NCBI GenBank assembly: GCA_905178155.1
Contig: CAJINV010000016.1
Location: forward strand, 1,021,386 to 1,085,385
Source: Amoebophrya sp. A120
Taxonomy: Eukaryota > Protista > Dinoflagellata
DNA length: 64,000 nucleotides
Direction of reading: 5' to 3'
In this document: positions 1 to 64,000 of the stretch, piece by piece
How the letters are laid out: each line of letters starts with the position of its first letter
How positions within the stretch are numbered: the stretch's first letter is position 1
Made by a program: the position numbers and the translations under genes
Notes under the pieces: generated by a model
Told to the model about the DNA's origin: nothing
The model's input: only the letters and a program-made list of their open reading frames with translations
Database searches by the model: none

Positions 1-1333
1 TAGGACACACGACCCACGAAGCTACAAATCTGCTGCATAATTGTGCACATCACGACGACCGTTGCACGATCGAGGAGCTTCAGCTCCAAAATTGAAAAGT
101 ACACGACTTACTTTACAAAATGCCTTTATGTAGCTTATTTATGATACCCCAGACCCAGTTCTAGTTGTTGAGTTGTAAAGATCATGAGAAGGATGTTGCT
201 ATCACCTCCTGCAGCAACACTTGCAAAAACGAAAAGGAGGACTTGCTGGCTTGGAGGAGATAGCAACGTGCTACTGCCTGTGTAGTTCTTGGTTCCTCAT
301 GCTAGTGCATTGTCAGCGCTTGTTCTAGTCTTCTAGTGCTGTCAGTGCACTAGTAGGATTTAGTTAGGAAAATAATGGTAGCATGGTATTCCTGCAGTTC
401 TTGGACTTTGACTATTATCCTCAAAAAATAAAGTTACGAAAACTACAAATCCAGTCGCGTTTCGCTCGTACGTTGATTCTCTTGTAACAATATATTCTCT
501 CTATTTTCCTGTAGAAGTAGCGGATGCACCAGAAACAAGACCACCGAAATTGGCTGCTCCTATCAGTATAATCCGTAGAAAATGTACAACATATCAATGC
601 AGCATTTGCATTGGACTTTAAATCAGCTTGAAAGTGACTTGTAAGACGTAGCAGTTGGACTACTTTTTATTTTTAGTCGCGAAATCCCGTAAAATCTCTC
701 TTGTCCTCAGTCCGCAAAACGCAAAAGTATAGTACTACGAATCGAAATTTAATTGCAACAAATAGAAAGAGAATGAGCAGTTGTCTCTGCCCACGACGCC
801 CGGTTGTCTATCGGGAGCTTGTTTTGTGTCATTGAGATGGTTCTTTCGTCACGCATGCATATTTATCGGGCGGCGGTGGCGGTACGACCCTGCAAACTAA
901 GGCTCGTGATGTTTGCCGTACGTAAGATCCCCGGTGTTGCAGTCACATAACGACCGTGCTTCCAAGCAGGTGTTCCTGTTATTTTGTCTTCTTTCGTGTT
1001 GCAGAAGCAGAAACTCTGCACCGGCGAAAATTTCCAGAGTTTTGCCACTCGGGGCGCGAGCATAGTAGAAGTAGAGAAGTGGTCTAGTCTAACAAGGAGG
1101 ACAGTTACATGCTATTGCTTGTCTCCTGTCTGAGACCACAAGGAGCCCCATGAGCGGGCGTGTGGCTAGAGGGAGCGAAGAACATGATGAGCAAGGTGAT
1201 ACGTGCATAAGTAAAAAAAATCAAGGTTGATTTTTACTTTTCACATATTGGATCATAGTTGTTAATTAAGATCTTGAGCAGTTGCATCTTCGACACCAGA
1301 ACTACGAACAAGATGTTGTGAACTCGTACTGCG

Positions 1334-4300
1334 GTGCCAGCATCTCTTTCTTCGGAACATGATTTTTTCCCCTCCTCCAAGGACGAGGAAGATGAGGCCC
1401 TGGTGCATGGCGCAACGAAGAACAAGTATGACAAACAAATTTTCGCCGCCGGCCTTAGCAACAAGAACAACCACCACCATCACGAACACCTGAACAAAAG
1501 ATTCAACGTCTTCGAGGTGAACCCTCTCTACTATGGGCGCGCGCCACTCGCGCGCGCCCCCGGGAGTAGTAGATGAGAGAGGCATAGAAAATAATTGTCG
1601 TGATGGCAATTATGAGACTGGCACTGGTGTTGGTGACGACCAAGCACGAGGAAGAGTGCCCTTCAAAAATCCGAATAAACATTTCTCCCCGGCGTTCGGC
1701 GCCCCCGATGATGCGAGACGAAGTAGAGAATCTGGTGAGGCAAGACCAAGACAAGAACTCGCGTACGAAGACTACTCGCCGGTGCGAAAGTGCTGCACTC
1801 TCGGCGGAGGAGGTCGTGGGTATGGAGGGTTTGCTGCTCCTTCCGACACAACTGGTCGTCATGAAAGGAATGCAAGAGCCAGCCGCGTATGGGGCTCGGC
1901 GGGAAATCAGGTTGTAGAAGAGCAAAAAAATCAGAAAAGCGCTCAGGCGCAAAATCTACTTCTGCAGCACACAAATGAACAAACTACATGGAACAATAAA
2001 CGCAAGCGCAATGCAGCACCGCGCGGCCCGGCGTGCTACCCCGAGGAAAAAGGAAAACAAGGAGCACGACCAGAATGCAACAACTACAGCGACTGCGACC
2101 ACACGAGCCAAAGCCAGGAGGAAGGAGATGGAGAAGCATCACTTGCTAGTTCTGAAGATCTTCACAACTACCATGACAAGATGGATTGTTCCGCTTCCGC
2201 ACTGAAGGTGAGGGTCGGGAGGGAAAACCAAAACCGTAAGGTCAACGACGACAACGACGGCTGCTCTTCATCGGATAGTTCTTGTTTCTCCACCACTTCA
2301 TCAACAGGCAGTAGTGATGGTGGTTGTTTTTGTTCTTCTTCAGTTTCTTCCAACGGAGGCGCAACTCGTGGGGGATTTTCAACTACCAGTACCACTAGTA
2401 GTGCAAGAACATCAACAAGAGCTGCTTCAAATAATAAATCTTCGAAAATATTAAAGAGCGGCAAAATAAGTAGCAGCAGACCCACGAGCTCTTCCAACCT
2501 GTTAAAGTCATTTTCCACGGGTAAAAGAAGACTGCTGCACTTGAAAACGCCCGGACATCAACATCATCTGCACACGACTTCATCTGCGCACGCTTCTAGG
2601 AGTGAAACAAGCTCAACATCCTCTTGTACCACCAGCCCTAGAAAAAGAGCGAAGCAAAGCCGCGAAGAAGTCGGGGATGGGCGTCGTGCGGGGCGGCAAG
2701 ATCATGATCCTGGGGACGATGCAGAAACCAAACCGGCGCTCAAGAATGTCTCGAACCATGAGCAAGAACGCAGCGAACACGACTTTGGATCATCAGCATT
2801 ATCGCGCAGAAAAAAATCGTCACAGCGCTCGCCTGGTAGGAATAGAGGAAAAGAACACCGTCTGAACAATCATAGATCAGAATTTATTCCTGATTGTGAG
2901 CGGAGGCCGGCGCAGGACGAGACACACAGCAACTACCTAGCACCTCAAGAGCTGCTGCAAAGGGATCGAGATCATCGACATGATCCCGACCAACCTGCAC
3001 AGAACCCGACGTTATTTCCGCCACAGCAAGTCCAGCCAGACCCTCGTGCTGGTACAGCTTTCAACACGGATTACATTGAGCTCAGAGTACACGACGTGAG
3101 AGCTCGGGCGTCCGGGAAGACCAAGCTGCACGACTCGGGGATGAATACCGACCCTTGTAGTAGTTCATCAGACCACAGTGCAAGTTCTACTGCGCCTGGG
3201 CTGCTGCAACCGTGGTGGGATCATCGGCCGCAAACTGGAAACAATAGGAACCTTTATTGCATCGTTCAAGTGGGATCCTACCCCGCGGTTGAAGCTTTCG
3301 CGACGGAGTGCGAGTATGTGCAGGTGTAGTTATGTACAATACTTTTCATGTTTATCTTTATATATTGGGCGGGTTGATGTCTTTTATTGTGTTTGTGTCA
3401 CTACTTGTGTCAATAGCGCGCAGCAGAATTGAAAATAATTCTATTCCTGCATGTAGTTCGGACAAAAATCGCCGCAACGACATCAACCTCTCGCACGAGG
3501 ACCTTCTCAAAAATTAGGTTGGGCAGCCTCTGTACCACCAACTCGACCGCAAGCTTGCCTGCAAAATCCGCGGCTCGGCGCCGAAGCGTGAGTACATCCG
3601 GAAATTTGCGAAAAAGAAGAAATCGCGGCATTTATCCTGAGGAAAAACGTCCTCGTCCCCACACCAGAGTCAGGACGGGGATCTCGCAACACAGATCGAG
3701 AAGTTTTAGGAGTCACGCATGACAAGTTCCTCTCTGTATTGTAGTGCAGTTTAGCAAGTGCAGCCGCATCACAAAGCCATCTACTCATCCGGTTTATAGC
3801 ATTACAAAGTCCAAAACGCGATTGGGAATTCTTGTCATGGGGATGCGCATTACAAATCTTCCTTTCATTGAAAATCTGCATGACAACTATAGGGTGGGGA
3901 CGTTTTTACTCAGGACAGCATTTGAAGTTGTCGGAGTTGTCGAAACCAAACGGGCACTACTTTGGCATCTATTGCCGCGTCTCCTGTTGGAAGAAATCGT
4001 ATGCATTGCAATAGCATCGTACAACTCGTATTGCCATCATGCATTACAAATCGAAATCTTAAGCAGGTAAATCAGCATTACAAATTCTCTTTGTCATGCT
4101 GAGGAAATTAATGCACTTAGTATACCACGAGTTCGAGTGCGATACTTTTGCACAGGATAAATCGCGGCTGAAAACCATGTTCAATCTTCCCGTGTCCGAT
4201 AAATACCTTGGCGAGCGAATTTTCCACATCCCCAGTGGCGCGCCGTTGGTCGGCCAGGAGTTTGCGCTGTACTGCGGGGACGCGGAGACGGTATTTTGTT

Positions 4301-5270
4301 GATGATATTGCGATATGTTTATGATTATGTACGTAGTACTAGAAGTGCTGACTCGTCTTCTCGATTCTTCGTGGTGTGTATTTTCATCAATTTCAATTTG
4401 AAGTAAGAGTAAGTACAGTAGCTAGTCACGGCGCGCCGCGCTGAAGACAGACTGCAACTATCACTTATGCTACACGCGTAGCTTGCTGTGCTGCTCTTGA
4501 TCTTCGGAGGAAAAAAGCAAAGTGAAAGTGTGTCCAAATTACTTTTCCAATTTTTCCAGGTCCTTCCCGAGCTGGTACAGGGGAGCATTCAAGGAGTGCA
4601 CCAGAAGCGCAGGTCTTGCCGCTTGCCTTTTGCCTTCGGGCTGCGCAGGGGAGTTCTCGGCCGCCACAGCTGCAAGAACAACGCAGTCAATTTTTATAAC
4701 AGCGAGCTGCATGATGATAATTCCTCGTCTACTTGCTCTACTGGTTCTGCCCCCGGCGCCGCTTCAGTAAAACAACCTTTGAAGAATGACTGCTCGAGCG
4801 TTCTTCCCGCGGATCATGTTGAAGGTGCTGGAGGTTCTACAGGGGCTACAGCTGTGACATCTTCGAACTATACGCCTCCAGTCAACATCAACGCCACATC
4901 TTCGAATGGCACTTGGAAAACAAGCGGGAAGATGAATTTTCGGGCTCCTGGTCCGGTACTAGACCAGCAAATTCTCCGGCGGCAAGATAATGAGCTGACG
5001 ATCCGGGTGTCTACGCACTACCACCGCTGCAAGAAAAAGCTGTATTGCAAAAACGCTAGTCGCTTTCTGTCTACAGTGCTGGAGGAAGACTTCTATTCGG
5101 CAAATGGAGGAGGTGCTACTGGTACTCCAACTACTAGTCACCCTTATTTTCACGACCACCTTCCCGCTGCTCACAACACTGGCACCACGTCAATTTCTGG
5201 CACCGCTGCTACAATAACACCTTCGACCTCGACGTTGAGCAGTGGAAGCTGCAATTATGCTCGCATATGA
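1334..5270 (+). CDS. Multi-exon host gene, hypothetical protein (Ser/Thr-rich low-complexity N-terminus, globular region ~3150-4290); one in-frame TAG at 3515-3517
   Basis: ORF 1533-3314 joins 3461-3632, 3923-3999 and 4165-4290 in frame after removing introners 3315-3455, 3633-3917 and 4000-4159 plus 5 nt each. A likely GT-AG intron 4291-4481 links to the 4482-5270 frame. The 5' end is uncertain. Confidence 0.55.
3315..3455. mobile_element. Introner-type non-canonical intron (degenerate)
   Basis: Termini tatgtgcagg...cctgcatgta are imperfect inverted repeats; flanks diverged (gcgag/gttcg); removal +5 nt gives TECE|DKNRR. Confidence 0.55.
3633..3917. mobile_element. Introner intron, 'tatcctgaggaaaaacgtcc' family
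   Basis: TIR tatcctgaggaaaaacgtcc / ggacgtttttactcaggaca; 5-bp direct repeat gcatt; frame restored (SRH|LKL). Confidence 0.85.
4000..4159. mobile_element. Introner intron, 'tgcaaaagtatcg' family
   Basis: Direct repeat aatcg on both sides; ends cgatacttttgcacaggata; frame restored (WKKS|RLKTMF). Confidence 0.85.
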
Positions 5271-6407
5271 ACACACATAAATAATTGCAAAGAGGGCTCT
5301 ACCTGGTTCAACGACACCCACTTGATGTGTATAATAGATCATTTTGTATAGCTATAGCAATAGCTGAGTCTTCCAGCACCGCACTGCACTGGCGCTGGAG
5401 TTGTATTATTCAGCAGCAAACTTTTTGGCCCGGTCGTAGTGACACCGTTGTAACAAGTAGCCGCGAATTAGTTTTTTAAAAGCACAAATGCAACTGTAAG
5501 ATATAAAAATCGTCATAGCGACCGAGAAAGAGAATTCAAATTCTACGCGGCCACCAGAAGCGAAGTGTACTTACGGCATGATAAAGTCACTTCGCTGCCA
5601 CCAGATATGTTGTAGAATATGTTGTGCTATAGCGTTGCCAGAACCGTAAAGTCTAAGTCTTACTTCTACTCCGACCGCCGTGGCAGAATCTAAAATGAAA
5701 TCCGACGGTGTTCTTTCCGAGACGTGGATGATCTCCACCTGTCGCGAATGAACGATTCCGAGACGTTGATGATCTCCTGTCGCGATTGAACGAACCAATT
5801 TTGAGTTTTCGATTGTCACAGGAGAAGACTCGCTGCATTTTTATTTTATGCGCTCCTGCAACATGATGCTCCAACTCCTACTTTCATCTCGAAGTAGATG
5901 GAGCCTCAGGCGGCCGCCCTGCTCTTTTGTGTTCGTTTTTGGCTAGTTTTTATCGTTTGAGCACGGAAATCGTGAAAATTATCTAGTAGAAAAAATGAAC
6001 GACCTACCGATGTTGCTGCACAAGCACAAGCTTGTACAGCGAATGCACGGAGGACACCTCCCTGCAAATTCTGGATGTTGTCGCTGCCTTCTGATGAGCG
6101 AAAGGGAACAAAGAGCAAGCAAATGGCAATGCTGCATTCAGAGATCTACTTCAGCAGCCCATTTTTAGAGTTTACTAGAATTTAATATAGAAGAACTTCA
6201 TGTGGTCGCTCTGTCTCGCTGTTTATTTTGATGGTCTTCGTCTACTTGAGCTTCACACAGTGCTTCACTTTATTTTAGAGACATTGGAACAAAACCTCCG
6301 AAGTTGATAGCCCCTTCTTGCCATGATCATGTTGTAGCAGTAGCTGCTTCGATTCGTAAACAAGAACTTCCTTCCCTGTATACAACTTCAAAAAACCTTG
6401 TCACTAC

Positions 6408-8010
6408 ATGAAGCGGTCGCGGTGGGGCAACAAGAAGAACAAAAATCAGGAAGGTTGCAGCACCGCTGGCGGCCATCATGATGCTCGACCAGGCGACGGG
6501 CAGCAGGGCCACCAAGCGGGTACTAATGAAGATCCAACCCAAGAAGGTAGCACGCGTCAGAAGCTCGACGTTTCCGGGGTCGTGAGCTACCCTTTGTTGC
6601 ACCTCACGAACAACGATCAGGACATCCACAACACGGCAACATTAAATGGTACTAGAGCAGCTCCTGCTTACAACCCCACGACCCCGAATTACACCAATCA
6701 ATGCGGGGATATTGCACTCCGTTCTTTCGTGAAGCTCAGCCTCACGACACACTTCAAAAAGGACTACTCGGCGGATCTGAAGCACTGCCTGATTGGAAAC
6801 AGCATCTATCTGCCCGCGTTCTTCCCCGATAGTGAGAATCTCGTCATGGACACGATTGTTGCCGAGGTCATTGCCAATACGGTAGAAGAGCAGAGTGCTT
6901 CTGGCGAGGAGCAAGAAGATGTTGGCAACGCGAACACGACAGCGCCAGCACAAGCACCACGACCGGATGGAGAAACTGAAACCGCTGACGGTAGTAGAAG
7001 TGCAAACCATCTGAGCTCTCTTGAGGCAGGTCGTGCTGGGGGAAGGAAAATAAATGGGCACCAGAGGACGCAAAGAGCGCAGGGGCTGACCAACAGCGCT
7101 GCGGCTGAAGATTGGCAAAAACAGTCGTTTCTCCAGGACGCACCCGAGTTCAAGCAACAACTTCTAGGCGCGCGGGGAACGAATCATGGAAAAACCGTGA
7201 ATCCGCAAGATGAACATCGGCAAATTGCTAAAAAGGCGTGGTCGAAACACCAAGTGATAGAAAACTGCCAGGACAAGTCGCCAACGTTCAACAAAATTAT
7301 CGAAGTTTTGGAACGGTACTTTGATCTGGACATCCTGGCCACGCGGCTCAACTACTACGCGAACCAGGACCACTGGAAACCTTTCCACAAGGACAGCCAC
7401 GCGTACGGCTACACCCCCCTACCGGACCCGAAAACGGGCAAGCCGCAACGGATTAAAGAGGATTTTACCGTCGGCGTTTCGTTTGGTGCGGAGCGGTATC
7501 AAAACTGCAACTATAAATCTGACAACTGGAAATCTGTGATGCTGATACTTGCATTGTAGTAGAGTGGCCGCTCGGATTAAGGCGTAACAGCATCAGAAGT
7601 TTTGTAAGGGTAGAAGAAGTTCAAATCTGACGGATTCCTTCGGAACTCGCATGACAAATTGCCTGTTCGCACGACAAATAGGAGCCTTCTAGCCAAAAAT
7701 GCTCTTCATGCATCACTGATCTTTTCTTTGGTCCTTCGACTTTCGCATCACAGATCCAGACCCAGAGTTGTTTTGATTTGCAATGCATACACGAATGTTG
7801 GAGTTTCAGCACGACGAATGCCAGGAGTTCAAGTTTGGATTCCCGCAGCGCAACGGGGACCTGTTTGCCTTTACCGACGTAGTAAACAGCAAGTTCCAGC
7901 ATGGCGTCCCCAAAGTGGCGAACGGCGAAAAGTGTGGGCCCCGGATTAGCATCATCGGCTGGGGGCGGCGGCGAAAGCTGACCGTCCGAAATGGGGGTGT
8001 GGCGGCCTGA
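6408..8010 (+). CDS. AlkB-like 2OG-Fe(II) dioxygenase domain protein (exons 6408-7496, 7795-8010; ~434 aa)
   Basis: RLNYY...PFHKDSH (HxD), VGVSFGAER|MLEF, NGDLFAF, QHGVP (distal His) and PRISI-GWGR (2OG-binding Arg) follow the AlkB/2OG-FeII_Oxy_2 motif order. Confidence 0.85.
7497..7789. mobile_element. Introner-type intron (degenerate, cagacccaga family) in the AlkB-like gene
   Basis: tatcaaaactgcaa ... ccagacccagagttgttttgatttgcaatgcata; removal +5 nt gives GAER|MLEF. Confidence 0.7.
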
Positions 8011-8666
8011 CAAGCGTTTTTCTTGTTTTGTGATGGAAAAGTAGAGCAACATGGTCGTGTGCGTAAGTATGCTGTGGGCAATCTCTGCATGATGTAGTTG
8101 CGCGCTCGTCCTTCTGTGCTAGTACTAGTAGTCCTGCCCATGGACGAGAATCATACTTACATGGTGGAAGTAAAACTGACAAAGCAGTAGAACATCTGTG
8201 TGCCACCTCGCCGCTAGCGATAGTATACTCCTGTTCATCGGAAAGAACACAAACAGCGAGGACTACCTCCCTCCCAGAGTAGACTGTGTGGCAGAACTGC
8301 CCAAGTGGTCCGAGACTCTGCGGCACCGCGGCCGCCTTTCGTGGCCGTGGTCTAGTGCAGGAGAGCGGACGGTCGTCGTGGTTTGCACTTGTTTTGACCA
8401 ACAAGAGTTCTAGAATTTCTACAGTGTGTTCCGCATCTTCGCCTCTTTGAGTTTGGTGTAGGTTTTCACATTGGTATGGCAAGCACTAGTTGTAGTTGGG
8501 AGGACGAACACGAAGAAGCACGACCAAAGTCGTCGTTGGGGAGAGCTGTTTGCGTTTTATGTTGAGAAATGCAGAGAGACATTCAATGTGTACAAGGTTG
8601 AGACCATCGAACGAAATACTTTATCAGAAAGGTTTTCGTCGGGCAAAACAAGTTCCAGTATAGTAC

Positions 8667-9437
8667 TTGAAAAACCTTATACAAGAACAGTCAAAGTCAA
8701 AGATTATTACAATGGCGTGCAAAACACACGACCCCGCAGGTGCGTTTGCGCCTGAAGTGAAGCAGGTCGTGACCACGACCGACAGCTGGCGTCGCGTCCC
8801 GCTCGGAGTAATCGACCACAATTCCGTCGTGTCGGCGCAAACTAAAACAGAGACAGCTCCGGACGAGGCAGTTCTTCATGTCGTGCAACCTGCTGCTCCT
8901 AAAACTTTAACGACGTCGCCAGAACTTTTGTTGCACCCGAAGAAAACCTCCAATACGTCGAATACCAGCGAAAGGAGGACCAGCAAAATGAGCAGGAAAG
9001 AAGATGTAGCTCCTGCGAGGACCTCCCGCCCTGCGATGAAAACAGGATCTTCCCAGGAACTCCGGCGAACGACCGTCGTTCCAAATTTTTCCGCTTCTGA
9101 GAATGAAGTGAAGCACCAAGGTCATCTACATCTTGTTCAAGATAACTCGGCCACCTCGTCGCTGAGGCAGCCCTTCTTGAAAAACAGCAGAAAGTCGGAC
9201 GGTTTGAAAAACAAAGAAAATCTAAATCATGACATCCTCGTTGAACAAGACCAAGACGACCAGATCGAATGTGTGTTGAACAACAACAAAAACCGCTGGG
9301 CAGCATCGACAACGAAAACGTCCCCCCGTGTGCAGCAACTCCTGGCGCACGAACAGAAGCTATCCACAGTGAATTTACAACGACCTCCGTGTTGGCACTG
9401 TAGTATGGCGGAAGGATCATTATACAATGTTCCCTGA
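8667..9437 (+). CDS. Host hypothetical protein exon (possibly upstream part of the gene disrupted at 10061)
   Basis: 256-aa low-complexity ORF with host-like composition; no recognisable domain. Confidence 0.4.
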   Translation: MKNLIQEQSKSKIITMACKTHDPAGAFAPEVKQVVTTTDSWRRVPLGVIDHNSVVSAQTKTETAPDEAVLHVVQPAAPKTLTTSPELLLHPKKTSNTSNTSERRTSKMSRKEDVAPARTSRPAMKTGSSQELRRTTVVPNFSASENEVKHQGHLHLVQDNSATSSLRQPFLKNSRKSDGLKNKENLNHDILVEQDQDDQIECVLNNNKNRWAASTTKTSPRVQQLLAHEQKLSTVNLQRPPCWHCSMAEGSLYNVP

Positions 9438-9605
9438 CGAGGACAAGGGCGTTTCTTCAGCATGGCCACACGTATCAGGTGGGCAACATTTCTGTTAGAT
9501 ATGCAATTTATTTGTACGTGCAGCTGCAGGTTTGCCATGCGGGGGTAATGAATTTGTCTTGCATAGAAGCACCGCAGAGCTTATGACTGGTCCAGGTACA
9601 GTCCG

Positions 9606-10061
9606 GTGCGCGTGCGGGGGAGGTCACCGGATCAACTTCGCGCAAGAATGACCACAAACTCGGAAAAGAGCGCGGTGGGACAAGAATTTGCTGTCAGAAC
9701 TTCTACACAGCAAAGACGACGAACAAGACCCGCCGGCGCGGCGGCAGGCGCAGGCGTCTGCAAGGAGACGGAAGAAGCCTTCGTGCCCTCTATCAAGAAG
9801 AAAGCGGTGACATCGTCCAGTCCGAAAAGCCCGGATCACGATGCGAGAGGAATTTTGGTAAAGACGGGGGCTGTTGCTACACCGTCCACATGTAGTAGGT
9901 CGACTTCCTTCTCGTCTTCCAGTAGCTCCTGTGCAAAGGAGAAGTTCAAGTTCTACTCGTCTTCGTACTTGTTCCCACCTGCTCCTCGTGCGGCTTTCTA
10001 CTTTCCGAGCGACGAGGACGAGAAAATAGTGCGGAAGATGGGACGAGCAGAGGAACAAAGT
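9606..10061 (+). pseudogene. 5' part of host ORF interrupted by the YR retrotransposon
   Basis: ...gag gaa caa agt (EEQS, ends 10061) joins aat gac ctc cag cag aca agg gaa atg (from 29695) in frame with ORF 29719-30480. Confidence 0.75.
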
Positions 10062-10229
10062 GGCCAACCCGTCTCCTGGGCGGCAAGGTATACTTGCTTT
10101 CTCCTGTAGTGTATTCACAAAAATGCTGTTTCAAAATAAATTTCGTATCAAAATAAATACAGTGATCCAAATTTGTAATAGCTCTTTTGTGAACCGGACG
10201 TGCCCACCGCACTGCCCGCAGTTTTGTTT
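10062..10229 (+). repeat. Split direct repeat A1 (left terminus)
   Basis: 168 bp, near-identical to 26300-26467 (starts ggccaacccgtctcctgggcgg, ends gcagttttgttt). Confidence 0.95.
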
Positions 10230-11014
10230 ATGCTTCGCGCTGAGCAATCTCGGGGTCCATCACATTAGAGGCCGGGCGGGCCATTGTGGCCGCGGCTTGG
10301 GCTTGCTCCGTCATGCCTCAACCTGCCTTCAAGGCGGGCCAAGCATGTCGTCTCCACGCCTGGGGCATGCAGTCAGTGGTCGACGTACGTTGCTAGTCGC
10401 AACTGCGTCGTGGGACGCCGGAACTGCAAGTAGCAGTACGGCGCCCCTGGCGGCCTCGTCCGGTTCCCAAACCGGGCGTGGGAAAAACGCCAAAGTGGGG
10501 GTACCTTAGTATCCCTGGAGCGGGCGGCCCGTAAACGGGACCCGACCCGGGTAGATCCTCGTGCAGGCCCCGACCTGCCGAGAAGAATCCCCGGAAGTGC
10601 CCGACTGGCACAGGACGTGTGGAAGTCCAACGTAGGCGTCTGACAAACGCCGGCAAAGGCTGACGGGGTCCTCCCTCCCCTCACCTGCGCCACTCAGGGT
10701 GAGCACAGCTCCCCGAAACCCCATTCCAGTGAGCCCCCACCCGCTCACACCGAGGCGTCTCTCCCTGTTGGAAGGGGAGGGGGCCTCACTGTCACTAGAG
10801 TCACGCGCTTGGGTTAATCTCAAGATTGCTTCGCGCAACCAGGCGCGTGCCTCAAAATTCCACGTGTAAAAGCGCCCCGGGCGCCGTGCGCCGCACGAAA
10901 AAAACGGCAAGGCAACGTGGGGCACCTCGCCCCACGGTGTGTGCCGCTCGTAAGAGCGGCTGTGTCTCTCCTCCGCGTAGGAGAGAAGCGTGGCGCCGAC
11001 AGGCACCACGCAAG

Positions 11015-11137
11015 ACGCGCGCGTGCACCTCGAGGCCACGATCACGCGTGCGTCTCGAAACGCGCGCGTGCGCCTCGAGGCCACGAGGCGCACGAGCACA
11101 CGCAGTGCGAGGTCACGCGCGCGCGTGCACCTCGAAA
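11015..11137 (+). repeat. Imperfect tandem repeat (cgcgtgcRYctcga units) in the element's CpG-rich 5' leader
   Basis: About four units of gcgcgtgcacctcgaggccacga-like sequence; repeated in the second copy at ~17251-17373. Confidence 0.7.
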
Positions 11138-11696
11138 CCCTGGCCGCGAGGCGGCAGGGGAACGGACTACGAGATGCAGCCGCACCGTAGTAGCCGCGTG
11201 TTCGTTTATGGTTGAAAATCGATCGACAGGACGTTGTGCATCAAGATTCGCTGCCTAAATGTCGGTCGTCGCAAGAAAGCTGTCGGTCGAGAGGTGATTG
11301 AGAATGGATTTTCGTACTTCAGAGACCGTTGCGACACGTACGCGAGCCGTAGAGCCGCAAGGACCTCGACGTCAAAGGATATGCGAAAATCGTACAACAG
11401 AAGGACGTTCAAAAAATCGTGGGCAGTACAACCCACGCCGATCCCTAGCAGTAAAGTCGTCCAGTAGATACTGATCGATCGTCGAACGACCATAGACACA
11501 AACCGCAGGCAGATAAAATCACATACAGGGCAGGAGCTTAAAGCACATTGCAAACCCACATAGTGCTAGCACTAGGCACTCTAGAGCGCGCTAGTTTGCA
11601 CAAAATTACAGCAATTAAGCACACTACCCAGTAAGAAGCTTTTGCTTGCCCCTAGCGAACAAAGCAAGTGCAACCCCAGAGCACAAAAAACCCCCA

Positions 11697-14600
11697 ATGG
11701 CGCAAGCGTACATCTTCGGAGGCGGGTCCCCCGACCCGCTGAGACTTCGACTGGAGGTACATCCGGACCTCTTCGAGAACACGCTAAAAGCGCGGGTGGC
11801 GGCAGCATCCGCGGGATGCGACCCAGAGCACCTGGACGTCCGCTGGAAGCAGGCCCTGGCCACGAGTAGAGGGCTAGACTGCATCATCTCCGACCTGGAG
11901 AATGGCGAGTTCCTGAACTTCGATTTGTGGGAAAACGCACCGCACGCGCAGCTGCCGCTGCCGGAGCACACAGTCGCGCACTACGTGCGATCCATCGTGG
12001 CCCTCACGTTGGTATACGAAAAATACAACTCCGTCGAGTTCGACCGTTTACCCTCGGAAAAACTCAGGAAGATGGCGGTGATGCACGGCCTGCAATCTGG
12101 CGGGAACAAAGCCGCGAGGCTGAACACCCTCCAGCTCGCCGCAGAGCAAGACCACCTGTATCAGTTCCCGCTGCCACTCTGCCCAGTCGTTACGGATGGC
12201 CTGACCATCCACGACATCACCCAAACGTCGATCCAGGTGGACGGCAACCCGGTCCCCGGACAAGCGGCGGGACCCGCCCTGCACCCCATTGTCTACCCGA
12301 ACGGAGACAACGCCGCGGCGTATCAGGCGGCCCAACAGGCGGCAGCAGCTGCAGCAGCGGCGCAACAGCAGGCAGCAGCCGCACAGCAGGCGGCGCAACA
12401 GCCCGCGGCGGCACAGGGCCCAGGACAGCAAGCGGCAGGTTCAAACACTCTGCTACTACAAGTGCTCGCTCACTCTCCCGCTCGGAGCAAGCTGCTCTTA
12501 CTTACAGTACAACGCTGCAACGTTTTGGAAAAAGTTGCAGGGGCCGCGGCCTGCGAGCTGCTTCTAACTACGCACGCAAGTGCCTGTAATATGTCAACCC
12601 ACAAAACTCACAGGTGGAGCAGCACAGGGTGCGGCAGGCGGGGCACCACCGCCCCCAGCGGTACAAGCGCAAGCCGCGGGAGCAGCTGCAGCTGCAGCAC
12701 CACCGGGCGGAGCAGCACAGGCACAAGCCGGAGGCGCAGGTACCAACTAGCGCCTCTTCGTGTAGCTATCCATACTGTCGCTTTTACAGCCATGACGCAG
12801 CCCCTAGCTAACGCATGACGAACAGCAACACAAATAACACACAGGTGCGCAAGCGCAGCAAGGGGGAGCAGCTCAGGCAGGAGCAGCAGGAGCACCCGCT
12901 GGCGCAGTCCAGGCAGCCGCGGCGGCCGGAGCAGGTATCTTGCTGTCGTCGCCACGAAGGGCCTTCTACATGCTCGAAATCACCTAAAGTCCTGCGCTAT
13001 CAAAATAAACGCGTCTCGTGCTGTCAAAATAAAAAGGCGCTGAGCAAGAGCGTAACTTGTAGCGTTTTCCCTTCCCCAATCGGGGCAAAAGTCCCCCGCT
13101 GCGTGTCTCGCAATGAAATTAACTCAACACCACAGGAGCGGGACAACAGCAAGGGCCACAGGCACAACAGGCGCAAAACCCGGCGCAGCAGGCACAAGCT
13201 GGGGGAGCAGCAGGCACAGCTTCTACAAGTCTGTCTTTGCCCTTCTGCATTTTCCAGAACTCTAGACCCGACTAGAGTACAGCTCTAGAGGACTTTAGAC
13301 CCCCGCAAGCACGTAATTTTGTGCGAATTTAGTCGGGGCTCCAGATCTGCAAAACCAAAGTAAATCCCAAACACCCAAACCACAGGAGCGAACGCCGCGG
13401 GACAACAAGGACAGCAGGCCCAGCCACCGCAGGCAGGAGCGCAAGCAGGTAACCTACCCATCCCGCCAGCAGCGGCCGCGGCTGCGGGGGCACAGTTACC
13501 AGTGGCAGGGCCACAGCAGCAGCAGCAACCGGTGGGAGCGCAAGCCCAGCAACAACAACCCCCGCAAGTACAGGCCCAGCAACAGCAGGCCCCGCCGCAG
13601 CAGGCGCAGCTGGGAGCACAGCCAGCTGGACAACAACAGGCCGCGCAACAGCAACAAGCCCCCGGACAGCAACAAGCTGGAGTACAGCAGGGTGGACAAC
13701 AACAGCCACCCCCGGCCGGACAGCAAAACCAAGGTGGACAAGCCCAGCAGCCACTGCTACCGCCCGTGGGGCAGCAGGCCCAGGCGCAGGGACAGCAGAA
13801 CCAAGGTGGACAAGTCCAACAGCAGCTGCAGCCCCCCGCGGTGCAGCAGAACCAGGGCGGACAAGTCCAACAGCAACCGCAGCTCCCCGCGGTGCAGCAG
13901 GCACAGGCGCAGGGACAGCAGCACCAAGGTGGACAGGCTCAACAGCAGCTGCAACCCCCCGCGATGCAGCAGGTCCAGGCCCAGGGACAGCAGAACCAAG
14001 CTGCCGGGGCGCAGCAACAATACGTCGTGATAAACGGCATGGCATACCCGGTCGCGCAACAACCGCAGCAACCGCAGCAACCACAGCGGCAACAGCAGCA
14101 AGGGGTTCAGCAATACGCAGTAGCGCACGCACCACCGCAACAAGGGCTACCCATGCCGAGGGTCGGAGGAACGCAGCCTCCGCTTCCACCGCCGCAGCAG
14201 CAACGGCAGGCGCAAGCACAGGCAAACGTCTACGGTGCGTTCAACGCAGGAGGGACGCAGAACACTAGTGCCGGTGGAGTCCACAACTTCGAACGGTACG
14301 CGGCAACGGCCCCGCCACCGACCAACAACACGCGGACCGACATGCACAATTTCCACAATTGGAGCGAAGACGAGAGGGCTCTGTACTTCGACTCCATGGT
14401 AAAGCGGGCAACGGGAACCGCGACGGGCGTGCAACTGCCGGAGGAGCCCGTCCTGCAACCTGTCAACGCCTACTGGCACATGCGGGATGAAACGCTTAAG
14501 CCCTTGCCGCGCAACCGCAGGCCGGATGATGACGCCGGGGCCGACCCCGGTTACTGGGTCATTACCTCCCAGAACAGACCGGTGAACTTGGAGTGCTTCC

Positions 14601-16327
14601 CGTTAGTCTGGATGTCCAGCCAGTACAAGCGACAGCAGTCGCTTCCAAGGGTGAGATCGAAAAACGCCGACGGCTCGTACACCAACGGCAAGTCATGGAA
14701 CGAAGACAGGGTGTACGAAGTGGAGTACATCTCGGATTTGCGAGATTTGTTGGTGTGCCACAACGCAACCGGTGCGCAGGTGCAGGTCAACATACAGAAC
14801 CTCACCTACATGTCGGAACACCTTTGGTTGGATACCGATTCGGTATTGTATGAATACCTCAGCAAGTTGGATCCGGAAGCAAGGCGGGCAGCCAAAATGG
14901 CCGTCCTCTGGGCGATGGCGCTCGGAATCAGAGACGAGCTCCAGCTGGTCTTGCGGGCCCTCCAGGAGGAAGAAAGCCTCACCACGAAGGGGGTACACAA
15001 CAAGGACACCCTGTACAAAAATACCCCGAAGCACTGGAACGGCGTCTCCTCGGACCTGGAGTGGTACATCAAAAACGGCAAGACAGTCGGCATCACGGAA
15101 GGGCAGGCGAAGTCCCTCGTCTACGAGATGCGCCGCATCATCGACAAAAAGATGACGACAGCCACCCCCAACATCACGCAAACGGACATCGAACACGTAC
15201 AAGTCGGCCACATCTATGCCTTTTGGCAATGATGCGTTGACGGAATTTTCGAAGTCAACGGGGTACAAAGCGCCCATCTCCCGAAAGGGGCTAACTTTGT
15301 GACGTCCTCCAGTCGAGCGGAGAAATTCCACCACATGTGCATCGTCGCCACGGTGCTCAACATGTACGACACAGTCGCGGGCGCTACCGCCGACCTGACC
15401 GGACTGCGGGACACGATAAACATCAAGTCGGATTATGAGTTTCAAATTCAAATTTTGCCATCCGTCATCTACTCGTTGGCGTCGAAGCAACCACCGAACA
15501 AGTCGTTGAGCTTGGGACTTTCCGAGGGCCAGGGTGGCAACGCCAGGACTTTCAAGTACGTGGTAGAAAAGGTCGCCACGGGTCGCTGCAGCGAGATCAT
15601 CAAGCAGAGACAGTTCTACTTCGCCTCGAACGGGCTCGGGGAAGCGAATCCGAATCCGGACAACCTCACTAGAGCGCAGAAACGCGCAGCAAAGCGCCGA
15701 GGCGAAGAGGCGGGTAATCCGAACCCGAAGCAGCAACGCAAGGCGTCCAGCAGCGACGAACCGATGTTCCCCAAAAGCCCGACCTTCGACCTGCCCAAGC
15801 AGCAGGCCAGCAGCTCCTCCTGGACGAAAAACGCAAACCAGTCCAAGATGGGGAAGCTTGATATCACTACCGCCAAGTACAAGAACGACTGGAACGCGAA
15901 GGACCCGTACTTCCAGCGCAAAATGAGCGCTCCAAAGTCAGTCATCCACGCGGGAAAAATGACGATGGTCTGCTCGGCGGCCGGCCTGGTGGAAGAACCG
16001 GGTATCTCGGCCTTAAACTGGCCGCTCAGCGTGTGCCGGGATTTCCACATGCAAGGATCTTCCTGCATCGGCGGTTGCAAAAAGTGGCACGACATCCCCG
16101 AGGAGTACAGGACGGACACGCAGTCTTGGTGGCACATCCTGAACATCCAAAGCGCCGTGGCCAGCAACAACTCCAAGAACCTTCAGCAGCTCCAGCCCTG
16201 CCTCCCCATGTCACCACCCGGGAACGGCGGGAAAGGCGGAAAAGGCAAGGGAGGAAAAGGCAAGGGCAAGAAGGGCAAGGGCAAGAAGGGCAAGGACAAG
16301 CAGGAAAAATCGGCCGAATACGAATAG
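11697..16327 (+). CDS. Gag-like ORF1, spliced (exons 11697-12438, 12614-12739, 12845-12934, 13136-13213, 13386-16327); Gln/Ala/Gly-rich middle, C-terminal CCCH-type Zn finger and GK-rich tail; in-frame TGA at 15230-15232
   Basis: Four phase-1 GT(GC)..CAG introns join all pieces in frame (960 aa to TGA, ~1325 aa if read through). CRDFHMQGSSCIGGCKKWH followed by GGKGGKGKGGKGKGKKGK. First ORF of the element. Fourth donor could instead be GT at 13229. Confidence 0.75.
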
Positions 16328-16775
16328 TCGAAGGTACACAATATAGCCACCCGCGGCAGCGGGGACATCAGCGACTAAATAGATAGTCAGCACAAGCCTA
16401 ATACTACCGTGAGCCACATAACATCGCGCGATACAAGAAAAGTTTGCCACCAATTTTGAAAATGCACGCACGTCAAATCTGAGAGCGATAAAGTAGCGCT
16501 ACTTCTGAAGGAGATAGCAAGTCGCGACCCTCTAACGGAACAGCTACGAACTAAGCTAGGGATCGGAAAGAGTATGGCGCCGCTCCAAAAAATGGCGTCG
16601 GGGAGTTCCGTTACAGCAAGAACCACTCAGGGTGTGGAAGTTTCCAAAATTGAGCATGCGTACGGAGCATGAAGCTCGCCCAAGCAGGTAGCAAGGATGA
16701 GATCCCCACAAAAGAGATCACATGCGTACAGAGATCGAGAAGCGTACAGACATAAAACGGATGAACGTAGATCGN

Positions 16776-19700
16776 ACCCGACCCGGGTAGATCCTCGTGC
16801 AGGCCCCGACCTGCCGAGAAGAATCCCCGGAAGTGCCCGACTGGCACAGGACGTGTGGAAGTCCAACGTAGGCGTCTGACAAACGCCGGCAAAGGCTGAC
16901 GGGGTCCTCCCTCCCCTCACCTGCGCCACTCAGGGTGAGCACAGCTCCCCGAAACCCCATTCCAGTGAGCCCCCACCCGCTCACACCGAGGCGTCTCTCC
17001 CTGTTGGAAGGGGAGGGGGCCTCTCTGTCACTAGAGTCACGCGCTTGGGTTAATCTCAAGATTGCTTCGCGCAACCAGGCGCGTGTCTCAAAATTCCACG
17101 TGTAAAAGCGCCCCGGGCGCCGTGCGCCGCACGAAAAAAACGGCAAGGTAACGTGGGGCACCTCGCCCCACGGTGTGTGCCGCTCGTAAGAGCGGCTGTG
17201 TCTCTCCTCCGCGTAGGAGAGAAGCGTGGCGCCGACAGGCACCACGCAAGACGCGCGCGTGCACCTCGAGGCCACGATCACTCGTGCGTCTCGAAACGCG
17301 CGCGTGCGCCTCGAGGCCACGAGGCGCACGAGCACACGCAGTGCGAGGTCACGCGCGCGCGTGCACCTCGAAACCCTGGCCGCGAGGCGGCAGGGGAACG
17401 GACTACGAGATGCAGCCGCACCGTAGTAGCCGCGTGTTCGTTTATGGTTGAAAATCGATCGACAGGACGTTGTGCATCGAGATTCGCTGCCTAAATGTCG
17501 GTCGTCGCAAGAAAGCTGTCGGTCGAGAGGTGACTGAGAATGGATTTTCGTACTTCAGAGACCGTCGCGACACGTACGCGAGCCGTAGAGCCGCAAGAGC
17601 CTCGACGTCAAAGGATATGCGAAAATCGTACAACAAAAGGACGTTCAAAAAATCGTGGGCAGTACAACCCACGCCGATCCCTAGCAGTAAAGTCGTCCAG
17701 TAGATACTGATCGATCGTCGAACGACCATAGACACAAACCGCAGGCATATAAAATCACATACAGGGCAGGAGCTTAAAGCACATTGCAAACCCACATAGT
17801 AGCTAGCACTAGGCACTCTAGAGCGCGCTAGTTTGCACAAAGTTACAGCAATTAAGCACACTACCCAGTAAGAGACTTTTGCTTACCCCTAGCGAACAAA
17901 GCAAGTGCAGCCCCAGAGCACAAAAAACCCCCAATGGCGCAAGCGTACATCTTCGGAGGCGGGTCCCCCGACCCGCTGAAACTTCGACTGGAGGTACATC
18001 CGGACCTCTTCGAGAACACGCTAAAAGCGCGGGTGGCGGCAGCATCCGCGGGATGCGACCCAGAGCACCTGGACGTCCGCTGGAAGCAGGCCCTGGCCAC
18101 GAGTAGAGGGCTAGACTGCATCATCTCCGACCTGGAGAATGGCGAGTTCCTGAGCGTCGATTTGTGGGAAAACGCACCGCGCGCGCAGCTGCCGCTGCCG
18201 GAGCACACAGTCGCGCACTACGTGCGATCCATCGTGGCCCTCACGTTGGTATACGAAAAATACAACTCCGTCGAGTTCGACCGTTTACCCTCGGAAAAAC
18301 TCAGGAAGATGGCGGTGATGTACGGCCTGCAATCTGGCGGGAACAAAGCCGCGAGGCTGAACACCCTCCAGCTCGCCGCAGAGCAAGACCACCTGTATCA
18401 GTTCCCGCTGCCACTCTGCCCAGTCGTTACGGATGGCCTGACCATCCACGACATCACCCAAACGTCGAACCAGGTGGACGGCAACCCGGTCCCCGGACAA
18501 GCGGCGGGACCCGCCCTGCACCCCATTGTCTACCCGAACGGAGACAACGCCGCGGCGTATCAGGCGGCCCAACAGGCGGCAGCAGCTGCAGCAGCGGCGC
18601 AACAGCAGGCAGCAGCCGCACAGCAGGCGGCGCAACAGCCCGTGGCGGCACAGGGCCCAGGACAGCAAGCGGCAGGTACAAACACTCTGCTACTACAAGT
18701 GCTCGCTCACTCTCCCGCTCGGAGCAAGCTGCTCTTACTTACAGTACAACGCTGCAACGTTTTGGAAAAAGTTGCAGGGGCCGCGGCCTGCGAGCTGCTT
18801 CTAACTACGCACGCAAATGCCTGTAATATGTCAACCCACAAAACTCACAGGTGGAGCAGCACAGGGTGCGGCAGGCGGGGCACCACCGCCCCCAGCGGTA
18901 CAAGCGCAAGCCGCGGGAGCAGCTGCAGCTGCAGCACCACCGGGCGGAGCAGCACAGGCACAAGCCGGAGGCGCAGGTACCAACTAGCGCCTCTTCGTGT
19001 AGCTATCCACACTGTCGCTTTTACAGCCATGACGCAGCCCCTAGCTAACGCATGACGAACAGCAACACAAATAACACACAGGTGCGCAAGCGCAGCAAGG
19101 GGGAGCAGCTCAGGCAGGAGCAGCAGGAGCACCCGCTGGCGCAGTCCAGGCAGCCGCGGCGGCCGGAGCAGGTATCTTGCTGTCGTCGCCACGAAGGGCC
19201 TTCTACATGCTCGAAATCACCTAAAGTCCTGTGCTATCAAAATAAACGCGTCTTGTGCTGTCAAAATATAAAGGCGCTGAGCAAGAGCGTAACTTGTAGC
19301 GTTTTCCCTTCCCCAATCGGGGCAAAAGTCCCCCGCTGCGTGTCTCGCAATGAAATTAACTCAACACTACAGGAGCGGGACAACAGCAAGGGCCACAGGC
19401 ACAACAGGCGCAAAACCCGGCGCAGCAGGCACAAGCTGGGGGAGCAGCAGGCACAGCTTCTACAAGTCTGTCTTTGCCCTTCTGCATTTTCCAGAACTAG
19501 ACCCGACTAGAGTACAGCTCTAGAGGACTTTAGACCCCCGCAAGCACGTAATTTTGTGCGAATTTAGTCGGGGCTCCAGACCTGCAAAACCAAAGTAAAT
19601 CCCAAACACCCAAACCACAGGAGCGAACGCCGCGGGACAACAAGGACAGCAGGCCCAGCCACCGCAGGCAGGAGCGCAAGCAGGTACTCAGCTACCTAGT

Positions 19701-20205
19701 GTTGCGTTAGATTAGGCTTCGAGAAGCGCGTAAGAGTCTGCCCTTGTTGAAACTTCGTTGCGCCTGCCATTCATTGGCGGCCCACCACCAACTGCCAACA
19801 ACTCAATAAAAACAACACACAGGTAGCCTACCCATCCCGCCAGCAGCGGCCGCGGCTGCGGGGGCACAGTTACCAGTGGCAGGGCCACAGCAGCAGCAGC
19901 AACCGGTGGGAGCGCAAGCCCAGCAACAACAACCCCCGCAAGTACAGGCCCAGCAACAGCAGGCCCCGCCGCAGCAGGCGCAGCTGGGAGCACAGCCAGC
20001 TGGACAACAACAGGCTGCGCAACAGCAACAAGCCCCCGGACAGCAACAAGCTGGAGTACAGCAGGGTGGACAACAACAGCCACCCCCGGCCGGACAGCAA
20101 AACCAAGGTGGACAAGCCCAGCAGCCACTGCTACCGCCCGTGGGGCAGCAGGCCCAGGCGCAGGGACAGCAGAACCAAGGTGGACAAGTCCAACAGCAGC
20201 TGCAG
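16776..20205 (+). repeat. Second, slightly diverged copy of element 5' leader + gag N-terminus (matches 10540-~13830)
   Basis: Collinear with SNPs, ATG at 17934; bounded by a single N (16775) and a 100-N gap; carries an extra 139-bp intron 19684-19822. Confidence 0.9.
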
Positions 20206-20339
20206 NNNNNNNNNNNNNNNNNNNNNNNNNNNNNNNNNNNNNNNNNNNNNNNNNNNNNNNNNNNNNNNNNNNNNNNNNNNNNNNNNNNNNNNNNNNNNNN
20301 NNNNNATGCTGATAAACTAACAAAACACTTGAAACACAG

Positions 20340-21167
20340 GCCACGCACGTTAGGAAAATCTACCAGCAATTCGGTCGGCACAGCTACCAGGCGGAACGCC
20401 GTCGCGTCGGCTTCCTTCGGGCCCAGAGGGACGCGGTCCACGAAGCCTACAAGGAAACGCCGAGGGCACGCATCTACCACGACTACAGCTCAGACCCCAA
20501 CACCGGGAGGCACTGGGGTCCCAAACCCACGGCGCTGGACATCGCAAACGTGCACAAGGCGCAGTTCTATAAATTTCCGAACTACCATATCCGGGTGATG
20601 ATGCACGAGCAGGACAAAAGCGGGCCACTCTTCCCGGAAGACGAGTGGTCGCCGGAAGAGCTCACGCGCCATCTACAAAGCCATGTGATGGCCCTGATTA
20701 AACCCCTGCGCGACCGCAGCACCTGTGAGTCACTCCACCCCGACAAATACCGTAACTACATGGACCCCGTGGAGTACCATGGACTTCGAGACAAGACGGG
20801 GGGCCCATGGGACAAGGGCGACGGCGCGGCCAAGGACGAGCCGCGACTCCTGCACCGAGCGTGGGCACCCACACCAAAGGAGCAGGACGCACTGGCCTCG
20901 TACCCCTCGTACGGATTCGGGCAAACGGAGCTCGAGAAGTTTAACGTGCGGGTCTCCTTCAGCCCGTGCGCCGAACAGGCGGGGGTAAGCTGGCAGGGCA
21001 TGAGATCCCGCATCCACATTACCTGCCTAGTCACCGCGTGCCGCACGCTCGAAAAGCAACAGGGTCAGCTCGGCGACGATGAACCAATGCTCTTGCCCCT
21101 GGAGCTGCATGTGTCGAAATTTCCCGAGAAGAAGCCGACCTGGGGTTTCCCTGACGGCTACGACTGA
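20340..21167 (+). CDS. Element accessory ORF 2 (3' exon; unknown function)
   Basis: Open from 20340, in frame with 20550-21167; preceded by ctaac and an aaacacag acceptor like the gag introns; 5' exon lost in the gap. Confidence 0.6.
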   Translation, partial: ATHVRKIYQQFGRHSYQAERRRVGFLRAQRDAVHEAYKETPRARIYHDYSSDPNTGRHWGPKPTALDIANVHKAQFYKFPNYHIRVMMHEQDKSGPLFPEDEWSPEELTRHLQSHVMALIKPLRDRSTCESLHPDKYRNYMDPVEYHGLRDKTGGPWDKGDGAAKDEPRLLHRAWAPTPKEQDALASYPSYGFGQTELEKFNVRVSFSPCAEQAGVSWQGMRSRIHITCLVTACRTLEKQQGQLGDDEPMLLPLELHVSKFPEKKPTWGFPDGYD

Positions 21168-21657
21168 GGTATAAGCTAGAACAGGACCTATTTAGAACTG
21201 AGAAAGTCACAACTTGAGCAATAACTCGTGCTAAGGAGCTAACCAATGACAGATAGAAGTCGACAACTTAAAGTCAGAACGTAGTGCAGGAACGGCACAA
21301 CTATAAGACACACGCTAAGGAGTTGCTTCTGACCCAAGAGAAACAAAAAGTCCACACCACCCTAGTAGTGCAGAACTGCAGCTGCGTAACATGCCAGAAG
21401 CGCGCGCCTGTGTCGCCTGTTCAATCACAAAAAGAAAGCAAGTTGCCAGATCCGCACAAATCTGCCTTGAAATGAGCAACAGGTCAGGATCCTTCCCAGC
21501 TAGGTTCTGGTAGAAACTCGACAACATGAACGAGATCACGCTTAGGACTGAAAGCACAGCAACGCACTAGGCCAGCGGTATAAGTAGCAGATAAAGCCCA
21601 GCCCAGCAGCGCGCTCAACATAGCACAAGTATACAACAAACCCACAGGGAACATAGA

Positions 21658-22065
21658 ATGGGAAACCAAGTGAGCTGTTGCATGTGCTGGGAGGAGCAGC
21701 TCTGCTGCTTCCTCGCCATCCTACCAAATGGACAAAAAGTCGCTCTACCGTATGACTCTGTATGGATCCAAAAAGATGGACGCATCCGCACGGTAGGACT
21801 AGGAAGCATGGTCTGGGATACGTCGACAAACGCGCAATCGCTGGAAAGCAAGAAGCCCGTCTTCCCCGTCGCGCGCCTCCGCGCAGAGCTCCTCATCGGC
21901 ACACCGGGGGGATATGCCGAGGGCCACGCCATCCCGGACGCGGACAAAAATCGGGCAACAGCAGAGATTACGCAACTCGTCCGGGAGCGCCTGACCAAAG
22001 GGGAACAGAAAGAGCACTACACCGCATTGCAAAAGCGAGACTACGACGAACTCAGGTGCAAATGA
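21658..22065 (+). CDS. Element accessory ORF 3 (135 aa, unknown)
   Basis: ATG-started ORF with element-like codon usage; Cys-rich N-terminus MGNQVSCCMCWEEQLCC. Confidence 0.45.
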   Translation: MGNQVSCCMCWEEQLCCFLAILPNGQKVALPYDSVWIQKDGRIRTVGLGSMVWDTSTNAQSLESKKPVFPVARLRAELLIGTPGGYAEGHAIPDADKNRATAEITQLVRERLTKGEQKEHYTALQKRDYDELRCK

Positions 22066-22120
22066 TTCGCATGTACAAACAGCAAGAGCGCGCATAGGCC
22101 ATAGCTTGGACTGACTCGCA

Positions 22121-22819
22121 ATGCAACAAAAAACAAACAGGTGCTATATGGCCGACAGCGTCCGCCAGTGGACTAGTGTGCAAATCCGCACCCACCTCGT
22201 GCTCTACCACCGCCTTACCAAGGGTCGCGACCTCACGGAGGCAAGGTATTTCCGGCTGCGCGCGTTCCTCAACGGGCTCGATATGCGGCTGGAGGCTAAC
22301 ATCAACGGCATGCATCACACAAGCTTCCAGCACACGCTCACTGGCCAAACCAACCCCCACGACGCGCATCCCGCGGGATATTGGAAAGACACAGTGGAGC
22401 AATTCCAGTTCGTCTCGCCAGACGCGATGAAGTTATGGTGCGAACAGAACAAGCCCTCGTGGAACACGACGCGGGACCTGGGCCTCCACCGGCTCATGAT
22501 CCGCATCAAACGTGAGCACAGCAACCACATCGAGCAGGACGGCCTGCAGCAATGGGGACCCAGGGAACACACAGGCCTCCGCATGCTTGCCGCGGGAGAA
22601 AAGTCCGCCACGTACATTCCATCCCCGGACCCCCTCCACGGCAAAACCCGGTGGAGGGACCACGCCGAGGGACCGCACAAGCCGAATGAGGTCCCGGGCT
22701 ACAACTCCTACTGCCTCGCCTGCCGGCTCATGGCTTATAACCATTGCCCGACGCCCTGTGGAAGTGAGGAGTGCACACATTGCAGTCGCTGTGTGGACTG
22801 CAACCACGGCTGGGACTAG
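22121..22819 (+). CDS. Element accessory ORF 4 (232 aa) with C-terminal Cys/His cluster (putative Zn finger)
   Basis: C-terminus CLAC...HCPTPCGSEECTHCSRCVDCNH; C/G-ending codon bias. Confidence 0.6.
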   Translation: MQQKTNRCYMADSVRQWTSVQIRTHLVLYHRLTKGRDLTEARYFRLRAFLNGLDMRLEANINGMHHTSFQHTLTGQTNPHDAHPAGYWKDTVEQFQFVSPDAMKLWCEQNKPSWNTTRDLGLHRLMIRIKREHSNHIEQDGLQQWGPREHTGLRMLAAGEKSATYIPSPDPLHGKTRWRDHAEGPHKPNEVPGYNSYCLACRLMAYNHCPTPCGSEECTHCSRCVDCNHGWD

Positions 22820-23119
22820 TCAGATCGGACAGCCAAATGACTAGAAAAGTCATGCACTGAGCGAACGAGCAAGCCTAACAATAGAGGTAGCAACACCAGC
22901 AGAGAGCACCACTAGAAGCCACACAGTAGCCCATATATAGTAAACAGACGGGCGAGGTCGCTAATACGGCCCCCGTAGTGGAGGCTAGCTGAGTGCTCAC
23001 CCCAGCAGACCATAGCGCCCAGCATACATATGCCGCGCACCATAGTAGAGACTCGCTATCGGCACGACAGCAAGCACCACTAGAGAAAAAGCTAGCACGC
23101 GTAAAAAAGGAAAAACAAG

Positions 23120-24907
23120 ATGAACGCACGGGACGCCTCTGTTATACTCCCGCCACAGGGGGTAAACCCGCGCAACATGTACAAACCACCGCAGCCACAA
23201 ACGGCGCCTGCGCAAATTGTCCCAACAACGCGACAAGCGAGCGACACCGCCCTTACGAGGACCTTCACAACACTGCAGGCGGACCTGGAGGCGCAGGCCG
23301 TACAGACAAGCACACTGAGCACCCACGCGCAGCTACACGAGGCCCTGCGAAAATACATCAAGGCCACCTGGCCCAACTTTGGGGACAACGAGCCAGCAAA
23401 CCTCAAGCAAGTGGAGCTGTTCTGCCTCGACAAGGTACAAAAACAGGAACACAGGAGCGCGGATGTAATCTTCACCCAGCTCTTGCACTTCATGATCAAC
23501 CCGCCCCTCGATGAGGACGGACGGCAGCCGGTACTGCTCCAGAACGCCCCCGCATTTGCGCCCCTGGCATTCGAAAAAGCGAAGGAGAGAGTGCAGAAGG
23601 CATGTTCAGCCACGAAGTGCCCGGTCACCAAAGCCTACCCGCTGTCGCTCCACACATTGCGACAGGTGGCCTTTCCGGAACGGGCGGCGCTCATGCTGTG
23701 GTATCTAGTGGGGTGCAGATCAGCAAGCATCCAGGCCATCGAGCCTGGCGACGTCAAAATCCACACCGCGCCGGGCACAAGCGTACCCGTCAGGGTGAGC
23801 GTCTTCATCCGGTCGGATAAAGTCTGCACGGCAACATCGCGCACGGTGCTGATAGGGTGCAACTGCTTCGACGATCCCACATGCTGCCTGCTATGTGAGA
23901 AAGAACACCACGACGCAATCGACAAGCTCAAGGACAGCCACGGCAAAACCTGGCTTCCCCAACTAGCACACTACGGCCTGGGGATCACGGAGCATAGCGT
24001 GAGAAGAGCGCATGCCCTCGAAGCGAGGAGACGCATGCAAAGCGGCAGGCATTGCAACCTCGACCAGTTCCTCCGCGATAGGGGGTGGCAGCTTCGCTCC
24101 ACTTTCGCAGACTACGCGTGCGAACTCCAGGATTTCGTCCACATAAAGTTCCCGCCCATTGGCGCCACGTGGTGGCCGGCGGATCCACTGGACGACTCCA
24201 CCAGCTCAAAATCCATGGTCTTCAGAGACGTCAACAAAGTCACCAATATCACCCGCGCAGAGAACATTGGCACGCTGGCCACCGCCCCCTCCAACTGTCT
24301 CCCGGTGGCCCGCTCCGCCAAACAGACACGAGCCCACGGCGGCCGGTCGCCAAAGCCACCAACCCCGAAGGCAGTTCGAAAGGCAACCGAAGGCGAAAAG
24401 GTCAGCAAATACACCAACCTCGCACGGGGAAAGCCGGCGCTCACCAGTACACTCCGGCAAAACAAGGAGGGAAAGCTAGTCCCCACGCTGCCGACCGTGG
24501 TCAAGAAAAGCTGGGAGGAGCTGGCGGGCCACACCAAAGAGAAATACGTGTACCGACCCAACGACGCCCCAAAGGAGCACCGCGAGGAAGCCTGGGCAGA
24601 ACGGCAACGGCGAGGGGTCGGAACGGCGCAAGAACCTGCAAGGCGCAACAAAAACTACAAACCCTGGCACGATCTACCCCTCCCAGAGCGGGCAAAGCTG
24701 CGAGACGGGGCCGGCGCAAGACACCAGCCCCGCGAGAAGATCGAGTATTACCTACAGGACATAAATCGTGAACGGGTGGCAAACCACCGCGACACGATCT
24801 ACAGGCAGCACGCGGATAAGTCCGGCTTCTACCGAGACAAACCGGATGCAGGCGAGCTCGAGCAGCTACAAAAGGCGGAGACACAGCCCCCTGCGGGACC
24901 TGCGTGA
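23120..24907 (+). CDS. Tyrosine recombinase (DIRS-type YR) with basic C-terminal extension
   Basis: Catalytic motif order R (VGCRSAS), K (RSDK), HxxR (HSVRR), RGW, Y (STFADY). Confidence 0.88.
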   Translation: MNARDASVILPPQGVNPRNMYKPPQPQTAPAQIVPTTRQASDTALTRTFTTLQADLEAQAVQTSTLSTHAQLHEALRKYIKATWPNFGDNEPANLKQVELFCLDKVQKQEHRSADVIFTQLLHFMINPPLDEDGRQPVLLQNAPAFAPLAFEKAKERVQKACSATKCPVTKAYPLSLHTLRQVAFPERAALMLWYLVGCRSASIQAIEPGDVKIHTAPGTSVPVRVSVFIRSDKVCTATSRTVLIGCNCFDDPTCCLLCEKEHHDAIDKLKDSHGKTWLPQLAHYGLGITEHSVRRAHALEARRRMQSGRHCNLDQFLRDRGWQLRSTFADYACELQDFVHIKFPPIGATWWPADPLDDSTSSKSMVFRDVNKVTNITRAENIGTLATAPSNCLPVARSAKQTRAHGGRSPKPPTPKAVRKATEGEKVSKYTNLARGKPALTSTLRQNKEGKLVPTLPTVVKKSWEELAGHTKEKYVYRPNDAPKEHREEAWAERQRRGVGTAQEPARRNKNYKPWHDLPLPERAKLRDGAGARHQPREKIEYYLQDINRERVANHRDTIYRQHADKSGFYRDKPDAGELEQLQKAETQPPAGPA

Positions 24908-24988
24908 CGACCCGCCGGCGCGCAAGGCGTCCGAACCCTGCGAATGGGGGAACTCAGGGCGTGACGTCCACTATCGAATGGGGAAGAG

Positions 24989-25420
24989 AGCTGGCACCAT
25001 GCCGGCGGATCGAAAAAAGAGAAAATGATGAGCCCTTCTAGAATGTGAACTGCGAAAGCTGTAAGACAACGCAGGAAGGGCAGCTCCACTGAGCGAATCG
25101 TCATGAGGCGACACGAGCCGGCACCGCGGCGGAATGTGTTCGCGCTCCTCTAGAAAGAGCAGAGCTGAAGTTCCACTGAGATCACACGGATCTCACGCAA
25201 ACTGGTCCTAAAGCAATCTGCCATACTCCCGCGAGATCAAGGGGGCCCACGGCTCCAATCTCGGCGATCCTCCTGCCGCTAAGCTCTTAGTTCCGCCATC
25301 GATCAAGGTGGGCGCGAGTAAACCAAAACACTAACACGCTAAACACACAGACATCAACGAAACGCAGTCGATCCGTTAGTCGATCCATTTAGCAGAAGCT
25401 AGATCCTAATGTGTCCAAAC
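24989..25420 (+). repeat. Repeat B (partial, runs into N gap)
   Basis: Matches the start of 25814-26299 and 29208-29694. Confidence 0.9.
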
Positions 25421-25813
25421 NNNNNNNNNNNNNNNNNNNNNNNNNNNNNNNNNNNNNNNNNNNNNNNNNNNNNNNNNNNNNNNNNNNNNNNNNNNNNNNN
25501 NNNNNNNNNNNNNNNNNNNNNNNNNNNNNNNNNNNNNNNNNNNNNNNNNNNNNNNNNNNNNNNNNNNNNNNNNNNNNNNNNNNNNNNNNNNNNNNNNNNN
25601 NNNNNNNNNNNNNNNNNNNNNNNNNNNNNNNNNNNNNNNNNNNNNNNNNNNNNNNNNNNNNNNNNNNNNNNNNNNNNNNNNNNNNNNNNNNNNNNNNNNN
25701 NNNNNNNNNNNNNNNNNNNNNNNNNNNNNNNNNNNNNNNNNNNNNNNNNNNNNNNNNNNNNNNNNNNNNNNNNNNNNNNNNNNNNNNNNNNNNNNNNNNN
25801 NNNNNNNNNNNNN

Positions 25814-26299
25814 GCTGGCACCATGCCGGCGGATCGAAAAAAGAGAAAATGATGAGCCCTTCTAGAATGTGAACTGCGAAAGCTGTAAGACAACGCAGGA
25901 AGGGCAGCTCCACTGAGCGAATCGTCATGAGGCGACACGAGCCGGCACCGCGGCGGAATGTGTTCGCGCTCCTCTAGAAAGAGCAGAGCTGAAGTTCCAC
26001 TGAGATCACACGGATCTCACGCAAACTGGTCCTAAAGCAATCTGCCATACTCCCGCGAGATCAAGGGGGCCCACGGCTCCAATCTCGGCGATCCTCCTGC
26101 CGCTAAGCTCTTAGTTCCGCCATCGATCAAGGTGGGCGCGAGTAAACCAAAACACTAACACGCTAAACACACAGACATCAACGAAACGCAGTCGATCCGT
26201 TAGTCGATCCATTTAGCAGAAGCTAGATCCTAATGTGTCCAAACCAAAAGTAACAACGTCTGATCTAAAAATGATCTCAGGTACCGACCGACCGGGAGA
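25814..26299 (+). repeat. Repeat B1 (internal), abutting A2
   Basis: 486 bp near-identical to 29209-29694; ends gaccgaccgggaga. Confidence 0.95.
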
Positions 26300-26321
26300 G
26301 GCCAACCCGTCTCCTGGGCGG
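26288..26321. other. Putative YR recombination site at the internal B1/A2 (circle-type) junction
   Basis: ccgaccgggaga-ggccaacccg-tctcctgggcgg: 12-bp inverted arms (10/12 match) around a 10-bp spacer; the element ends meet at the arm/spacer boundary. Confidence 0.55.
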
Positions 26322-26467
26322 CAAGGTATGCTTGCTTTCTCCTGTAGTGTATTCACAAAAATGCTGTTTCAAAATAAATATCGTATCAAAATAAATACAG
26401 TGATCCAAATTTGTAATAGCTCTTTTGTGAACCGGACGTGCCCACCGCACTGCCCGCAGTTTTGTTT
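26300..26467 (+). repeat. Split direct repeat A2 (internal)
   Basis: 168 bp near-identical to 10062-10229; RT ATG follows at 26488. Confidence 0.95.
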
Positions 26468-26487
26468 CGCCCTTAGATGCCACACCC

Positions 26488-29247
26488 ATGAGCCCGAAAA
26501 AACTGGAAGACCTCACCGCCGCCGAAGCGGCGGCGCCAGACACAAGCCAACAGGCATCCATGCAGCGCACGGCCTGGGAGATGCTACACGTCACAAGAGA
26601 CTACGTGCGAGCGGCTCGAATGGCGAGTAGCGTCACAGTCCCGAGCGACACGGTCGCGAACATAAAGCAGATGAAGGCAAATCGGACAGCCTGGGTAGCC
26701 CGAGTCAAAACGGCCATAGCCAAAATCCGGAAAATCGGAAAAGACACAAGAAAAGAAAACGCCGAGCGACACAGCACAGCAGAGCCACACATACAACAGG
26801 CACTAGGATGGGGCGCCAACAAGCGCAACCTGGTCGCCCTTCAGCGGCTCATAGAATGGACACACCACAAGGACATAACCCTCCCAAGCCACTTACTCCG
26901 AGGGGTGCGCACGATTGGCAACGCAGACACGACGGGGGGAGTCTGGGACCTCGACCCCACAGTCACGGCCATCGACCCCCAAGACGTGCAAGACTTCCTC
27001 GATGCTGAGGCCACACTCCTCAAACTCCAGGACGACCTTCCGCTCACGTCCTCCTTCGCGCCGGAGGTACTCCGGAAGCTCCTACAGGGCTGCAGGGAAA
27101 TGGTGGAGAAAGGACTTTACAAGCCGATAGAAAGAAGAAACCTCAAAGCGCGGCCCAGCCCAGCCTTCCCAAAAGTCGAGCTAGAGAAGATCCGCCAGAT
27201 CATCGACTCTAGAGCGCAGAACGTGTGCAGTCGGCTAGTCGAGAAAGTGCAAATCAAAGGCACGCGCACGATCAACGAGATCCTAGAAGCCTTCATGAGG
27301 CCAATAGGGAGAGAGGACGCCCACGCCCTCCCTAGCAGCGTGTCAGCAAAGGAAACCTGGCGGGACACGGCCGAGACTCTGGCACAGGTAGCTGCGGAAA
27401 AGAGTACCACACTCCCAAGCCAGCCCGGCTCGGAACCGCGCCAGCTCGAGCGGGCCCACATCCTCGAAGAGGTGAAGCAATGGAACGCACAGCTAGCAGA
27501 CCACCAAGGGGGAGGGGTCATCCCAGAAATGGGCACGAAGGACTTCGAAAAGTACTACTACGCTTTCGGATGCCTCGACCCCAAGCTCAACGGCATCGCA
27601 TTCTTCGACCCCGACCAGCGGTCATGGCAGTGCGTCGAAAGCTACGTCCTCAACATGGGAAACACCCACTCGGTGCCAGGAGGTACATACATGACCCACA
27701 GGCACGCAACCGCCTCCCCGGGCGGGATAAAAGTACGGGCATGCGCAATTCGCGAAAACACGTAAGCCACGCCTCACAAATCAAACCTGACCTAAAAAAC
27801 AAAAACAGCCTGCCGCGTATCGGAAGCCATACGGACCATACACCAGGCGGGGGGTGGCGTGTCGAGTCTGTATATCGATGACGCTATGCTCTACGGCACC
27901 GACCGTGAGACGTTCAACCTCTGTCGGGACCTCTACCTTGCTGTCGTCGAAGCCCTAGGCATCCCGTTAAGCAAAAAAGCAGCGGGCAACCAAGCATCCT
28001 GCGACAACATCCCCGGAGGAACGCGCGACTTCGTGCGAGCACTAGGAATACGGTATGTGTGGATACGGGACCGGGCGGGCCGCCCCGCCCGACTCTTCTC
28101 CGTAGTGCCGCGCGACAAAGTAGCCTCCGCGCAGCGCGACTGCGACAAGATACTGGCGGCCCACAGCGAAAAGGGAGGTAGAATCCAGCAAAAGGACATC
28201 CAAAAACTCCTTGGCATGGCCCAGTACGTGATATGCAACACAAATCGAGCGGGGGCGGAATTCGTCCGCCATCTGTACCCATGGGCCTCGGATGACTACT
28301 TCCAGGCCAACATCACGTGTCGCAGTCTGCGCAAGGCACTCGCCACGGCCGTAACCACTCTGAGGGCGCTGATTGAGCATCTGCCTCCCTACGAGCACAT
28401 CTACCGAGTGCAGAGGGTTAACTTCCTGTATCTCGACGCTAGCGGCGCCAAAACCCCGGACGCCCCGTGCCTCGCGGACCGGGGGCCCAAGGAGCCGCCA
28501 CGACTTGGGGGCATACTAGTCACCGCCGACGGGAAAGTGAAGGCCTTTACATACCCCCTGCCGGAGGGGCACGAACTTGCCACGTGCGACATAATGACGC
28601 TGGAAACGCTGACGGTGCGACTAGCCCAGCACCTCTACAGCGAGGATATGCGCGGCGCGCTTTCCATGGTGTCCGTTGACAACGTGGTGGAGCTCTTCAC
28701 GCTCGTGAAGCTTAGCTCCCGGCAAAAAAGGGTGTGCAACGTAGCGAACCGCGTCGCCGTGAAAAACCAGGAACTCGGGGCCCGATGCTGGTACCGGTAC
28801 ACCAATACCGCCAGGAACCCGGCCGACGCCTTCAGCCGCAAGGACTACCTGCAGGCCGCGCTCAACTTTTGGCGCCCCGATGAGCTCGCGCACAAGAAAA
28901 ACCACCCAGAGGACCCGGATTTCCTGGCAAAGCAGGCCAAACCCATCGACCCGCACGAGATTTTTCCCGACCGCACAAAGCTACCCTTTGACCCGGTCAG
29001 AGACACAACGGCCCAGGCTGCAAGGCACCGCACCTGGAAGGAGCGCTCTCCAGCACTCACAGGCCAGAACATTCTGGACCTGCCTGACCGGGCATTGGAC
29101 ATGCTCACGATGAGCACACAAGAAGAAGCCACGGCCGCTCTCGGCAGTGGCGGGGCAAGCTCGCGCCTACCAGACGCCTCGCGCGTAAAACGCCCCAGCG
29201 TGCAGGAAGCTGGCACCATGCCGGCGGATCGAAAAAAGAGAAAATGA
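26488..29247 (+). CDS. Reverse transcriptase / RNase H (exons 26488-27682, 27809-29247; ~877 aa)
   Basis: RT motifs TKDFEKYY, VLNMGNTHSVP, LYIDD; RNase H motifs YLDASG, LETL, VDN, NPADAFSR; 126-bp GT..AAAAACAG intron 27683-27808 with an in-frame stop joins the two ORFs. Confidence 0.9.
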
Positions 29248-29694
29248 TGAGCCCTTCTAGAATGTGAACTGCGAAAGCTGTAAGACAACGCAGGAAGGGC
29301 AGCTCCACTGAGCGAATCGACATGAGGCGACACGAGCCGGCACCGCGGCGGAATGTGTTCGCGCTCCTCTAGAAAGAGCAGAGCTGAAGTTCCACTGAGA
29401 TCACACGGATCTCACGCAAACTGGTCCTAAAGCAATCTGCCATACTCCCGCGAGATCAAGGGGGCCCACGGCTCCAATCTCGGCGATCCTCCTGCCGCTA
29501 AGCTCTTAGTTCCGCCATCGATCAAGGTGGGCGCGAGTAAACCAAAACACTAACACGCTAAACACACAGACATCAACGAAACGCAGTCGATCCGTTAGTC
29601 GATCCATTTAGCAGAAGCTAGATCCTAATGTGTCCAAACCAAAAGTAACAACGTCTGATCTAAAAATGATCTCAGGTACCGACCGACCGGGAGA
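29208..29694 (+). repeat. Split direct repeat B2 (right terminus); overlaps last 13 codons of RT/RH
   Basis: 487 bp near-identical to B1; begins agctggcaccatgccggcggatcg (AGTMPADRKKRK*). Confidence 0.95.
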
Positions 29695-30480
29695 AATGAC
29701 CTCCAGCAGACAAGGGAAATGGAAATGGCCTCCAGCTTCGATCGAGCTGCAGAGGGAACGAATGAGAAGGCTGACCTTTATTTTGCCGATAGAACAAACG
29801 AGAAAACTCCAGACGCTGCGGCTTCCACTCTCGTAACGGCCCGTCCGGGAGGTTCAGCTTCTCGTTTGCAGGCCAGGAGTTGCACTACAAAAACTTCTTT
29901 TTCAGGCACAAGAACGCGGAGTCGGAGAAAGTATAACGACGCCAGCAACATCAAGAACTTCTTGAGTGGCACAGCAGCTGCGGATCGTCGTGCGTCTGCA
30001 TCGGCATTAAGTACAACTGCGGTGCTCGACAGCACCATTCCGGTAATGATTCCCGTGTCTGCTTGCAAAAGTCCGGCATTTCTTGTAGCAGGCAGGAGCA
30101 CCTCGACATCAACTTCGTCGTGCAGTAAATGCACATCAAGAACATCAGCGCAGGAAATGTTGAGCCGCATGCTGCAGCGCCTCTCGCCGGCCAAGCTGTC
30201 CCATCGAGTCGCGGCCGCTGCCGCCGCACCGTTCGTCGTAGACAGAAAAAAATCTTCTTCTTCTGCGTCGCTTGACGGTCGGAAAGAGACCACGGTGGCG
30301 GCGAGTGGTGCAGCTCCTGGCACTGCCGCAGGAGCGGCCTCGGGCGGTGGGATTGTGAGCCAGTCGCACAGTAGCAGCTCGTCCTTCTCTGCTTCGGCCA
30401 TCGAACGACAAGCGGAGCGAAACCGGGCGTTGGCACTTGCCTGGGCAAACCGGCGAAAAGAGGTATATCTGTGTACATAG
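29695..30480 (+). pseudogene. 3' part of host ORF interrupted by the retrotransposon
   Basis: In frame with 9606-10061 across the empty site; same Ser/Ala-rich composition. Confidence 0.7.
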
Positions 30481-32556
30481 AATTAGAAGATACTCATTGT
30501 CAGTTTTCACCCGATAAGCTTATTAAGCCGAAGATGCAAACTACTCGGTTCTTTATTCCTCAAAAAAATACCGCATGATATCGACGTACATCACGACTAC
30601 CTGTCACTTCTAGGCCTCTGTCGTCGCCTTGCAAGCCCGACAAACTACCTGCTTCGGCTACAGCGAGCGTGCGGTTTTCGGCCTCAATTTTGCACCGCAG
30701 GACCGGGTGAATAGAGGTACTGTAATTATGCCGTCGGGCATACTAGGGGCTGGAGCAGGTGCAACTACCAAACAGAAGATGAAGGAGGAGCAGTTGTGTA
30801 CAAAGTCGAAACCACCCCTACCCGACTGCTTTCGCCGCAGGGGAAAATTATCGCCGCGGGGCTACTAGTAGTTCCAAATTTTCGTAATTCTAGAGAATGT
30901 GATGTGGAGCAGCTGTTGAGCCAAGAATACCTCGACTCCATATTTATTGATCATAGTTCTTGCTCTTTCGTGCGTTGTCAACTACCCGGCGCAAGTTGTG
31001 CAAGCAAGCGCTGGTCAATGTGGCTTGCAATTTTGACATTTATATACCGGTTTTTTGATTTTATGTTTTTGTTCTTGAACTACAGCAACGTCGTGACAGC
31101 ACGACGAAGATTACTAGAATGCTACTTTTTGTTGTATGATTGCCAAGGTACTAGAGTCTCTGGTTTCAAGAATGAATTTACGTTGTACAATGAGACTCAG
31201 CTCCGTCGAGCAACAGTATAAACGACGAAGAAAATAAGAAACTGCAAGGCCAATTCTTGGTCCGGTGCTTTCTTCAGTCCGTCTGTTCTGAATAAAAGTA
31301 TCAGGGCTGGATGATCGCCCCTGGTCGTAGTCGACTCCGTCGAAAAGTAGAATTGAAAGGTAGTAGTTTCTGTTCAGACGTCCTCGGCACCAGTGGTGCC
31401 ACCATCTTCATGTTCATGAAGATCATGGTGGTCCACCATCTTGTTCATGAACCCAAATTGTTAAACTTGCTCGTCCTGGCAGCTTCGTCCGGTTTCTCGG
31501 TCTTCTTGCTACTTTCTAACTACTACTACCTAGGCAAGCAGAAAGCAGAAAGAGCTGGAGCTCTTCTTCATTAACATCGTCAATCGTATTTCTAATAGTA
31601 TTTCGCTTTCGGTTTACGTTTATTCCTTCAGCGTAAAGTCGGTCTAGTAAACGCCGCGTCCTCGTGCGTCGTCAACATCGAGAAAGAATGCTTTGCCGTA
31701 TAGAACAAACTACAAGTGCACTTCTGTTTGTCGTTTACTCAGATTTTGGAACAGTCCTCTGCCTCTGTCGTACCGTCCAACGTTCCAACTCATAAGAGTT
31801 ACTCGTCGGTTTACGTGAAAATCGTCCCACCTCCTCGTCCACATTCTTCTTCGTGCAATCTTGAGGTTTATGTCACTGAATTGACACGCGACCCACAAAA
31901 TAAACTAAGTGAACACGACACTATGCAAGAATGATTTATTTGATGATGATGGCTACTTTCTCGGGGATAAGATTTTACTAATTTCTTGATGTAAAAGCTG
32001 CAGGTTGTGTTTTACCTCCGGAATTGAAGACCCCAGCGCAACGGCCTCGACGACCCACTTTACCTTTAATTTTGCGACTCCCTCTTCTACACGATTTAAG
32101 TTTAACCCAATCTTGAACAAAATTAGCATGAAATCTTCAAAACCAGTATGACTCAAGAACGACCCAATCTTGAAAGTGCTTCTGGAAAATCACCACCCCG
32201 GGCCGCCGCTCGGCGAAACTCGAAAGAGATTATCAACAGACAAGAAGGTTTCATGCTGCAGCTTGAAAGATAAGAAATGCGAAAAATAAGTACGACCGCA
32301 CATGATCAGCAGCTACGAAGCCAAGGGCAGAAAGACGACGATGAAAATGACTGCGGCCCCAAGTTGCACTACCAGGCCGCTGCACGACCCGTGAACTGTA
32401 ACCCGAGACAAACCACCAGTGAATTGTAATTAAAAAACAACCACGACGAGCACCAGGAGCTTCTTTTCTGCGCCGTGCCACCTCCAGCAGCGCAAATAAG
32501 CTCATTTTTTTTCCTGCTTCATCCCGTCGGCGCTCCACCGTAGTTTCGCAAGGATC

Positions 32557-35500
32557 ATGTTGACCACACTGAGGGTTTCTGTGCTCTCGCACTCGCTCCA
32601 GCAAATTTTACTTGTGCATCAAGTAGCACTCGCGAGGACCAAGACGAGGACGACAAAAACTTCGCTATCCGGAGAAGATGCGGTCGTTGTGTTAGCACCG
32701 GATGATGATCTTAGTGCTGTTGAAGATGGAGGAAGGAGCAACAGTCCCCGCGATGAAGAAAGCCAAAATTATCACGAGGACCCCCGCCGTGGTCGGGCGG
32801 GGCCGACAACGACTGCTGCAACTTCTACCGCACCTCCGAGCCTGGTGGAGGTGGTCGGCGAGCAGGCGGAGGACAACGAAGCTAGGACTGCAGCTAGTAG
32901 TGCAGCTTCAACCAGCAGCGAGGCACATACAGAAGATGATCTTGTTGAAAATGATGATCACGATCGCGTTTATCTTCATTCCGGTCGACAAGATGAAATA
33001 GATTCTCTGGAGGACGAGCTCTCGTCGTCCACACCAGAAGCTGCTCCTGCAGACGCGCATCTTCAACTCCTGGTGCAGCTCGAGAGGACAAAACAGCATG
33101 CTGTTGTTCCGACATCACCTCCTCATCAGGAAAAGGACATCAATCCTGGTGAACATCAAGATCAAGATGGCAGCACAAGAACCGCAGGTGTAGCAGTAGC
33201 TACTGGTGGTCATGATCCTTCTACTCTTCCTCCGGCAAGAACATTGCGAAGTAGAACCATCAAGCGGCGCAACAAGCGGAAATTTTTGGGACGAGACGAG
33301 GAGGAGGAGGTTTATGTGCCCAGCACGCCGCGGCCCGAAGAGCAAGAGGCCTTCGATATCCAAGAAGAAAATTGTGTTAGTGTAGGTCTTTTGAGAAAAC
33401 AGCATCACAAATTTGTCTGCCGTGACAGGAAAAAGTTGTCATGCGCAGATACGACGGGAAAACACGTAGGAAACGAGTCTATCATGCCTTTGCAGCATGA
33501 CACGCGTAACTGTTTTGCATTTTCTGCATCACAGACTTACACTTACACAGTTTTTTTCTTTGATATTCGAACAACTGGAAGTACTAGAGGGCGGCGACGG
33601 AGCAGCTGCAGGTGGTGCTCCAGCTCCACGAAAACCTGAAACAAGCGCTCTCAGTCTCACCGCACGGGAGGCGGGAACTACGGGTAACAAGCAACGACGA
33701 ACAGAGCGCGAAGTAGATGGTGATCGTGATCCGAACCGAGGGACCAAGAACCAGCAGGACCGCGGTACTATTAGGTTTCGTCCGACGGCGCCTCGGCTGC
33801 TTGAAGTAGATGATCATCCAGATCCCGCACTACAGCGTTCTACTGACGAGGAACTTCTACCCGCCGGCGGCGCACTCTTACATGTCAAAGAACATCATCA
33901 TCAGACAGATGATGCTGTAGGTGCAGCTCGAAGAAGTATGATCTCGGTCAGTGCGGACGGCGAGCTCGCCGCAGAAGGCAAAAATGCTGTTGAAATAAAT
34001 GCGGGCGTGAACGACGAGGATCCTGATGCAGCAACTGTCATTCCTCCTCCTCCACCTCCTCCCGCAGTGGATCGTGTGCTTGCCCCCGCCCCAGGGCAGC
34101 TTGACGGAGACTTTCTGGAGCTGCAACAGCAACAGCAGCACGAGCAAAGGAGCAGCTCACGCCGTGGGCGCGAGGACCAGGAAGTAGATCCTCCTCAACG
34201 AAGTTCTCAAGCGGAGGTGGAACAGGTCGTTGATGCAGGTGACCGTCAAGCGGACAAGGTGCAGGTCGTGATGCGACACGACCCTTCTGAAGAGGACCAC
34301 GACCACCTCGGAGCAGGAGGTCGAGGTGTAGAAGATGCTCAGCACAACTTCTCCCCATCCCCTTTTTCTTGGCTCGCCACAACGGCCCAGCAGTACTACC
34401 TCGGCGGAACAGCATTTCTAGACATGATTTCGCCCGCTTCTGATACTTTTCATCTTCAAAACGGAGATGTTGAAAAAGAAGCATCTACTTCATCTTCCAA
34501 TGAGGAGAACAAGAACATCATCGGCCGTGCGACTACAGTGAAAAGTACACGACAAGAAAAAACGTTACCTTCAAGAAGTAGAAACACGCGGTCTTATCCG
34601 ACGAAATTTTTGCAGCGCACAGACGAAGCTGCAGAAGTAGCTGGTGGTGGTGGTGCCAGCAACTCCTACAGCTGGTCGCACCTCCAGCAGGCCGCGCCAT
34701 CTTCTCATGCTGAAGGAACACCGGAGCAGGAGGAGGAGCAGATGCAGATCGAACTACCTCCTTCCACGACGCTGGGGACCACCACCAGCACCTACGCAGA
34801 TTACGACTTTCTCATGCCAACGTCAGCGACGCCGCCATCTCCACCAGCAGCTTCATCGATCACCCGCCCTGCTGCACTAGTAGAAGTGGGAGGAGGTTCA
34901 CCTCGCTCTGGCAGTAGAAGTCCCCCTGGAGGTTCTCGTAAGAGCTCAGGGGACAGCAGTGCCGGCCGTACAGGTAGAGCTAGTGTCGAGGACGTTGTCG
35001 ACGACGCACTGGAAAATATCGTTGCCGACGTCCTGGAAAATAAGTCCTCGATCATCTCCACCGAGGAAGAAGCACGAAGCAGCGGACTTCTCCAGCGGAC
35101 GGCACAAGCGACGGAAACGGGAACAAAAATAAACGAATATAATGCACATGGTCAACAGTCGATTGATCCGCCGTCTGTCGCAAACATACACATACTAGAC
35201 GGTGCTGCAGCCAAGGCCAAGCTCGCTTCACTAGATGGATCAATAACATTCGATCCTGATGAAAAGAAGAAGATGGCAACATCTACATCTTCTCCGGAGG
35301 TTGGACTGTCGGGGATCACACGGTTCGCAAAGAGCGTCGACGACACGGCTCGCAACGCGTTGAAGACTGTCAGCGCTACTGTGAAACGTCATAATCCGTT
35401 GCAGTACTTTCACCGGAAGGCTAAGACACACGACAGTGACAGAAACGGAAGTACACCCAAGAACGTCGAGAATCCTCCTGAGCAAGAATGGGCGGCAACG

Positions 35501-38500
35501 GAAGATGTTGGCAAGCACGACGGCTACACCTCCGAAAGAAAGAAGGACGCAGATGGAAAGGCGCTCGTGGTGCACGCGGGGCCAAAGCTGTATTGGACGA
35601 AAGAACGAGACAAGAAAACGAACAGTTATTGGAGCGAACCGCCGGAAAAAGTAGGCTCACAGGAATGGATTGATTTTTTCACGCCCGACGTAGATGATCC
35701 GGACGCGGAACACAAACTGAAATGCCAACAGAACCCGGAGAGCAAGGAGTGCCAACCAAAACAGAAGGCTTTCACCAGCGGAGTGATGGAGCTGGGCAAG
35801 GCTTTCTTCATATCCAAGATAAATAAAAGTTTCTACAGTTAGTACACATTTGATGTTGGAGTTTCTGCAGCGTCACAAAGTTGCTCGACATGGGAAACAA
35901 GAAAACCTGTGACGCGCAGACTAGTATAAGGGAAAACACGAAAAATGAAATCAGGCTGGCAAGCATTTCCTGCATGACAAAGGTTGCCTGTCTTGCTTGT
36001 TTCGCAACACAATGCCGTGTAACTGTAGCACTTTTTTCTTCGCATACTTCAACCTGGTCCACATCCTCACGATCGGAGTGGCGCAATATCCTGTGCAAAA
36101 GTATCGTACTCATATTGCAATCATGCGTTACGAATCTTGTTGTTGAGGTAGATCAGCATTATACAAGTTTTATTTCTCATGCTGAGGAAGAGGAAATTAA
36201 AATTTAGAATGTATTTAATATACGAGTACTACGATACAACTTTTGCAGTTGATACGAAAAACATATATGCGAACATCAAGTGGGTTTACAAGACTTACTT
36301 GGAGCCTGCTCAAATTGAAATTCTCCAAGACGGTCACGAAGAACAGGCGGAGGACAAAGCAGATGATCTTCGTGAGGGGACATCAACCACGACAAGAGGA
36401 GCGGCAGAAAACAAGCACCAGGTCTTCCCCCTGCAGTTGCCCGTTCCTACCCCCGATCTGGCCCAATGGTTCCAGTTTTTTCCGATGAGTTTGCGCGTGC
36501 AGCGGATTCAGCTGCCGCACGGGGACCACGTGCAGCCGTGCCGGCACGAGCACGAGGCCGCGCAAAAGAAGCGCGATCTCCACGACGACATAGAAATTCT
36601 GCGGGGGCGGGACAGCGGCGGGCCGGTGTGCAGTATGGATAGCGTCTCGGACTTGTTGGGTTTGTCTGGTTTTCGTAAAGCGAAAAGTCTTTTTTTCCAC
36701 ATTTTCAAGCTGCTTCAGGAGAATGTCAGAGAGGGCGCGGCGCTGCACAAGGGCGAGCGTTGGGACGTCGTGGACAAAGAGGTGAGCCCGTGGCTGAACT
36801 CGCATTTGTAAGCATTGCTAAAAATGTGATCTCTTCCGGGTCCGAAAGTGAAAACTTGTGATGCTGGTTGCAGAAAAACGAAGACGGATCCATTGGCTGC
36901 CAAGCATGACAAGTTTTGGAGATCATGCTACTGCGGTGTTGTCTATTCTGCATGTAGTTGAATACCGTCCTCTGCGCTTCTTCTCTATGACAGGAACGCA
37001 GGGTTGTACTAGTTGCGGTAACGTGCATGACAAGAACTCTCAGAGAGTTCTTGTCATGCTAGCCGAGCATGAGCATGACACTCTGACTTTCGAGACCCAG
37101 ATTGATATAGTATTTGCAATGCATAGTTTGGTAGGAGAAAAGACGGAGCTCTACCACACAAACTACCAGATGTTCCTCGAGGTCGGCGACCCAACCCGAG
37201 ACGACGCGGACCCTCTGCCGGGCCGCCTCGTGATGGAACTGGATGTCCAGAGCCATCTCGTGGGTCGCCTCCTCCTCTACGCATTCGAGGAGTTCGGGGA
37301 CCTGGGGTCGGGGCAGTTTACGCTGCAGCTGCTTGACGCGCCCTCTGCTGGTGTGGAAAGTGGCGGGGCGGGAGGAGCAACAGCAACAGGAACGGGAACA
37401 ACAGCTCAAGAAGTTGTAGGGGGCGAGGAAGGAGCGGCGTCCTCGCCAGCTTCGTCCACGACTCCCGCCGGCGGCAACACGGACACCACCACAAAGCAGA
37501 AGAAGTATTTTGCCGTGTCCTTTTATGGGAGTGTCAGAATCGAAATGGACCAAATCGAAATAACTTGTGATGCACAAAATCGATGCCAGTTGGAGCCTCA
37601 GTTTCCAAGTGGCGCATGACAAATTTCGGAAGCGCCAAAATCCAGCCTGTCATGCTGTTTGGGCAAAGAAGACTGCTCCTGTCGTGCTATTCTGGAAGCG
37701 CGTCTTCTTTCCCTAAACAGGCTTGCAATTATCGGTCGCATTTGCTTGCTCCCCAACACAGGCCATGCGTGCTCTACATTTTATGCATCACAAGTTTTTC
37801 GATTTTGTCAATTTCGATTCTGACGCCTCCATACCTTTCGTGCACACGCCATGTGCCCTTGTCTCCTGGTCAACCACGGGAAGACCGTGCCGCAACAGGC
37901 GGCAGCGACGACGGCCGCGATGCTGGAGAAGCAGAGGGAGGGGTCAGATAGAGGAAGTTGGCTCCCCCTTCTGTTTGGGAAGAAAAAAAAAGTATTTTTA
38001 AACAGGCCGAGTGATCATGATTTGGGCCCTTATTTGCAGCCAGTGTTTATGGGCGGCCGCCGCCGTCTAGACTCCACGAACTCGTTTCCCTGGGCGCTGT
38101 ATGGATCGCTCCGGACGCCGCAAGAAAAAGAGGCGCGGCTGCGGGAACACATGCAGGAACACGCTACGCCCCGACTGGAGCACCAACTGCGGCTGGATGA
38201 CCTGCTTGTGGCGCACACCGAGGCGGTTGTGTTGGCGAGTGTGTACGAACGCAAGCCACTCGACAAAGAAAGGGAGAACATGAACAAATACGGGGAAACG
38301 GGGTGCTCCTTGAACATGGAAAAAGAGGTGTGGTACGAAAACTTTAGTGCGCAACGGCTGGACCGACAGGACTCGGCGCAGGTCAAGAAGCTGCAACTCG
38401 CTGAGCTTCTGCTCGTTATCCTGTGCAAAAGTATCGTATTCGTATTGCAATCATGCATATACAAATCTTTTTGTTAAAATCAAATGCAAATCCGCATTAT

Positions 38501-41500
38501 CTGCTCATGCTGAGGAAATTTGTAATGCATTTATACGAATATTACGATACTTTTGCAGTTCATACTCGTGGACGTTTCACGAGTGCTACGTGACGTCATT
38601 GTGCAGGTGGTATACAATTATGGAAGTCCTCCCACATCAGCTGACGATGACGTGGTGGCGGTTGATCTCGGAGTTGAAGCACTGCTGTCGGAGTACGATG
38701 AAAGAGTTGAAGCACTGCTGTCGCACTTTCAGTCTCCGAAACCAACAACAACAAGTTCAGCGCAGGAAGGAAATATGAACCAAGCGCAAGCAACTCCAAC
38801 TCCTCAGCAACAAGAAGGACAAGAGGCAGGATCAGGAACTGACCAAGCGCAAGCAACTCCTCAGCAACAGGGAAGACAAGAACTACAACTGGAGACAATA
38901 GCGGACACCCTGCGCGGATTAGACCAGGACTGGAGGGCCTGGTGCCGCAAGAACGGCGGCGTTCTGCTGGCCCTGACGAAGGAGGGTTACGTCGAAGTCC
39001 AGGCGCTGGGCGAGAAAGATGAAGAACAACGCCAAGTCTGGTTCCCCTTTTCTGCAACAAAAACGACAAGTCGGGGCGAGACCCAAGATGTCCGGATCTT
39101 AACTCCTGGTGTTCCCAGCAGTCCTCCTTCCGGTTCATCTTCTCCTGCGCCCGCTTCTGATCATTTTTCTGATAGATTTCCCTGGTGCTACCGTAGCCCG
39201 TCCCTAGAAGCCGTCCAAAAGGAGTACACCATGCACATTCCAGAGAGCATGTTCGTGGAGGCTGCGGAGCAAAAGCAAAGCCGAGGTGTTGAGGAACCCA
39301 CTGAAAAGGATTCCGCCGCCCCGAACCAGAGCGACGTGAAGATTGGATTACTGTCGGTAGAGCCCCGACACTTAGGGGACGAGAGTGGTCGCGCTTTTAG
39401 TAGTACTACTGCAACATCATCTAGGGTGAGAAAGAGTAAGCTGCAGGGCGGGCGGACCGCCTCCCAAAAATACACGCGGCAGAGAAACAGGCACTTCAGC
39501 CGGTGTCAGCTGCGCCGCACGTCACTCACTGGGGTTTTCCCGGCGATAGAAGCTGAAAAGCTGAACGGCCAACTGACGAATATGCATTGCAAAAGTATAA
39601 AGTGTACTAGTATAAATTGCAATATACAAATAATTTCCTTAGCATGAGAAATGGATTTTGTTTTGTGGATTTGCCTTAATAAAAAGATTTGTAATGCAAG
39701 ACTTGCATTTATACGAGTGCGATACTTTAGCAGATGATAGCGAAATATTTCCAGCAATCGTTCCACGCGGTCCGGGAGGAGGAACGAACGAGGGCCCTAT
39801 CAAATGCAAATATGTCTGGGTCGGGAAACTTGTAATGATGCCTTGGGACTAGTGAATGCTTCGTAAATTGTAATGCCCAGCCAAGCATGAGAAATATATA
39901 TCTGCGTGCTGCGTTTGTCGCATGACCAACTGCGTTTTTGCATGACAGACAAATGGGTCCTCTCTTCTTGGACACGCATGATCACAAACTTTTTGGTCAT
40001 CCCAGACAAGCATGACAAATCTCGCAATCTTCCAGACCCAGACACTTTTGCATTTTATAGGCACAGGAAGCTTGCGATCTTTTTGCGAGTGAGAAAGAAA
40101 AAGAGAGAGAGAAGCAGGCTGCAGAGAACAAGAAACTCGAGGAAGAAAAGCAGGCTGCAGAGAAGCAGGCTGCAGAGAACAAGAAACGCGGACCAGTGGG
40201 GGCATGGTTTAACAAAAAACTCGAGGAAGCAAAAGAACCCGGACCAGTGGGGGCATGGTTTAACAAAAACAAGAAAGATATTGGTAAGATGGTGGGAGCG
40301 GGGGCGGCTGTAAAGCTTGGAGCGGTGGGGCTGGTTGTGGCACCTCACGTCGCATTGCCAGCACTTGCAGTTGCTAAAGCAGCAAGCGCAGTTGCCGGGA
40401 CGAGTTATGCAGCACATGCCGTTTTGAAAGACAAAGAAAGGCTGGCGGCGGAAAAAACTATCCTATGTGAAAACGTCCCTACCACCCCACAGTTGTATTT
40501 GTAATGCAAATCTGCATGCTGAAAATCAAAATGCGGCTGATCCGCAAGAAGAGAAGCACTTCCCAGTGGTCGTGTTGCGGAATTTCTGACGTTCCAATCT
40601 TCAGCGAGATCATGTGCTAGATCTGTGTTGCTGCTGTTGAACTACTGAGGATCACACTCTACGAGGCCAAACTTGTCACGCGGAACAGCCAAGGCTTGTT
40701 GGTTTGTCTCGCAGTTGTCCCACAACGGGGCTCGCTAATATGGAGAGGCGTTGGGTTAATACCCGGTCGGCAAAGAGCACTACCGCCGATGACGATGATC
40801 ATGATGAGGCTTCCCGTCTTGACTTTGCTGGGGCGGGGACGTTTTTCCTCATGAGAAAACCTGGTCCGGAGCTACTCCGCGACGTCCTCAAAATACCGCA
40901 GAAGGTGGATGTCGGTCCCGTTTTACGAGTGCTACCGACCCTGCACTACCCGGCAACGAAGGACGACTACGAAAATCGGGCCGAAGGTGCGGGCAGAGTA
41001 CAAAAAGGACTCGGGCTGGCAGCCGGCACGGTGGGAGCGCTGGTTCGCTTGCCCCTGGCGTGGGGGAAAACGGCGGTCGGAAGGGCTAAAAGGGCACTTC
41101 TTGGAATGACAGAAAACGGAGAAGCAGAGAGCCCCACAACAAGCACCCAAGATCCTCCTCCAGGAGAAAAAGATGCCATCGAAATAAACCCGGCAGAAAA
41201 TCCGGGTCGCGGCGAGCGGCCGCGGGGCGGACGGGTCCAGCAAGAGGACGGGCTGCCGGAAACGGCCACGACAGCCGCGGAGCTCCATCGCGACCGGGCG
41301 ACGGTAGGTGTGCTACCGGTCTCTGTGGACGATTTAGCGACGTTCTTGTCACGAAAGTTGAAAGCTCTTATCGATTTGGGGCTCGGTGAGGAGGGAAACT
41401 GGGGTCATATCGCCAAGGTCGCGGCCGATCGCGGTATTGTAAACTTTTTCGTATCAGGCAAAATGAGGGATGATTTGCAAGGATCACTGAAAGCGCTAGC

Positions 41501-44500
41501 CGAATCCCTGTTCTCCGGTTTGGTACTGCGTGTGTATGATCCGAAGGAGTTTTATTTGCTTCCGGAAGGTGGAAAGAAGAGCCAGAGCTCCGCGGGTAGT
41601 TGCAGGACGCTTTTGTCCATGCTTTCTACGTTGTTTAGTACGGGCCAGGTGGATGAAAATCTAGATGACGTCGTACGCGGTCAAGGAGACAGCCACAGTG
41701 ACAGTGGGGACTTCTACTACGGTCGTGGCGCTAGTACAACATCAGCCACAAGAACCTCCTTCGAGGCACGAGATTGGGCGGAACGGCTTGAGCTGGCTGC
41801 CCAGGAGGCGGCGGCGTGCGAGCTCAGCGCGGTGCCGCGCAACATCTTGCAGTCAGTCCTGGGGAAGACGCAGACAGACTGGGTCCTGGGCCGCCAGCTT
41901 GACGTCACGCTAAACGCGGGGCACCCCTCCAGGTTCACCGAGAAACCGATCGCGCGAATAAAAGCACACCTGCCCAACTTGCTCACGTCGCTGTGGGGCG
42001 CAGGCCACAACAAGGATGAGGAGCCCGGGGCCAGCGACGAGAACAACGGCGACAGCATGACGGGAAATACCAAATCCTGGCAGAAGTTCCTGCACCCTCG
42101 GGGGCTCCTGAGCCAGATCAAGTGGCTGCTGTGGGAAATCATTGATTTCTTCAAGAACCCCACACTCAAGCTGCTTGGGGACGTGGTGAAGGGTAGTTTG
42201 GTGCCGCAAAACTACGTGCATTTGCTGGAAGACTTTGACTTCTTGAAGCACACCGTGGTGCACCTGTCGGGGGGATATGGATTGCAAAAATGTCTGGGTC
42301 CTCTGGAAGAGCCAAACTTGTGATGCTGCATTTGGATGCTAAAAAAACCTGTATTGCATGACCAGCAAGACGAGGATTCAAATTTGGCTACGCGGAGAGG
42401 GCATTTCGTTGTCGTGCTGGATGCGCATAGATAAGCGCTTAAAAAATCTGTGATGCTACTATGGCATACCTCACAGACCTCATGGATCATGGAAAATGTG
42501 CATGACATAGTTGTGCTCTTCGAGACCCAGAGCCAGACATGTTTGCAATGCATAGGGGAGATGCGGTCAGCAACCTGGTGCGTCCCGAGGAAGACTGCGA
42601 CTGGTGGCGGGATCGCAGAGGTCTCAATGATCCCAATGCCACGCCGGAGCCGCCGAAGCACTGTCGTTGGCTCCTGGTGGAGTCCATGCATCGGCAATGC
42701 CCTGACGAAGTGGTCACGAACACAGCTGCTGCGGCCGCCCAGGCGCGACGCCGGGAGGGGATCGTGGAAGGTGTAAAGGCGCGGGTGCGAGGTATTGGGC
42801 ATGTCCTCAAAAAACAATGGAAAGATTTCAAGTCGTGGCGCACAGGAGCAGGAGCTACAACGCCTGCTTTGCGACAGATTGATATGTTAAAGCCCATGCG
42901 CGCGGTGCCGCGGCCACGCAGGGAGGCTCGGTATTATCTGCTGCTTGATCTGTATCCCACGAAAAAACTGCTTCACTGTGATGATTTTGCAAGATCTGCA
43001 TCACAAGCTTGTTACGCATGACAAAGAAAACTTGGCCTGCGTGCTTCCTAAGGGAAAACACAGCTAAAAATCCAATGTCTTGCAGCATGTGTAGCAAGAC
43101 AAATAGTTCTGTGCTCCATTTTCTGCATCACAGGTTCGTTTACAGTGAAGCAGTTTTTTCTTGCGATAATCTGGGCGCGACGTGTCAGGTGGTCGTTCTG
43201 GACCAATATGTGACGCGGTCCGACTATCCGGGTTTCAGGATCGAAATCGACAAAGTCGAGGAATTCATTTGTAAAATGCATAAAATGTTGCTGAAGCTGA
43301 GCACATAAACATATCATGTCCTCCTGTGTTCTTGGGCCGCAAGCAAATGAAGCCGATTTTTGCAAGGCTGTTTAGGGGAAGACGATGCGCTCGCGCTGCC
43401 AGTAGAGTAGCATGACGGGGCGAGCAGTCTTCTTTGCCCAAACAGCATGACAGACTGGATTTTGGTGCTCCCCAGTCGGAAGCTGGGACCCCAACTGCTT
43501 GTGTCGATTTTATGCATGCCAATGCCAAATTAGTTCGATTGTGTTGATTTCGGTCCTGGCACTTCCATACCGACGCCGTGGCCGCCTTGGAGCACCGCGA
43601 GTACGTTCGCGCCGGCCCCAAGGCCTTACTCACTTTCGAGGAAGCCGTTCCAGACCCGTGGGGCCATTATTCGTCCATGACGACGGGGTCGCCGCTGGGA
43701 ATTGACAGCGAGGTGTGGAACCAACAGGAGAACTTGCCGCAGCGGCTGGCATATCAAATGCAAAAATGTCTGGGTCTGAAAACTTGTGATGCTGGGTGGC
43801 GTATCATGAAGAGGCCACAAGTGCTGGCTCAGCATGACAAGTTTCTGAGCTTCTAGGTGTTGCCTATTCTGCATGACAAACTGCGTTTCTGCATGACAGA
43901 AAAGTGGCGCTCTTGGGCAACGTGCGTGACAGATTTGAGAGTCATGCCAGACAAGCATGACAAATAACATGCATCCTTCCAGACCCAGACATTTTTACAC
44001 TTGATATGGCAGAAGCGGCCCGGGCGGGAAAAAAGTACGTCGAGTTTTACATTTGGCAAAATAAGCCCCAGCGAAAGATTATCAAATGCAAAAATGTCTG
44101 GGTCTGGAAACTTGTGATGCTTAAAGTGAATGGTAGACGGACTGCAATGCGCAGCTATGCATGACAAATTTTTTGGCTCCCATGTCTTACGTATCCCGCA
44201 TGCCAAACTGCGTTTTTGCATGACAGGTAAGAGGGCCTTTTCGTGCCTATGCAACACAGATTTTCGAGTCATGCCAGACAAGCATGACAAACTTGCACTC
44301 TTCCAGACCCAGACATTTTTGCATTTGATAAAGATGTCTCGGATCGGGGTGCCCATCGACGACGTGAAATCGGTCCTGTGGGACTACAACGCAAAATTCA
44401 TACAACAGTCCTTGGGCACGGTAGCGCCGCACAAACTGGCCAGGGAACAGACCTCCGGCGCTTTTGTGGCGCAGGTGGTGCAGGATACGCAGGATCCCGG

Positions 44501-46175
44501 CGGTTGTGTCTTGCAGAGCGCGGTGAGCAGTAAAACAAAAAGCAGCACTCCTGCGCAGGAGCTGTTGTTCCAAAACCCTTACGTGGTGTGCCCTAAATCC
44601 TTGAAAGATAGTAAACAGCACTTGACGACCCAGTTGAACTTGGAGCACTTGAACTTCGCCCGTTCGGTCGACGACTATGATGCCCGCCTGCCGCGCGGAG
44701 TAGACTTCTCTAAGAAGCAAGAGCAGTTCGCTTTCAGCACAATGAGACAGACGAAATGCCTGCCAGACTGGGTGACAGAGAGGCTGGTGAGGACCTCCAC
44801 CGCCGACAAAAAGACGTCGCCCACCACCAGCTTCGACGCAGATGGGGGGTTCCTGTTTGGTCTGATGGTCGATCACGCGCAGTGCGACAAGTGCGCAGCG
44901 GTTTGGTTTGCAAAGGTTCGGAGCGGCTCAGTACCAGTCGGAGCCGTGGAGGAGTTTGCACACCCTGTAGTACTAGCGAAGTACGACATCGCACCAGAGG
45001 CTGCAAATCAGTGCGACATGAGAAATGTGGAGGCCAAGGTGCGCGGATGTCTTCTGCTGCGCCAACAAGGGAAATTGGAATGCAAAGCGTGCAGGCTGAG
45101 CTATGAGCTTTTCCCCCGAAGCGAACATCTCAGCTCGCCCTCGCTGGTCGATTTTTTCCAAGACGAAAGACCAGATAAGGATGACCTTTTGAATGGGGCC
45201 GCTCAGCAGGACCACGAGTACCTTACTCAGCTGAAGCAATGGACCGACGAAATTGTCAAGAACGTCCTGAGCACGGACATGGGTGAAGAGGCCGGGGCGA
45301 AGAGAAAAAGGGCGAAAGCTGCGCTCAGGGACGAGTATTGCCCCCGGAGGGAAGTGGATTTCGGCAAATGCAAGCGCCTGCGCCTCGGGCACTGTGCGGC
45401 CACCATCAAACGATGTCAACAAGAAGCATCCGTCGAGGCAGGGAAAGTAACAGCTTCCTTGGTTGGAATGGACTTGGACACCCATCTCGAACACGAAAAG
45501 GTCCTAGAAAGCTTGATATCAAATGCAAAAATGTCTGGGTCTGGAAACTTGTGATGCTAAAATGTGCACGATGAAAACACTTCCGAATGCAGTCCGGCAT
45601 GATAACTTCCCAAAACGCTTTCTCATAGGCAATCCGCGTGAGAAACTGCGTTTTTGCATGACAAACACGGGTGGTGTTGCGGGTAATCCTGGCGAAAGCC
45701 AAAAACCGGCAGAAAATGGGGCCACGGGAGAGTTCTTGCTGGACATTACCAACATTTGCCCACGCAGAGCCGTCCTCTTGCCGGACACAACCAATGACAA
45801 AAGAGCTTGCGACTTTTGTTGGTTATGCAATACAGATTTTCTAGGTATGGAAAGCTAGCATTACAAGTTCCAACCTTCCAGACCCAGACACTTTTACAAT
45901 CCATACTTGAATCAAAAATGCAAAAAAGAGATGGAGGAAAGCACGGGCTGCTCCGAATTGCTGGCGGAGGTAGCCTGTGCAAAAGTATCGTACTCGTATT
46001 GCAATCATGCGTTAGTGTATACAAAATTTTTTTCTCAAGGTAAATCTGCATTACAAACTTTATTTCTCATGCTGAGGAAATTTGTATTGCATTTATACGA
46101 CTACGATACTTTTGCAGTTCATAGGAGGACGTTGCGAGCAAAAGGGCGGCCATGCTGATGGGGACGGGGCCTTGA
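32557..46175 (+). CDS. Giant hypothetical, probably secreted protein (~3147 aa, 17 exons, 16 introner introns)
   Basis: Removing the 16 listed introners (each +5-nt repeat; 40457-40859 for the degenerate one) leaves 9444 nt = 3148 codons in one frame; hydrophobic N-terminus MLTTLRVSVLSHSLQQILLVHQVALA; long acidic low-complexity N-terminal region. Confidence 0.8.
33357..33565. mobile_element. Introner intron
   Basis: tatccaagaagaaaattgtgt...acacagtttttttctttgata; direct repeat ttcga; AF|EQLEV. Confidence 0.9.
35811..36046. mobile_element. Introner intron
   Basis: tatccaaga...ctacagtta / taactgtagcacttttttcttcgcata; direct repeat cttca; AFF|NLV. Confidence 0.85.
36087..36254. mobile_element. 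Introner intron, tgcaaaagtatcg family
   Basis: tatcctgtgcaaaagtatcgta...ttttgcagttgata; repeat cgcaa/cgaaa; VAQ|NIY. Confidence 0.85.
36809..37125. mobile_element. Introner intron
   Basis: taagcattgctaaaa...tatttgcaatgcata; repeat atttg/gtttg; SHL|VGEK. Confidence 0.8.
37524..37833. mobile_element. Introner intron, 'gtcaggatcgaaat' family
   Basis: tatgggagtgtcagaatcgaaat...atttcgattctgacgcctccata; direct repeat ccttt; VSF|RAH. Confidence 0.9.
38417..38564. mobile_element. Introner intron, tgcaaaagtatcg family
   Basis: tatcctgtgcaaaagtatcgta...tacgatacttttgcagttcata; direct repeat ctcgt; LLV|DV. Confidence 0.9.
39581..39739. mobile_element. Introner intron, tgcaaaagtat family, inverted relative to 38417
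   Basis: tatgcattgcaaaagtat...gatactttagcagatgata; repeat acgaa/gcgaa; internal ttccttagcatgagaaa is the reverse complement of the tttctcatgctgaggaa core. Confidence 0.85.
39798..40059. mobile_element. Introner intron, 'tgtctgggtctgga' family
   Basis: tatcaaatgcaaatatgtctgggtc...gacccagacacttttgcattttata; repeat ggccc/ggcac; TRA|QEAC. Confidence 0.9.
40459..40855. mobile_element. Degenerate introner intron, gaaaaacgtcc family
   Basis: tatcctatgtgaaaacgtccc...gggacgtttttcctcatgag; A-rich flanks; frame restored by removing ~40457-40859. Confidence 0.55.
42276..42554. mobile_element. Introner intron, tgtctgggtc family
   Basis: tatggattgcaaaaatgtctgg / ccagacatgtttgcaatgcata (20/22); direct repeat gggga; LSGG|DAVS. 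Confidence 0.92.
42953..43168. mobile_element. Introner intron, 'aaaaactgcttcactgt' family
   Basis: tatcccacgaaaaaactgcttcactgt / acagtgaagcagttttttcttgcgata; direct repeat atctg; LDL|GATC. Confidence 0.92.
43225..43569. mobile_element. Introner intron, caggatcgaaat family, inverted relative to 37524
   Basis: tatccgggtttcaggatcgaaatc...gatttcggtcctggcacttccata; direct repeat ccgac; RSD|AVA. Confidence 0.9.
43752..44006. mobile_element. Introner intron, tgtctgggtctgga family
   Basis: tatcaaatgcaaaaatgtctgggtctg / cagacccagacatttttacacttgata; direct repeat tggca; RLA|EAA. Confidence 0.95.
44080..44330. mobile_element. Introner intron, tgtctgggtctgga family (perfect ~30-bp TIR)
   Basis: tatcaaatgcaaaaatgtctgggtctggaa / ttccagacccagacatttttgcatttgata; direct repeat aagat; RKM|SRIG. 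Confidence 0.95.
45517..45905. mobile_element. Introner intron, tgtctgggtctgga family
   Basis: Same TIR; direct repeat cttga; ESL|NQKC. Confidence 0.92.
45971..46123. mobile_element. Introner intron, tgcaaaagtatcg family
   Basis: tagcctgtgcaaaagtatcgta...tacgatacttttgcagttcata; direct repeat ggagg; LAE|DVAS. Confidence 0.9.
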
Positions 46176-46297
46176 GGCATCCCGCTTGGTTGATGTCTCT
46201 ACGATCCGGGACCAAGACGTCCTTGCCCTCTTTCCTTCGATCACGCCATAGGACGTCGATCGGGTGGTTGACTACGAGATTGGTAGGACGATAGGAA

Positions 46298-46510
46298 TAT
46301 CGCAAGAAAGAACTGTTGCGCTGTGAACTTGTAATGCAGAAACTGTATCTGACTGAGAAGTGTTTGTCTTGCTACACATGCAAGACAATGGATTTTTAGC
46401 TGTCTTTTTCCTTAGGAATCTAGCATGGCAAATTTTCTCTGTGATGTAGAATTAACTTGTGACGCAGAACTTGCAAAATCCTTACAGTGAAACACTTTTT
46501 TCGTACGATA
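46298..46510. mobile_element. Introner copy downstream of the stop codon (3' UTR/intergenic), inverted relative to 42953
   Basis: tatcgcaagaaagaactg...acagtgaaacacttttttcgtacgata; direct repeat aggaa. Confidence 0.85.
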
Positions 46511-48031
46511 AGGAACGAAGCGAAATTAATACTACGAATGGTGCACCAGCACCCCGGTGCAGCAACATCATTTATTTCGAGTAAGTGGGTATCAGGGAGA
46601 GCAAACCAAAACCTATTTTACGGTAAAACGTAACGCGCTGCTTTCTTTTGCGCGACACTTTTTGTTTTTTTCTCATTTAAGTATTCTTTAAGTACCTCTT
46701 TCTTCATCAAATTGCAATCCATGCAAAATTTTATCGATCTGATCTCTGCCTTTTTTCGTGTTCCACAACCGATCTTGCTTTTGCTGTTTCTTTGCCTTTT
46801 CGTATGAATATCAAAAATATTACCGTACTAGTTCAACATCATTATCAACATAACTGTGCTGCTACTTCTTCTTGTATAATCTTCTTGTAAGTAGTGAAGT
46901 TCTTCAAAAAAATTAAAACCTATTACTGTCAAACATAGATCGTAAGAACGGAGTATTTAGAAATATCTGTGAAGTTGTGGGCGATCTATCAATAGGAAGC
47001 ATGTTTTACAGTTTCGTGCGACTACTAACTTACACGACGAGATTCTCGTCGAAGCAGCGGCGTGCTTTGAGGACGAGGAAGCGCGTTGTGCCGGTTCGTT
47101 GGGGGTTGAAGATCTTGTTCACGATTATCTCTGTTCCTTTCCGTTTTGCATGTCGGTCTGCTAGATTCATGCTTTATTTGTGGTTAAATGATAATAGCTG
47201 CACAACCACAAGAACTTCTCGTTTTCTGTCGTGCAGATCGATGATGATGCACACACTAGCTACAATGTCGGTTTGGAGACTTCTTCATCTGATATACTTA
47301 ACACGAAGAATTTTTGATCGGTGCGTTGACCTTGACGACGTCCTCCCACGGCATTTGTCTTGCTTCGATTCTACGACCACTTTTCTCCTTGTGCGCCATG
47401 CCAAAGGCGGTCTCTACTCTTCGGTCCTATTTCTCAGACTTTTCATCATCGGTATGCGTATGAGGATGCTCAGTAATTCCCATACGTAGCTAGAATTAGA
47501 TAGAAGTACAATACGCACGCGTGCTTTCGTTTTCTTTGTCGTAAAATGGACTTATCTTATGCAGAAAGAAAGTCCGAGTCGGTTTTTGAAGATTCCGAAG
47601 TCGGTTCGTACGTCCTGGTCGCACGTTGTACTAGCTCTCTTCTTACTAAAATATGACAGAGACTCTGTCATAGATGGTTAACATTTTTATCGTTCACCAG
47701 CCTTTGACTCGTCCTTACGTTCCAGGTCGTTGACCACCACGTCCATAATAATCATTGTCGTACGTTAAAAAACACGAACACCGCGATATAATTGCGGTGC
47801 CGTCATGACGATAACAAAATTTAAAATCTTCAAACACAGTCTCATCCCCTAGCTGTCCCCTCAATCACGTATTTTGATTATTTCTTCTACTTCCCCAGTA
47901 GAAGCGGTATTTGTGCTCATAGAGGGTTAGTACTACATCTAACTACAACAGTTAGTCCACAATGATCCTCTGTTCTATCTTGTAACTAGCGGCACGAGGA
48001 GGTACATACAACAAGGAAGGACGGCAGCGAA

Positions 48032-51000
48032 ATGAAGACCATGGCCGCGGCCACGAAGAGGTGGAAGACCAAGACGGCTGGTTTTTGTTCAACCACACGG
48101 CTACTTGTTTACTTATTTTCGGCCGCACGAGGACCGCAGCTCATCAGGGGTCAACAAGGGGATCAACATCATGATCAAAATCACCGTCCTCGCCGGGATA
48201 TGCATTACAAAAGTTGTATCTTCGCACTCGTATAAAAATAAATGCATCACAAATTTCGATTTCCTCAGCATGATGAGAAATAGAATGTGTAATGCGGACT
48301 TAATACCTGCTGCTGCTGCTGCTGCTCAAGGAAAAGACTTGTTATGCATGACTGCAATTGGAATTGCTACGAGTGCGATAGTACATTTGCAGTGCATACG
48401 GGACGCCCGGAAGTTTCTCAGCCCCGACATCCAAGTTGAGCAGCAGCCCGAAAGTTTTGTCGAGCAGCCCGAAATTGAAAGCGTTGTCGAGCAGCGGGGG
48501 GCAGAGCGAATACCTCTAGTAGGGGCGGGCCTCCGTGAAGATGATGTTGACGTGCTGGCTGACACCAGCGAGCAGTCGCAGCGGCTTTTACAGCACGCGG
48601 GGTTCTTGCAACAGCAGGTAGAAGAAGAAACCGAAGCAACTACGACCACTCTTGCTTCTACGTTGTCGTCAGCGGCTGCAACTAGTACTTCGTCAGACTT
48701 TTTGGAAGAGCAAAAAGCCTCGTCCTCCATTTGGGTGGATGAAGCCGGCGAAGTTGTTGATGCTGTAGAAGCTGGAGGTCGTGCCAGCACCAGTAACGAC
48801 CACGATTTTCTTCTGATGTCGGGGTCAACATCTTCTGCTACTGGTACGGCTTCGGCTTCGGCTTCGTCAGGGGCGTCCGGGGGCAGTGTGGAGTCCTCGT
48901 CCTTTGTCACGCGGCAGGTCAAGACGGCAGAAGCGACGAATCATGGTGAAGGAGCGACGGAGCGGACCTCGCATACTTCAGTGCTGCTGCCTCCGTTGTC
49001 GGCGGGACTGGGGAGCGGTGTTGGGAACGGCAAAAACAAACTCAATCTCGCTCCAAAGACGGCAGAAGCGACGAATCAGGGTTCAGTACCTCAAGGAGGT
49101 CAAGCTCCTCTGCCGACTTTGCTAGGCGCAGGCCGAGTAAGGCCGCAGGTGGGCCCACCATCCTCGAAAGATGGGCAGAAGATGGAGCAAACCAATGCCA
49201 ATGTGGAGCAGGCGCGGGCGGGGCGGGCGTCCCGGTATGCATCTCCAAGGGATAAAAATATCGGAGTAAAAACGATTGGCGGAGGTGGAGTTGTTGCTGC
49301 GACCGGCGAAAAAGAAGCTCGGGGTAACGGTAAAGGACAAGAAATCAAACATGATACAAAAACAAAAAGTGAAAAGAGTGGACCGTCTTCGTCTATGGCA
49401 GTGTCAGGATCGAAATCGACAAAGTTGAAGTATAGTAGTTTGCACTTCATCATGCATGAAATGCGAGCGACAGGCAAAGTGTGCCTCTACTAAACAGCCG
49501 GCAAGTGAGGCCGATAATTGTACACCTCTTCAGAAGTAGAGGTAGTAGAAATGGAGCTAGTGACGAACTAGCACTAGCACAGAACAAGCAGTCTGCTTTA
49601 TTTCTCCAACAGCATCAGCATGACAGACTGGCTTTCGGATCTTCCAAAATGTGACACAGCCCGCTTGAAAATTGGGGTCGGTAACTGGAACTGGTCGTGT
49701 CGCCCGGTGTCTTTGTTTTATTTTTATGTACTGTAGATATAAACATCAGCAGCAGCTTTTTCTTTTTGTTTTTATTCAACTTTGTGGATTTCAGTGCTGA
49801 CATGTTCCATATCGTTTTGGTTTCCGTCCTTTTCATCGCTGAAGGACAACGTGTCGTCGCTGAAGAACAAGGCCCTGGCGCAAGTGGAAAAGGTGAAGAA
49901 TTCGGCCGTGGGCCTTGGTTCGCATATGGTGAAGAAATTCAAGGAGTCCGAGTTCGTCAAGAGCCTGAGGCGCCACGCCGGCCAGGCTCTGGACAAAGCC
50001 AAAGGCGCCGCGGAGCAGGCTACACTCATGGGCATGCAGGCGTTGGACAACTACGTGAGGGGCAACCCGTGCCAGCTGCCGATCTCCCTGGACAGCGCGC
50101 CCACTACTGCTCAGGAAGATAACCAAGTGATCACAGCCGGGCCGCAGCTGTTTCTCGCTACCAGGCAGGTTACTTTGCCGAATGGGCAAACTCGGGCGCA
50201 GACCAAATTCGTCGCGGCGCCGTCCAGGGACACCGGCACGTGGAAAAGTTTCTTTCTGCAGCCGTGGATCGGGATGTTTGACGAGAAGAAGTCCACGACC
50301 CTGTCCTCGTCTGATCCTCATACGACGAGATCTTCAACCGATGCCGCAGCTCCTGCCACTGCTGGTGGACGAGAGGAGAAAAATTTCGACAAAACCGAGT
50401 GGCACGCCGTCGCCGTGCTGTCTGGGGGTCTCAAGCAACAGACTGTCTGTTCGGCCGGGCTGGTGCCCGTAACGGCCTCCCTGGTGCGGCACGCCGCGCC
50501 CTTCACGAGTCCGGCAGGTTGTCGCAGCCTCGAACGCGCTTTCGTGAAAGACCCGCAGCCGGTCCAGGAAGTGATCAGCTGTCCCACGCCCCTCTATCCG
50601 CTGCAAATCATTTGTCGGGGTCGGGAAGGTTGTAATGCTAATGCTAGGCCGTGAAGGTGAAGGATGGATCATGTCAGCAGCCACGTCCGTGATGATGATG
50701 AACGAAGATCATGGGCGGCATACGCGCCGCATTGCAATACGCTGACGCAACAAACTTGCTGCATGATGGTACTAAATGTTCTTTGCGCTAGTATTTTGCA
50801 GTTCGTCTTGTTCATCATCGTCCGCATAGCACGACCAGGCTAGGTTTCAAAAATATTTGCATGACAGCAGGAGGATCAGGAACAAGGAAGACTACGTTTT
50901 CGTGCCGATGCATCACAGATGGATTTCAGACATGCTTCCAGCCGAGGCGCAATTTCGCAGACCTGGCATTTGCAAATTTCCTTTTCCAGACCCAGACACA

Positions 51001-54000
51001 TTTGCAATGCATATTCTCCAAGAAGGAGCAAAAGGCTGGAGCAAATTTGCCGCAGGAATGGCTGGTCGCTTCGTCGCAAACGTGGATCGGATGGAGCACA
51101 TTGACGAGAAATATCCTGCTGAGGAAAAACTACGTCCCAACCCAGGTTTGTCAAGTGCAAATCTGCAACTGCATCATGCCTGCAATGTCGTCGTGCCACT
51201 CACGCGCGGACTCGATTTGAGAAGCATTTTGATTTTCTCACACTATCGGGGAGTTTGTCATGCGGCCAGAATCAGGATTATTACTTAGGCGAAGATCGGT
51301 TTAAGGTGCTGCTGCTGCTGCAGCGCTAGCTAATAAACACGAAGACTGCACGTACACGACTGTGATGGAGGAGGTCCAAACTTGGCACGCCCGACATCAG
51401 CCAACTTGTTTATACATAGGTAGGTAGGTACTAATATTATACGCCGGCATTATACAGTCCATGAAGGTCTTGTTGCCTCTGGGTCGGAAATAAAAACCTT
51501 TTTCCGCAGGATTGGAAAATTCACTTTCGCATCGCCGCAGAGGAGGTCGGGCCGGAGTTTGAAACCTTCCAAGTGGCGCAAAGGATTCTCCTGTCCTTTC
51601 CCTCCAAGACAGACAAGGAAATGCCCGCGAAAGCGACCATGGTCGCGGAACTCGAATTACACAGCCGGCTGGCCGTGCGCGCGGCGCTCGCGACCGGGGC
51701 GTTCGACTTGGACCATGGTGCGGGGGCGGTCTCCCTGCGCATTCTGGACGAAACAAGTACGGGGACGAACGGGTTGAAATACAACGACGTCGCTGCCTAC
51801 ACGAACAGCCACAATGGTTACACGGCTCTGGTTTTCCAGTCCCATGCGTACTGTCCACTGATGCAGCGCAAGAAGACGGTGGAGTGGATGGTCGTGGGAG
51901 AAGGGGGTAATAGATTGAAAGTGTCTATGGATCAGACGAAAACGCGGCCTTTGATTTTATCGACACGGATGGTAGATTGGCGCTGGATATCAAATGTAAA
52001 AATGTCTGGGTCTGGAAGAATGCAAGATTTGTGATGCAGGTTTTCCATGAGCCATGAGGTCTAGAATGCGAGACCCAGCATGGCAGATTTTTTGAGGTCT
52101 CTATCATCCCTTTCCTGCATGAGAAACTCCCTCTCAACTTGGTCAAAAGCGGACAGCTTTTGGCGCTCACGCAACACAGATTTTTACATCATTCAGATTT
52201 AGCATGACAAGTTCTAACCTTCCAGACCCAGACATTTTTGCACTGGATACTGGAGGAACCGGGAACAGGAAGATCCGAACCCAAAGTCGACGAAGTTCTT
52301 CGCGCAGTTGCAAGAGCTTGGCGCAGAAGCTAAAGCATTCTGGCACGGGAGTCGTCCCCTCGTAAACGATTTTTTCGAAGATTACAAGCGGCAGTCGGGC
52401 GTGTTGCAGAAAGAATGGTACTTCCAGGATCAGCTGGACCGATTTCTCACAAAGACTTTTCCCAAAGGTGAGTCTGTAACTGAGATGGAAAAAGCGCAGC
52501 AGCGCATTGGCGCGATCCTGGACAAAGCCACGAGCTACCTGGTCCTAGCGGACTTTGAACCATCAAGCGCTGACAGGGAGATGCCACACCTGCCCTGTGA
52601 TTGCTCCGCTCTGCCGATACACCAGAACTTTGCCGCCACTCGATCGGACGTGGCGGCAGGCCGGAAATTGTTGATTGGAGAGCTTGTTGTCCCGCATGAC
52701 GAAGATGCAGACGAGCTCTTGGACGAGGCAGCGAACAATGCGGACTGGTGCGAAAAGCATTTAGCCGGCAAAGTCATCGCTGATGGTTTGGACAAGATGA
52801 GAGTGACGCTGGATCATGTTGGAGGCAACGGAGCAGGTGCTGTCAACACCGCCAAACCTCCCAAACAAGCTCTCAAGTTATGCCTACGCACCGGGGACCA
52901 CGTCGCCCAGGAGGTTACCAGATACATTCCCGAAGACATGTTGCTAGCTGCACTGGATCTGCATCGAAGCGGTGACGAACCAACAAGCGGTCCGAAGCCC
53001 CCAGCAATTGTGAAGGTGGAGTCTGTGAAGCCTTATGCCGGTGCCGCACGGACGCCGCGTTTCGGCCGCTGCCAGCTGCGCCTGATGGCGAGCAGCGACG
53101 ACCTGCTGTCAGCGTTTACGCATTGCAAAAGTATCGCACTTCTAGTATAAATCACATCACAGATGAAAATAATGACTTTGGCAAGAAGATGAAAAGTGAA
53201 GCTTGTAGCGCTAGTACATTACCTAAGATAGGCATAGGGGATTTATTCTCCTGCTGCATGACCGCAATTATTACGCTTGCGATACTTTATTTACACTGCA
53301 CAGCGTTTATGAAATGCAAAAGCATCGTACTAGTATGATAAATCGCATGACAAATTCCCTCAGCGTGAAGAATGGAATTTGTAATGCGGATTTCCCTTAA
53401 GAAAAAGATTTGTAATGCATGACTGCAATTACTACCCTTGCGATACTTTTACACTGCACAGCGTTTGTCGAGGAGCAATTGCGTGACATTCGTGCCGAAA
53501 CTGCTAGGAAAGAAGAGAAAGAGTCAGTGCGTGCCTCGAGACTCTCAAGTGTCAGAGGCGAGCTAGTAAAAGAGCTAGACGCTCACGTTCGTCAGAAAAA
53601 GGCAGTGGAGAGCGACATGGCCTCCAAACACATGGAGCTGCCGGAAGATGCACAGCAATGCGAGAGAGAACTGAAGGAACTGTATGACAAACAAGAACTG
53701 ATCCAGTTACGGGCGTTGGGACCAAATCGAAGTGCAAGAGCCGACGCATCGAATCGAGGTTCCACTCTTGACTCAACACGAAGAAGAGCCGACGATTTTT
53801 CGGAAGTCGAGGAGGGGCAGCGTAGCAGGGACGACGCCGAGGAGCTGGACGAGTTGACCTTGAATGAAAAGTATTTGACCCCGCTGAAAGCAAAGCTGGA
53901 CGAGTGTGCGGACCGCATCAACCGCATATACCCACCAGGAACACCGTCAGCGTGGAGTAAATTGACGGACTACCATGGTTCGGAAAAGGCCAAGCAAATT

Positions 54001-54223
54001 CAGAAGGAAGAGGAGCAAAGAAGGTATGCAGAACTTCTGCGCGTGCTGGACGAGGCGCTGTCGAAAGATATCGAAGCCTATCAGGACAAGCTGCCGAAAC
54101 GGGGGCAAGACCACCCAGACCCCCAACAACAACAACAAGGTCCACGGTTGCAGGGGTTGAGAAAGTTGGGCGCCATTGCGATGAACGCTGTGGAGGAGAA
54201 ACGAAGAAAGATACAAGAGGCCA
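48032..54223 (+). CDS. Large hypothetical, probably secreted protein (>1372 aa), paralogue-like to 32557-46175; 3' end cut off at ~54452
   Basis: Exons 48032-48198, 48404-49393, 49817-50594, 51019-51111, 51519-51987, 52255-53116, 53466-54223 join in frame; shares FxRCxLR motif (FGRCQLR vs FSRCQLR/FGKCKRLR) and RQVTLPNG vs RIQLPHG. Confidence 0.75.
48199..48398. mobile_element. Introner intron, tgcaaaagtat family (inverted type)
   Basis: tatgcattacaaaagttgtatc...tttgcagtgcata; direct repeat cggga; PRR|DARK. Confidence 0.88.
49394..49811. mobile_element. Introner intron, gtcaggatcgaaat family
   Basis: tatggcagtgtcaggatcgaaatc...gatttcagtgctgacatgttccata; repeat tcgtc/tcgtt; PSSS|WFP. Confidence 0.85.
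50595..51013. mobile_element. Introner intron, cagacccaga family (diverged)
   Basis: tatccgctgcaaatcatttgtcggggtcgggaa...ttccagacccagacacatttgcaatgcata; repeat ccctc/ttctc; TPL|QEG. Confidence 0.8.
51112..51513. mobile_element. Introner intron, tatcctg-gaggaaaaac family (diverged)
   Basis: tatcctgctgaggaaaaac...tttttccgcaggatt; repeat agaaa/ggaaa; DEK|IHFR in frame with 51573. Confidence 0.75.
51988..52249. mobile_element. Introner intron, tgtctgggtctgga family, inverted relative to 42276/54224
   Basis: tatcaaatgtaaaaatgtctgggtctggaa / ttccagacccagacatttttgcactggata; direct repeat ctgga; WRW|RNRE. Confidence 0.92.
53117..53460. mobile_element. Two back-to-back introners (53117-53302, 53308-53460) separated only by the 5-bp repeat
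   Basis: gcgtt at 53112, 53303 and 53461; each unit has tgcaaaagYatcg...cgatactttt(att)tacactgcaca-type ends; removing both gives LSAF|VEE. Confidence 0.88.
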
Positions 54224-54451
54224 TATCAAATGCAAAAATGTGTGGGTCTGGAAGGTTGCAACTTGTGATGCTGCATTTGGATTCCAAAAAAACTTCGTAT
54301 TGCATGAGCAGCAAAGACAGAGAATGCAATTTTTGCTACGCAGAGAGGACATTTGTCATGCGGACTAGGCATCAAGATGCCCTCAAAAAATCTGTGATGC
54401 TAGGGCATGCATCACAGACATCATGGGTCATGGAAAACCTGCATGACAAGT
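54224..54451. mobile_element. Introner truncated at its right end
   Basis: Left TIR tatcaaatgcaaaaatgtgtgggtctggaa and interior collinear with 42276-42554, but stops after gcatgacaagt; right TIR and ggcca repeat missing. Confidence 0.8.
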
Positions 54452-55126
54452 CCCCTGTCTCGCCCATCAAGATCCCTAATCCGTAGCTCCTAGACGTTGC
54501 CTGGCCCGCGAATGACTCCACGGCAGCCGGATGTCTATAACCCGCTCAGGAATTAACTTCAGCATGATTTTTAAAAAAAAGTAGGTACTTTTTTCTTTAC
54601 TTATTTAAATTAAATTAGCTATGTAGAAACCCACACTTTGAACTAGCTAGATCGAAGGTCGACCAGGTCCTTTGCGGATGCGTCCCGCAACGCTGGAGAG
54701 GGTCGAAGACGGTTCGCGTTGGAGGCCATTTTGGTGGTCTATTTCTATTGAATTGCTCGACCGGAACGACACCTATGAGAAGCGTGCCCTACTTCGGTTA
54801 CCTGCTGGGCAAGATTTGATTCGGATTCTTTGCATAGACATCAAGCAAAAAAACTGTGAAAATTGAGCGAATAAAGGGAAAGCTCGGTGATAATTTGAAT
54901 ATTCATGGTGTAGGAGTATGGATTTCAGTGTGAATGTACTGCGTTTGATCTGTTTCAGGGCCTGGCGAGGTTAGAACTTCCCAATTTTTGTAGTATTTTT
55001 AGCAAGATCCCACGAGCAGACTACGACAAATTGACTCATCAAATTGCATTGTTTTTGTATATCTAAACAAAGCGACCTCAATTTTCACAGTAAACAAGCA
55101 TACTCCTCTCTCAATCGAGTACGAAT

Positions 55127-55759
55127 ATGGGAACAAGACCGGGACAAATTGAACAAGCAGTACTGCGTGCTGTTTTGGAGCTAGTGGAGGACGATTTTGA
55201 GGTGCATGTCGTCGCCGAGTCCAAAACTGATCTATATACTCGACCTAGATTACATGGACCTCTACAACTACTGGCAGGCGGTGGCTCCCAGCACTACGAT
55301 TGGGTCGGTATCCAGCTCAAAACTAGCATGAACTGGAGTCAGGAATGGGTTCGGCGATTGCGATACGTGTTGAACCACCAACGTGATGCACTGCATGGAC
55401 ACTTGTTGTTGGGGTTTTGTGAAGCCGAACCAGATCAAATCTTCGTCGAGTCGGTGCACCGATACAAGTCCTACGAGGGATACGATGTGGAGGGGAAGAT
55501 GAAAACGAAGTCGGAGGCGCAGGCGTACCTGCGGAGGGCTCATTGGGGAGATGATTTGGTGCACTATCCGCAGCCGACTGGTATGCTTTCCGCTTACAGT
55601 CCGCAAAACCGTATCGAGAAAATGGCCCGTAAAGCGTTTATGGACAAGCTTGCTGGCTCGACTATCGAATACATGCCCACAAGTGCGGAGTCTGGCGCTG
55701 TCGACGGCGAGATCAAGGTATCTGGTGGCACGCACCAGCTTTGGCGTGATATGGCATGA
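55127..55759 (+). CDS. Putative PD-(D/E)xK-family endonuclease-like protein (possibly start of a tandem-domain or degenerate gene)
   Basis: Helix E (GQIEQAVL), D (ESKTDLY) and QxK (VGIQLKT) in PD-(D/E)xK order; a second E...D unit begins (RIEKMAR...ESGAVDG). Confidence 0.5.
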   Translation: MGTRPGQIEQAVLRAVLELVEDDFEVHVVAESKTDLYTRPRLHGPLQLLAGGGSQHYDWVGIQLKTSMNWSQEWVRRLRYVLNHQRDALHGHLLLGFCEAEPDQIFVESVHRYKSYEGYDVEGKMKTKSEAQAYLRRAHWGDDLVHYPQPTGMLSAYSPQNRIEKMARKAFMDKLAGSTIEYMPTSAESGAVDGEIKVSGGTHQLWRDMA

Positions 55760-57599
55760 ATTTGTGACACAACACCCACTAAATGCCCAAACTACACAAC
55801 AAGTGCATGCAATCAGGGAGCTTTGCATGCAAGTTTAAACCTATCAAAGCGCACTGCTTCGCGATAAGTACTACCACGTAGATGGGTTGTGTTTCTTGCC
55901 GGAAGCTTTGATACCTATCCAGGAGAAGGTTTTGACAGCCAGGACCGAGCGCGGCAAACAAATCGTATCCAACTAGAGACATGAAGTAGATGCAATCTAG
56001 CATGACAAATTAGATTGACTAGCGCTTTTGATGTAGTTGCCGACGCTGGACATAGTCTGGAAGTGCGCTCGATGTGGTCTCGCATGACAAGCTAGTATGC
56101 TTTCTACTTCGTTTTTTTTCTTCCATGAGAAGGACTTCGGTGCCCACTTCGCAGGTATCAAGGTGGTTTCTGCGCACTAATGTCTTCCTTCTCAGTATTG
56201 AATTGCTACCTAATCCCAGCGCATCCATGAAATTTCCACCGGTTGGCAAACTCATATGCAGTACGTACCAAAACCGCCAACTCCAGAGCATCCGGAAAGC
56301 CCTACTCCGATTCCGACGCGGATTTTTTGCTTCTCCACTGCAGAACAGCTCCAGAACCAAACCAATTTGGAGAACTACACGGCTCGGCGCTAATACCATG
56401 GCATGTCTTGGTGGAGGGGGGCTATGTTGCAACAAAAGGAACTAGGTACTTTTTTGTGTATGTCTAATGCTGGATACAGATTAAAGGGTCACTCTATAGG
56501 ATAACGCAGCGCGTTTCTCATGCAATATGGGACAAAAATAGGCACTGTTTTTTTATGAGAGAAAGAAAAGCACAAATATTACGACACAGGACTGCAGCTG
56601 CAACAGCAGGACGGACGATTCTTGGCATCTATCCGACTGCTCCTGGGGTGCGAACCCCACGACCGAATGGACGACTCGAACGATATTACGCTCCATGCAC
56701 GAACGTTCAGGCTTTTCAGGACCGACTCAAAGAGATTATTTTGGCGGTTGAGATGCCCTTTCCTACCGATTCACAGCTGAGCAGCACTACAGCATCTTCA
56801 AGCAGAACGAGATCACGAAGTAGCCACCGATAGCCGGGCTGTTGTGGTGAACAGGAGCAGAGTACTGGAAAAGAGGACGCAGATTTTTGATTCTTCCGCG
56901 GAAGAGGAGTATCAAAATGCCATACCATCTGGTGTACACAGTGCATGTGATTTTGTGGCTGTTTACTACAAAAGAACATTCAAAAATGGTTGATGAAGTT
57001 GAATATTTGTTAATTTTCTCCTGAGGAGAGGAGTGCTCGCGGGGTAGTTTGTCATTAAAAAGCGCCACCAATCTTGTGCGATTACTGTGGCAGCTAGTCC
57101 TGAATTTCTAAATTCAAATTTAATTTTTACCTTCATAAGCATGACACATCAAGTGATAAAACATATTTTTTCTTCGAAAATGGAAACGAAAACATCGCGC
57201 CTAAAGCCGTGTTTTAATCGTAATCAACTATATTTTTTTAAAATTTTGTAGTGCGAAACATCGACGTACAAGTCGTTTTTCATTTCTATTTTTTTAAAAT
57301 TGTGATCAGTTTCACGTAAAAGGAGCACTAATAAAGGAACTTTCTAGCTCCAGTGCTCCTGGTCGAGGGGAGTTCTCCTCCATAAAATAAAATTAAATAA
57401 TATTTTGTAGTGAGTCGCCGGTGCGGAAAAAATCGGGCTTAGCTTCCCGATAAAGTGTAAAATACGTTGTAGCTTATAACCTGTTGACCGTAGATGTTGT
57501 GTGCAGATGTGAGTTGCTGTTTCAAGAACTATCTACGAGCCAAAACTCCATCAATACGTAAGGTTTTATTTTTGGTTTTTCATACCAGAAAGTCAACTA

Positions 57600-60500
57600 C
57601 TTCGCACCATTGTTCCCGGACGGTTTGGAACCACCAGCACCGGGCGCGGGACTGCCAGGCGGGTTCCGACCGTTCTTCTTGTCGTTATCCTTCTTCACCT
57701 GCCGGGGCGGGGTTTTCGGCTTCACGAAATGTATCACAATGAAAAGACGCAGCTTCGCATGGTTGTGTGACCTGTGCCGCATGATCTTGATTATTTCAGC
57801 ATCACAACAAGCCCACAAAGAAAAAATCCAGCGTTTTTTCTTTATAGAATGATATATCAACCAGATGAAGCTGCGTTTTTTCATTTTGCATACACATGTT
57901 GTAGAGTTTTTCCAGCGTGTTCAGCGCGGGCTTCGCCGGTGATTTGTTTTTCGCATTGGCTCGTTTCTTCACGAAGTCGTCGGCGGCGATGATGAAACAG
58001 CCTTCCGGAATGGGGATCAGTTCGTTTCTGTTGGGAGCGTGGATGTCGATCCGCTTGAACCAGCACTCGTTCTTCTTCAACTTGAACTCCCGGATGGGGA
58101 AGGGGAGGAGGTTCAAAGCGACGTTTTCGTCCAACCCGAGGTCATTGTCGGTCAAGCTCATCTCGGGAGCTATTTGGACGACATTGGGTCTCACCCTCCA
58201 GTGGATCCGCAACTTGTCCATGCCCGCCCCCTGGTTCACGCGGTGGGATCTGATTTCGCACAACCAGTTGATTTGGGAGGTGAGCCTCCCAAATTGGTAG
58301 ATGATGGTCGGCTTGTGGCGTTCTAGCTGTCCCAGGTCGGGGTTGATCGGATTGTTGATTCCGCCTTCCGGACGACCCAACTGCGGCTGGAACATCACGT
58401 TCCGGGGTGCCACGCCAGTGTTATTGGGATCCGCGGGCGCCAGTCCAATCGCCGGCTGGATCCTCACCTCCACTCGTTCACCACCCAGCACCTCGACGAT
58501 CTCCTGTCGCAACGCCATCCGGTCAGGCGTCAGATTACCCGTCACGATTCTCCGGTACAACTCCTTGCGATTATCCTTGGTCAACCGCGTCAGCAGGTCC
58601 TTGCTCAGCATCTGGCTAGTATGAAACTGAAAAACCTTCCAAAGTTAGATCGAGGTGAAAATTTGCATCACAAATTCAAAAAAAAACTTCACTCCACTGA
58701 TGTAGCTTTAATTTTAGTGATCAGCTGCACACGAATCCGCATGACAGATTTGTCTCTGCAATGCATGACAGACACGACGAAGCTTGGAAGTGTTTTCAGA
58801 TAGATAGGTCGCGACATTTCCTCTCCAGATTTTGTGCAGTGCCTGGAGCTGGAAGAACGTACTGAATCCATCCCAGTGATCCATGGCGACCCCAGTAGGC
58901 GTGATCCACGTGTCGTTCGCCAGCTTCACGATGTACGCCGGCGGATCGAGGACTGCCAGCACGGGTAGCTGGCCGCCGTAGATGCGACCACCTGCGATTA
59001 TATTTGTTGAATATTGAAACGATGCGCAGTGATTAGAGTGAAAGCTTTTGTTTTTCATGCTGCTTAATCATACCGAAGAAAGAAACGTCATATTGTCGTG
59101 CATTTTTGTATAGTGCGATCATTTGTATTTTACTGGGCACCAGCACATAAAAAGGAACTGAAAAAGCATATACTTGCCATGTTTCGTCCATAAGTCTTGA
59201 TGTGGTCCATCTCATACGGCATGTAGAACTCCTTGTTGGCCGGGTTTCCGTAGACCTTCAGGCGGGTCAGCTGGAACCAGTCATCGTCAGAGGCACACAC
59301 ACGGTAGTACTCGTCACTGAATTCGTAGTTGTTGCCGACGTACGGGTTGAACACGATAAACTCATCCGGGTTTTCCAAGCGCGTTCCGAAGCGGAAAACT
59401 TCAGAGATTTTATTTCCGCATCTGCGCATGAACGAGAGCTCCTCCTTCGTCTCCGACGGTCCATCGAGGATTTCGAACATCTTGCAGGCCTTGAATCCGA
59501 ATTTGGCCGGCTGGGTGGCGGTCCACGTGTCATCGGCCATGTCGTCCAGCATCGCGGATAATTGCAGGGGTGCACTGTGGTATAAGAGATAGTTTTTTTT
59601 GTCATGCGCAAGATCATTTGACTAGGGAGATTGACCATCAGATACACAACATGAAAAACACTGGATGGCCTAGGGTAAAAATGAAGTCAGTATGTGCCTG
59701 GTTTTCTTGTTCCACACCTTCTGCCCCATGTTCCGCATCATGTCGTAGCACTGCGTGATCATCGTGTACTTCTTGTTGGCCTTGATCCGCGGTTCACCCT
59801 TCTGCTTCAGGTACTCCCCAAAATTGTTCGAGTTCATCGCCTGCGACTTCTGCATGTCGGCCACAATTTTTTCGAATTCTTCGGGGGTAACCGGCCACAT
59901 TTTTTCCGGGCAGATCGTGATCGGTGGCCAGTATCGCGGGTGCGACTCGGCGTGCTCGATTCGATCGAGTTGTTTCGAAACTGTGTTGCAAATTGACATT
60001 ATTTTTTTGGATTTCCCCTACATCAGGAGCTGGCTAGATACAACTTGCATGCGTGGTCATGGGAGATGTGCTGTATTTAGCATGACAAACAAAGCAATCA
60101 AAGACGAAACCTGGAAAACTTTGCATGACAAAATAAAAGCAAAAATATATAGATTATATATGCCATACCAATCGCGTCGTCGTTGGCGTGTCGCCCTCTT
60201 TGCCGCACGTTTTCGTTTTGCATGTGAAAGCTGTTCGTAGTGATCGGTAAACAAGCAACGAAACCACCTCCCGCTTTCAGTATGGCAGACCGCATAAAAT
60301 AAAGATACTCGAATAGAGAGTATTCTTTTGGTTTCCAGCAAGTTTCACTCTCCCACTCCCAGAGATTATCAATCTCATAGCTTTCGCGAATCTGCGACTC
60401 ATTGGTAAACTCGCTTATCGGCAAGGAGTAGAACACTTGGTCGACCCATTGTTCCACCAACTCTTCCCCGTTCTCCCACTTCCCCAACGTTCGCAGATTC

Positions 60501-61475
60501 CGCTTCGCAGACACGGTCGGGTTGAACATCATGGGAATGAATTGTTTTAGCTTCACGAGCTGCTCGTCCGACACCTCCAGGTCCCCGTACGTCAACTCCA
60601 CCCAAAACCCCAACTGGGGGTCGTACCGGTCGGAATATGCAATACAAAACTGGCACCATCACTTCCGCCTTGCAGCATCACAAAAAGCACAGATAGAAGT
60701 CAGTAAATGTTTTGGTTTGCATTCTGGGAAAGATGACAGTTTTGCATATCATATCCAGAGAGCAAAACTCACAACCTTCCGGTAGATTTTCCAGGAGGAT
60801 GACGTGTACATGTTCCCGCGAATGTACTGCTCCGCCAGGTGGCTCAGCAGCTGGTAGTTCATGTGTTTTCCCTTTTTCTTGTAGATGTTCTGGATTTCCA
60901 CCGTGCTGTACTTCTTGCCAAGCTCGGCGGTGGGGTCGTCAAAAAATCTGCGAGCGGTGTCGACCAAAACCGGATCCGTCAGAACTGGCGTGAGCCGCCC
61001 CGTGGTTTCGATTTTGTGGATCAAAAAACTCAGGTCACAGTGGGCTGCAGTAACGTCGACGCAGGCGTCCAACTCCTCCTCACTCAAATTGAGTAGACAA
61101 GTCAAAGTTTCCGCAGGTGGGTATGCAGATGAAAAACAAACCAAGTGCAAATTTGTCATGCAAAAAATGAAGAAAGATCAAGACTATGACAGCCACGATG
61201 TAAGACATTTGTCATGCCATTTATGCGATAGTCAGGTAATAAGGCATCTACACTTGGTATTTTTTTCACCCCATATGTATCCTCTCCAACCGATCGGATT
61301 ATTTTCCTGGAGGTCCCTGTCGGTCTGCGCAACCACCTCTCCACCCTCACGCTCGATGATCTGCTTCACTTCGTCCGGGTTCATGTTCTCGATGTTCGCA
61401 TACTTCAAGGATTCCACCGGATCGGTCAGAGCGCTGAGATACATCAACCACTTCCCCTTGTTTGGCTTCACCAGT
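57600..61475 (-). CDS. Multi-exon orphan gene(s); coding blocks approx. 61260-61475, 60760-61115, 60230-60640, 59690-60000, 59170-59560, 58805-59000, 57895-58615, 57600-57730
   Basis: Series of same-strand ORF blocks with strong C/G third-position bias separated by ~120-200-bp AT-rich spacers rich in GCATNACA; exact splice sites not resolved. Confidence 0.6.
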
Positions 61476-62780
61476 ATGAAAATGTAAAACTTACGGCGAA
61501 TAGAATGTAGTCAGAAGTCATGAGGGGGTAATGCATCTTGAGCCCACCTGCGCATCATGCTTTCTCTGCATGACAAGTCGTTGCTTTTCCACATTCAACA
61601 GCATGAAATTCTTGCATGCAAGTATGTAGCTACAGTGTCATGCTGGAAGGCTATCTGAAACCGACTAGATGCGAGCACATAGTAGCACTATCTATGCGCT
61701 TTGCTTGCAGACTATTCGTCGTGTTTTACATTGCGCAAGAGCCCGCGCAACGATAGCCGCACCTTGCCACCGGGTTGCGTTGTTGTGCGTAATCATCTGA
61801 CCTGAAATATGATTCATTTTGTGACATGGTTGAAGACAAAAACAGGCCGTGACGCTGGGGAAGATAATATAGATAATCTAGATAGCAAGCTCATTAAAGT
61901 GTACTAAATTGATGAGAAAAAAACTGAATCCCGGCGCCATACTGGCGCAGCGCGGGCAAAAAAGCGCGACTGGCAAAGCTGGCGTGGTAGGAAAGCAGAC
62001 GACTTTTCGTCTGAAAAAGGCAAAAAGACTAAAGTGATCAATTTTGATCAATTCTGAAAGCCAATCCGCATGCTATGGTGCTCTGGAGAGGCTTCGGACC
62101 TGTGAAAAAACCTAGCACGAAGCAAAAAAGAGTCCATTTTTGACGATTTTCAAAAGCTAGCCCCGAGCTAACGAGGTTGATTTTTTCGTTCGGACCTGTG
62201 AAAAAACTAGTTTTCCGGATCCGGTAGAAACGAGCCTTGATTCTGGCTCCAAAAATTGACCCGTTCCACGACCTGAGTAGGTCTATTCATTACAGAAATA
62301 CCAACCCCCCCTAGAAGGGGCGTCTCCTCGTCCTGGTCATCTAGCGGAGAAAGTGATTGTTTTTATTACAAAAAGTGCTGGTTTGTCAAAGATCAAAAGA
62401 CAAGAAGAAAGTAGGTTCTTTCTGTGATGCTGCGCCTTTTGTATATGGATCGAATCAGTACCAGTAGGGAGATGTATACTGTACATGTCTAAGGAAACAA
62501 CTTTTGTTATAGCTTACGGTCCCGAAAAGCAGCTTCTGCATTCTGGTAGTCCCCATCTCGGACCATTTGATCACGGAACGGGCGGTGGACGTTCGGGGTC
62601 GGCCCCAATTCCTCCGCGAGCAGATCACTGGCGAGCTTCAGCAGCTGCGCCTGGATGCTACCACTGCAGTATCACGTAAAAAAAAATGCTCTTTTGCTGG
62701 TTCCACAGGATAATGAGGCTTGAAGTTGTGAAGCCTTATCGCCTAATGAAACCAGAAGAGACAGCGGAAGTTTTTCACTA

Positions 62781-63930
62781 TCATATGTTGTGGGTCATCA
62801 TCTTCCGCTCCATGGCGCGGTACGCTTCCAAGTTCGGGAAAATATTTATGCATTACAAATCTTGAAAATATCCATTTTATGCATTACAAATGCTACTTAG
62901 AATTATGCATCACAAACCTGCCGCAAGATCGTTTTTAATGCGAAAACCAGCACCATGCGCTACAGTTGTTGGTTACAATGGACAGCTTCAAGGTCGTTTT
63001 GGATATCATCTTTCACCATATTGTTGCACATGTGCATCTTGGCGCATTGCATCGCGCCCGGTTTATGAACAAACAAAGAAAATCAAAAAGACACACACGT
63101 AGACTACATCATCATAGTAACCGACAAAATAGGCCACCAATAGAGTGCAGAAGTGGCTTAGACGCACCGCGTGACAGCTCGCTAATGGGCTTGATGACAA
63201 GAAAAGTCATCTTTGATTGCAACGTAGTTCCACCGTGTATAATGTCATGCAGGATGGTGTGGCTGCTCTCTGATAATGATATACATAATTTAACATGACA
63301 CCGTGGTGCGTAATATTATCCACCAGCGGACTACATCCATAATTTTACTCCATGTAGTCAGGTGGTGGATAATGTTATGCAGGATGGTGCTACACGTGCA
63401 TAAATTTAACATTTTTTTTGATTTTCTTTGATTTTCATACGGCTGGTGCTGGTACCAGGATTCCAAAAGTCGGATGTTGTCGCTTCCCTGGTCGACCATC
63501 TGGTGGCACTCGAAGGCGCCCTTGCTGTTCTGTCGGTCTTGCATAGAATCTGGTTTATTTATCAAATAGGCATTTGTAATGCGGTAATTCACTAGTAAAA
63601 GGCAACCAAAAAACCACTTCTGCATGCGTTTCGTCCAAAGCTAAATTTGTGAAACCCGAAGCCACATAGTAAAGCACCGACATTGACATCGCCAATCGGT
63701 GTGTTCTTGTGTATGAACGTCTCCTGGAATGGTTTCAAGCCGAAGTACTGTGTTAGCAACGCCCAAATCGCACAGGCCAGGAACTGCGTCGCGACCAATT
63801 CACCGCCGTCGTACAACCTGTTGATGGATCCGGTCTGGAAGGCGAGAGCCACCATGCACAGGTCGTTGAACTTGTGTTGCCCCTGCACTTTCCACTCAAG
63901 TATCCTTCTGAAAAGCAGTACTGGCGTCGA
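62781..63930 (-). CDS. 3' exons of another orphan multi-exon gene entering from beyond the window
   Basis: Coding blocks ~63630-63930, ~63410-63570 and last exon IFPNLEAYRAMERKMMTHNI* ending 62781. Confidence 0.5.
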
Positions 63931-64000
63931 TTTGTAATGCAAAATAAGCATCAAGCTCTGTACTTTTACTACCTTTGATATGCATTACAAATTGACTACA

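Follow-up and report, generated by a model that had tools for sequence, protein, structure and literature searches.

A retrotransposon of Amoebophrya sp. A120 that carries its reverse transcriptase behind the internal repeats and a probable mini-exon across the repeat junction

Amoebophrya is a marine single-celled parasite that belongs to a lineage known for intron invasion. In a window of 64 kb from Amoebophrya sp. A120 (the whole stretch of DNA analyzed here), a tyrosine recombinase (YR) retrotransposon shows the layout A-gag-YR-B-A-RT/RH-B, in which the gene for reverse transcriptase and RNase H (RT/RH) lies between the internal B/A junction and the terminal B (Table 1). This layout raises the question of whether the two halves belong to a single element and, if so, how the host tolerates it and how its last gene is expressed. 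To our knowledge, the replication and gene expression of elements with split direct repeats are almost untested. The reading that we consider probable is that of one linked YR retrotransposon with split direct repeats, present in about four copies, whose B/A junction likely allows the host to splice the element out. What is new here is that this junction is a mini-exon, composed of an acceptor, 45 nt and a donor.

Table 1. Features of the element and of its host flanks, numbered from the first letter of the window
Feature	Position	Strand	Remarks
Host coding frame, upstream side of the insertion	9567..10061	+	joins 29695-30480 in a single open frame at the empty site
Repeat A1, left element end	10062..10229	+	first 26 nt exon-like; splice donor AG/GT at 10087/10088
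Gag-like gene	11697..16327	+	Q/A-rich N-terminal part, four intron-like segments; model of 960-965 aa open in frame
Second copy of leader and gag 5' part	16766..20205	+	bounded by N runs
Accessory open frame	20316..21167	+	283 aa, start lost in gap; part of multi-copy unit
Accessory gene	21658..22819	+	predicted 359 aa; one intron 22056-22140; starts MGNQVSCC; Cys-rich end
YR	23117..24907	+	596 aa; R200/K235/H293xxR296/W324/Y333
Repeat B1	24989..26299	+	assembled twice (24989-25420, 25814-26299) around a gap of 393 N
Mini-exon across the B/A junction	26281..26325	+	45 nt; preceded by acceptor CAG/, followed by donor /GTATG; no stop in any of the three frames
Repeat A2	26300..26467	+	candidate acceptor TAG/ATGCC after A2, at 26476
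RT/RNase H	26488..29247	+	877 aa; GT-AG intron 27683-27808; YIDD at 420; RNase H D608/D689/D738
Repeat B2, right element end	29208..29694	+	487 bp; acceptor CAG/G at 29675/29676; last 19 nt exon-like
Host coding frame, downstream side of the insertion	29695..30480	+	open frame with 9567-10061 once the element is removed

The bipartite repeat layout proposed in the first-pass annotation, with A starting at 10062 and 26300 and B ending at 26299 and 29694, was borne out. The two copies of A (168 bp) are 98% identical, and the 486 bp of B1 visible after the gap are 99.8% identical to B2. The element is interrupted by three N runs, and the stretch B1-A2-RT-B2-host flank is a single gap-free one. 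Joining 10061 to 29695 yields a single open host frame, something that random host joins do in 130 of 5000 cases; the empty site is clean, the element having entered an open host frame without target duplication.

Contig depth over the single-copy flank in two DNA runs (which is not the same as copy number, both runs coming from one sample that may be the assembly source) was 8.1 for A, 8.0 for B, 4.5 for the junction, 4.0 for YR and 3.8 for RT in run X1, and 7.8, 6.1, 4.1, 3.1 and 2.5-3.1, respectively, in run X2. These values correspond to about four copies and to a ratio close to 2:2:1:1:1 for A, B, junction, YR and RT, and thus the halves are linked; moreover, in neither run does the depth of the junction fall below that of YR or RT, which leaves little room for solo halves. 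Contigs built from 31-mers are unable to phase across A or B, and three left and three right flanks were seen. Read by hand in the direction of the element, four 30-letter loose ends, which belong to the two other flank pairs, give acidic codons. The double assembly of B1 leaves a third, cut copy of B before the gap (25421-25813). Nevertheless, B1 is most likely a single copy of 487 bp, because B depth is that of two per element and there is no extra B entry or A-to-B joint among the contigs listed. A genuine third copy was rejected, since B depth would be expected at 12 if it were general.

The same order is found outside the window. A distant relative, L001, whose RT is 31% identical, lies on a gap-free contig with the order YR-B-A-RT-B (a gag-like ORF, YR at 3296-5008, B at 5319-5767, RT at about 6030/6054-8402, B at 8518-8966 and an acidic host frame), and the gene model P0002 also has YR followed by RT. 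Two of five related RT loci are circularly closed contigs that contain RT without YR (L003, 3523 bp, and L005, 3949 bp), both with a deletion or interruptions in the RT, while L002 and L004, linear fragments with RT alone, are uninformative on layout. Many other relatives lie on contigs barely longer than the RT gene, and L006 was dropped as a relative, its match covering 26 residues. Acceptor-exon-donor arrangements, a single one in L003 (48 nt) and in L005 (39 nt), were discarded as evidence, as resampled sequence gives them in 1289 and 1793 of 3000 cases, respectively; one of these exon candidates has stops in two frames. L004 shows a 29-nt match of the same kind.

The mini-exon of the window has a counterpart of 39 nt in L001, and in both mapped junctions its length is a multiple of three and it is free of stops in all frames. 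An acceptor-donor signature across the junction appeared in 37 of 4000 resampled sequences for the window and in 28 of 4000 for L001, which serves as an independent test, and in 15 and 14 of 4000, respectively, when a length multiple of three was added. The splice donor of repeat A is at its nt 27, and the RT start is closely preceded by an acceptor (TAG/ATGCC in the window, CAG/ATGCC in L001). Splice sites are present at both element ends in the window and in L001, and a joined contig was found once, in a run (X3) that is probably RNA.

In X3, which is only guessed to be RNA, the host flank has a depth of 30 and almost nothing of the element is present. One of its contigs (contig 18) joins nt 16-26 of A to the end of B and continues in the host exon; it consists of 9 letters from A, a shared AG, the final 19 from B and 606 from the host, with zero differences. 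Its joined A-B word is absent from the window, and DNA runs X1 and X2 contain the unspliced B end at the same place. Exactly 30 letters of the contig precede the flank, which would fit a 31-mer graph whose joined piece can be extended in more than one way. Since AGGTA is common to A and B at the join, a DNA deletion by microhomology is formally possible there. This spliced join is one contig of one run with 9 distinguishing letters, and it covers the right-hand join, that is, the host exon after the element. For the internal junction, X3 gave nothing and X5 a single B piece, with no mRNA form of RT seen in either, and word-index protein searches returned no annotated host protein in which a 15-residue scar could show. 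Integration would divide the mini-exon, its donor going to the left end and its acceptor to the right; contig 18 has exactly this pair joined, and it is therefore likely that the element is spliced out of the host mRNA in frame, leaving a scar of 15 amino acids.

By analogy with models for DIRS-order elements, an unspliced RNA running from A1 to B2 would be reverse transcribed, the internal B1A2 copy would serve to rebuild the element ends, and the YR would integrate the product at the B/A junction, cutting the mini-exon into the donor of the left end and the acceptor of the right end. The RT mRNA could be produced through the internal copy of the mini-exon, either by splicing A1 to B1, with gag-YR left out, or by starting transcription within B1, and most of A2 (26326-26476) would then be removed from it. 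The first-pass annotation had suggested instead an RT transcript driven by A2, which is not the best reading given that A has a donor at nt 27 and that the acceptor lies directly before the RT start. With a recombination junction that doubles as an exon, integration, host tolerance and the expression of RT would all hinge on a single stretch of 40 nt. New introns and short coding insertions would then have one more source, a full-length, autonomous retroelement.

Other explanations of the locus differ in what they make of the junction and of the linkage. One linked element could use the junction splice sites for its own gene expression only, as a shared leader exon to gag, YR and RT, its removal by the host being a by-product. 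The acceptor directly before the RT start in both the window and L001 is in line with this, as is the abundance of spliceosomal-type introns in the element, yet such a use has no need for an exon with a length multiple of three and open in all frames, found in 2 of 2 mapped junctions, nor for insertion in the sense direction of coding frames, seen in the window, L001 and the four loose ends, and we regard it as unlikely. Still less probable is a segmented retroelement, proposed by the first-pass annotation as one of two alternatives, in which A-gag-YR-B and A-RT-B would be copied and integrated separately, each in an LTR-like manner, and would stand here in tandem. B-A-RT-B is indeed terminally redundant in B and A-gag-YR-B-A in A, the circular RT-only contigs and the many relatives on contigs little longer than RT would suit it, and the RT of DIRS-1 is able to act in trans, according to the available part of PMC7192593. 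However, the junction depth in two DNA runs of one sample leaves segmentation unsupported in this genome, only three flank pairs were seen, and RT comes last in both mapped elements, which share one order. A loop with RT also arises when an assembler prunes the other branch of B-A-RT-B or by B-B recombination, and both circular RTs carry a deletion or interruptions.

The other alternative of that annotation, a new lineage, fared better: a YR retrotransposon whose B/A junction follows gag-YR and precedes RT is supported, L001 sharing this order and P0002 having YR followed by RT, and the element looks like a distinct lineage. A scaffolding artefact, with an RT contig wrongly attached across the 25421-25813 gap to a gag-YR contig of other origin, is very improbable: the three N runs, the duplication in gag, the doubled B and the lack of any run contig bridging the gap would agree with it, but removal of the element restores the host frame, no gap interrupts B1-A2-RT-B2-flank, the halves share A, B and depth, and L001 has the same order without gaps. 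Going beyond the linked, spliced-out element that we prefer, a wider and rather doubtful proposal would be a distinct YR superfamily of marine parasitic alveolates in which the junction is an in-frame exon, insertion is targeted in sense to disordered coding regions, the element behaves as a 15-kb intron leaving 13-15 codons, RT is expressed through the same splice sites and the RT half is shed as a circle of 3.5-4 kb, half-way to a segmented retroelement.

The RT/RH gene starts, as had been noted, right after A2 (its first in-frame ATG is 21 nt past the repeat), and its last 40 nt lie inside B2. The structure model of the protein has a pLDDT of 91 and its best Foldseek matches are the RTs and RNase H of CaMV, Ty3 and retroviruses. 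At the sequence level the window protein has no Pfam match, 6 of 33 relatives show weak matches to RT or RNase H families, PDB searches with single proteins gave no meaningful match, and an RT profile reached HIV RT in PDB only at E 0.002. No methyltransferase was found by Pfam after RNase H in the element or its relatives, whose alignment stops shortly past RNase H. RT searches returned no named reference RT among the relatives, and no relative was found in the viral contigs and prokaryote genomes searched. A quick tree, which contains no named references, only places the window RT together with proteins of Amoebophrya and L001. The YR has no Pfam match and word-index protein searches found no relatives of it; Atlas scores of 0.96-0.98 link it to phage-integrase clusters (this family is named on 27-32% of the members in three matching clusters and on 86% in one). 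Its R, K, HxxR, W and Y are kept across three relatives, except for a change of H to Q in L001, and its structure model, made without alignment, is unusable (pLDDT 39.5). Being invisible to Pfam, this family has probably been missed in annotations.

The element has RT and RNase H, a YR rather than a DDE integrase, and A1, B1A2 and B2 without a long target duplication, all of them features of the order DIRS, to whose known layouts of gag, YR, RT and internal repeat it adds a fourth; no report of an RT behind the internal repeat was found in the literature searched. PAT-like elements (Pat1, Kangaroo, Toc) share its split direct repeats and differ in their methyltransferase and in a YR downstream of RT. 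In nematode Pat1 and in Kangaroo, as described in the available part of PMC4157794, the internal repeats lie between methyltransferase and YR, so that a pair of repeats separates coding regions and a catalytic gene occupies the second half, as here; that gene is, however, YR, with RT and methyltransferase in the first half, whereas here it is RT/RH and no methyltransferase was found. The premise of the first-pass annotation that such elements keep their ORFs upstream of B1A2 does not hold for these, whose YR is behind the internal repeat. VIPER and TATE resemble the element in the order gag-like, YR, RT/RH, in split direct repeats, in the absence of target duplication and, within the portions available, of a methyltransferase, but their YR and RT overlap and B1, A2 and B2 are all at the 3' end (PMC6681497, PMC12278014). 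Here, YR ends at 24907 and RT starts at 26488 (5008 and about 6030 in L001), with at least 1.2 kb of B and A in between, B1A2 is upstream of RT, and RT fills the A2-B2 interval. Ngaro also has split direct repeats, YR and no methyltransferase in the sections available, although its organization, A1-[ORFs]-B1A2B2, places every gene upstream of the internal repeats (PMC8547959, PMC3783388). SymbioDIRS-Dnmt3 from Symbiodinium shares a dinoflagellate host, A/B split repeats, a divergent RT missed by Pfam and a shuffled YR/pol order, but is described in the available text as A-coding region-B-A-B with a cytosine methyltransferase, neither of which is found in the window element (PMC5890265). Introners classed as DIRS (Polarella glacialis fam3 and fam5, Lasiodiplodia fam3; PMC12130899, supplementary file 8, available in part) are YR-type retroelements spliced out as host introns, as is likely here, two of them in a dinoflagellate; they are, however, a few hundred bases long and either bring the 5' site and co-opt the 3' one or co-opt both, whereas the window element is a full one of 15 kb whose ends contain both sites and would leave 45 nt in frame.

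The first gene is called gag by its position. It has an in-frame TGA at 15230-15232, followed by 364 aa that end with a CCCH-type finger, which also ends the first ORF of L001. A Pfam scan of nine element frames and four more gave nothing useful, with no integrase or protease family in the nine and no match for the gag-like gene, the 283-aa accessory frame or either piece of the 359-aa gene; the 283-aa frame has the same depth as YR in X1 and X2. Positions 10530-13831 are duplicated at 16766-20205 with 98.7-99.5% identity, between N runs at 16775 and 20206-20305; this second gag block is probably a contig of another element copy that was scaffolded in, both it and the third B being probably assembly artefacts. 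The second gag copy contains a GT-AG intron of 139 nt (19684-19822) that is precisely absent from the first, a difference that fits passage through RNA.

The element is a real, young, multi-copy tyrosine recombinase (YR) retrotransposon of the DIRS order, whose structure matches none of the four named groups with which it was compared by description. The positions that the first-pass annotation had assigned to the split direct repeats A and B hold (see table). Once 10062-29694 is deleted, the host frame is continuous and open and target duplication is absent; random joins of host DNA were open across an equal length in 130 of 5000 cases. Within the element, 10530-13831 has a duplicate at 16766-20205 that is flanked by two further N runs. 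With this block, the gaps and the extra B subtracted, the element measures about 15.3 kb, not counting a link that is unseen.

Coordinates of the direct repeats in the window
Feature	Position	Remark
Repeat A	10062-10229 and 26300-26467	
Repeat B	29208-29694 and 25814-26299	
Third B copy, cut	24989-25420	lies directly 5' of a 393-N gap

No Pfam family was named for the element frames. At E <= 0.001 the reverse transcriptase (RT) piece finds 72 relatives; the nearest that carry a name belong to Amoebophrya (A120, 67% over the query; AT5.2; A25), which makes Amoebophrya or a close kin the likely host. The alignment conserves the RT motifs, including YIDD, as well as the acidic residues of RNase H; the predicted RT/RNase H model (pLDDT 91) matches the CaMV, Ty3 and retroviral RTs and RNase H. 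The YR retains its catalytic residues and scores 0.96-0.98 against integrase clusters, including one ALOG/phage-integrase cluster. The gag-like gene comprises a splice model that stays open over 960-965 aa, an in-frame TGA and 364 aa with a CCCH-type finger; this TGA (15230-15232), which separates two long gag frames, is either a mutation in this copy or a read-through site. Comparison of the gag copies 11697-12434 and 17934-18671 reveals seven base differences, all seven changing an amino acid, and a 139-nt GT-AG intron in the second copy (19684-19822) is precisely missing at 13449 in the first, consistent with passage via a partly spliced RNA. Between gag and YR, an accessory gene (21658-22819) begins with MGNQVSCC, which we take to resemble an N-terminal lipid-anchor motif, and has a Cys-rich end; no counterpart occupies the gag-YR interval in L001, a related metagenome locus. 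In X1 and X2, two DNA runs, one copy carries a diverged 144-nt segment, equal in length, in the spacer 3' of the first accessory frame (21196-21341).

The window stretch B1-A2-RT-B2-flank is gap-free. A metagenome scan gave six loci, five of which carry RT, L001 (JACKZZ010005587.1, 13.8 kb, N-free) being the one of sufficient length; it contains a gag-like frame, the YR, a 449-bp repeat, an RT (31% identical to that of the window), the same repeat and, in matching orientation, an acidic host frame, the contig lacking the left end of the element and hence any view of A1. These two sequences bear out the earlier placement of RT after the internal B|A junction, and because they agree with an AT5.2 gene model in which YR is fused to an RT behind it, the order YR-B-A-RT-B is, as judged from sequence, a property of the lineage. 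At 6029-6200 of L001, the long RT frame is offset by one base from the ATG that immediately follows the candidate acceptor, reflecting either a frameshift in that copy or a mis-called start of its RT protein, P0005.

According to the accessible parts of the sources cited, nematode Pat1 and Kangaroo have internal repeats between MT and YR (PMC4157794), so a two-compartment layout was already known, although their second compartment is YR and here it is RT. VIPER and TATE share the gag-YR-RT order, but their frames overlap and all of B1A2B2 lies at the 3' end (PMC6681497, PMC12278014). Ngaro is A1-[ORFs]-B1A2B2 (PMC8547959, PMC3783388), and SymbioDIRS, with YR and pol shuffled, is nevertheless A-coding-B-A-B (PMC5890265). 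In the accessible part of an introner survey, supplementary file 8 contains families classed as DIRS for Polarella and Lasiodiplodia and, among the matched rows, none for Amoebophrya (PMC12130899); 'recombinase' has zero occurrences in the accessible text and supplement of the Amoebophrya genome paper (PMC7789003), and what is accessible of bioRxiv 10.64898/2026.05.21.726589 is without bearing on the layout. Neither an RT behind the internal junction nor a precedent for an in-frame junction exon was found in the literature searched (subscription YR reviews, the original PAT/Kangaroo papers and Repbase being outside its scope), and either may have been described elsewhere.

The first-pass annotation had also proposed a segmented retroelement with two separately integrating halves. 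X1 and X2 come from one sample, perhaps the source of the assembly, and their contig depths, scaled to the single-copy flank, are not copy numbers and serve as rough within-run ratios: 8.1 and 7.8 for A, 8.0 and 6.1 for B, 4.5 and 4.1 for the B|A junction, 4.0 and 3.1 for YR, and 3.8 and 2.5-3.1 for RT. These balanced ratios match about four linked copies with few or no solo halves, the order being known for the window copy, since 31-mer contigs do not phase across A or B. Junction depth is slightly above the flank count (three listed on each side), which would allow for one copy in tandem or for free circles. Two metagenome loci count against linkage, L003 (3523 bp) and L005 (3949 bp), closed loops with RT and no YR; both RTs are interrupted, and each loop could be a free RT circle, a tandem array or a product of the assembler. 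The RT frames in the two loops (1-3523 and 1-3949) show a deletion or short insertions, some insertions bearing introner-like inverted repeats. Given the depths in X1 and X2, segmentation is unlikely in this genome.

More interesting than the question of segmentation is that the B|A junction appears to be an exon, a reading that draws its support from two distant elements and from one contig that is probably RNA. In X3, a run taken as RNA by an automatic guess of run type, host flank depth is 30 and the element is nearly absent; its contig 18 joins 9 letters of A, a shared AG and the last 19 letters of B to the host exon with zero differences, as expected for donor 10088 (or 26326) and acceptor 29675, while X1 and X2 DNA at this site is unspliced, with a plain B end. 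The join retains 26 + 19 = 45 nt without a stop in any of the three frames, and the host frame stays open. Contig 18 starts exactly 30 letters upstream of the flank; in a 31-mer graph, such a start implies that the joined piece also continues in another way, probably into a second spliced insertion. The other four flank ends have acidic codons in the element's direction (by hand reading), and of the three left flanks two have GA at the end, as B does. L001 shares this design, its acceptor lying 12-13 nt before the B end and its donor roughly 27 nt inside A, which makes 39 nt overall. Resampled sequence gave an acceptor-exon-donor pattern across the junction in 37/4000 (window) and 28/4000 (L001) cases, and one with a length divisible by three in 15/4000 and 14/4000; L001 is the test, because the window had served to define the pattern. 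Matches in L003 and L005 were no more than chance gives. For the internal junction, X3 contributed no piece and X5, another run, one B piece, the two-step splice and the RT mRNA being unseen in them.

The layout, the clean insertion, the balance between the halves, the conservation of the splice signals and the single spliced join are observed, and can be read on the template of the DIRS-1 model, as far as the accessible part of its source describes it (PMC7192593). By this analogy, unspliced element RNA would be copied, the internal junction would restore the element ends and YR would integrate the product at a junction. Integration would split the mini-exon, sending the donor to the left end and the acceptor to the right end, so that the host could splice the element out. 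The RT mRNA might arise via the internal mini-exon copy, either with A1 spliced to B1 or with a transcript that begins in B1, followed by splicing from the A2 donor to acceptor 26476, which would place the mini-exon in frame with RT.

Elsewhere in the window, several 40-150 nt direct and inverted repeat families (D8-D20, I1-I17) lie between host exons at 36000-54500 and resemble the repeated introns reported for Amoebophrya. At 26898-26984 and 28780-29046, X3 also has contigs with about 85% similarity to the RT (depth 3 and 12), and a related family seems to be present in that run.

Follow-up and report, generated by a model that had tools for sequence, protein, structure and literature searches.

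Two copies of a gag-like gene within a retrotransposon of Amoebophrya sp. A120 differ by the exact presence or absence of one predicted intron (intron 5), which was probably lost by an RNA-templated route in which DNA copied from spliced RNA replaced the corresponding stretch in one lineage of copies. The window examined is a stretch of 64,000 nucleotides from this genome (CAJINV010000016.1:1021386-1085385), and all positions are counted from its first letter (Table 1).

Global alignment of the two copies showed that copy 2 contains a 139-bp GT-AG segment in phase 1 on the plus strand (19684-19822), starting with GTACTCAG and ending with AACACACAG, that is missing from copy 1. At the matching junction copy 1 reads GCAAGCAG/GTAACC (GCAG/GTAA, the slash marking the joint) with zero bases gained or lost. 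This segment is the sole large indel between the copies; besides it, the alignment of approximately 3.29 kb contains 33 substitutions, one 1-bp indel and one 2-bp indel. Removal of introns 1-4 from copy 1 leaves a single open frame of 963 codons up to the first stop, and copy 2 has the same frame once all five predicted introns are removed. Keeping the fifth segment in copy 2 places stops in frame. The earlier note had described a 139-bp GT-AG phase-1 intron in copy 2 that is cleanly absent from copy 1, with the four upstream introns retained; alignment and reading frame agree with this description exactly, and introns 1-4 are found in both copies.

The five predicted introns all lie in phase 1 after CAG G and have an A/C-rich tract at the 3' end. 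Across the element this acceptor pattern is mildly enriched (6 observed versus 2.0 expected; 4 of 200 shuffles). Intron 5 has CAGGTA at both ends, a repeat of 6 nt compared to 4-5 nt for introns 1-4; the donor of intron 4 is GC in each window copy. The copies also differ at the fourth base after the junction, which is an A in copy 1 (13452) and a G in copy 2. Eight of the nine coding differences between the copies change an amino acid, so selection since the copies split looks weak.

The gene has been called gag by position only. The predicted protein has a Q/A/G-rich middle and matches no Pfam family; in the Atlas search it matched unnamed clusters only (0.93), with zf-CCCH (0.82) as a lead and nothing firmer. 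Four short Ala/Gly/Gln-rich exons occupy 18851-19683, all of them multiples of three in length and in phase 1-1, and exon 5 is 63 nt long. This arrangement suggests that the short exons arose by an old exon-plus-intron duplication, the intron interiors now being dissimilar. A common recent origin of the five introns was considered and rejected because all 10 pairs of interiors are unrelated; the one match, between introns 2 and 5, is confined to their 3' ends. Copy 1 also has an in-frame TGA (15230-15232) between two long ORFs of the same frame, which could be a nonsense mutation, read-through or recoding.

Table 1. Positions of the element's repeats, genes and predicted introns in the window, with nearby dispersed repeats.
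Feature	Position	Strand	Remarks
Repeat A1, left end of element	10062..10229	+	2 differences from A2 in 168 bp
Gag-like gene, copy 1	11697..16327	+	ATG 11697; four predicted introns; last stop 16325-16327
Predicted introns 1-4, copy 1	12439-12613, 12740-12844, 12935-13135, 13214-13385	+	Separating exons of 126, 90 and 78 nt
Intron-less junction, copy 1	13448..13449	+	From sequence and alignment
Copy 2	16776..20205	+	Equals copy-1 10540-13831 plus intron 5; ATG 17934
Predicted introns 1-5, copy 2	18676-18850, 18977-19081, 19172-19372, 19451-19620, 19684-19822	+
Predicted intron 5, gag-like gene	19684..19822	+	Copy 2 only; intron-bearing contigs in X1 and X2; skipping contig in X2
Three further element ORFs	20316-21167, 21595-22065, 22115-22819	+	No Pfam family
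Predicted tyrosine recombinase	23105..24907	+	Atlas 0.98 to Phage_integrase clusters
Repeat B1 (486 bp)	24990..26299	+	Apparently assembled twice (24990-25420, 25814-26299) around a 393-N gap
Repeat A2	26300..26467	+	Joined directly to B1 through AGA
RT-RNase H gene	26488..29247	+	877 aa once one intron is removed; 77 homologues
126-bp GT-AG phase-1 intron, predicted between RT motif B and YxDD	27683..27808	+	Homologue spacing; alignment gap versus P0001
Repeat B2, right end of element	29209..29694	+	1 difference from B1 in 486 bp
Dispersed-repeat examples	36087-36257, 38417-38576, 45971-46133; 39798-40063, 43752-44011, 44080-44330

Intron-bearing and intron-less forms in public reads

Ten public runs were listed, two of which, X1 and X2 (one sample, run type unrecorded), contain 0.80-0.82 of the window words. 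Both cover introns and non-coding parts evenly and yield 95-kb contigs, from which we infer that they are genomic DNA. At three positions (17086, 18156 and 18813) neither window copy matches them, the difference being at full depth, so they probably come from another isolate. In X1 there was only an intron-bearing path, a single 1315-bp contig with intron 5 kept. We do not take this contig as a real haplotype because X2 resolves three forms. X2 contains a 169-bp contig through intron 5 that has 0 differences from copy 2 (depth 139.7) and a contig that skips exactly 139 bases (depth 47.9), a ratio with to without of about 3:1. On its shorter side the skipping contig extends for 24 letters (30 including the shared 6), under the bridging bar of 31 letters, and it comes from one of the two runs of one sample. 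No joint in X1 or X2 skips introns 1-4, making cDNA contamination unlikely. Of two further runs, X3 gave 10 short, mostly poor pieces, none of them over the interior of intron 5, and X4, which is RNA only by guess, gave 4 short pieces and no joint.

Algebra on binned depths in X2 resolved intron plus G at 102, intron plus A at 58 and intron-less plus A at 48, and reproduced three of the reported depth values. The A at 13452 was considered as a repair scar and rejected because the same A is on an intron-bearing contig (depth 58). From these depths the element family is inferred to comprise about four depth units, one of them lacking intron 5. One unit is diverged upstream (depth 49), retains the sequence at intron 4 and has no listed difference from 19611 onward; in its exon 1, five of eight changed codons are synonymous among the 40 of 121 differences listed. 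The copies are mosaics, and the contigs cannot tell which unit lacks intron 5. At the second base of the intron 4 donor (19452) the same algebra implies a second allele in X2, approximately 87 of 215 depth, that has no counterpart in copy 1.

Copy 2 matches copy 1 from its first base to its last and lies between two gaps, a single N at 16775 and 100 N at 20206-20305. In X1 and X2 the sequence beyond both of its edges resembles copy 1, being upstream sequence on the left and coding sequence on the right. Depth over the gag-like stretch resembles that of the downstream genes, and the sequence preceding 20306 is absent from the window. A tandem gag duplication was rejected on the lack of depth doubling over the gag-like stretch and on the edges of copy 2, which continue as in copy 1. 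The two copies are probably not neighbors, the tandem layout being a product of scaffolding, and copy 2 is best read as a fragment that comes from a different copy or allele and was placed in a gap. The assignment of the intron-less junction to this locus is limited in the same way, as a short-read scaffold cannot show physical linkage.

A split-repeat element encoding a reverse transcriptase

Self-comparison of the window gave an element of about 15.3 kb, with the copy-2 wedge and the doubled B excluded, that is laid out as A1-gag-like...YR-B1A2-RT/RNaseH-B2 with split direct repeats (RT, reverse transcriptase; YR, tyrosine recombinase). Depth over B in X1 and X2 about doubles and does not triple. 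Because the RT-RNase H gene is flanked by A2 and B2, the element can be read as a series of two A...B units (24990-29694), the first containing the gag-like gene and YR and the second RT only. AGA is found at the B/A junction and at the right end, and AGT at the left end. The host flanks (9567-10061 and 29695-30480) join into one open frame of 426-427 codons with no target duplication, as judged from this one site. Each of the three further ORFs is preceded by a candidate acceptor-like A/C-rich CAG (20339, 21647 and 22140), and the last ORF ends in a Cys/His-rich stretch. Repeat B contains an acceptor-like site with ACTAAC upstream (25350, 26174 and 29569) and repeat A a donor-like AAG/GTAT (10087-10093); the end repeats may themselves be spliced. 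Outside the element, 36087-54500 contains several families of dispersed repeats of 100-270 bp that are 70-78% alike, occur in both orientations among host ORFs and are possibly introner-like.

The predicted RT is divergent. YxDD is invariant in 28 aligned homologues, in which the RNase H residues D647, E710, D735 and D784 are invariant or nearly so. Pfam family RVT_1 was matched by 4 of 30 homologues, all under the curated cut-off (best 3.8e-6), and RT_RNaseH and RVT_3 by one of 30 each, also under the cut-off. The RT profile matches retroviral RT structures at about 4e-5. The window protein itself had no RT match in Pfam, where nothing relevant was found for nine window ORFs or P0001, and a phmmer search of the RT exon against the PDB gave five matches with E about 2. 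With the predicted intron removed, motif B and YxDD are 29 apart, as in 28 of 28 homologues (29-30); with it kept, the spacing is 71 and includes two stops. Homologue spacing thus confirms the predicted intron in the RT core and is the strongest evidence that the predicted introns of the element are real. The closest relatives of the RT are Amoebophrya gene models (66%, 45%, 43% and 36%), one of which has a YR-like part ahead of the RT.

The ORF at 23105-24907 has the motif order R...K...HxxR...W...Y, which we take to be a tyrosine recombinase signature. Its 10 best named Atlas matches are all in the Phage_integrase family or clan, with the family on 27-86% of members, the score being uncalibrated for protein parts. 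Searches of Pfam, PHROGs and PDB sequences returned no match, a word search returned 0 of 1283 candidates, and a single-sequence structure model (pLDDT 41.5) was uninformative in a fold search. There is thus moderate support for a tyrosine recombinase in place of a DDE integrase. No methyltransferase was matched by Pfam in nine ORFs, a search that also misses the element's own RT.

Route and direction of the change at intron 5

An RNA-templated loss of intron 5 is supported by the removal being exact and frame-keeping and by the element encoding an RT-RNase H. The accessible text of PMC4683709 distinguishes three models of intron loss, in which the cause is recombination with cDNA (precise and 3'-biased), simple deletion or end joining at short repeats. 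Precise loss with a 3' bias is what the RT model predicts, in support of this reading. The element would normally copy itself from unspliced RNA, leaving its introns in place, and once its RT would have used RNA spliced over the last gag-like intron. The route we favor, and regard as quite plausible, is recombination with cDNA of the spliced message, either through template switching or through gene conversion afterwards. With two crossovers, the first in the 63-nt exon 5 and the second in the long last exon, intron 5 alone would be removed. Genomic RNA with only intron 5 spliced could instead have been copied; we consider this possible and rank it slightly below the first route. The lost intron is the final one of the cluster, next to one long exon, so recombination with cDNA of the spliced message fits at least as well as a partly spliced template. 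The other introns may survive through an unspliced nuclear or antisense template, perhaps aided by acceptors that have no pyrimidine tract.

The earlier note had attributed the difference to reverse transcription of a partly spliced RNA. Loss through an RNA template stands, given the exactness and the RT in the element; the partly spliced template becomes one of two RNA routes, the 6-nt repeat means that exactness alone does not require RNA, and the direction is favored only. The further claim, that the loss shows the element to move via RNA, goes too far since a single RNA-to-DNA transfer is the most that the loss shows. Transposition through RNA would instead be deduced from the element's predicted RT and YR and its split repeats.

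A deletion at the DNA level between the CAGGTA repeats, by microhomology-mediated end joining or by RT slippage on an unspliced template, could give the identical junction without spliced RNA. We consider it unlikely. Short end repeats are what the end-joining model predicts, as described in the available part of PMC4683709, and no other of the five introns has an end repeat as long as that of intron 5. There is only one event to judge by, and with many windows screened an exact case is likelier to be noticed. Against this, 475 deletions of 30-400 nt are possible between repeats of at least 6 nt in the gene region of copy 2, and only one of them removes an intron exactly. A further 191 would be tolerable, 183 keeping the frame inside exons and 8 lying inside introns where splicing is kept. 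These 191, together with the excess of amino-acid-changing differences, indicate that selection did not single out the exact removal. There is also no other large deletion between the copies.

Loss is favored over gain as the direction of the change but is not proven. In the alternative, which we regard as improbable, one lineage of copies received an introner-like insertion that duplicated a 6-nt target, and copy 1 kept or regained the ancestral state. According to the accessible text of PMC7789003, Amoebophrya genomes carry active introners with direct repeats of 3-5 nt, and intron 5 is identical (0 differences) in copy 2 and the X2 contig, which would fit a gain. In X2 the depth of the intron-less form (47.9) matches that of the diverged copy (49), a possible outgroup; by depth the intron-less form could therefore be this diverged copy and not a copy-1-like one. 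However, units of about 50 depth occur at other sites too, so the depth match links nothing. The second allele at 19452, together with the unphased contigs, makes recombination or two losses possible.

Loss is supported over gain by the intron-bearing form being the majority and by intron 5 sharing with the four older introns the CAG/G phase-1 splice context and the A/C-rich 3' end. Intron 5 also lacks a terminal inverted repeat, its score being reached in 123 of 300 shuffles; there is no similar sequence elsewhere in the window, and its interior does not resemble those of introns 1-4. At 80% likeness a single contig covers its interior in each of X1 and X2. These features argue against an introner.

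The least probable explanation is an artefact, in which cDNA contamination or an assembler path produced the intron-less form: the scaffold is fragmented, short-read and has three gaps inside the element, and the supporting contig is short, from one of two runs and of unrecorded library type, but the same junction is found in the window and, at depth, in X2, which with X1 probably represents a different isolate. The caution in the earlier note that the intron-less form might be cDNA contamination or misassembly was not borne out, as the skipping and intron-bearing contigs occur side by side in X2 and introns 1-4 are unskipped.

Significance and comparison with known elements

Copying through RNA is expected to erase introns. 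Engineered introns were removed in retrotransposition assays of DIRS-1, as reported in the available text of PMC7192593. We tentatively propose that the element described here is a 15-kb YR retrotransposon of new layout (A-gag-like...YR-B joined to A-RT-B) that might replicate from unspliced or antisense RNA and so keep six to ten spliceosomal introns, including one in the active-site region of its RT, while the RT occasionally recombines with spliced messages, stripping single introns. If this is true, the segregating loss of intron 5 is a natural counterpart of the intron-cassette marker for retrotransposition, and the template of split-repeat elements can be read from the sequences of their copies.

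In the main texts of the mostly open-access literature covered, we found no report of this element or of intron presence/absence among copies of YR retrotransposons. Metagenome contigs contained no related locus (0 of 45 pattern matches). Spliceosomal introns in basidiomycete Ngaro-like elements were reportedly described by Goodwin and Poulter in 2004. The word intron does not occur in the accessible text of PMC3783388.

The element has the features of the DIRS order, namely an RT, an RNase H after the RT, a predicted YR, split direct repeats and, at the one site seen, insertion with no target duplication and with a trinucleotide shared with the circle junction. Compared with descriptions in papers, its predicted content makes it a split-repeat DIRS-order element of unusual layout. 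In VIPER/TATE elements of kinetoplastids the YR lies before the RT, an order that agrees with their listing in the paper on them. That paper, as far as its available text goes, describes separate YR and RT/RH ORFs after a gag-like ORF and split direct repeats, as in our element; unlike our element, B1, A2 and B2 are at the 3' end, and the word intron is absent from the main text (PMC6681497). Ngaro elements, for example that of Cafeteria burkhardae, also have an RT-RNase H, a YR, a positional gag and repeats A1, B1, A2 and B2, but are described in the accessible part of PMC8547959 as approximately 6 kb long, with RT ahead of YR and B1A2B2 grouped at the 3' end. Our element does not have the Ngaro layout: its YR precedes the RT gene, which is placed between A2 and B2, and it measures about 15 kb, with additional ORFs and six or more predicted introns. 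In PAT-type elements of the nematode form (Pat1) and in Kangaroo the internal repeats lie between methyltransferase and YR (PMC4157794, available text), whereas here they lie between YR and RT.

SymbioDIRS of Symbiodinium, as presented in the accessible text of PMC5890265, are dinoflagellate DIRS-order elements with an A-coding-B-A-B structure, a divergent RT missed by Pfam and a shuffled order of YR and Pol, all of which resembles our element. They contain a cytosine methyltransferase, and the majority of those genes are said to be intronless, in contrast to the predicted introns in the gag-like gene and RT here. Amoebophrya introners, from the same host group, resemble intron 5 in having a short direct repeat that overlaps the splice sites; in the available text of PMC7789003 they also make up repeat families and have inverted repeats of 8-20 nt; for intron 5 neither feature was found in the window or in the X1 and X2 contigs. 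Penelope-like elements keep introns through retrotransposition, as our element appears to do, but belong to a different order and have a GIY-YIG endonuclease or none, pLTRs and introns mostly in the 5' UTR (PMC8557442, accessible text). The SpIREs of human L1 are likewise polymorphic copies that exactly lack a spliced-out segment. According to the available text of PMC5860796, SpIREs are dead ends that have lost promoter or ORF1 sequence, whereas here an intron of the coding region was removed and the frame is intact.

What the first reader, a model, noticed from the sequence alone, without database searches (positions are those of the whole stretch)
37524..54451. Same introner families act as introns in both orientations within one gene
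Seen: 37524 interior (ccaaaatccagcctgtcatgctgtttgggcaaagaagactgctc) is the reverse complement of 43225 interior (gagcagtcttctttgcccaaacagcatgacagactggattttgg). 36087/38417/45971 (ctcatgctgaggaa) are opposite to 39581/48199. 51988 is opposite to 42276/54224, and 42953 to 46298. The intact coding-region copies restore + strand frames either way. Inference: strand-specific internal signals such as a branch point or pyrimidine tract are dispensable, pointing to symmetric, structure-guided RNA splicing or to DNA-level excision like ciliate IESs.
Basis: partly seen in the sequence, partly recalled or inferred. Interest (0 to 1): 0.85.

Follow-up and report, generated by a model that had tools for sequence, protein, structure and literature searches.

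The report
Transposon introns spliced in either orientation
Small transposon copies inside genes of what is likely a marine parasitic dinoflagellate are missing from probable RNA contigs whichever way round they sit, likely because their mirror-image ends carry the splice signals; two-way transposon introns are known, but these appear to be cut at a fixed position without the usual GT-AG letters.

Summary
Four families of MITE-like introners (TAT...ATA inverted ends, 5-bp target duplication) sit in both orientations. Contigs of probable RNA runs lack exactly element plus one duplication copy for 20 copies, 9 of the 12 named among them; DNA-like runs keep them.

Corrections: the copies span two genes; 46298 lies after the stop and is retained; 54224 is truncated. 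In a second assembly 112 of 125 strand-called copies restore the frame, 39 versus 56 by orientation.

DNA excision is not seen. The inverted ends put a U-run near the 3' end in both orientations, so such signals are not shown to be dispensable. No sign of selection for RNA pairing was found.

Not found in my searches: seven mismatched duplications fit one register (1 nt before, 4 nt after the element). The 5' end reads N-T-A, an A at -7 is invariant, and G and AG are not needed. Best reading: a U1-less spliceosome reads end-borne motifs. The features match Amoebophrya A120 introners; two-way introners are published for Polarella and Aureococcus.

The parts
32557..46175 (+). host gene 1: one long frame after removing 16 elements; function unknown
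   Evidence: 3166-codon stop-to-stop frame 32500-46175; ATG at 32557; no Pfam hit for 7 exon frames; no longer homologue for one exon
33357..33565 (.). introner, family D, forward; duplication TTCGA
   Evidence: needed for frame; removal not tested with contigs
35811..36046 (.). introner, family D, forward
   Evidence: joint 35805>36047 (241 nt) in X3 and X4, 0 in X2
36087..36254 (.). introner, family B, forward; mismatched duplication, left copy kept through position 3
   Evidence: joint 36084>36258 (173 nt) in X3 and X4, 0 in X2
36809..37125 (.). introner, family C-like; left copy kept at position 1; donor reads GTAAG in the inferred register
   Evidence: joint 36804>37127 (322 nt)
37524..37833 (.). 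introner, family A, forward
   Evidence: joint 37518>37834 (315 nt) in X3 and X4, 0 in X2; opposite to 43225 and 49394
38417..38564 (.). introner, family B, forward; the TTTTGCAG inside its 3' arm is not the junction
   Evidence: joint 38411>38565 (153 nt)
39581..39739 (.). introner, family B, reversed
   Evidence: joint 39576>39741 (164 nt); opposite interior
39798..40059 (.). introner, family C, forward; left copy kept at position 4
   Evidence: record arithmetic: 267 removed, 267 predicted
40459..40856 (.). introner, family E; left copy kept at position 4
   Evidence: X3 piece starts at 40861, one side only; needed for frame
42276..42554 (.). introner, family C, reversed
   Evidence: one of five whose sum, 1371 nt, equals the gap in X3 record 10
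42953..43168 (.). introner, family D, forward
   Evidence: same 1371-nt sum
43225..43569 (.). introner, family A, reversed
   Evidence: same 1371-nt sum; opposite to 37524
43752..44006 (.). introner, family C, forward
   Evidence: same 1371-nt sum
44080..44330 (.). introner, family C, forward; near-perfect 30-nt inverted ends
   Evidence: same 1371-nt sum
45517..45905 (.). introner, family C, forward
   Evidence: 552 removed, 552 predicted together with 45971
45971..46123 (.). introner, family B, forward; the only window copy that reads GT..AG in the inferred register
46298..46510 (.). family D copy, reversed, perfect duplication, 118 nt after the gene-1 stop; RETAINED in probable RNA contigs
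   Evidence: X3 piece 46124-47029 unbroken; X8 piece 46163-46368 crosses its left border
47990..54223 (+). host gene 2 (3' end not resolved); function unknown
   Evidence: 1473-codon frame after removing 7 elements; no Pfam hit
48199..48398 (.). introner, family B, reversed
   Evidence: X3 piece starts at 48399, one side only; opposite interior
49394..49811 (.). introner, family A, reversed; right copy kept at position 5 (the only upper bound on the register)
   Evidence: X3 pieces join 49388>49812; lies whole inside X1 contig 48241-51006
50595..51013 (.). introner, family C-like; left copy kept at positions 1-2
   Evidence: 1098 removed, 1098 predicted with 51112 and 51988
51112..51513 (.). 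introner, family E; 3' end ATT
   Evidence: same 1098-nt sum
51988..52249 (.). introner, family C, forward (opposite to 42276 and 54224)
   Evidence: same 1098-nt sum
53117..53460 (.). two family-B copies in tandem (53117-53302, 53308-53460) sharing one GCGTT; 53308 reversed
   Evidence: X3 pieces join 53109>53459, 349 removed, 349 predicted
54224..54452 (.). family C copy, reversed, right end missing
   Evidence: X3 contig leaves the genome at 54223, resume point not seen

Best explanation
These are non-autonomous inverted-repeat DNA transposon copies (TAT...ATA ends, 5-bp target duplication) that sit in genes in either orientation and are likely removed from pre-mRNA by a relaxed, reportedly U1-less major spliceosome that likely reads motifs in the mirror-image ends. 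Steps: (1) Insertion either way round duplicates 5 bp (anatomy shown; transposase inferred). (2) The arms read the same from either side, so each orientation offers TA at the 5' end and a U-run followed by S-A-T-A at the 3' end (shown). (3) The cut likely falls at a fixed place set by transcript direction: 1 nt before the element and 4 nt after it. The intron thus starts N-T-A, like GTA with a free first base, and ends 7 nt from an invariant A, with no AG needed (register inferred from 7 mismatched duplications). (4) Element plus one duplication copy is lost, restoring the pre-insertion codons (shown in contigs that are probably RNA). The spliceosome as catalyst and the -7 A as branch point are inferred and untested.
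For: Removal: 20 copies give exactly length+5. Six are direct joints in X3 and X4 with 0 in X2. Three are adjacent pieces and eleven are exact sums of 267, 1371, 552 and 1098 nt. Register: the left copy is kept in 6 of 6 cases at positions 1-4 and the right copy at position 5 in the seventh. Three of these were predicted in writing before the second lay and met. Chance under free registers is about 0.02. Only this register puts T at +2 in 134 of 134 copies. All 9 top A120 splice pairs in Table S4 of PMC7789003 start N-T. Polarella class 12 (5-nt duplication, NNAGG) uses the same register with a spliceosome. Direction: 5' ends deviate only at arm position 3 (5 cases) and 3' ends only at positions 1-2 (7 cases); 5 of 5 fit in the second assembly, p 0.03. 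No AG need: AG ends 12 of 134, G starts 35 of 134, GT-AG 5 of 134; TTTTGCAG inside the 3' arm is bypassed at 36087 and 38417. Both orientations in frame: 39 vs 56, all five families. PMC7789003 reports U2, U4, U5, U6 and 83 of 89 proteins present and U1 not detected in A120.
Against: Nothing here shows the catalyst; no lariat or circle data. The upper bound of the register rests on one copy (49394), and an allele difference could mimic it. No shared branch consensus surrounds the -7 A, and its constancy may reflect the transposase. The element finder allowed only one mismatch in the terminal triplets, so their conservation is partly built in; only the side-by-position pattern is informative, and 7 of the 12 cases were post hoc. 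46298 has intact ends and a perfect duplication, yet is retained. X3 and X4 are one sample and only guessed to be RNA. The organism is inferred from element anatomy, not from a named match.
Confidence: 0.6

Rival explanations
1. A hairpin-guided, non-spliceosomal cut-and-join (as proposed for euglenid nonconventional introns) removes them from RNA; the paired arms, not their sequence, set the cut.
For: End duplexes are more stable than the shuffled mean in 24 of 24 copies. No GT-AG. U1 was not detected in A120. Euglenid introns have inverted ends, duplication-like borders and leave as circles (review PMC11282704).
Against: No strand advantage in pairing (sense lower in 56, antisense in 72 of 134; G-U 63 vs C-A 78). 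Family C arms pair at positions 4-8 no better than arms swapped between copies (0.68 vs 0.74). Weak duplexes (-12 to -14 kcal/mol) are removed, while 46298 (-24) is retained. The 5' end keeps a donor-like T+2 A+3.
Confidence: 0.28
2. The elements are excised from DNA in some nucleus or life stage, like ciliate IESs, and the joined contigs come from that DNA or its transcripts.
For: Transposon-like ends that begin and end with TA. X3 and X4 are only guessed to be RNA. Contigs drop rare variants. Only one DNA-like sample was laid, and it may be the window's own source.
Against: Depth 0 in X2 at 6 of 6 joints; X1 and X2 contigs cross the borders. A second assembly holds 250 elements in place. Removal takes both TAs, unlike Paramecium IESs (recalled). 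The cut pattern follows transcript direction. No nuclear dualism is known in this group (recalled); no paper held both terms.
Confidence: 0.05
3. The joins are reverse-transcriptase template switches across hairpins between direct repeats.
For: Direct repeats plus a hairpin are the classic setting for this artefact (recalled).
Against: A switch would be expected to keep the right-hand copy, but the left copy is kept in 6 of 6 cases at positions 1-4. 46298, with a perfect repeat and a good hairpin, is not skipped. The 3166-codon frame needs all 16 removals.
Confidence: 0.03

Closest known systems
Amoebophrya sp. A120 introner elements (Farhat et al. 2021, PMC7789003; seen: abstract, sections 10-12 and 16, supplement text and Table S4 rows, no figures)
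   Same: Inverted ends starting TAT with an A-run about ten bases in, 3-5 nt direct repeats, about 240 nt, RNA-supported non-GT-AG borders, many families; top splice pairs all N-T.
   Different: The paper calls the borders variable or unknown, and its 'orientation' passages concern genes, not elements. It gives no fixed register and no directional reading of the ends in the text I saw.
Polarella glacialis ILE classes (Roy et al., bioRxiv 10.1101/2020.10.14.339549; passages seen) and Aureococcus introners (known only through that preprint; Huff 2016 not held)
   Same: Classes 1, 2, 3, 6, 7, 8 and 10 make introns in either orientation. Class 12 has a 5-nt duplication and takes the donor's first base from the last base of the duplication, the same register as here.
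   Different: There the sites are GT/GC/GA...AG and need AG or G in the element or duplication; classes 6, 8 and 10 favour one orientation and class 12 works on one strand only. Here G and AG are not needed and the overall ratio is 39:56 (p 0.10).
Euglenid and diplonemid nonconventional introns (PMC6221363 passages; review PMC11282704 section 6)
   Same: Paired ends, duplication-like borders, no GT-AG, MITE origin proposed.
   Different: Their pairing is +4..6 with -8..-6, they have Y|R borders and lack a pyrimidine tract. Here +2 faces -5, border bases are free, and a U-run is present. Circular release is untested here.
Fritillaria borealis MITE-derived non-canonical introns (review PMC11282704 section 6; PMC13326754 passages)
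   Same: Transposon introns with non-GT-AG ends, removed by a modified major spliceosome.
   Different: Preferred AG-AC/AG-AT ends and U1 retained; animal lineage.
Ciliate IESs, including MITE-derived ones (Blepharisma preprint seen as search listing only; the rest recalled)
   Same: Transposon-derived, either orientation, TA at the ends, precise restoration of genes.
   Different: IESs are removed from DNA and leave one TA; here DNA-like runs keep the elements and both TAs are lost.

Membership tests
Amoebophrya A120-type introner | inverted ends starting TAT with an A-run, plus 3-5 nt direct repeat | tested here: met
Amoebophrya A120-type introner | repeated families, removed from transcripts with non-GT-AG borders | tested here: met
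   RNA status of the runs is the tool's guess
Amoebophrya A120-type introner | host is Amoebophrya A120 | tested here: inconclusive
   no genome held; protein searches gave no named relative; inferred from anatomy
MITE (non-autonomous TIR DNA transposon) | terminal inverted repeats and constant-length target duplication | tested here: met
   95 of 114 perfect 5-bp, 13 with one mismatch, 6 worse
MITE (non-autonomous TIR DNA transposon) | cognate transposase | not tested
   no genome; PMC7789003 found none in A120
canonical U2 intron | GT...AG borders | tested here: not met
   5 of 134 in the best register, 0 in the other five
canonical U2 intron | pyrimidine run near the 3' end | tested here: met
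   TTT in 119 of 134, in both orientations
canonical U2 intron | branch adenosine and lariat | not testable with these tools
   invariant A at -7 in 134 of 134 is a candidate only; no shared consensus
Polarella class-12-type ILE | 5-nt duplication, donor first base from its last base | tested here: met
   7 mismatched duplications fit; upper bound from one copy
Polarella class-12-type ILE | needs AGG in the duplication; one strand only | tested here: not met
euglenid nonconventional intron | +4..6 pairs with -8..-6; Y|R borders | tested here: not met
   +2 faces -5; border bases free
euglenid nonconventional intron | released as a full-length circle | not testable with these tools
   no raw RNA reads of this strain
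ciliate IES | joined form exists in somatic DNA | tested here: not met
   0 at 6 of 6 joints in X2; one sample, contigs only
self-splicing group I/II intron or other Rfam RNA | match to a curated RNA family | tested here: not met
   0 matches at gathering score in the window

The most novel reading that the evidence does not exclude
A U1-less spliceosome that picks both splice sites by counting from the transposon's own end motif. It cuts 1 nt before T-A and 7 nt from an invariant branch A, ignores G+1 and AG altogether, and skips textbook TTTTGCAG acceptors. Any insertion of this transposon superfamily, in either orientation and at any target sequence, would then be a ready-made, scar-free intron.
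Probability: 0.35. Interest if true: 0.85.

Novelty: new variant of a known kind. Interest (0 to 1): 0.52.

Why it matters
How Amoebophrya removes tens of thousands of non-GT-AG introns without U1 is an open question in the paper that described them. This analysis makes it testable. It gives a predicted register (1 nt / 4 nt), two candidate read-out positions (T+2 A+3 and A-7), evidence that interior strand and AG are irrelevant, and a natural retained control (46298). It would also explain why these transposons could invade coding sequence at any site in either direction. Two-way intron creation in itself is not new.

Tried and rejected
- Run labels: no RNA holder is on record; X3-X5 and X8 are guesses.
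- Silent stretch: bin arithmetic suggests X3 has no cover at 47030-47845 where X1 has, and that its contig starts at 47846 as predicted if 48199 is removed. This is a weak hint only.
- Raw RNA reads: X9 hit only one element end, so no strand information.
- 'Orientation explains the retention of 46298': rejected. Ten reversed family-D copies restore frames in the second assembly, two with ends much like those of 46298.
- 'The duplication is 4 bp plus one directional base': rejected; it is 5 bp.
- 'GCATGACA is a sense-strand branch motif': rejected as universal. It occurs on both strands and is absent from several spliced copies.
- 'Intron = element plus one base each side': rejected; skips are length+5.
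- RNA-pairing selection: not detected.
- Pfam: 0 hits for 25 window frames. Of 86 flank pieces few hit; these back the strand call for a forward copy (L039, ABC transporter) and a reversed copy (L031, RING finger).
- Homologue searches named no organism. Rfam: none. Earlier findings: none.
- Literature searches for element orientation or register in Amoebophrya found nothing beyond the papers named. Huff 2016 is not held. Supplement figures S19-S25 of PMC7789003 and the preprint's supplements were not visible and may bear on novelty.


Full report
OBSERVATION. The region holds about two dozen 150-420 nt elements with inverted ends (TAT...ATA) and a 5-bp direct repeat. With 40 nt of each end removed, interiors fall into families whose members align either way. 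37524 is opposite to 43225 and 49394 (family A). 36087, 38417 and 45971 are opposite to 39581 and 53308, and 36087 and 45971 to 48199 (B). 51988 is opposite to 42276 and 54224, and 45517 to 42276 (C). 42953 is opposite to 46298 (D). Opposite scores lie 9-48 SD above shuffles. Removing each element plus one repeat copy gives a 3166-codon frame (16 elements) and a second 1473-codon frame (7 elements). The named copies therefore span two genes; 46298 lies 118 nt past the first stop, and 54224 lacks a right end.

RNA OR DNA. No genome is held. Eleven runs were listed, none on record as an RNA holder; six were laid. In 35700-43700, X3 and X4 (one sample, guessed RNA) show six joints of exactly length+5: 35811, 36087, 36809, 37524, 38417 and 39581. 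X2 has depth 0 at all six, and its contigs cross the borders (15 of 35 joint rows shown, the other 9 shown being repeat noise from X2). X3 record coordinates give exact removals for 14 more copies: 39798 (267); 42276+42953+43225+43752+44080 (1371); 45517+45971 (552); 49394 (423); 50595+51112+51988 (1098); 53117+53308 (349). 40459 and 48199 are seen from one side. Both orientations of families A, B and C are thus removed inside gene 1. X1 and X2 are one sample and may be the window's source; contigs hide rare forms.

SECOND ASSEMBLY. An exact 25-nt arm pattern found 127 loci in one other assembly. Of 114 complete family-C copies, 95 have a perfect 5-bp repeat, 13 one mismatch and 6 worse. A general finder gave 250 elements. 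A codon model trained on the window's genes called the same strand on both flanks for 125; 99 weak and 26 discordant were dropped. 112 of the 125 are in frame after removing length+5, against a permutation mean of 43 and maximum of 63. Of the 95 in-frame copies with a family, 39 are forward and 56 reversed (p 0.10): A 2:1, B 4:4, C 28:36, D 2:10, E 3:5. D looks skewed but is small. Pfam hits back the strand call for one forward and one reversed copy. These copies have no RNA check.

REGISTER. Where the two repeat copies differ, the contig shows which is kept. The left copy is kept at position 1 (36809, 39581), 1-2 (50595), 3 (36087) and 4 (39798, 40459); the right copy is kept at position 5 (49394). 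One register fits all: the intron starts 1 nt before the element and ends 4 nt after it. Three cases were predicted in a note. Chance under free registers is about 0.02; the upper bound is one copy. In this register the intron starts N-T-A in 134 of 134 copies (112 second-assembly, 22 window); first base A 43, G 35, C 32, T 24. It ends in AG in 12, and AG occurs unused within the last 30 nt in 125 (RNA-checked only for window copies). All nine top A120 pairs in Table S4 of PMC7789003 start N-T. Keeping the left copy is the opposite of what a reverse-transcriptase switch should give (inference).

WHY ORIENTATION DOES NOT MATTER. Both arms share T-A-T-S-N-A-N-T-G-C-A-A-A-A across families, so every copy ends in a U-run followed by S-A-T-A; TTT lies there in 119 of 134. 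The signals are duplicated, not shown to be absent. The ends are read with direction: 5' ends deviate only at arm position 3 (5 cases), 3' ends only at positions 1-2 (7 cases). The 5 cases in the second assembly all fit (p 0.03); the 7 in the window were post hoc. The arms can pair (24 of 24 below the shuffled mean), but the transcribed strand has no advantage (-35.4 vs -36.2 kcal/mol, p 0.08; G-U 63, C-A 78), and family-C arms pair no better at positions 4-8 than swapped arms. A test this size cannot exclude a need for pairing in the conserved core.

MECHANISM. Best reading (0.6): a relaxed major spliceosome uses the arm's TA as donor +2/+3 and sets the acceptor by distance from the 3' arm, perhaps from A-7 as branch. 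The catalyst and the branch are inferred. Rivals: hairpin-guided non-spliceosomal joining (0.28), DNA excision (0.05), library artefact (0.03). Retention of 46298 is unexplained. Orientation is not the cause. Candidates are a G at arm position 13, seen in 1 of 134 other copies, or decay of transcripts spliced downstream of the stop (inference).

KNOWN WORK. The anatomy matches A120 introners in PMC7789003 (abstract, sections 10-12 and 16, supplement text). That paper reports U1 missing and leaves borders and mechanism open; the organism here is inferred, not matched. Intron creation in either orientation is described for several Polarella classes and attributed to Aureococcus, always with G-type donors and AG. 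Polarella class 12 uses the same register with NNAGG (bioRxiv 10.1101/2020.10.14.339549, passages). PMC9860276 allows opposite-orientation copies in its method (passages); PMC12130899 lists diverse A120 introners (passages). Euglenid and Fritillaria cases were seen in PMC11282704 section 6, PMC6221363 passages and PMC13326754 passages. Ten searches found no statement of orientation counts, fixed register or directional end-reading for Amoebophrya. Unseen figures, closed supplements and subscription papers may hold one.

VERDICT. A real feature and a known kind. The headline (two orientations) is expected for inverted-repeat introners. The fixed AG-free register and the directional reading of the ends are the new, testable part. 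Interest 0.52.

Noticed in passing
window 53112-53465: Two family-B copies in tandem share one GCGTT (repeat-element-repeat-element-repeat); both are removed together.
   Followed up: yes
window elements 33357-53460: The motif GCAT[GCT]ACA occurs 54 times on both strands in 6348 nt of elements and 0 times in 13716 nt of exon; likely a subterminal transposase site.
   Followed up: partly
window 52166-52249: Raw RNA reads of X9 (same species label) match only this element end, with foreign flanks and no exon cover: the family seems shared with a different strain or species.
   Followed up: no
window 57732-57892, 58620-58802, 60636-60753, 61122-61275: Similar inverted-end elements in an apparent minus-strand gene, most with decayed duplications; their junctions would be unambiguous tests of the register.
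   Followed up: no
window 54224-54452 and 54853-55091: A truncated copy where the X3 contig leaves the genome, followed by another inverted repeat without a duplication; the end of gene 2 is unresolved.
   Followed up: partly
window about 10500-13750 and 16770-20120; 24990, 25814, 29209: A block duplicated at about 6.2 kb spacing (98-99% identical) and a 300-nt triple repeat beside assembly gaps.
   Followed up: no
window 3633-3917 and 4000-4159: Two more introners with perfect duplications, 82 nt apart; 4000 belongs to family B.
   Followed up: partly
L017:571-1051, L025:1030-1525, L049:765-1461: Family-C copies of 480-700 nt with perfect duplications, probably with nested insertions.
   Followed up: no
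L001-L127: At least 44 further elements of families absent from the window share the TAT...ATA ends and 5-bp duplication, which points to one transposase superfamily.
   Followed up: partly
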